28,285 bases of DNA, from positions 1 to 28,285 of the IMG/VR virus record IMGVR_UViG_3300032247_000579, one strand, 5' to 3'. A model generated the notes under the pieces. It had not been told where the DNA came from. It searched no databases and worked only from the letters and a program-made list of their open reading frames with translations. Made by a program: the position numbers and the translations under genes. This DNA is from a virus. Its lineage: Duplodnaviria; Caudoviricetes. This document shows, one piece after another, positions 1 through 28,285 of this stretch. The stretch's first letter is position 1; every line of letters begins with the position of its first letter.

Positions 1-1
1 C

Positions 2-493
2 TACAAGACTAAGCTACGCACACTAGGTGCTGTAAAGCACAAGTTCTGGCTTAGTGAGTCCGCTAGCGCGTCCACTATCTCAGGTATCGCCAACAAGATT
101 CAGCTACTACAGCCAGATGTAGTATTCATTGACGGAGTATACCTGATGGTTGATGAACAGTCCGGTGAGGCAAACACCCCACTAGCTCTTACTAACATCA
201 CCCGCTCACTAAAGCGCCTAGCGCAGAAGTATCAGGTTCCTGTAATTATCTCTACCCAAGCCCTTGAGTGGAAGATGAAGAAGGGGCAGGTTACCGCTAG
301 CTCTATCGGTTACTCATCCTCATTCTTCCAAGATGCTGATGTTCTGCTAGGCCTACAGCGTGAGGATGAGGCGGTAGACGATACCCGTGTCCTGCGTCTT
401 ATGGCTGGTCGTAACTGTAGCCCTATGGAAGTCTCCTTAGTCTGGGACTGGAACACCGGTGACTTCCGAGAGATTAACGGGGACGACCTATGA
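2..493 (+). CDS. DnaB-like replicative helicase, C-terminal part (5' truncated by window edge)
   Basis: Frame is open from base 2 (YKTKLRTLG...PDVVFIDGVYLMVDE...). It has the Walker B-like VVFIDG, then SLKRLAQKYQVPVIISTQ, YSSSFFQDAD and a GRN arginine-finger region typical of SF4 helicases. It lies just upstream of the primase. Confidence 0.85.
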   Translation, partial: YKTKLRTLGAVKHKFWLSESASASTISGIANKIQLLQPDVVFIDGVYLMVDEQSGEANTPLALTNITRSLKRLAQKYQVPVIISTQALEWKMKKGQVTASSIGYSSSFFQDADVLLGLQREDEAVDDTRVLRLMAGRNCSPMEVSLVWDWNTGDFREINGDDL

Positions 494-594
494 TAGATAA
501 ACTTTACGGCTTAATCTATCGTTGGGCTATGGGTACTAAGAATAGCGAAGACGACCTACCTATTGGAACATACTACGTACAGGACTGGGAATGA
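490..594 (+). CDS. 34-aa small protein (MIDKLYGLIYRWAMG...VQDWE), not in ORF track
   Basis: Fills the helicase-primase gap exactly, with ATGA start/stop overlaps at both ends (490-493 and 591-594). Confidence 0.6.
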   Translation: MIDKLYGLIYRWAMGTKNSEDDLPIGTYYVQDWE

Positions 595-1526
595 CAGTAG
601 ATGAGATGGAAAAGGTTCTTGATAGCCTTGACATTGAACATGTTGGTACTCGTGGAGACGAGATTCAGGGCTTCTGCCCTGCCCACGAGGAGCGCACAGG
701 TCACGTAGACCATAGCCCTTCTTGGTATATTAACTCAGATACTGGGGCCCACATCTGTTTCTCCTGTGACTTCAGGGGAAACGTAGTTACACTAGTAGCT
801 AAGCTAAAGGGGTACGACACCTTTGAGGAGGCCAAGGAATGGCTCTCAGGGGGCTCAAACGGCTTCCTAGAGGCCATTGAGAGGTCACTTGAGAAGCGGG
901 AGGTCCATCCGTTTGAAGAGCTTGTATACGTCTCTGAGGCCTCCCTAGCGGCATTCAAATACCCACCAGACAAAGCCCTCAAGTCTAGGGGCCTAACCCT
1001 AGAGGCTGCCAACAAGCATCAGGTGTTGTGGAACAAAAGGCAGCAGGCCTGGGTTACCCCAATCCGAGATGCCGCTACTAACCAGCTGCTTGGTTGGCAG
1101 GAGAAGGGATACTACGGTAGATACTTCAAGAACAACCCAGCGGGAACTAAAAAAAGTAATGCCCTCTTTGGTTTAAACCAGTACGATGGGGGAACAATGA
1201 TTGTTGTAGAGTCACCCCTAGATGTCGTACGTTTAGAATCATTGGGCATAACGGGAGGGGTCTCTACCTTTGGCGCCATCATTTCCCCAAAGCAGCTGGA
1301 GTACATCCGCAAAGCTGACAGGGTTTTGTTTGCGCTAGACTCCGATGCCGCCGGTCTTGCAGCTTCTATGAAGATGTTAGACTTGACTAAGGAGTTTAAC
1401 TTTGAGGCTTGGTTCTTTAACTATGACAACATCGATATAAAAGATGTCGGCGGTATGAGCCGAGCAGAAGTTCTCCAAGGTATCGAGAACGCAATACACT
1501 CAGTCCGTTATGGTCTGAACATCTAA
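591..1526 (+). CDS. DNA primase (CHC2 zinc finger + TOPRIM)
   Basis: CPAH...CFSC zinc finger; TOPRIM motifs VVESPLD, LDSDAAG and KDVG. Confidence 0.9.
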   Translation: MTVDEMEKVLDSLDIEHVGTRGDEIQGFCPAHEERTGHVDHSPSWYINSDTGAHICFSCDFRGNVVTLVAKLKGYDTFEEAKEWLSGGSNGFLEAIERSLEKREVHPFEELVYVSEASLAAFKYPPDKALKSRGLTLEAANKHQVLWNKRQQAWVTPIRDAATNQLLGWQEKGYYGRYFKNNPAGTKKSNALFGLNQYDGGTMIVVESPLDVVRLESLGITGGVSTFGAIISPKQLEYIRKADRVLFALDSDAAGLAASMKMLDLTKEFNFEAWFFNYDNIDIKDVGGMSRAEVLQGIENAIHSVRYGLNI

Positions 1527-1538
1527 TTAGGAGATAAA

Positions 1539-1955
1539 GTGACAGTATCACGAATCACAGGTACACAGGCCTTCTCACATATGAATGTCTGGCGTTTGAA
1601 TGAGAAGAATGGCTTTCTAGGTTATTGCCACCGAACCTGTCAGAACGCTTGGGGCTTGCCCGCAAAGTACGCTTCAGCACAGGACGCCTGGAATCATATT
1701 CCAAAGGCACACCGCCATACAGATCCAACCAAGGCTCCAATTGGGGCTCCGCATTTTTGGGAGGGTGGGCTGTACGGCCACGTAGCTTTGCAGTCAGATA
1801 AGAAGGGTGTAGTTATTACTACAGATGCCCCTCGGCCTAATTACATTGGCCTTGAGCACCTTGCCTTCTTTGAAAATAACTGGGGCAAGAAGTATCTAGG
1901 TTGGGCATCACAGTACAATGATGTTGACCTGCAGCTAGGAAAGATGCCTAGCTAG
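1539..1955 (+). CDS. CHAP/NlpC-P60-like peptidoglycan hydrolase
   Basis: GYCHRTC (catalytic Cys), P.GAPHFW.GG.YGHVAL (catalytic His) and YLGW. GTG start with AGGAG SD. Confidence 0.7.
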   Translation: MTVSRITGTQAFSHMNVWRLNEKNGFLGYCHRTCQNAWGLPAKYASAQDAWNHIPKAHRHTDPTKAPIGAPHFWEGGLYGHVALQSDKKGVVITTDAPRPNYIGLEHLAFFENNWGKKYLGWASQYNDVDLQLGKMPS

Positions 1956-1956
1956 C

Positions 1957-3537
1957 ATGTTTACAGGGACTCTTCTGCCCTACCAAGTCGAAGCCGTAGA
2001 CCGTATGTGCGACCAGAAGAAAATGCTGGTCGCCTACGATCTTGGCTTAGGTAAGACTGTTCTTACTATTGCGGCTATTGAAAGCATGATGGGTTCCGGC
2101 GATATCAAAGAGCCGGGACTCATCATTTGCTTATCTAGCCTTAAGTATCAGTGGGCTAACTCTATTACTAAGTTTAGTGATTCAAAGCCCATAGTTATTG
2201 ACGGCACCCCAACTCAGCGTGCTAAGCAGTATGAGCAGGCGCTGAACTGGAGAGAGACCGGCGTTGACTATATCATCATGAACTATGAGCAGGTAGTAAA
2301 TGACTGGGCAATAGTTAAGTCCTTACCTAAGGCCTTTGTAGTACTGGATGAAGCCACTGCTATCAAGTCTTTTAAGTCTAAGCGCTCTCGCTATGTTAAG
2401 CGTTTGAACTTTGCGCCAATCAAGTTTGCTCTTACAGGTACTCCTATTGAAAATGGTAGGCCAGAAGAGCTTTACAGTATCATGCAGTTTGTAGATAACA
2501 AGGTACTAGGTCGGTTTGATATCTTTGACCAAGCTTTTATCGTACGAAATGACTGGGGTGGAGTAGACCATTACCGTAATCTCCCTACCTTATTTACTAA
2601 GATGAAGGAAGCTTCTGTAAGAAAGAAGCAGACTGATGATGACGTAGCTCCTTACCTACCGGAGTCTATCTACAAGGAGCCTCTGACAGTCCATCTGGAC
2701 CGTAAGTCAGCAAAGCTTTACCAGAAGATAGCAGATGACCTTATTGAGTCTATCGAGTCTGCGCAGGATATGTTTGGCAAGTCCTTTAATGTCCTAGCTC
2801 ATTATGGGTATGAGGGAGATAGCTCTAGCAAGGCTGATGAGTACCGAGGTCTTATTATGTCTAAGGTAACAGCTCTAAAGATGCTCTGCTCTCATCCCGA
2901 TCTAATACGAATCAGTGCAGACAAGTATGTTAATACTGATAATGAAGGCTCAGAGTATGCTCACTCCCTAAGGGAAGCTGGGTACCTTGATGGAGTTAAG
3001 TCCTCTCCTAAGCTGGACGCCTTAGTAGAGTATGTTAAAGACTTCCTCAGCCAAAGCCCTGAACATAAAGTCGTAATATTTGCTACCTATGTAGACATGG
3101 TAGATATCATTAGAGATTCTATTGGACCAGATATCTGTAGGATTTATACAGGTAAGCTTGATGCTAAAACTAAAGAGGAGAATAAAATTGCTCTCAATAC
3201 AGACCCTAGCGTCCGTGTCCTTATCAGCAGTGACGCTGGGGGTTACGGCGTGGATCTTCCTGCCGCCAATTTGCTGGTTAACTATGATCTCCCTTGGTCA
3301 TCGGGCGCGGCGACGCAGAGAAATGGCCGTATCAAACGTGCATCAAGCACATGGAAAACTATAGTTATCCAAGACATCCTCATTGCAGGGTCCGTGGAGG
3401 TGCGACAGCATGAGGCATTACAGCAAAAAAACTCAGTAGCTAGCGCTGTTATTGATGGACAAGGTATTGATAGCAAGGGTACTTTGACCCTAACGCTAGG
3501 TAGTTTAAAGGAATTTGTCATTACATCATCAGTTTAG
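1957..3537 (+). CDS. SNF2-family (SF2) helicase/ATPase
   Basis: LLPYQ, DLGLGKT (Walker A variant), VLDEAT, ALTGTPIEN, GGYGVDL and QRNGRIKR motifs. Confidence 0.9.
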   Translation: MFTGTLLPYQVEAVDRMCDQKKMLVAYDLGLGKTVLTIAAIESMMGSGDIKEPGLIICLSSLKYQWANSITKFSDSKPIVIDGTPTQRAKQYEQALNWRETGVDYIIMNYEQVVNDWAIVKSLPKAFVVLDEATAIKSFKSKRSRYVKRLNFAPIKFALTGTPIENGRPEELYSIMQFVDNKVLGRFDIFDQAFIVRNDWGGVDHYRNLPTLFTKMKEASVRKKQTDDDVAPYLPESIYKEPLTVHLDRKSAKLYQKIADDLIESIESAQDMFGKSFNVLAHYGYEGDSSSKADEYRGLIMSKVTALKMLCSHPDLIRISADKYVNTDNEGSEYAHSLREAGYLDGVKSSPKLDALVEYVKDFLSQSPEHKVVIFATYVDMVDIIRDSIGPDICRIYTGKLDAKTKEENKIALNTDPSVRVLISSDAGGYGVDLPAANLLVNYDLPWSSGAATQRNGRIKRASSTWKTIVIQDILIAGSVEVRQHEALQQKNSVASAVIDGQGIDSKGTLTLTLGSLKEFVITSSV

Positions 3538-3578
3538 TCTAGGTGAACTCCTGTTATTTATATGTTAAGGTAGAATTA

Positions 3579-4034
3579 ATGCTAGGTAAACTAAAAGCCT
3601 GGACTTCCGCTGTCGCGCTTCTTGTAGGCGTGCTTACATCGCTACCGACAGCCCAAAGTCAGGCTCAAAATATCAACGCATCTTGTAGAGTTACTACAGA
3701 ATCTACAAGATCTTATAAGAGGTTACCGTATGCCTCAATCGAATACAATAAACAATTTGCCAGAATCTATATGCAAAACACGTACGGTTGGTGTGGCTCT
3801 CAGTATGTATGCTTACACACCTTATGGAACCACGAGAGCGGGTGGAGGGTCAACGCACATAACTCTTCATCAGGTGCTCATGGTATCCCACAGGCCCTAC
3901 CCGGGAGTAAAATGGGTACAGGGTGGAGAACTAATCCGAATGTCCAAATAATCTGGGGTTTGAAGTACATCAAATCGAGGTATAATACCCCTTGCAATGC
4001 GCTTTCCGTATGGAATCGCCAGCGCTGGTACTAA
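3579..4034 (+). CDS. Secreted lytic transglycosylase (SLT/lysozyme-like)
   Basis: N-terminal signal peptide (MLGKLKAW...AQSQA). LWNHESGWRVNAHNSSSGAHGIPQALPGSKM and QIIWGLKYIKSRY...PCNA motifs. ATG 3579 preferred over GTG 3543. Confidence 0.85.
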   Translation: MLGKLKAWTSAVALLVGVLTSLPTAQSQAQNINASCRVTTESTRSYKRLPYASIEYNKQFARIYMQNTYGWCGSQYVCLHTLWNHESGWRVNAHNSSSGAHGIPQALPGSKMGTGWRTNPNVQIIWGLKYIKSRYNTPCNALSVWNRQRWY

Positions 4035-4062
4035 TAGTACCTCTACTACTAAGGAATACTAC

Positions 4063-4458
4063 ATGTTAAAAAAGATTGCTATTGCATCAGTTGCTGTTCT
4101 AGCTTTGGCTGGTTGTGCATCCACTAAGTCTGCGGACCCTGCCCCAGCTCCGGCACCGGCAGCCGACTCCTATGTAAGCCCTGAAGATGTCTTCTTGGCT
4201 GACGTACATAGTATGAATGATCCCTATATTGAATCCACTACAGACTCAAATCTACTAGATATTGGTACCGCCACTTGTACCGCACTTGATGAAGGTAATA
4301 CTATTGATGAAATTGTTACTTACCTTATTCAAAGCGGTACGTTTAGCACTGCTGAGCAGGCAAAAGCTGCTGGTATGATCATTGCTGCTGCTGGCCTGGA
4401 CCTTTGTCCGGAGTACGCATCAGATGTACAAGCTTATGCAAATAGCTTATCTTCTTAG
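4063..4458 (+). CDS. Lipoprotein, DUF732-like
   Basis: AAGGA SD then ATG 4063; lipobox LAGC; PAPAPAPA linker; D..FL....G...C..L..G...A...CP pattern. Confidence 0.7.
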   Translation: MLKKIAIASVAVLALAGCASTKSADPAPAPAPAADSYVSPEDVFLADVHSMNDPYIESTTDSNLLDIGTATCTALDEGNTIDEIVTYLIQSGTFSTAEQAKAAGMIIAAAGLDLCPEYASDVQAYANSLSS

Positions 4459-4561
4459 ACACCTAACCGCGCCTATGGAAGGGCTCTAAGAACAATTGAG
4501 AACTAGATACGTTACGAAAGGGCAAAAGCCCCTAGGCGTTCGATAACCTCTCCTAGTCTCG

Positions 4562-4616
4562 ACACTTGAGCAGGTGTATAACATGCGCTTTGCCTGAGCA
4601 AGCAACAAAACTGCTC
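4562..4616 (+). ncRNA. Two tandem 27-nt H-type pseudoknot-like units
   Basis: ACAC-TTGAGCAG-GTGT-ATAACA-TGCGC (4562-4588) and TTGC-CTGAGCAA-GCAA-CAAAAC-TGCTC (4590-4616) share identical spacing. The stems differ but both pair, and the loop GAGCA is complementary to the downstream TGCTC. Confidence 0.5.
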
Positions 4617-4623
4617 ACCCCTA

Positions 4624-4704
4624 GGGGCTGGAAGGTTTCGACTATCAGTAAGGCCGCACGCGGAGACTGTTAGGACCAGAGTTCGATTCTCTGCAGCTCC
4701 ACCA
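4624..4704 (+). ncRNA. Minimal tmRNA-like RNA: tRNA-like domain only, no tag reading frame
   Basis: Acceptor GGGGCTG/CAGCTCC-A-CCA with G3.U70. Stemless D-loop GAAGGTTTCGA, helix CTATCAGT/ACTGTTAG, GAC linker, T-arm CAGAG-TTCGATT-CTCTG. Only 16 nt lie inside the helix. Confidence 0.8.
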
Positions 4705-4705
4705 A

Positions 4706-4778
4706 GCCTCCGTAGCTCAGTGGATAGAGCAGCAGGTTTCTACCCTGCGTGCCGCTGGTTCGATCCCAGCCGGGGGTA
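4706..4778 (+). tRNA. tRNA-Arg (anticodon TCT)
   Basis: Cloverleaf: acceptor GCCTCCG/CGGGGGT, D arm GCTC-AGTGGATA-GAGC, anticodon arm GCAGG-TTTCTAC-CCTGC, T arm GCTGG-TTCGATC-CCAGC. CCA is not encoded. Confidence 0.92.
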
Positions 4779-4817
4779 CGTATGTTTAACTATTTGAAAG
4801 CAGGGTAAGGTAGACAC

Positions 4818-5009
4818 ATTCCACGTTCAGGACAAACACCAACTAGAACTATCCGAGTTGACGACGACTTATGGGAGGCCGTACAGGCCCAGGCTAAAGT
4901 TGACGGCGTTACCGTTACAAGTATTATTATTGATGGTCTGCTAAGGTATCTTACAGACTCACGTCTTAGAAATGAGGAGGACCTTGACAATGGATCTTAT
5001 GGAGCTTGA
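4818..5009 (+). CDS. Ribbon-helix-helix (Arc/CopG-like) DNA-binding protein with apparent ATT start, not in ORF track
   Basis: Translates as (I/M)PRSGQTPTRTIRVDDDLWEAVQAQAKVDGVTVTSIIIDGLLRYLTDSR..., 63 aa, with the RHH strand-helix-G-helix pattern. There is an in-frame TAA at 4806 and no ATG/GTG/TTG before the domain. Confidence 0.75.
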   Translation: MPRSGQTPTRTIRVDDDLWEAVQAQAKVDGVTVTSIIIDGLLRYLTDSRLRNEEDLDNGSYGA

Positions 5010-5397
5010 GGGCTTAGTACAGCAGAACGTACTGCTAAAGAGCAAGATCGATGAACTTACCGCCATACAAAGCGGTGTAAAGAAGTCCCTTAAGGGAATT
5101 ATAGAAGAGGCCGGTGTCGTTGATGACCGTGGGCATATCGTTATTGAATTGCCACACGAAGTAGATGGCATCACCAAGGTAATGCAACAGCGCCGAGTGT
5201 CTAAGAGCCTAGACGAGGATGTAGCTGAAGCTCTCCTCTCTAAGAAGGGTATTGCCGAGCGTTGTATCAAGATGGTCCCAGTCCTTGATGAAGATGAAAT
5301 CATGAAGGCTTACTACGAGGGCGTTATCTCAGAGGAAGACATCGACACGATGTTCCCGTCTAAGGTTAGCTATGCCCTGGTAATGACTAAGGGATAA
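4990..5397 (+). CDS. Hypothetical phage protein (N-terminal coiled coil)
   Basis: GAGGAGG SD precedes ATG 4990, which is preferred to 4972. Abuts the next gene. Confidence 0.7.
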   Translation: MDLMELEGLVQQNVLLKSKIDELTAIQSGVKKSLKGIIEEAGVVDDRGHIVIELPHEVDGITKVMQQRRVSKSLDEDVAEALLSKKGIAERCIKMVPVLDEDEIMKAYYEGVISEEDIDTMFPSKVSYALVMTKG

Positions 5398-5398
5398 G

Positions 5399-5905
5399 AT
5401 GTCGGACTTTATTGACGAGACCTTCGCTAGTCTAGATGAGTACTACCCAGGTAGTAGGCGTAAGCGTAAATCAGTAGAGCCTGCAAAGGCTGAGGAGCCC
5501 AGAGAAGTTAACTGGGACTCACGCCCCTACGTCAAGACTATGCCCAATGGTACAGACATGGAGCTCTTTACCATCGGTGCTTTGGCCACAGCCCTAGACC
5601 GTCCTATAATTACGGTCAGGGACTGGGTCAAGAAAGGTTACCTACCTACTGCTCCATACCGAATGCCTTCTACAACAAATAAGAACGGCGACTCCCACCA
5701 GGGGCGTAGACTTTATAGTCGTGCTATGATTGAAGCTGTTGTAGAAATCTTTGATAAAGCCGGTCTACTTTCGCTAGAAAGAATAGAGTGGAATAATCAT
5801 AAAAAAATAGCGTTTAGTATCTCCGAAAGGTGGAATACTATCCGTATGCAAGAAACCAACACTGCCAATAATGCTAACCAGTTAGGAAATACCAATGGCC
5901 ATTAA
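5399..5905 (+). CDS. MerR-like helix-turn-helix DNA-binding protein
   Basis: LFTIGALATALDRPIITVRDWVKKGYLP...GRRLYSR. Confidence 0.75.
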   Translation: MSDFIDETFASLDEYYPGSRRKRKSVEPAKAEEPREVNWDSRPYVKTMPNGTDMELFTIGALATALDRPIITVRDWVKKGYLPTAPYRMPSTTNKNGDSHQGRRLYSRAMIEAVVEIFDKAGLLSLERIEWNNHKKIAFSISERWNTIRMQETNTANNANQLGNTNGH

Positions 5906-6554
5906 CCCATCATTCAAAGAAGCCTCCTTTGACACGGACGACGATGTGTTTGACATCGACGATCGACCTGCAAATGCAGGTGGAGCATCTTCAGTTGCAT
6001 CAGGCTGGGCTAGTGCTGAGGCCTTTACGGCTCCAGCAGGAGACTACCCAGTAGAGTTCAAGCACACTGAACAACCACAGGTACTTAAGTTCATTGACCC
6101 AGACGGGCCAGTAGCTGTTTACCGTCAGCACTTCCTTACAGCAAAGGAAGGCAAGAAGTCCTACGTATGTCTAGGCAATGGTTGCCCACTCTGCACAGAG
6201 CTTGGTAACCGACCAGAAGATAAGCGTGCGTTCAGCGTTGTAAACTTGAGCACTGCGCCTTTCCAGCGTCAGTTGCTTATCGCAACTCCGCGTCTGTTCA
6301 AGACACTGCATAGCCTTAACTTCACCCCTCAGGGCCCGCTCGCTAAGAACTACTGGGCAATCAGCCGTACCGGCGTGAAGCAGACCACTATGTACAACGT
6401 CAACCCTGTCAAGGGCCGTGACCTAGAGGAAGACTGGGGCATCAACGAAGCCGAAGTCAACGATTTCCTTAGTAGCGTAGAGGCGTATGACCGCTCTGTA
6501 GTTAAAGAGTCATCATTCGCTGAGCTTCTAGAGATTGCCAAGTCACTTTCCTAG
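5895..6554 (+). CDS. Single-stranded DNA-binding protein (gp32-like)
   Basis: YRQHF...YVC.G.GCPLC metal-binding motif, ISRTG...T.Y motif, acidic N-terminus, and position just upstream of the polymerase. Confidence 0.65.
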   Translation: MAINPSFKEASFDTDDDVFDIDDRPANAGGASSVASGWASAEAFTAPAGDYPVEFKHTEQPQVLKFIDPDGPVAVYRQHFLTAKEGKKSYVCLGNGCPLCTELGNRPEDKRAFSVVNLSTAPFQRQLLIATPRLFKTLHSLNFTPQGPLAKNYWAISRTGVKQTTMYNVNPVKGRDLEEDWGINEAEVNDFLSSVEAYDRSVVKESSFAELLEIAKSLS

Positions 6555-6564
6555 TCATTGCTGT

Positions 6565-6607
6565 GCCCCCAGATACCCTGCTACCCTGCGGAGTACCTGG
6601 GGGCTTT
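6565..6607 (+). terminator. GC-rich hairpin between SSB and DNA polymerase
   Basis: GCCCCCAG-A-TAC / GTA-C-CTGGGGGC stem followed by a short TTT. Confidence 0.5.
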
Positions 6608-6617
6608 AGGGGTTTAT

Positions 6618-8597
6618 ATGAATATCATTACTACACGCGAGCAACTAGAAGAGATGGTAGCCTACTACCTTACTCAGGACGCATTCGCATTTGACGTAGA
6701 AACAATTGGAGACCAACGAGGTCTCACTCCAGTAAATACTGTTGCATGGATCACTTTTGCAACCCACGGTCGCTGTGATGTTATCCCTATGGGTCATCCT
6801 AATGGCGACTTTATTCGTGATGACTTTCCACTTACGGGCGCAGGACAAAAGCGCATTGATGCGGGCCTTGCCTTACGTGCTAGCGACTACTCTAAGGATA
6901 AGAAGAAGGCTGTAAAGGTCTTTGGTAATCCTCCTAAGCAGTTATGGCCAGCAGAAGTGTTTGAGGTATTAGAGCCTCTGATGTTCAGTGAGTCTATACT
7001 TACCATTGGTCATAACCTCATTTTCGATTTGACCTCTGTAGCAAAGTACTACGGAGGTCGTGTGCCATCCGCGCCTTACTTCGATACCATGATCATGTCT
7101 TTTGTTGTAGATAACCGTAACAAGAACCGTTGTGGCCTTGCCGATTGTCTGAAACGTGAGTTAGGTTATGAGATGGAGAAGGGCGTAGGTAAAGAGATTG
7201 AGAAGTACTCTTTCGAAGACGTCGCTAAGTACGCCTACCTAGACTCTAAGTACACCTTCCTACTATGGAAGGCCTTAGTACCTAAGATTGATAGCGCTAA
7301 CCTTAATACTATCTTTGACCTTGAGATGGGAGTATTAGGTGTTCTAGCTGAGATGAAGCTATCCGGAGCTCCTATTGATGTCGATGCTCTTACCTTGCTA
7401 GATGCTAAGCTCCGTGAAGATATTGAGTCCGCCAGAGCAAAGATCTTTTCTATTGCCGGTGCGGTGTTTAACATCAACTCTAACCCTGAGAAGCAGGCAA
7501 TGCTTTACGGCTCTAAGGATGAGGGTGGACGAGGGTTAAAGCCCAAGCTCCTCACACTAGCAGGCCAGAAGAAAGATGCGCTAGGTCAACCTTTAACGTA
7601 CTCAGATTACTCTGTATCAGCGGATGCCTTAGAGGAGTACCGCGGACAAGATGAGTTAGTTGATGCCCTCTTAGAGTACGCGGACTTGAACAAGTTGAGT
7701 ACAACTTACGTAGTACCTTACCTAGGTGGCGAGGTAGTCCGCACTGTTAACGGAAAAGAAAAGCGCGAGCATAAAGACTCACTACTTATTAATGGAAGGA
7801 TCCACTGTGACTTTGTACAGCACGGTGCGGAAACAGGTCGTTTTAGCAGCCGCAATCCTAATCTACAGAACGTACCTGCTCCTCATACGCCTCACGGTAA
7901 GGCGATCCGTAATCTATTTTATGCCCCTGAAGGCTATAAACTGGTGGTTGCGGACTATAGTCAGATTGAACCGCGTGTCATTGCGTCTATGTCAAAAGAC
8001 CCTATCATGATGCAGAACTATCTCAATGGAGATGACATCTACACTACAGTAGGTGACACCATGGGGGTAGACCGTAAAGCAGGTAAGGTTCTTGTACTAG
8101 CTATGGCCTATGGCGTAGGTCCGGACAAGATTGCTAAGCAGATTGGCTGTTCATTGAAAGATGCTAGAGACCTTCTAGCTAACTTCAACAAAAAGTTTAC
8201 CGCGGTCAATACCTACCGTAGTAAGGTCATTGGTATTACTAAGGCTAACAACCCACACCATGTTCTTACTATTCTAGGTCGGCGACGCTATCTGCCAGAC
8301 ATTCTTTCCAAGGACGCCTTTACACGGGCATCCGCAGAGCGCCAGGCATTTAACACCAGAATCCAGGGCTCAGCCGCTGACATCATTAAGCTAGCTATGA
8401 TTAGAGCCCAAGAGTCACTCCCAAAGGAGTCCTCTATTATACTAACCGTCCATGACGAATTAGTTATCCTTACTCCAGAGGACCTTGCAGACAAAACTGC
8501 TGAATCCTTAAGAGAAGCTATGGAGGGCATCGACCTTCTAAACGTACCATTAATCGCAGATGTAAAAATAGTCCAAAGATGGGGTGAGGCCAAGTGA
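6618..8597 (+). CDS. polA: Family A DNA polymerase with 3'-5' exonuclease
   Basis: Exo motifs FDVET, GHNLIFD and YAYLD. TGRFSSRNPNLQN; motif A VADYSQIEPR; motif B RKAGKVLVLAMAYG; motif C TVHDEL. ATG 6618 is preferred because TTG 6558 lies before the hairpin. Confidence 0.95.
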   Translation: MNIITTREQLEEMVAYYLTQDAFAFDVETIGDQRGLTPVNTVAWITFATHGRCDVIPMGHPNGDFIRDDFPLTGAGQKRIDAGLALRASDYSKDKKKAVKVFGNPPKQLWPAEVFEVLEPLMFSESILTIGHNLIFDLTSVAKYYGGRVPSAPYFDTMIMSFVVDNRNKNRCGLADCLKRELGYEMEKGVGKEIEKYSFEDVAKYAYLDSKYTFLLWKALVPKIDSANLNTIFDLEMGVLGVLAEMKLSGAPIDVDALTLLDAKLREDIESARAKIFSIAGAVFNINSNPEKQAMLYGSKDEGGRGLKPKLLTLAGQKKDALGQPLTYSDYSVSADALEEYRGQDELVDALLEYADLNKLSTTYVVPYLGGEVVRTVNGKEKREHKDSLLINGRIHCDFVQHGAETGRFSSRNPNLQNVPAPHTPHGKAIRNLFYAPEGYKLVVADYSQIEPRVIASMSKDPIMMQNYLNGDDIYTTVGDTMGVDRKAGKVLVLAMAYGVGPDKIAKQIGCSLKDARDLLANFNKKFTAVNTYRSKVIGITKANNPHHVLTILGRRRYLPDILSKDAFTRASAERQAFNTRIQGSAADIIKLAMIRAQESLPKESSIILTVHDELVILTPEDLADKTAESLREAMEGIDLLNVPLIADVKIVQRWGEAK

Positions 8598-9070
8598 ATT
8601 GGTTTAACAAGCGAAAGAAAAACGTGTTTGAGGGGTTCTCCCCAAGCAGTCAGATTGAGACTAAGAATGTACCGCTCAGTACTTTGTACCGATGGTTCTT
8701 ATTCGATGTCAATGTAGACGACCCTAACAAGTTTGCAAAAGACGCAGGCTTCACACCTATCAGTGATGAAGGTGTACAGATAGAGCTCGAAGATAGTACT
8801 AGACGGCTTGCAAGAGTAGTTCCCTTCAAGGACTTCCTAGGTATTATGAGCAGCATCATGTCTGAGGTATTCGCGGAGTCAGTAGCAGCTGAGGCACTTA
8901 GTAGTGGGCTCATTGGTGAGGCTGATGATGTAGAGAGGCAGACAGATATCATCAAGGACATATGTGTTTCCCTTTCTATGACAGCTATGGTTCCTACTAT
9001 CGCTGCTGCGCTAGAGCTGGGTATCCTACAGGTACCTAGCAACTTCATTGGATCGCGTGATAGCCTATGA
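8594..9070 (+). CDS. Hypothetical protein
   Basis: GTGA overlap with the polymerase stop and ATGA overlap with the next gene. Confidence 0.7.
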   Translation: MNWFNKRKKNVFEGFSPSSQIETKNVPLSTLYRWFLFDVNVDDPNKFAKDAGFTPISDEGVQIELEDSTRRLARVVPFKDFLGIMSSIMSEVFAESVAAEALSSGLIGEADDVERQTDIIKDICVSLSMTAMVPTIAAALELGILQVPSNFIGSRDSL

Positions 9071-9438
9071 GTAACAACTGGTTCCTAGGAAAGATGGGCG
9101 CTCCCGCACAGCAGCCTCCTACCCCCCCATACACACCTCCGGCACCTACGCCATATAACCCACCTCCATCCATACCGCAAGAGGCTCCTCGTATGCCAGA
9201 GAGCGCACGAGATACGTCACGCTGCCCAGGTTGCGGTAGCGGTAACTACGGCAGAAGCGCACTAGCTCCTGAGGCGAAGGCTCGTTGTTACGACTGTGGA
9301 TATCCAGTGGTTCAATCCGGTAGTGGTATGGGCACGGGCATCTCCGGCGGTACACCTAGTGGTCCAGCCACTCCAGCTAAGCAGATCAGCACAGCAAATA
9401 ACTTTAACCCTCAAACCATTATTGGAAGGATTGAGTAA
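9067..9438 (+). CDS. Pro-rich protein with CxxC...CxxC zinc ribbon
   Basis: CPGCGSGNY...RCYDCGYP after a proline-rich N-terminus. Confidence 0.7.
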   Translation: MSNNWFLGKMGAPAQQPPTPPYTPPAPTPYNPPPSIPQEAPRMPESARDTSRCPGCGSGNYGRSALAPEAKARCYDCGYPVVQSGSGMGTGISGGTPSGPATPAKQISTANNFNPQTIIGRIE

Positions 9439-9713
9439 TGAATACTCCGTGGAAACTAAAACAACAACTAGCTGAACTAGAGGCTAGAGTCATCAGACTT
9501 GACCGTAAATGTTGGGAGCTAGACGAGCAGTTGTATCGTGTTACTCAAGATAGAGATGAGTATCGAGCCAAGTACGAGCTTCTGTACCACACCCCAGAGT
9601 ACAAAACTGACACAGAGGCTGCCTTTGCTCGTGGTTCAGACAAGATGCGTCAATCTATTATCGCTTGGTTAATTGAGATGCCCAGATTAGATTACAAAGT
9701 AGAGGACAATTAA
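9438..9713 (+). CDS. Hypothetical coiled-coil protein
   Basis: TAATG overlaps at both ends; heptad-like N-terminal half. Confidence 0.65.
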   Translation: MNTPWKLKQQLAELEARVIRLDRKCWELDEQLYRVTQDRDEYRAKYELLYHTPEYKTDTEAAFARGSDKMRQSIIAWLIEMPRLDYKVEDN

Positions 9714-10768
9714 TGGATGCAGATTTAGCTAAGGTAATTGCCAAACTCAACAAAAAGTTTGGCGAAGAAATGATTGTACTTGGGTCCAATATCAAGGACG
9801 AAGTCATGGGCAGGATGACCACAGGGTCGCTTGCCCTTGACGTCATTCTAGGTGGAGGCTTCCCAGTTAATCAGTGGCATGAGGTCGTAGGTGAAGCCTC
9901 TAATGGTAAGACTGCTCTTGCTCTTAAGACGGTAGCCGCTAACCAGAAACGTGACCCTAACTTCACTACAGTATGGGTAGCTGCTGAGTCATGGGTTCCA
10001 CAGTACGCAGAGATGTGTGGCGTGGACTTGAGTCGCGTGTTTGTAGTAGCCACCAATGTCATGGAGGAAGCTTACGAGGCTGTGATTGAGTTGGTAGAGA
10101 CCAAGGCTGTTGACTGCGTAGTTATTGACTCGCTTCCAGCATTGGTTCCTATGGCAGAGGACGATAAGAACATGGACGAGGCGACCGTCGGTCGTGGCGC
10201 CCTACTTACAGGTAAGTTCTTCCGCAAGGTAGGTAAGGCCTCCCGGCGTTCCCTTACAGAGGATGAGCGCCCCTTCATCGGCCTTATCATCAACCAGTAC
10301 CGTATGAAAATCGGCGTTATGTATGGTGACCCCCGTACTACTCCAGGTGGAGAGGCTAAGAACTATGCCTTCTTTACCCGTATTGAGGTCAAGCGTGACG
10401 ACTGGATTGAGACAGGCACTGGTCAGGAGAAGCGCAAGGTAGGTCAGACTATCAAGATCCGTACTCTAAAGAACAAGTCAGCTCCCCCATCACAGGTGGC
10501 CTACCTTGACTTCTACTTTGATGACGGGCAGTGCTTTGCTGGAGATTACGACTTTGCTAAGGAGATTGTAGCCCTAGGTATTATCAACAAGGTAATTACC
10601 AGAGCTGGTGCCTACTACTCCTACAAGGACCAAAAGTGGCAGGGCGGTGATGCTGTGCTACAATCTATTAGAGAGGATGTTGACCTCAAGGAAAGCCTAG
10701 AGCACGACGTACGTGATGCTGTAAGAGCGTCCTCTAAGTACGTTAAGGAGACTTCGGGTGAAGACTGA
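9713..10768 (+). CDS. recA: RecA-family recombinase
   Basis: TGSLALDVILGGGFP, GEASNGKT, VVIDSLPAL, INQYRMKIGVMYGDPRTTPGGEA, KNKSAPP and GAYYSY. Confidence 0.95.
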   Translation: MDADLAKVIAKLNKKFGEEMIVLGSNIKDEVMGRMTTGSLALDVILGGGFPVNQWHEVVGEASNGKTALALKTVAANQKRDPNFTTVWVAAESWVPQYAEMCGVDLSRVFVVATNVMEEAYEAVIELVETKAVDCVVIDSLPALVPMAEDDKNMDEATVGRGALLTGKFFRKVGKASRRSLTEDERPFIGLIINQYRMKIGVMYGDPRTTPGGEAKNYAFFTRIEVKRDDWIETGTGQEKRKVGQTIKIRTLKNKSAPPSQVAYLDFYFDDGQCFAGDYDFAKEIVALGIINKVITRAGAYYSYKDQKWQGGDAVLQSIREDVDLKESLEHDVRDAVRASSKYVKETSGED

Positions 10769-11090
10769 GGGCCAACGTCAATCTCAGAAGCACGAGAAGC
10801 GGATCGCTAAAGCTATCGGCGGTAGTACTATCGCCGCTAGCGGAGCGTTCTGGAGTCGCAAGGGAGATATACGAAGCGACGATCTACTCGTGGAGCACAA
10901 GTGGACAGGAAAGATGCAGGTAACTGTCAAAGCGGCAGTCCTAGAAAAGATCGTCAAGGAAGCTATCCTTGATGGCCGAACACCCGTTCTAGGTTTTCAT
11001 CTTAATGGCGAGAACTACGTCATGTTAGATGAGAACGACTTTCTGGAGCTCCGCCAAAAGCTCCAGGAGTGTACTTGCGAGACCCATTAG
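10758..11090 (+). CDS. PD-(D/E)xK nuclease, Hjc-like Holliday junction resolvase
   Basis: HEKRIAK...SGA...KGD...LVEHK motif; overlaps the end of recA. Confidence 0.7.
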   Translation: MKTEGQRQSQKHEKRIAKAIGGSTIAASGAFWSRKGDIRSDDLLVEHKWTGKMQVTVKAAVLEKIVKEAILDGRTPVLGFHLNGENYVMLDENDFLELRQKLQECTCETH

Positions 11091-11383
11091 ATATCGAGAG
11101 CTGGCGTGCTGACGCCAAGTGTAACGGGCTGGATACTGAATTATGGTATCCGCCAAGAGATAAAGAACTATATAAGCCTATTGCAGACCAAGCTAAGGCC
11201 GTCTGTCTAGGTAAAGATGGTAGACCACCTTGCCCGGTAAAGAACGAATGCTTACTCTACGCGGATAAGATGGACGATACCTATGGTATCTGGGGTGGTA
11301 TGAGCCACCGAGAGCGTAACGCTTTAAAGCGTAAGGCTAATAATAACGGCAAGACCCTTGCACAATGGGTCAAAGGAGAATAA
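11069..11383 (+). CDS. whiB: WhiB-family transcription factor
   Basis: WRADAKC...AKAVC...CPVKNECL.YA...GIWGGMSHRER, with four Cys and the GIWGG turn. Confidence 0.92.
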   Translation: MYLRDPLDIESWRADAKCNGLDTELWYPPRDKELYKPIADQAKAVCLGKDGRPPCPVKNECLLYADKMDDTYGIWGGMSHRERNALKRKANNNGKTLAQWVKGE

Positions 11384-11384
11384 T

Positions 11385-11687
11385 ATGACGCACCAACCGT
11401 TTAAGTGCCCAGACTGTGGGCTATGGTGGAGAACAGAGACACACCGATGCTCGGACTACCCACCTAACAAGGGGCTGAGCCCAGTACATCCGCCCAAACC
11501 TAAGTACCCATCAACTAAGATTGATGTAGATAACTTAGATCTATGTGTAGTATGCGAGCGGGTATATGATACTCGGTCACCACATCACTGTAACAAGTCA
11601 ATACAGTATGAGAAGAATAAGAAGCCTCAGTTTGACTCAAAAGATGATAGGTACAACCACCCAACCTATGACAAGTGGCGTAACTAG
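11385..11687 (+). CDS. Hypothetical Cys/His-rich protein
   Basis: AAGGAG SD then ATG 11385; CPDC...HRC and CVVC...HHC. Confidence 0.6.
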   Translation: MTHQPFKCPDCGLWWRTETHRCSDYPPNKGLSPVHPPKPKYPSTKIDVDNLDLCVVCERVYDTRSPHHCNKSIQYEKNKKPQFDSKDDRYNHPTYDKWRN

Positions 11688-11746
11688 ATCTAGCGTTTAG
11701 AGTAAGTAATACTGGGTAGATTAGATGTCTAGGAGAGGACACTAGA

Positions 11747-12610
11747 ATGGCTAAGCCAACAAAGAAACCAAGCGGTGCGCTTAAGGCGCTGGTCAATGCA
11801 GGAAAGCAAGAGACCAGAGCGTTGTCTGCTGTAGAGCGCTGGGTACTATCCCAGCCAGAAGATACTAGCCGACGCATGGATGTTATCCACCCGTCAGCTA
11901 TTATCAAGCAGGATTGGTGCCACCGCGCCCAGTATTACTTACTCATGGGGGAGTCCCCAGCACCTAAGCTCCTTACCCGTAGGCAAAAGGCCGTCTTTCA
12001 GATTGGCCATGATGTCCACGCTCGTTGGCAGGGCCTGTTCGGGGAAATGGGAGTGCTTCATGGTATATGGGAGTGCGACTATTGTGAGGCTAAGGCCTGG
12101 GGCACCTCACCTAAGTCCTGCGCCTGTGGGAATCTTGTTCTTTCTTACAACGAAGTTCCTGTCCTTGATAAAGATCTGCGTATAGCAGGTCACGCAGACG
12201 GCTGGTTACAGGGTCTTGGTGAGGATATCCTATTGGAGATTAAGTCAGTAGGCGATGGCACCATTCGATGGGAAGACCCAGGCCTTTGGTATGACTCTGA
12301 CCAAGATTTTAATAAAGCTTGGGCTAATATTAAAGCCCCCTTCTATAGCCACATCATGCAGACACAGGTCTATCTACATGTACTAGAGAAGACCTTTGGA
12401 GATGCCGCGCCTAAAGAGGTACTATTCATCTATGAAAACAAGCTTAACCAAGATGTTAAAGAGTTTGTAATCCCTAAGTCTAACTTCGGCATCACACATA
12501 TTATGGATGCCGTAGCTATGATTGTGGAATGCGCTGAGGCGGGCACTCCCCCAACGTGCAACGTTAACTCAGCAGGGTCTTGTAAACAATGTGAGGTATT
12601 TAATGATTAA
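11747..12610 (+). CDS. Cas4/RecB-like PD-(D/E)xK exonuclease
   Basis: HPS...WCHRAQYY, GHDVH, GHADG, LLEIKS, QTQVY and a C-terminal C...CKQC cluster. No CRISPR context. Confidence 0.8.
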   Translation: MAKPTKKPSGALKALVNAGKQETRALSAVERWVLSQPEDTSRRMDVIHPSAIIKQDWCHRAQYYLLMGESPAPKLLTRRQKAVFQIGHDVHARWQGLFGEMGVLHGIWECDYCEAKAWGTSPKSCACGNLVLSYNEVPVLDKDLRIAGHADGWLQGLGEDILLEIKSVGDGTIRWEDPGLWYDSDQDFNKAWANIKAPFYSHIMQTQVYLHVLEKTFGDAAPKEVLFIYENKLNQDVKEFVIPKSNFGITHIMDAVAMIVECAEAGTPPTCNVNSAGSCKQCEVFND

Positions 12611-13091
12611 GATGCAAGTTGGAGATGCTAGCAATGTTACGCTAGACCTTATGACTACTCAGGGATTTGTCATAGATAAGTCTTTCACCGGAATAATCCC
12701 TCAGATGCCAGATGATATCACGGACTGTGATGACTTAGGTGTCATGCGCTTATGGCAAGAGTACAATGCTTACCTAGCGTTCATCCTAGCCCAGGTAACA
12801 GTATCGCAGATGGATGAGTCTTCACATAAAAAGACTCTAGATTTAGTTGAGGCAAGGTATACAGCCCGACATACCCAGCCCAAAATGACAGTATCAGCTA
12901 TCAAAGCTCTTGTAGCAGTTGAGGGTGAGGTACAGGACGCGGAATGGAAGTATGATGTAGCTCATAACTACCGTAAAGGTATGGAGATGCTTTATACTAA
13001 CGTTGAGCGTGACTGCTCCTTTATCAGCCGTGAGTTAACTCGTCGTACTTCTAGCGGCTTTAGCTCCAGAGCAAGTAAGTTTACAACCTGA
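12603..13091 (+). CDS. Helical protein, possibly UvsY-like recombination mediator
   Basis: ATG 12603 overlaps the nuclease end. Long helical sequence ending SRELTRR. Function inferred from the recombination context only. Confidence 0.5.
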   Translation: MIKMQVGDASNVTLDLMTTQGFVIDKSFTGIIPQMPDDITDCDDLGVMRLWQEYNAYLAFILAQVTVSQMDESSHKKTLDLVEARYTARHTQPKMTVSAIKALVAVEGEVQDAEWKYDVAHNYRKGMEMLYTNVERDCSFISRELTRRTSSGFSSRASKFTT

Positions 13092-13336
13092 TGTGCGACT
13101 ACAGTAACCAAGCAGATATTCGTAGGGAGGCGCTCTCAGATATGATTCGGATTGCTGAAGAAGCTGGGCTTTACGAGAACGAGCCTACCCTTGATGAAGC
13201 AGCTGAGGCTGTTAAGCGTGTACGTCAGATACATAAGAAGATGAAGCATAGCTACGGTAAGATTGCCTGTACTGAGTGTGGTCAGACCTGGCCGTGTCAA
13301 ACCACTAGGGCATTAAACGGTGAGCTGCAGGGCTAA
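13091..13336 (+). CDS. Small phage protein with RVRxxH...CxxC...WPCxT motif
   Basis: TGATG/TAATG overlaps; similar to the 27493-27696 protein. Confidence 0.65.
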   Translation: MCDYSNQADIRREALSDMIRIAEEAGLYENEPTLDEAAEAVKRVRQIHKKMKHSYGKIACTECGQTWPCQTTRALNGELQG

Positions 13337-13482
13337 TGACTGACTGGGACGCCATAAAAAGCTCGGCAGATGGATGTTCTGCATGTGGCGATCCCCCATA
13401 CGCCCTACAGTATGACCCAAGTACCGATAAAGTCCTTAGTTCATGGTGCCTAAAGCACTTTAAAGAAGTGTATAATAAGTAG
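13336..13482 (+). CDS. 48-aa protein (MTDWDAIKSSADGCSACGDP...WCLKHF...), not in ORF track
   Basis: TAATG overlap with the upstream stop; CxxC...CxxH ligand set. Confidence 0.6.
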   Translation: MTDWDAIKSSADGCSACGDPPYALQYDPSTDKVLSSWCLKHFKEVYNK

Positions 13483-13510
13483 GTTAACCCTACCAGGCGG
13501 GCCCTAAGTA

Positions 13511-14095
13511 ATGACAACTATAGTAACTACAGTCTCATCTGAGTACGCTACTATGTTTGCAGATGAGGGCATCACCGGAGATTACATCCACCCGGACATG
13601 AATAAAATTATCGTCCGTGGGTCGTGGTTAATAGCGGTGTGCGGTGAGGATCGGATCTGTGACATCCTGCAATATACTATTAAGTACCCTGAGCCCCCAC
13701 AGTACTTACTAAACAAGCCAGATGATGAGTGGTTCTCCTGGATGGCCACCCGAGTAGTGCCAATAATCTACAAGGCTGTCGAGAAGCATCTACAGAAATC
13801 ATACTGGGGTACTATTGGAGAGAGTCAAGTACTACTAACTACATATGGTAGAAGCTTTCTAATAGGAGAGACCCTTGGGATCACCAGAGCTCAGCCATAC
13901 TGGAGTATTGGAAGTGGCTCACCAATTGCATTAGGTTCATTAGCAGGTTCAGCAGATGCTAAAGATTGGGGGAAGTACCACTCTAGGTATGCAAAGAAAG
14001 CTATAGAGACCGCAAAGAAGCATGACCCCTACACTAGAGGTAAGGTAACAGGCTTTAAATCACTTAAAGACGGAACAATAGAAGGTATAGTATGA
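13511..14095 (+). CDS. HslV/proteasome beta-like Ntn-hydrolase (Thr protease)
   Basis: N-terminal MTTIV, FAD, NKII, IGSGS..ALG and A...DPYT.G. Confidence 0.8.
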   Translation: MTTIVTTVSSEYATMFADEGITGDYIHPDMNKIIVRGSWLIAVCGEDRICDILQYTIKYPEPPQYLLNKPDDEWFSWMATRVVPIIYKAVEKHLQKSYWGTIGESQVLLTTYGRSFLIGETLGITRAQPYWSIGSGSPIALGSLAGSADAKDWGKYHSRYAKKAIETAKKHDPYTRGKVTGFKSLKDGTIEGIV

Positions 14096-14193
14096 ACTGC
14101 TCAAGCTGTAAAGCAAAGTCATTAAACATCTGGTTTCATTCAAAGAAAGATGAGCCCCTTTGTTATAAGTGTTACGTAGGTGGAAATGGGTAA
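14092..14193 (+). CDS. 33-aa zinc-finger micro-protein (MNCSSCKAK...LCYKCYVGGNG), not in ORF track
   Basis: ATGA overlap with the protease stop; CxxC...CxxC; overlaps the start of the RuvC-like gene. Confidence 0.6.
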   Translation: MNCSSCKAKSLNIWFHSKKDEPLCYKCYVGGNG

Positions 14194-14737
14194 AAAAGTA
14201 TTCGGAGTCCCAAATCTTAAAGGTCCCGTATGTATAGGTATAGATCAATCCTACTCAGGGTTTGCCATGACCGCTATCGACGGCAGTAATAACTATTATA
14301 CTGAGGTCCATAAGCTAGAGGGTAACGGCGTAGAAAGACTGGAGCACGCTCGCCGTGTTATTTATGGCTTTACTAATCACTTTGAAGTACAGGCTGTAGC
14401 TATGGAGGGCTACGCCTACGGTAGCCAAATGGCGAACATGGCTGGAGAATTAGGGGCAGTGGTTAAGTTAACCCTATGGGATAGGTTCAGTCCTCAATAC
14501 CCAGAGGCTAGGTTCCCCCTGGTTGTACCACCTACTAGCCTTAAGAAGTATGTAACGGGCAAGGGCACGGGGGTCAAGAAGAACCAGATGCTTCTAGCTA
14601 TCTACAAGAAGTGGGACGTAGAGTTTACCTCAGATGACGCGGCTGACTCCTATGGACTAGCCAGGATTGCTATGAATAAGCACGATTTTGAGTATGAAAA
14701 AGAAGTTTACGATAAGCTGACTTCAGCAAGAAATTAG
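14186..14737 (+). CDS. ruvC: RuvC-like Holliday junction resolvase
   Basis: IGIDQS, VAMEG, P.SLKKYVTGKG...K and DDAADSYGLA. Confidence 0.85.
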   Translation: MGKKVFGVPNLKGPVCIGIDQSYSGFAMTAIDGSNNYYTEVHKLEGNGVERLEHARRVIYGFTNHFEVQAVAMEGYAYGSQMANMAGELGAVVKLTLWDRFSPQYPEARFPLVVPPTSLKKYVTGKGTGVKKNQMLLAIYKKWDVEFTSDDAADSYGLARIAMNKHDFEYEKEVYDKLTSARN

Positions 14738-14803
14738 CTGGGCTTTACCTCATAATTAAGTAGAGCAACGTTTGCTACACCGATCACTATACGAGGTATT
14801 TAT

Positions 14804-15082
14804 ATGTCCGAAACACCGAAACAAGACGTACTAAAAGTAAGTGCTAGTTCAAGCCCACAGACCGTGGCAGCAGCTATCGCCCATAGTATTTACGAGACTA
14901 GGACCTGCACCCTTCGTGCTGTAGGTGCTGGAGCAGTAAATCAGGGGATCAAAGCTATTGCTATTGCCCGAGGGTATACAGCACCTAAAGGTTACGACCT
15001 AAAATGTATCCCGGGGTTTACTACCATTGAAAGTCACGATGGAGAGATCTCAGCAATTGCCCTTACCGTTGTACCAGATTAA
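14804..15082 (+). CDS. spoVS: SpoVS-like (Alba-fold) protein
   Basis: VLKVSASSSPQTVAAAIA...LRAVGAGAVNQGIKAIAIARGY.AP.G.DL.CIPGF closely matches the SpoVS consensus. Confidence 0.88.
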   Translation: MSETPKQDVLKVSASSSPQTVAAAIAHSIYETRTCTLRAVGAGAVNQGIKAIAIARGYTAPKGYDLKCIPGFTTIESHDGEISAIALTVVPD

Positions 15083-15106
15083 TTAATACTATTTTAAGAG
15101 GTTGAC

Positions 15107-15424
15107 ATGTCAAAACCACTAGCTCCAGGTCCAGACGCAGCGCCATCAGGCGCATCCGCGGTTAATGCGTCAGGCGCCCCCTCAGAGCACACCACCCTAG
15201 TTCCTAAGGCTAACAGAGCCGCTGGGGACCCCGCAGCTATGCCTCATGCTCATACTGCTTACGCCCCTAAGGAGCGCACAGGTGCTGCTTATGGTATTCA
15301 GGTAGGCTTTGAGGCACATACCGAACCAGCTGCTGGCTTTACTCAAGCTAACGGACGCATCTTCCAAGCTGCTGTTAATAGAAGTGCACCTAACTTCTAC
15401 TCTGGTGCTCAAGATCATAACTAA
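15107..15424 (+). CDS. Hypothetical Ala/Pro-rich protein
   Basis: AAGAGGT SD; followed by a terminator. Confidence 0.7.
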   Translation: MSKPLAPGPDAAPSGASAVNASGAPSEHTTLVPKANRAAGDPAAMPHAHTAYAPKERTGAAYGIQVGFEAHTEPAAGFTQANGRIFQAAVNRSAPNFYSGAQDHN

Positions 15425-15441
15425 TTTAATAAAACCCATCG

Positions 15442-15470
15442 AAACCCCGTCAAAAAATTGGCGGGGTTTT
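15442..15470 (+). terminator. Rho-independent terminator
   Basis: AAACCCCGTCAA-AAAA-TTGGCGGGGTTT hairpin ending in a T run. Confidence 0.75.
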
Positions 15471-15535
15471 GACGTTTGAACAGCGGAAATTGAGGTAGAC
15501 TAAAGGGCAAGTACTACCAACCATACGGAGAAAGT

Positions 15536-15775
15536 ATGCTGATTAACGCATTAAACGGTTATCTTGAGGGTAAAATCCCAACCGCCTTGTGCCTAGTAGG
15601 TAAGTGGCTAGAGGAACAAGAAGCCGATGTAAAAGAAGTTTTCTACCAGCTGTACGAGCGTGAGAGTATTAACTTCTCCGCACTGTACCGTGCTATTGAG
15701 GAGTCTGAACTGCCCTTCAAGTTCACTACCTTTAAGGTACATATGAAGGGGCAGTGCCAGTGCCCACGTCCTTAA
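15536..15775 (+). CDS. Hypothetical protein (C...H..G.C.C metal-binding pattern)
   Basis: GGAG SD; CLVGKWL...FKVHMKGQCQCP. Confidence 0.65.
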   Translation: MLINALNGYLEGKIPTALCLVGKWLEEQEADVKEVFYQLYERESINFSALYRAIEESELPFKFTTFKVHMKGQCQCPRP

Positions 15776-16776
15776 ATTTAATTGACCTCATTACCGAGGC
15801 GCTAGAGACCCCACGGGTCTCAGTCTCCACGAACCTAGTTCAGGCTAAGGCCGCTAATTTACCTAAGTTATCAAAGGCTAAAGTAAAAAATAAAAAAAGC
15901 AATGAGTGGAAACTAGCAGTAGCCTTACCTGATACACAGATTGGCTTCCGTAAGTATGAGGACGGAGCGCTAGACCCATTCCATGATGTACACGCTATTA
16001 ACGTAGCGCTACAGGTTGTAGCTGCGCTTGAGGCTGAATATGGAGTAGACAAGGTAATTAACCTTGGAGATACACTAGACCTACCGATGTTTGGTAAGTA
16101 TGCTACAGAGCCTACATTTGAGGGAACAGTAAACTTGTCACTCAAGGCTGCTCATGACTACATCGCTAGCCAACGTGCATTAGCACCTAACGCCGAAATC
16201 GTCTACATTGATGGTAATCACGATTGCCGACCTACTAGGTACATCACAGCTATGGCTAAGAACTTGTCTGAGGTACGTCAGGTAGGGGCCACAGACCCTA
16301 TTATCGGTATCCCGCACCTTCTCAACCTTAATAGCATCGGTAATGTGACCCACGTATCTGGTTACCCAGCGGATAAGTACTACATTAACCCAAGGTTGGT
16401 AGCCCGGCATGGATCAGCTGCAGCTAGCAACGGTTCTACTGCCCTTAAGCATGTTAATAGTAATCACCATGAGTCTACTATTTACGGCCATTCACACCGG
16501 ATGGAGTTGTTGTACAAGACTCACGATACAAGCGGTGGGCCAATCCAGAACGGCGCGTACAGCCCAGGGTGTCTATGCCGTATTGATGGTGCAGTTCCTT
16601 CTTATAAGGGAGGCACGATGCTAAACCTTCACCCAGTAAAGCAATACGAAAACTGGCAACAGGGTGTGGGAATCATCTGGTACAAAGATACTGGCGAGTT
16701 CACCATTGAGAACGTACATATCATGGATGGATGGGCCGTATATTCTGGCACAGAGTTTAGGTCAACTTATAAATAA
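15754..16776 (+). CDS. Calcineurin-like metallophosphoesterase
   Basis: LPDTQIG, NLGDTLD, DGNHD, RHG and YGHSHR motifs. Exact start uncertain. Confidence 0.85.
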   Translation: MPVPTSLNLIDLITEALETPRVSVSTNLVQAKAANLPKLSKAKVKNKKSNEWKLAVALPDTQIGFRKYEDGALDPFHDVHAINVALQVVAALEAEYGVDKVINLGDTLDLPMFGKYATEPTFEGTVNLSLKAAHDYIASQRALAPNAEIVYIDGNHDCRPTRYITAMAKNLSEVRQVGATDPIIGIPHLLNLNSIGNVTHVSGYPADKYYINPRLVARHGSAAASNGSTALKHVNSNHHESTIYGHSHRMELLYKTHDTSGGPIQNGAYSPGCLCRIDGAVPSYKGGTMLNLHPVKQYENWQQGVGIIWYKDTGEFTIENVHIMDGWAVYSGTEFRSTYK

Positions 16777-16796
16777 AGGTACCGTACAATAGGTAC

Positions 16797-17336
16797 ATGG
16801 CCAATAACCATCAAAACGTACAAAATCTAGGTGCCGGCGGTATGTATGGCACCAATACCACCTATGGTGGTGGCGGTGTACCCGTTGCTCGTTCTGAGCT
16901 CGACTTCCTACGTATCGGTGTAGGCAGAGTACCGTCCGCAGAGTACCCAGATGGTTACTTAGGAACCATTCGTTCCCGCCGCGATGACCGAGGCCGGCCT
17001 TCTAGCACATCAGACACAGTTCTGAATAGCCTGAAGATCCGCCTCGGTCAACGTGGTTACCAAAGAGGCGTCCACCGTGGCGAGCGCATTGACCCCTCAG
17101 ACTACTTTTATCCATCAGAGCTTGACCCAGAACGTGGGATTAAGCGCCAGATGCGTGCAAAATATAATGGTAATACCTACCTTTCAGCACGACATGTAGA
17201 GAACCAGAAGCTGGTTCCAGCTCCTCACCTACCTAATGATGGCAAAGCTGGCCCAAGTGTAAGAAGCGATTCCCCTTATAATATGGATGAAAAGCGGGTA
17301 TCACAGCTTCGTAACATGAAGCCAAGCTGGAGTTAA
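16797..17336 (+). CDS. Hypothetical protein
   Basis: 179-aa ORF preceded by TACAAT-N6-ATG. Confidence 0.75.
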   Translation: MANNHQNVQNLGAGGMYGTNTTYGGGGVPVARSELDFLRIGVGRVPSAEYPDGYLGTIRSRRDDRGRPSSTSDTVLNSLKIRLGQRGYQRGVHRGERIDPSDYFYPSELDPERGIKRQMRAKYNGNTYLSARHVENQKLVPAPHLPNDGKAGPSVRSDSPYNMDEKRVSQLRNMKPSWS

Positions 17337-17338
17337 TA

Positions 17339-18238
17339 GTGGCTAGAAAAGAAACACAGTCTGAGGTAACAGCCTCCCCATCACCCGACGGAGATTCTAC
17401 AGATGTAGACACCCCAAAGGGTTGGTCACCATCTAGAGTAAATGCGTTTAGACTAGGTGACCAAAATACTAAAGCACTTAAGCTAGACCCAGTTGAGTTT
17501 AGAGAAGCTTTTATTGTTCCAGGAACTAAAAAACTAACCACTGAAATTCAAAACCCCGACGTACTTAGAGCTAATAAAAATATTCGTTTAATGGCGGAAC
17601 GTTCTGCGGAGGCAGCAGATTTTGCAGTCAGGCATGGTTATCAGGAAGAGGCAGAAAACTTCTACCGTAATGAAAGTGCTCAGGCAGAAGCTATTGGACG
17701 TAGGTTTAATGATGCTAGAGAAGCTAGGGGGCTTGAGCAGTACCTACCCCACAACCACGCACTAGCTGGGCATCTACTGTTAGGTGGTTATAGTCAAAGA
17801 ACCTTAGAATCCGCAAGAAAAAGTTTAGTTGAAAGAAGTGCTAGCAGCGGGTTAATTGTCCCTCATATCGCAGCAAAAACGATGCAAAGGGCAATTGACT
17901 CCCAAACCCATCCTCTAGACGTATGGACAAGGGGAAAGCTACACGATTTTACTGGCTCAGCTATTCACCCAGATAGCTGGGATGGTACGTGGCGTGGAGT
18001 ACAGCGAGGACTTGGCTATTGTCAAGATAGGCATGCCTTTGACCTAAAAATGGGAAGGCAATTTGGTGAGTTAGATAGGGGTATTGGAACCCCGTCATCT
18101 GATACAAGTATCAGATCTTATCGAGTTCATCAGGCGGCTGATGAGTTAGGTCATTCATTCTTTGATCCCTCGGGTAGAACTTCTCGACCAACTTTTCAAG
18201 CTCTGGGCTGGGCTGGCTGGAGGGGCGGGGTAATGTGA
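17339..18238 (+). CDS. Hypothetical protein, possible distant HhH DNA-glycosylase-like fold
   Basis: 299-aa ORF. The K...F, DRHA and C-terminal QA..W..WR pattern gives only a weak family inference. Confidence 0.6.
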   Translation: MARKETQSEVTASPSPDGDSTDVDTPKGWSPSRVNAFRLGDQNTKALKLDPVEFREAFIVPGTKKLTTEIQNPDVLRANKNIRLMAERSAEAADFAVRHGYQEEAENFYRNESAQAEAIGRRFNDAREARGLEQYLPHNHALAGHLLLGGYSQRTLESARKSLVERSASSGLIVPHIAAKTMQRAIDSQTHPLDVWTRGKLHDFTGSAIHPDSWDGTWRGVQRGLGYCQDRHAFDLKMGRQFGELDRGIGTPSSDTSIRSYRVHQAADELGHSFFDPSGRTSRPTFQALGWAGWRGGVM

Positions 18239-18398
18239 CCCCACTATTTAGTAAATGCTCCCTAAGCATTTTTCTAGCCCAATAGGAGCGCTTAGCATTT
18301 ATGAAGTACTGCTCCCCAGATTCATCTAGGTCAGGTTCGTAAAGACACTCTGCGTCGTAAACCAGTAAAATAAAGGTAAGTTGTTCATTAGTGAGCAT
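18111..18398 (-). CDS. Possible lone antisense gene (95 aa, MLTNEQLTFILL...)
   Basis: Fills the otherwise empty 18239-18398 gap. TG-T-TACTAT extended -10 lies 6 nt upstream of the ATG. Overlaps the 3' end of the upstream gene by 128 nt. Confidence 0.5.
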   Translation of the reverse strand: MLTNEQLTFILLVYDAECLYEPDLDESGEQYFINAKRSYWARKMLREHLLNSGVTLPRPSSQPSPELEKLVEKFYPRDQRMNDLTHQPPDELDKI

Positions 18399-18425
18399 AT
18401 ATAAATAGTAACATAGGTAGGACAT

Positions 18426-18773
18426 GTGCCAAACTTAACTAATGGAGTGTACTCTAACCGCCCATGGATTGCCCCACCAGAGGCGGCATATCCCCCACAG
18501 GCATACATTGGCCCATTTGCTAGTAATCAGGAGCAGAACCTGAGTCAGGCCCTAGCTTCCCTAACTATGTCTAGCGAAGCACTACAGCAGTACGTACGGC
18601 CTAATATACCTCAGGTAGAGCTATTCCCGCAAAAATATGGATATAGCACAAAAGAGTACAGCTTAGATGATATAGTTGAGCTTAACGTCCCAGTGTCATC
18701 TAGAGTAGACAGCCCTGTTCAACCAGATTGGGTACAATCAAGTTCACGTAACACATTAGGATACGGAGTCTAA
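18426..18773 (+). CDS. Hypothetical protein
   Basis: GTG start after AGGTAGGA; TAATG coupling to the next gene. Confidence 0.7.
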   Translation: MPNLTNGVYSNRPWIAPPEAAYPPQAYIGPFASNQEQNLSQALASLTMSSEALQQYVRPNIPQVELFPQKYGYSTKEYSLDDIVELNVPVSSRVDSPVQPDWVQSSSRNTLGYGV

Positions 18774-19009
18774 TGGCTATTGATCCAGGCTTTATGACAG
18801 ATAGCACCGGTGAAGGTATGCCCGGAGCTACTGATATTACCTTGAGTACACAGCAAAATCTAAAAAATACTTACTATAATGGTAGTAAGCCTTGTTTAGA
18901 GTGTGGACTACAACTAACTCCATACGAAGTTCTGTATTCAGAGCTTTGCCCAACATGTGCTAACCGCAAGGCAAATAAACTAGTAAAAAATAGGATGGTC
19001 AGCGAATGA
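18773..19009 (+). CDS. Small zinc-ribbon protein
   Basis: CLECG...LCPTC; translationally coupled on both sides. Confidence 0.7.
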   Translation: MAIDPGFMTDSTGEGMPGATDITLSTQQNLKNTYYNGSKPCLECGLQLTPYEVLYSELCPTCANRKANKLVKNRMVSE

Positions 19010-19212
19010 CAGTTCCATACAGACGTTCCCCAAATGCAGAGCTAAATGAGGGATCTACAGACGGCAAGTACCGCAAGCGCCGTCCAAATACAACAGTAGC
19101 AGCAGGTATGGGTGACCAGACCGTTATCAAGAACCGAGCTGATCTACACCCGTACATGAATTATGGCTTCATCAACTCTGAAGAGCCTTCTAAAGTAAAT
19201 CCAGGAGCATAA
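19006..19212 (+). CDS. Hypothetical protein
   Basis: ATGA overlap; 68 aa. Confidence 0.65.
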   Translation: MTVPYRRSPNAELNEGSTDGKYRKRRPNTTVAAGMGDQTVIKNRADLHPYMNYGFINSEEPSKVNPGA

Positions 19213-19214
19213 TA

Positions 19215-19673
19215 ATGGGCAGTTGTTACAATTGCGGACAAGGTGGTATTTCAGGCGGAAACGGTTTCTGCGATGATAACTGTGAGTCCGAATACACTGA
19301 TTATGTTAAGGCTGACCAGGCAGACAATCAAGCTGCAGCGCGAGCACTATCACAGACGATTCAATCTCCTCCAGACCGTGGTGGGGACACTTCTCGCCAG
19401 TTCCAAGGCGGTTCTGTAATGAGATGGAATACTGACCCAAGCGGTCATGGCGACACCTACTCCCTTCCTCTAGGCGAAGACATGACTACTAGAGAAGCTG
19501 GTCAACACATTGCTAGAGTTGCATCCGCATCGGGCCAAAAGCCACACAATGTACGCAACGTTTCCCCAAGTGACGCCAGCAAGAACTGTTATATGTGCGG
19601 TGACGATGATAATACTGATGTCTGCGATAACTGTGCTGGAGATATTCAGGAACAGCAAAGAGAACCTAGATAG
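19215..19673 (+). CDS. Hypothetical protein with Cys clusters at both ends
   Basis: AGGAG SD; CYNCG...FCDDNC and CYMCG...VCDNC. Confidence 0.65.
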   Translation: MGSCYNCGQGGISGGNGFCDDNCESEYTDYVKADQADNQAAARALSQTIQSPPDRGGDTSRQFQGGSVMRWNTDPSGHGDTYSLPLGEDMTTREAGQHIARVASASGQKPHNVRNVSPSDASKNCYMCGDDDNTDVCDNCAGDIQEQQREPR

Positions 19674-19682
19674 GGTCTAGTA

Positions 19683-20138
19683 ATGGCTAAGTCAAGAAAG
19701 TCAAAAGTAGCTCAAGACTACTCAATTCAATCTAGTAATCCTATGGTTGAACCGGGTAAGTCTGTAGCGCCTCCTAGAGGCCTATCGAGAGATGAGCATA
19801 TTGAGTTTCGTAGACCATGGACCGAAGCTAGGCATGAGCGTATTGCAGGGTCTGCCGCACCTAATCAAAAGCCGGGAATTAAAAACGTCACAGATGTAGA
19901 GATTCCAGGTTACCAGAGCGGTGGCTGGCTAAAGCCCGGTGGTGGCGCTAGCCCTACTTGGGCAGCAGAGCGTGACATCAGACAGAAAGTATTGTCAGCA
20001 GCACAGACTTATCAGTCTCAAATGGCGCCGATGCACCCGCAGTTTTCACATGTAGTGCAGCCTCAAGACGCTACCCGTAATCCCACTATTGCCCCAGTTC
20101 CACCTGTAGTATTCTCAGATTTACAGCCCCTACCGTAG
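19683..20138 (+). CDS. Hypothetical Pro-rich protein
   Basis: 151-aa ORF co-oriented with its neighbours. Confidence 0.65.
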   Translation: MAKSRKSKVAQDYSIQSSNPMVEPGKSVAPPRGLSRDEHIEFRRPWTEARHERIAGSAAPNQKPGIKNVTDVEIPGYQSGGWLKPGGGASPTWAAERDIRQKVLSAAQTYQSQMAPMHPQFSHVVQPQDATRNPTIAPVPPVVFSDLQPLP

Positions 20139-20173
20139 GTTTGAAACCACAATTAATGTGGTAGAATTATTGC

Positions 20174-20719
20174 ATGGATTTCAGTGGAGCAATTGATTTA
20201 GGCGCAAAAGGTAACGCAGACGAACCGATGATTCGTGTTCTTGTTTGCCGTAATTGTAAGACAATTGAAGAGTTACCTGACTATGAAGGTGATCCAGCAA
20301 CAGACACCCTACTTAACATTCTTGTATCCAAGCACCAAAAGCCTGTAGAGCATATTGGACTTCTTATGAAGTTCCCGTTTAAGTACTGGGCCGTTCCTAA
20401 GATTCAAGAAGAGATTATCAAGCAGATTAAGGGCGGTTCTGATGGTTTGGATGCCTTCCAGACCAACTTCTATGCAACTAAGAACCAGTTTGCTGAAGAT
20501 GCCATGCGTTGTTACAGCGACCATAACCGACCTAAGGGTCAATGTGATGACTACAAATCTGATAAGAAACTTTTAAAGCCTGATACAGATGCTGATCGTA
20601 AGGAAGCAGGTCTTGATAAGGCTGGTAAAACAGGGCCTAAGGTATATCTATGTGATTTCTGCCCAGTAAAGTCCTTTAATATGACCAAAGCTAATGAAGC
20701 AAAGGGCCTATATAAGTAG
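20174..20719 (+). CDS. Hypothetical metal-binding protein
   Basis: CRNC, C...H...C and CDFCP; preceded by TGG-TAGAAT-N6-ATG. Confidence 0.75.
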   Translation: MDFSGAIDLGAKGNADEPMIRVLVCRNCKTIEELPDYEGDPATDTLLNILVSKHQKPVEHIGLLMKFPFKYWAVPKIQEEIIKQIKGGSDGLDAFQTNFYATKNQFAEDAMRCYSDHNRPKGQCDDYKSDKKLLKPDTDADRKEAGLDKAGKTGPKVYLCDFCPVKSFNMTKANEAKGLYK

Positions 20720-20751
20720 TAAAATAGGCGTATGAGAATTAAGGTAGGCCA

Positions 20752-21678
20752 ATGAATTACTACGAAGCACTAGCAAATGCCGCTAAGGATACTTCCATTA
20801 AAGAGCAAGAAACATCTTACTTTAGCGAACCGTCTACGGTGCTAGACCCAACATTATTCCAAGGACAAAGGCTACGTTCAAACGTGCGTGAGGCTATCTT
20901 GGTATTGCTTAATAATCACTTAAAACTAGGTTACAATGAACCAGAATCTTGGTCCACACCTTACCTAGCTGGATCCGGAGTATCGTATAACTGGTCAGCT
21001 TATCGTAGCCCTAAAGATTTAGACTGCTTAGTCAGTATTAACTACGAACAATTTAGGCGTTCCAATCAAGAATATAAGGGGTGGAGCGATAAAGAGATTG
21101 TAGATGAGATTAATCAAGGGTTTAGAAATGAATTACTGCCAAGAACTGATGACTTCATGGGACAGTTTGAGCTTACCTTTTATGTAAACCTTAATCCAAA
21201 TATTGAACAGCTAAAGCCCTACGCCGCTTACTCAGTAACAGATGACCGTTGGGTAGTACCGCCTACAGCAGAGGACTATCCACATAACCCTGAATGGCAA
21301 CAGGTTGCTGATAGGGATGTAGAGATGGCTAAAGTTATTGTGGGCCGTTATACAGATGCTTTAGATAAGGTACGCACAGCAACAAATCCAGCGCACCGAA
21401 CTAACGCAGAGTATGAACTAGCACACGCTGTAACCCAAGCCTCGGCTATGTTTGAAGATATTCACGGATCTAGAAGTCATGCGTTTAGCCCCGAAGGAAC
21501 GGGGTATGCTGACTTCTCTAACTACCGATGGCAAGCCGGTAAGAGGTCAGGGGCAATCTCAGCACTAAAACGTTTACATGATTACTCAAAAGAGGCTGAG
21601 AGCAACTTTTCCACAGAAACCTATGGAATGGAATTGCCCGACCTATCAACTTTAATGAGAAGAACATATCCAAAATAA
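20752..21678 (+). CDS. Pol-beta superfamily nucleotidyltransferase
   Basis: YLAGSGVSYNW...KDLDCLV (GS...DxD) with a third acidic residue in FELTFYV. Confidence 0.7.
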   Translation: MNYYEALANAAKDTSIKEQETSYFSEPSTVLDPTLFQGQRLRSNVREAILVLLNNHLKLGYNEPESWSTPYLAGSGVSYNWSAYRSPKDLDCLVSINYEQFRRSNQEYKGWSDKEIVDEINQGFRNELLPRTDDFMGQFELTFYVNLNPNIEQLKPYAAYSVTDDRWVVPPTAEDYPHNPEWQQVADRDVEMAKVIVGRYTDALDKVRTATNPAHRTNAEYELAHAVTQASAMFEDIHGSRSHAFSPEGTGYADFSNYRWQAGKRSGAISALKRLHDYSKEAESNFSTETYGMELPDLSTLMRRTYPK

Positions 21679-21700
21679 TACATACTACTTGGAGAAATAG

Positions 21701-22417
21701 ATGAAGCAAAACGATAAAGTAGCAATTGCATGGTGCCATACGGGCAGTATCGATACTGAGTTCGGCCTTAGTATTATGCAAGCGATTAGAACCTTTCCTA
21801 AACGTATAGGGGACTTCTACTGTGTAGAGGGTACAGGTCTTCTTGCTAAGAGCCGTAACATTATGGTCAAGCACTTCCTTGACGAAACAACTGATGATTG
21901 GCTGTTCATGCTGGATGCAGACGAACGTTTTTCTACAGAAACATTTAAGTTGTTGTGCGATACCGCGCATCATATCGATCGTCCGATTGTAGCTGGTCTG
22001 TACTTTGCAGCTTTATGGGAAGGCCTAAACCTACGCCCAGTCCCACTATTGTTTACAGCAAATGAAGAGCAGGGACTGCAACCTCTAGATGAATATCCAG
22101 AAAACAGTATTATCCAGGTAGCTGCCGCTGGTACTGGGGCCCTATTAATGCATCGCTCAGCCCTACAAAAGTTACGAGAGGTGGCTGGAGATGACCATAA
22201 AGACTGGGCGTGGTTCCAAGATGGGCCAATCGGTAATAACAAGTGGTTGTCAGAAGACCTAATGTTCTGTTCACGATTGACAGATAATCAAATCCCAATC
22301 CATGCCCATACCGGTGCGGTACTACAGCATCATAAGTCTATGTGGCTTGATGCAGCACATCATGCAACTTGGTTACAGAATAACACTGCTGGTGAAGGGT
22401 TATCTCAACTAAAATGA
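21701..22417 (+). CDS. GT-A fold (GT2-like) glycosyltransferase
   Basis: SRN...FL...DWLFMLDAD (DxD), IVAGLYF, GTGALLMHR and SEDLMFC. Confidence 0.85.
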   Translation: MKQNDKVAIAWCHTGSIDTEFGLSIMQAIRTFPKRIGDFYCVEGTGLLAKSRNIMVKHFLDETTDDWLFMLDADERFSTETFKLLCDTAHHIDRPIVAGLYFAALWEGLNLRPVPLLFTANEEQGLQPLDEYPENSIIQVAAAGTGALLMHRSALQKLREVAGDDHKDWAWFQDGPIGNNKWLSEDLMFCSRLTDNQIPIHAHTGAVLQHHKSMWLDAAHHATWLQNNTAGEGLSQLK

Positions 22418-22530
22418 TAGACGACTCTGAAGATGAAGTTTGGCAACTCTGTGATGGGTGTCACAGACTAGACCCTACCGTTACATATAGCCCCGGATCA
22501 GGGCGTAGGTGTAGCAAATGTCAGTACTAA
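22414..22530 (+). CDS. 38-aa zinc-finger micro-protein (MIDDSEDEVWQLCDGC...RCSKCQY), not in ORF track
   Basis: ATGA overlap with the glycosyltransferase stop; CxxC...CxxC; overlaps the next start. Confidence 0.55.
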   Translation: MIDDSEDEVWQLCDGCHRLDPTVTYSPGSGRRCSKCQY

Positions 22531-23021
22531 TATTCCTTGATGGAATCATAAAACGCACAGCGGATCAATCAGTCTTAGTAGAAGGCGCTGCCCTGTACAA
22601 ATCTATGAATGCCTACTATAGGACGCTGATAGTTACAGAAGATAGAGAGCACACAGACGTATGGTTAAAAAAGAATAACCTAACTAGAAACATTGATGAC
22701 ATTGTAGAGATTGATAAGTCCCCACTTGGAGATAACCTTCTACGAACGGTAGAACGGGAGCGTAGCAAAGGTAAGATTGACTTTGTTATTACGGACAATA
22801 CCGAATTAGTAAAGCAATTACTAGAGGTAGGTATCCCCGCTCTAGTATTTCTTAGCCCACGGTACACACGCCCTGAGTTTCGGCCGGATGCCAAAGAGGG
22901 CGTCAAGAGTTGGGACAGTATTACAGCGGAGCTGGATAAGCAACAAGGGGTATTCATGGAAGACCAACGCCTAAGTTCAGAAGAAGACGTAGACGACAGA
23001 GAGTGGGATGACGCAGAGTGA
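22518..23021 (+). CDS. HAD-superfamily-like protein (degenerate motif I)
   Basis: N-terminal VLIFLDGII, LIVT...T..WL..N and FVITDN...LEVGIP resemble phage PNKP-type HAD domains. The first Asp of DxD is absent. Confidence 0.55.
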   Translation: MSVLIFLDGIIKRTADQSVLVEGAALYKSMNAYYRTLIVTEDREHTDVWLKKNNLTRNIDDIVEIDKSPLGDNLLRTVERERSKGKIDFVITDNTELVKQLLEVGIPALVFLSPRYTRPEFRPDAKEGVKSWDSITAELDKQQGVFMEDQRLSSEEDVDDREWDDAE

Positions 23022-24484
23022 AAATCACCTTTCTAGGTGCGGATGTGCCAAGCAACCGCGTAATTCTGGAGCAGATGGGTGTAAAAGACGTAGGTGTGTC
23101 ATTCTGGAGGTTAGTACAGCGTGGGCTTCCAAAGAATAAGCGGTATCTGCTAGAGAACTACTTCCAGCCCTACATGAATATCCATGTTCATCCAGGTATT
23201 CCGGATAACGCCCAGATGACCAAAGAAGACATGAACGCCTTCGCAGCGGACTATGAGGACTTCATAGCCCATAATATTGACAGGATTACCTCATTTCTAG
23301 AGATTGACCATCCTATGCTTAGCAAGGATGACATCGAGAGGCAACGTGATGCCGCGTGGTCTGACGAGGAAAAGTTCTGGCCTACAATTCGTGCAGACCA
23401 CTCCTATGGAGAAATCGTAGCGATGTGCCAGATGTACAAAAACGTAGCAATACCGTATGACGTTATTGAGAACGACGTGTCAATGGCTGCCAAGACGAGG
23501 GCATTGACCACTCAATACGGCACAACTTTCCACGCTATTGCCTGTGCCAAGCCCGATAACCTACGTCAGATTCAGGTCGCCACCGCTTCTACGCAGTCGT
23601 GGTTAAGCCCGATGATGCGTGGTGAAACTATCGTGTGGGACGGTACAAAACTTGTGCGTTACCCAAAGAAGATGAAGGACCAAGCCCGCCCAAGATACAA
23701 GGCGGTCTATGAGAAAGCCGGTCTAGACTTTGATAAGATTATGGATGACAACGCCATTGAGGTAGCCAAACTGGCTATTTGGTCTTACGAACAATTTGAA
23801 GCGAGGTTCAACATGTCTGGTGCTGATGATAACGAGGAGTTATATATTAACAGCCTAAATCCAGATGATGATGAATCTGTGGAAACAGCCCTCTCCGAAT
23901 ATGACAACAAGGGTGCTGAGATGCGGAAACTTATTGGTCGTGACAGAGACGAAATGGCCACACTTCCCGTCTTTGGAACAGAGATAAAGACAGTAGTAGA
24001 GACCGATGAGCGTGGTAATGATGTCATTAAAGAAATCCCTATCATCCGTTCCAACTCAACCAGCCTTCGGATCTGCGACACCTGTTTCGTGGCAGCAAAC
24101 TGCCCCGCGTTTAAGCCCCAAAATACCTGTGCTTTTAACTTACCAATTAAGTTAGAGACCAAAGAACAGCTGAATTCATTACTAACGTCAATTGTTGAGA
24201 TGCAGGGCCAACGCATAGCGTTTGCAAGGTTTGCAGAAGAAATGAACGGCGGATACCCAGACCCTAACACTAGCCAAGAGGTCGATAGGTTGTTCAAACT
24301 ACTAAAGTTAATGAAAGACCTAGACGACAACTCATCTTATGTAAAGATGACCGTAGAGGCTAAAAACGGGGGCGGAGTATTGTCCCAAATCTTTGGTGAA
24401 CGAGCGTCTATTCTTAACGAACTGCCTGACGGCGGTTATGATGAATCTCAGACCACACGCATCATTCAGGACGCAATCGAGTAA
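23018..24484 (+). CDS. Two-domain protein: TGT/DpdA-like barrel (degenerate) plus C-terminal Cys-cluster domain
   Basis: FHAIACAKPDNLRQIQVATASTQSWLSPMMRGE resembles the hH.hG...S.DS.SW.....G motif of TGT-like proteins. An acidic linker is followed by CDTCFVAANCPAF.....C. Confidence 0.5.
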   Translation: MKITFLGADVPSNRVILEQMGVKDVGVSFWRLVQRGLPKNKRYLLENYFQPYMNIHVHPGIPDNAQMTKEDMNAFAADYEDFIAHNIDRITSFLEIDHPMLSKDDIERQRDAAWSDEEKFWPTIRADHSYGEIVAMCQMYKNVAIPYDVIENDVSMAAKTRALTTQYGTTFHAIACAKPDNLRQIQVATASTQSWLSPMMRGETIVWDGTKLVRYPKKMKDQARPRYKAVYEKAGLDFDKIMDDNAIEVAKLAIWSYEQFEARFNMSGADDNEELYINSLNPDDDESVETALSEYDNKGAEMRKLIGRDRDEMATLPVFGTEIKTVVETDERGNDVIKEIPIIRSNSTSLRICDTCFVAANCPAFKPQNTCAFNLPIKLETKEQLNSLLTSIVEMQGQRIAFARFAEEMNGGYPDPNTSQEVDRLFKLLKLMKDLDDNSSYVKMTVEAKNGGGVLSQIFGERASILNELPDGGYDESQTTRIIQDAIE

Positions 24485-24562
24485 CTACTGTTATGTATTA
24501 ACAGACCCTTATCAAGACCAGAACTACCATAAACCCCAAAAACAACTATACAAGGAGCGCCA

Positions 24563-26581
24563 GTGCTTTCATTTCGACTTTCTAATGACTTCATCTCTAC
24601 CTACAACGAAAAGAAAGTGCCATGGGGTTACGAAGATGCTGGCGGTAATGCGGTAGGCGAGATTACATTCCTGCGTACCTATTCCCGTAAGAAAGAAGAC
24701 GGCACAAAGGAAACGTGGGTAGAGGTATGCCGACGTGTTATTGAGGGTATGTATTCAATCCAGAAAGACCACTGCAATACTAACCGTCTCCCATGGAATG
24801 AGAACAAGGCACAGGCATCCGCAAAAGAAGCGTTTGACCGCCTGTTTAATCTTAAGTGGACTCCTCCCGGCCGAGGCCTCTGGGTTATGGGCACTCCACT
24901 GGTAAATGAACAAAAGAACTCGGCTGCTCTTCAGAACTGCTCCTTTGTATCTACTGAAAGCATGACTAAGCACGACCCTGCCAAGCCATTCCGTTTCTTG
25001 ATGGAGGCCTCAATGTTGGGTGTAGGCGTAGGCTTTGATGACAAGGGTGCTGATAAAGAGTTTACTATTCACGCGCCAACACAAACAATCGTGCGCCCAA
25101 TCATTCCAGACACTCGTGAAGGTTGGGTAGACTCACTGGGTCTACTAATCAACTCCTACCTTAGACCCGACCAACCTACTTATGAGTTTGATTACTCTGA
25201 AATCCGACCAGCAGGAGAACTAATCAAGACATTCGGTGGCACGGCAGCTGGGCCTGATCCGCTAATCTCACTCCACGACCACATTAGACGCATCTTCTCA
25301 AGTAGAGAAGGTGAACTCTTAACTAGAGTTGATGTTGCTGACATTGGAAACCTCATCGGTGTCTGCGTAGTCTCCGGGAATGTCCGGCGATCCGCTGAGT
25401 TGCTTATGGGTCGTTTAGATGATGACAACTTCCTTAATCTTAAGAATAGTGAGCGTTTCCCAGAGCGTAACTCGTACGACCCCGCTGCGCCGGGATGGGG
25501 CTGGATGTCCAACAACTCAGTAGGTATCGGAGTCGGTGACGACCTGTCTGGTATTATTGAGAACATTGCTACTAATGGCGAACCCGGGGTAATCTGGATG
25601 GATGTAACCCGTAAGTACGGCCGCCTGATTGACCCACCGAACAACAAGGACTGGCGAGTTGCTGGTTACAACCCATGTGCAGAGCAAAGTCTAGAGTCGT
25701 TCGAGTGCTGTACCCTTGTCGAGACCTACCTCAACCGACACGACAACCTTGAGGACTACAAGCGTACTCTGAAGTTTGCTTACCTATACGCCAAGACCGT
25801 TACCCTTCTCCCAACTCACTGGGAAGAAACTAACGCTATCATGCAACGCAACCGCCGTATCGGAACTTCTATGTCAGGAGTAGCAAACTTCGCAGACATC
25901 AACGGGCTGCCGACCTTGCGTGACTGGATGGACAAGGGCTACGATACTGTACAGAACTATGACCGCCTTTATTCAGAGTGGCTTGGTATTCGTGAGTCTA
26001 TTAAGACTACTACTGTTAAGCCCTCGGGAACTGTGAGCATCCTCGCTGGTGAAAGCCCCGGCGTTCATTGGACTCCCGGCGGTATGTACTTCTTGCGTAC
26101 TATTCGCTTTAGTAATGATGACCCAATGTTGCCTCTCTTCAACTACGCGGGCTACCGAGTAGAGCCAGCAAGCGAGTCGCCAACTACTACTAGCGTAGTA
26201 TTCTTTCCAGTAAAGTCTGACGCTCTCCGCTCGGAGAAAGACGTATCTATCTATGAAAAGGTCGCTCTCTCTGCTATGGCACAGCGTCACTGGTCTGATA
26301 ACTCTGTATCAGTTACGGTTTCTTTCAATAAGGAAACTGAGAAGCAAGATGTTGGTACGGTACTGCACCTCTTTGACGGCCAGTTAAAGACGGTATCTTT
26401 CCTACCTATGGGAAATGCGGTTTACCCTCAAATGCCTTACACTCAAATCTCTCAAAATGAGTACGAGAAGTACACAGAGCAACTGCTACGCATTGACTTC
26501 ACAGATGTGTACGCAGGAATGGCAAGTGATGCTATTGGAGAGAAGTATTGCAGTACGGACTTCTGCGAAATCCCTAAGTAA
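24563..26581 (+). CDS. nrdJ: Class II (adenosylcobalamin-dependent) ribonucleotide reductase, monomeric RTPR type
   Basis: PPGRGLW, LQNCSF, LGVGVGFD, GNVRRSA, NPCAEQSLESFECCTL, TTVKPSGTVS and a C-terminal CSTDFC pair. AAGGAG SD before the GTG start. Confidence 0.95.
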   Translation: MLSFRLSNDFISTYNEKKVPWGYEDAGGNAVGEITFLRTYSRKKEDGTKETWVEVCRRVIEGMYSIQKDHCNTNRLPWNENKAQASAKEAFDRLFNLKWTPPGRGLWVMGTPLVNEQKNSAALQNCSFVSTESMTKHDPAKPFRFLMEASMLGVGVGFDDKGADKEFTIHAPTQTIVRPIIPDTREGWVDSLGLLINSYLRPDQPTYEFDYSEIRPAGELIKTFGGTAAGPDPLISLHDHIRRIFSSREGELLTRVDVADIGNLIGVCVVSGNVRRSAELLMGRLDDDNFLNLKNSERFPERNSYDPAAPGWGWMSNNSVGIGVGDDLSGIIENIATNGEPGVIWMDVTRKYGRLIDPPNNKDWRVAGYNPCAEQSLESFECCTLVETYLNRHDNLEDYKRTLKFAYLYAKTVTLLPTHWEETNAIMQRNRRIGTSMSGVANFADINGLPTLRDWMDKGYDTVQNYDRLYSEWLGIRESIKTTTVKPSGTVSILAGESPGVHWTPGGMYFLRTIRFSNDDPMLPLFNYAGYRVEPASESPTTTSVVFFPVKSDALRSEKDVSIYEKVALSAMAQRHWSDNSVSVTVSFNKETEKQDVGTVLHLFDGQLKTVSFLPMGNAVYPQMPYTQISQNEYEKYTEQLLRIDFTDVYAGMASDAIGEKYCSTDFCEIPK

Positions 26582-26589
26582 ATAAGCAT

Positions 26590-26639
26590 AAAAAACTCCC
26601 CCCTTTCAGCGGAACAGACGGCTGATAAGGGGGGAGTTT
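26590..26639. terminator. Bidirectional Rho-independent terminator at the convergence of the two arms
   Basis: AAACTCCCCCCTT-TCAGC / GCTGA-T-AAGGGGGGAGTTT stem with A and T runs on its flanks. Confidence 0.85.
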
Positions 26640-26664
26640 GCTATTAGGTCTTATTGTACCCTAG

Positions 26665-26910
26665 TTAAAACATCTCTAAACCTACTAACTCTCCGTCATG
26701 GAGATTACCCTCATAGAAGTCTGTGTGTACAACTTGGTAATTGCTGTGCTTCCTGAACGTATTGGTAATGCGATTGACTGATACAAAGTTGTTGCACTCT
26801 GGACAGATTACATAGATAGTACGGCTATGAGCATAGACCCAGCGGTACAGGCTCTCTGATACCTTCTTACCGCTCAAATCGCAGGGGTTAGTGATGTGCT
26901 TATTCGCCAT
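26665..26910 (-). CDS. Small zinc-ribbon protein (MANKHITNPCDLSG...CPEC...RKH)
   Basis: GGAGAG SD before ATG 26910. Confidence 0.65.
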   Translation of the reverse strand: MANKHITNPCDLSGKKVSESLYRWVYAHSRTIYVICPECNNFVSVNRITNTFRKHSNYQVVHTDFYEGNLHDGELVGLEMF

Positions 26911-27496
26911 TAGACTCTCCACTCTTATTAAGTGTAGGCCACACTCCGTCAATAACCATCAAGCCAATGACACCGTAGTTAGCCAAGTCAAGGAAACTAT
27001 CTCTCAATGACTCATTCTCTGGGGCTACTCCTGTGTCAATTAGGTTGTTAATACGACTAATCTTGTCAAAGATACGGACACGCAAGCCGTTCAGCGGGCC
27101 GCCAGGGGCTTGTGCTATGTTGTTCGGGCCGTAATCTAATTGCTTCTTGACAAGCGTAGATGCTATCTCGTCATAGATAACATCAGCGTCATAGGTAAAT
27201 CGGTCAATGCTGTACTCGGTCACTTTATCTCTCCTAGGTTCTGGGGGTACACAACAGCCACAGCAACCATGTATGGCTTCGTACTTGTCTTTTGACTTGG
27301 GGTCGTCTGGGTCTGGGTGTCCTACACCACAGGGGCAGATACGTTCCATGATTGCCCTGTCACCACGCCAGTCTTGTGGGAATGACCTCATGTGGTGGTC
27401 ACTCATGTTATGAATAGTGCAGTCCTGACCAGCACACCTGCTTGGTTCATGCGTAGCAGATAGCACTCTCTCTGAGTTCTCTAGTTGGTGACTCAT
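26900..27496 (-). CDS. Cys/His-rich domain fused to a DUF1599 / nucleotide-modification-associated domain 1 (MazG-like)
   Basis: C-terminal KKQLDYGPNNI...GLRVRIFDKISRINNL...ESLRDSFLDLANYGVI; N-terminal C...CTIH..SDHHM...MERICPCGVGHPDPD. Confidence 0.75.
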   Translation of the reverse strand: MSHQLENSERVLSATHEPSRCAGQDCTIHNMSDHHMRSFPQDWRGDRAIMERICPCGVGHPDPDDPKSKDKYEAIHGCCGCCVPPEPRRDKVTEYSIDRFTYDADVIYDEIASTLVKKQLDYGPNNIAQAPGGPLNGLRVRIFDKISRINNLIDTGVAPENESLRDSFLDLANYGVIGLMVIDGVWPTLNKSGESNGE

Positions 27497-27696
27497 TCGT
27501 CACCGTCTAACGCTTTGATAGTTGGGCAGGGATAGTCTGAGTAGCAGTCTTGACACATAGTCCAGTCCTCAATGTACTCACCACAACAGTCAGGGTCACC
27601 GCACACGCTGTCGTTGGCATCCACTTCTTTGTGCAACTCACGCACACGCTGGATTGCTTCCTCCGCCTGATTGGCTCTCGCTAAAAAGTAAGTCAT
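27493..27696 (-). CDS. Small phage protein with RVRELH...CxxC...YPCPT motif
   Basis: GAGGTG SD and TAATG coupling favour ATG 27696 over 27735. Confidence 0.7.
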   Translation of the reverse strand: MTYFLARANQAEEAIQRVRELHKEVDANDSVCGDPDCCGEYIEDWTMCQDCYSDYPCPTIKALDGDE

Positions 27697-27872
27697 TAGT
27701 CTGTCACCTCTCTCATTTCTACGACCTCTAGCCACATCTTGAATAGTGCATCACGACTAGCCACATCTATTAACCTGTCTGTAAGTTCACCGTACAGTAA
27801 ACTTTCGGCACTCTCTGGTGAGTCAGCATCTATCTCAACGCTTAGGTTAATTTGTACATCATACTTAGGCAC
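27696..27872 (-). CDS. 58-aa protein (MPKYDVQINLSVEIDADSPESAE...), not in ORF track
   Basis: GAGGAG SD, GTG start, and a stop overlapping the next ATG. Confidence 0.7.
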   Translation of the reverse strand: MPKYDVQINLSVEIDADSPESAESLLYGELTDRLIDVASRDALFKMWLEVVEMREVTD

Positions 27873-28043
27873 TTATTTCTCCTCTGATAGTGCGTAGTTG
27901 TCGTTATCGTACAGGTCAATAAAGGCTACCCAATCTCCGTTAGGTAAATCCTCATGCTCGGCAATCGCTAGTTCAATCGCTTCACTCTCTGACTCTGCCT
28001 TTACCCAATAGGTAGCGGAGTATTCAACTTGATAAGTAAGCAT
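27873..28043 (-). CDS. 56-aa protein (MLTYQVEYSATYWVKAESESEAI...), not in ORF track
   Basis: TAATG coupling and GAGGTG SD; the stop abuts the next GTG. Confidence 0.7.
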   Translation of the reverse strand: MLTYQVEYSATYWVKAESESEAIELAIAEHEDLPNGDWVAFIDLYDNDNYALSEEK

Positions 28044-28168
28044 TACCCATTCACCTCGTAATCTATTGCCTCTGGAGTGGTCCTGCCGTCAAGGACAGCC
28101 CTGACCGCTTCCTCTCTCGTTTCTGCTTGAACCCAATGGGTTTCAATCTTTGTTACTTGGTACTCCAT
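28043..28168 (-). CDS. 41-aa protein (MEYQVTKIETHWVQAETREEAV...)
   Basis: AGGAGAGG SD before ATG 28168. The longer track ORF extension overlaps another frame. Confidence 0.7.
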   Translation of the reverse strand: MEYQVTKIETHWVQAETREEAVRAVLDGRTTPEAIDYEVNG

Positions 28169-28178
28169 AGTACCTCTC

Positions 28179-28283
28179 CTATTCATGGTAATCGGCGTGG
28201 TCTGTACAGCCACAGCAGTAAAGGCAGATGGCCTCATTGTCTTGCATAGCGACAGGGCAGGAGTCCTCAATGATGAAGTTGCC
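28179..28283 (-). CDS. C-terminal part of a Cys-rich protein (...DSCPVAMQDNEAICLYCCGCTDHADYHE), truncated by window edge
   Basis: Open frame from the window end to TAG at 28179-28181, which overlaps the next SD. Confidence 0.55.
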   Translation of the reverse strand, partial: GNFIIEDSCPVAMQDNEAICLYCCGCTDHADYHE

Positions 28284-28285
28284 AC

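What the first reader, a model, noticed from the sequence alone, without database searches (positions are those of the whole stretch)
4624..4704. Phage-encoded 'mini-tmRNA': intact tRNA-like domain with the whole mRNA-like domain deleted
Seen: an 81-nt RNA starting GGGGCTGGAAGGTTTCGAC and ending GGACCAGAGTTCGATTCTCTGCAGCTCCACCA. The acceptor stem pairs 7/7 including G3.U70, with discriminator A and encoded CCA. It has a stemless D-loop, a helix-2a equivalent (4642-4649/4666-4673, one T-T mismatch), the GAC linker and a perfect T-arm. Known: these are the tmRNA TLD hallmarks (AlaRS identity, SmpB-binding elbow), and the 5' end resembles actinobacterial ssrA. Normal tmRNA carries roughly 250-300 nt of pseudoknots and tag ORF inside helix 2; here there are only 16 nt (AAGG-CCG-CACG-CGG-AG). 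The order is not permuted, so it is not a two-piece tmRNA. Tagless tmRNAs are known to me only from some protist mitochondria. Inference: an alanylated SmpB-binding RNA that either sequesters SmpB and blocks host trans-translation, or enters stalled ribosomes without adding a degradation tag. Either could counter ribosome-stalling or tRNA/mRNA-cleaving defences.
Basis: partly seen in the sequence, partly recalled or inferred. Interest (0 to 1): 0.92.

Follow-up and report, generated by a model that had tools for sequence, protein, structure and literature searches.

The report
Phage tagless mini-tmRNA, DS6A family
This phage carries a real 81-base gene that keeps only the tRNA-like end of the bacterial ribosome-rescue RNA (tmRNA); the same kind of RNA was already reported from mycobacteriophage DS6A, is common but unannotated in phages, and likely competes with the host's rescue-and-tag system.

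Summary
Window 4624-4704 scores 61.7 bits against Rfam tmRNA (cut-off 47), with both ends present and 16 nt inside helix 2a; ARAGORN misses it. An independent assembly spans it unbroken.

It is not new in kind. Phage DS6A's 'TLD only' tmRNA is in print (PMC4131195, PMC11915505) as an inhibitor of host tmRNA, and it carries the same CCGCACGCGG inner hairpin. This scan also reported the kind at least eight times on other phage DNA.

What I add is family evidence. I found 130 distinct sequences, mostly 77-80 nt, with strongly covarying helix 2a. G3·U70 is kept in 91 of 91 where neither base was fixed by the search, while neighbouring pairs change freely. Streptomyces phages carry it unannotated. 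In this phage's own clade it is accessory (4 of 40 loci spanning the slot), and no full tmRNA was found there.

Likely mechanism: an alanylated RNA that competes for SmpB and non-stop ribosomes and lowers ssrA tagging (0.55). Main rival: tagless rescue or alanine tailing (0.25). Expression is not shown.

The parts
4624..4704 (+). TLD-only (tagless) tmRNA gene, 81 nt including encoded CCA
   Evidence: RF00023 61.7 bits; family model R1 91.2 bits, though the window is in its training set
4624..4630 (+). Acceptor stem 5' strand; G4626 is G3 of the G3·U70 alanine identity pair
   Evidence: sequence; G-U at pair 3 in 130 of 130 unique family members
4631..4641 (+). Stemless D-loop; 4638 and 4640 correspond to E. 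coli U17 and G19, which contact SmpB
   Evidence: E. coli numbering checked on ssrA; contacts from PMC8363625 passages
4642..4649 (+). Helix 2a 5' strand
   Evidence: covariation
4650..4665 (+). 16-nt cap in place of pseudoknots and tag ORF: purine-rich internal loop plus 3-bp hairpin 4654-4663 (CCGCACGCGG), identical hairpin in DS6A
4666..4673 (+). Helix 2a 3' strand
   Evidence: covariation; T4670 is C in a relative that has G4645
4674..4676 (+). GAC connector; A4675 corresponds to E. coli A334 of the SmpB pocket
4677..4693 (+). T-arm, 5 bp with TTCGATT loop
4694..4704 (+). Acceptor 3' strand (U70 at 4698), discriminator A4701, CCA
4577..4582 (+). Possible -10 hexamer (TATAAC) 42 nt upstream of the gene; no matching -35 box found; inferred promoter only
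   Evidence: motif listing; not called by the promoter scan; same upstream sequence in L340
4706..4779 (+). tRNA-Arg(TCT), one base after the CCA; likely the same precursor transcript
   Evidence: ARAGORN, Rfam 63.2 bits; same tandem in L340 and L387

Best explanation
The 81-base gene encodes only the tRNA-like domain of tmRNA, and it likely acts as an alanine-charged competitor that binds host SmpB and would lower ssrA tagging during infection. Shown: the TLD anatomy, absence of any tag frame, a large conserved phage family, and shared ancestry with the DS6A RNA. Inferred: co-transcription with tRNA-Arg, 5' maturation by RNase P, charging by AlaRS through G3·U70, binding of SmpB and EF-Tu, and then removal of SmpB from host tmRNA plus occupation of non-stop ribosomes without supplying a tag. 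The benefit to the phage is inferred: fewer phage proteins tagged for proteolysis, or more ribosomes withheld from host quality control.
For: Published inhibition of endogenous tmRNA by the DS6A form or a similar molecule, 'perhaps by titrating SmpB' (PMC4131195; PMC11915505; both cite Mao 2009, which I could not read). The window RNA and DS6A share the cap hairpin and 50 of 77 aligned bases. Helix 2a positions 2-7 pair in 678 of 744 cells versus 324 after shuffling; covariation score 0.627 versus 0.145 shuffled and at most 0.136 slid. G3·U70 is kept in 91 of 91 unique sequences from the scan that left both bases free, while pairs 4-6 each take 4 to 6 forms. SmpB-contact equivalents U17, G19 and A334 are present in the window. 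A -10-like hexamer sits at -15 to -11 in 21 of 107 non-redundant upstream regions versus 8.3 expected, maximum 18 in 1000 shuffles. Two bacterial genomes holding a short form also hold a full ssrA (G003, G004), so it is an addition and not a replacement.
Against: The published inhibition did not need alanylation, yet G3·U70 is invariant, so a pure sponge does not explain the selection; ribosome entry or 3'-end protection must be added. [quoted passage not shown] The inhibition was seen on expression in E. coli, not in an infected natural host. Conservation of the D-loop end and connector across the family was largely imposed by my search patterns and is not independent evidence. Expression is not shown.
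Confidence: 0.55

Rival explanations
1. Tagless rescue or alanine tailing: Ala-TLD with SmpB and EF-Tu would enter non-stop ribosomes, accept the nascent chain, eject the broken mRNA and repeat, adding one or more C-terminal alanines before release by host factors. The phage would gain ribosome recycling rather than blockade.
For: A TLD-only RNA plus SmpB makes polyalanine in vitro without template (Shimizu and Ueda 2006, as described in PMC2481249 and PMC3929946). G3·U70 is invariant. Length is tightly held, 77-80 nt to the discriminator in 108 of 130, as expected if helix 2 must pass between ribosomal subunits. Tagless mitochondrial tmRNAs co-occur with SmpB and are thought to help with incomplete mRNAs. 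The gene often sits among tRNA genes (25 of 99 loci within 1.5 kb).
Against: No stop codon can be presented, so release needs another factor; no Pth, ArfB or SmpB domain was found among 280 neighbouring ORFs of 62 loci, though genes further away were not seen. The only in vivo report is inhibition.
Confidence: 0.25
2. Decoy for RNA-cutting defences or RNases that recognise tRNA or tmRNA shape; SmpB binding would be incidental.
For: Presence is patchy like a counter-defence gene: 4 of 40 clade loci that span the slot, with no fixed neighbours. Phage-linked t(m)RNA fragments inhibit RNase R-dependent CRISPR immunity in another system (PMC11662646 passages).
Against: It lacks an anticodon loop and the mRNA-like region, the parts cut in that system. 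A decoy would not obviously need G3·U70. No paper linking phage tmRNA, SmpB and anti-phage defence was returned.
Confidence: 0.1
3. Alanine donor for non-ribosomal transfer (cell wall, lipid or N-terminal modification), using only the acceptor arm.
For: Invariant alanine identity; no anticodon.
Against: D-loop, connector and helix 2a keep the tmRNA form rather than a generic minihelix; no aminoacyl-transferase is a recurrent neighbour.
Confidence: 0.05
4. Non-functional remnant: an attP copy of the ssrA 3' end, a decaying deletion allele, or an assembly artefact.
For: ssrA is a common integration site; Mycobacterium phage Validus has only the 3' end beside its integrase.
Against: Both ends are present; compensatory changes run through every helix; no integrase domain in the window or among 280 neighbour ORFs; in DS6A the gene lies about 10 kb from the integrase; independent contigs show the short form.
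Confidence: 0.03

Closest known systems
TLD-only (CDS-less, standard-order) tmRNA of Mycobacterium phage DS6A (JN698994 28478-28560; tmID 11587, Phage__Mycobacterium.9; PMC4131195, PMC11915505)
   Same: Same order, size (80 versus 78 nt to the discriminator), G3·U70, helix 2a capped by an A-rich loop and CCGCACGCGG hairpin; 50 of 77 aligned bases identical.
   Different: Window RNA has an 11-nt D-loop and canonical GAC connector (DS6A 13 nt, CAC), encodes full CCA, lies next to tRNA-Arg(TCT), and sits in a phage whose closest cultured polymerase relatives are Streptomyces phages.
Standard one-piece tmRNA (Rfam RF00023)
   Same: Acceptor stem, G3·U70, D-loop, helix 2a, connector and T-arm; D-loop end GGTTTCGAC as in actinobacterial ssrA L343 and L346.
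   Different: No pseudoknots, resume codon, tag frame or stop: 32 nt from helix 2a start to end, against total lengths of 336-386 nt for six full genes.
Tagless organellar tmRNAs (jakobid and oomycete mitochondria, Mallomonadaceae plastids; PMC11915505)
   Same: No tag frame; alanine acceptor.
   Different: Those are the organelle's only tmRNA and mostly permuted; this one is phage-borne, non-permuted and coexists with a host's full ssrA.
Full-length phage tmRNAs (mycobacteriophages Bxz1, Wildcat; Bacillus phage G; permuted form in Melnitz)
   Same: Phage-encoded ssrA derivatives.
   Different: Those keep the tag frame.

Membership tests
DS6A-type TLD-only phage tmRNA | Both TLD halves in standard order with no coding region | tested here: met
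DS6A-type TLD-only phage tmRNA | Phage-encoded | tested here: met
   window is a virus record with phage replication genes
DS6A-type TLD-only phage tmRNA | Sequence and structure homology to the DS6A RNA in the cap region | tested here: met
   identical CCGCACGCGG hairpin, same fold, 50 of 77 identity
DS6A-type TLD-only phage tmRNA | Inhibits endogenous tmRNA when expressed | not testable with these tools
   reported for DS6A or a similar molecule only
Standard tmRNA (RF00023) | Alanine acceptor: G3·U70, A73, CCA | tested here: met
   charging itself not measured
Standard tmRNA (RF00023) | SmpB-contact bases (E. coli A15, U17, G19, A334) | tested here: inconclusive
   U17, G19 and A334 equivalents present; the A15 equivalent is U, as in actinobacterial ssrA; binding not measured
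Standard tmRNA (RF00023) | mRNA-like domain with resume codon, tag frame and stop | tested here: not met
   16 nt inside helix 2a
Standard tmRNA (RF00023) | Pseudoknot ring | tested here: not met
   no room; cap folds as one small hairpin
Permuted two-piece tmRNA | 3' TLD half precedes 5' half with an intervening sequence | tested here: not met
   standard order; no second TLD half in the window
Canonical tRNA-Ala | D-stem and anticodon arm | tested here: not met
   no ARAGORN call; RF00023 is the best clan match
attP remnant of ssrA | 3' fragment only, adjacent to an integrase | tested here: not met
   contrast with Validus

The most novel reading that the evidence does not exclude
Phages use a widespread family of alanine-charged TLD RNAs as a template-free tailing device: with host SmpB they take over non-stop ribosomes and add C-terminal alanines in place of the ssrA tag, the in vivo counterpart of the polyalanine reaction so far seen only in vitro, so the phage rewrites the fate of stalled proteins.
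Probability: 0.2. Interest if true: 0.75.

Novelty: new member of a known kind. Interest (0 to 1): 0.33.

Why it matters
The kind is known from one printed phage example, and the 2025 tmRNA database lists only 9 standard-order genes without a coding region. Pattern scans show hundreds of phage copies that ARAGORN and GenBank annotation miss. Cultured Streptomyces phages (LuckySocke, GiJojo, pSt2308) carry the gene, so its role in infection can be tested directly in a harmless host. Invariant G3·U70 says the charged form matters, which the published sponge model does not require. That makes sponge versus ribosome entry a sharp, cheap experiment. This particular copy adds little beyond being one more member.

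Tried and rejected
Expression: a 151-nt contig of RNA run X14 (depth 3) bridges a relative's gene at 4598-4702, but the same run has 9 scattered low-depth pieces over 4800-24500, so DNA carry-over or general transcription cannot be excluded; no expression claim is made. The depth of 642 at 4658-4704 comes from contigs that fit only the 3' end and run on unlike the window, likely other organisms' tmRNA.

Single-sequence folding was uninformative (z -1.15).

Hidden mini-tag: a stop triplet lies in the cap in 85 of 122 members. DS6A and LuckySocke lack it, 3 of 6 full-length genes have the same triplets at the helix 2a junction, and I ran no shuffle control, so I read it as a structural by-product.

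Model R1 over 151 genomes of the phylum of G002 gave 1 match, the 3' end of a full tmRNA; only about 31 candidates per genome were scored, so this is 'not found in those searched'.

Partner gene: none recurrent among 280 of 298 ORFs of 110 aa or more near 62 loci; 18 ORFs, mostly ones overlapping the RNA gene or another ORF, and all shorter ORFs were not scanned.

L341/L393 ends just before the slot and cannot be scored.

Mao et al. 2009 was not held. Searches for a paper describing the family found none beyond the two DS6A mentions; subscription journals are not covered, and I did not open the supplements of PMC11915505, which may list more phage examples. The weak Rfam matches to YrlA and mascRNA (E about 0.5) are below threshold and were rejected.

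Full report
1. Observation. Rfam RF00023 scores 4624-4704 at 61.7 bits against a gathering score of 47, matching both ends of the model with about 303 consensus positions replaced by 11 bases. ARAGORN finds only the tRNA-Arg(TCT) that starts two bases later. The fold of the single sequence is not significant (z -1.15), so the structure needed comparative support. A Logan contig of run X1, which may be this DNA's source, spans 4000-5400 unbroken. A contig from another sample (X2) shows the same short gene with substitutions. The T4645-T4670 mismatch is G·U in X2 and L340 and G-C in an X14 contig. Assembly collapse is excluded.

2. Context. The window is a 28-kb virus record with helicases, primase, PolA, RecA, WhiB and a class II ribonucleotide reductase, and no integrase domain. 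Its PolA is closest, at 39-41%, to Streptomyces phages LuckySocke, Alone3, GiJojo, pSt2308 and BRock. With WhiB and DUF732 this points to an actinobacterial host (inference). LuckySocke, GiJojo and pSt2308 match the gene over 98% of its length; in the two regions I opened it lies unannotated inside tRNA arrays and passes the RF00023 cut-off.

3. Family. Pattern scans of IMG/VR gave 11 loci, 84 loci with 49 unique sequences, and, with the 5' end left free, 120 rows at the cap with about 530 estimated. Of 98 unique sequences in that last set, 89 had a 7/7 acceptor stem. Pooling all sources and keeping those with at least 6/7 acceptor pairs, a 5/5 T-stem and a GG start left 130 unique sequences; 108 of 130 are 77-80 nt to the discriminator. 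This filter dropped 7 of the 98 and one 3'-damaged copy (L020). Pair 3 is G·U in 130 of 130, and in 91 of 91 from the scan where neither base was specified; the filter would have passed G-C or A-U. Pairs 4-6 vary freely with compensation. Helix 2a positions 2-7 pair in 678 of 744 cells versus a shuffled mean of 324. On a MAFFT alignment of 52 of the 130 (those I chose for a similar cap), 96% of cells pair and the covariation score is 0.627 versus 0.145 shuffled and at most 0.136 slid. The D-loop end and connector were fixed by my patterns, so their conservation is not independent evidence. A -10-like hexamer lies at -15 to -11 in 21 of 107 non-redundant upstream regions versus 8.3 expected, which suggests many copies have their own promoter.

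4. Distribution in this clade. Of 69 viral loci found with the PolA, 6 hold the short gene and none has an ARAGORN tmRNA call. Of the 40 that span the slot from the helicase to the ORF at 4972, 4 hold it. A 98%-identical relative has it at the same place (L340). It is therefore an accessory gene and not a one-off deletion of a gene that relatives keep whole. In cellular genomes it is rare: 3 of 120 capped rows, and two of those three genomes also have a full ssrA. No integrase, SmpB, Pth or release-factor domain appeared among 280 of 298 neighbouring ORFs from 62 loci.

5. What is known. Hudson, Lau and Williams 2014 (PMC4131195; passages and section 10 read) list 'Mycobacterium phage DS6A (TLD only)' and say a similar molecule, chargeable or not, strongly inhibits tmRNA, perhaps by titrating SmpB. 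Nawrocki, Petrov and Williams 2025 (PMC11915505; part 1 of the text, part 1 of Results and passages read) say the DS6A form inhibits endogenous tmRNA when expressed in E. coli, and count 9 standard genes with no coding region. The two wordings differ on which molecule was tested, and the primary paper (Mao 2009) was not available. I located the DS6A gene: it has the same CCGCACGCGG hairpin in the same fold and 50 of 77 aligned bases in common. The window RNA is a member of that kind. It is not a member of standard tmRNA (no tag frame, no pseudoknots), permuted tmRNA or tRNA-Ala. This scan's index lists eight earlier reports of the same kind on other phage genomes; I read them after reaching this view, and they are not support. 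Searches for a paper on the wider family found none, within a library that lacks most subscription journals.

6. Mechanism. The acceptor is built for AlaRS. The D-loop and connector carry the equivalents of E. coli U17, G19 and A334, which contact SmpB (PMC8363625 passages; numbering checked); the A15 equivalent is U, as in actinobacterial ssrA. The best-supported model is a charged competitor that draws SmpB from host tmRNA and lowers tagging (0.55). Against it, a pure sponge does not need G3·U70, and active tmRNA is required by at least one phage (PMC2481249 passages). The main rival is ribosome entry: TLD plus SmpB makes polyalanine without template in vitro (Shimizu and Ueda 2006, seen only as described in PMC2481249 and PMC3929946 passages), so the RNA could recycle non-stop ribosomes or tail proteins with alanine (0.25). 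The two overlap, since entry also blocks tagging. A nuclease decoy (0.1), a non-ribosomal alanine donor (0.05) and a remnant (0.03) are weaker. Other papers opened: PMC9004378 and PMC11662646 (passages), PMC8012679 and 10.64898/2026.10.08.757657 (passages; nothing on phage TLD-only RNAs seen). Expression could not be shown.

7. Verdict. A real, conserved and probably functional RNA gene, but a new member of a known kind that this scan has met repeatedly. The remaining value is at family level: its breadth, its invariant alanine identity, and cultured Streptomyces phages in which sponge versus alanine tailing can be tested. Interest 0.33.

Noticed in passing
window 4706-4779: tRNA-Arg(TCT) without encoded CCA directly follows the mini-tmRNA. 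AGA is 58 of 363 arginine codons in 28 window ORFs. Stalling at rare AGA codons is a recalled trigger of ssrA tagging, so the two genes may address the same problem; untested.
   Followed up: partly
window 3538-4971; L357-L425: The interval between the SNF2 helicase and the ORF at 4972 is a variable slot in this phage clade: empty in most relatives, otherwise holding mixes of a transglycosylase, a DUF732 lipoprotein, tRNAs and the mini-tmRNA.
   Followed up: partly
window 4035-4476: A relative in run X2 skips these 440 bases, which hold the DUF732 lipoprotein gene, but keeps the mini-tmRNA.
   Followed up: no
L024:1501-1580 and L036:1501-1580: One 136-kb viral contig carries two different copies of the mini-tmRNA about 67 kb apart.
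   Followed up: no
L105:842-904, L159, L180, L204, L347: An ultra-short 63-nt class: helix 2a closed directly by a 4-6-nt loop with no inner hairpin, G3·U70 kept.
   Followed up: no
L106, L124, L148, L163, L175: In one phage group the gene sits between the prohead protease and major capsid genes; in most of them it follows a terminator-like hairpin and a -10-like hexamer.
   Followed up: no
PP725410.1 17025-17103 (hit H3): In Streptomyces phage GiJojo a 'hypothetical protein 44' is annotated over the mini-tmRNA, probably a miscall.
   Followed up: no
L347, L348, L349: Short forms inside cellular assemblies: a cyanobacterium and a Butyrivibrio MAG, both with a full ssrA elsewhere, and a MAG labelled as an archaeon with no full ssrA; probably prophage or misbinned phage contigs, not checked.
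   Followed up: partly
window 14804-15082, 13511-14095, 23018-24484: SpoVS-family gene (PF04232, 99.8 bits), HslV-family peptidase (phrog_1040) and a queuine tRNA-ribosyltransferase-like protein (phrog_887) in the same phage.
   Followed up: no
window 4476-4570: The non-coding stretch upstream of the gene is kept in close relatives but folds no better than shuffles (z -0.14) and has no Rfam match.
   Followed up: partly
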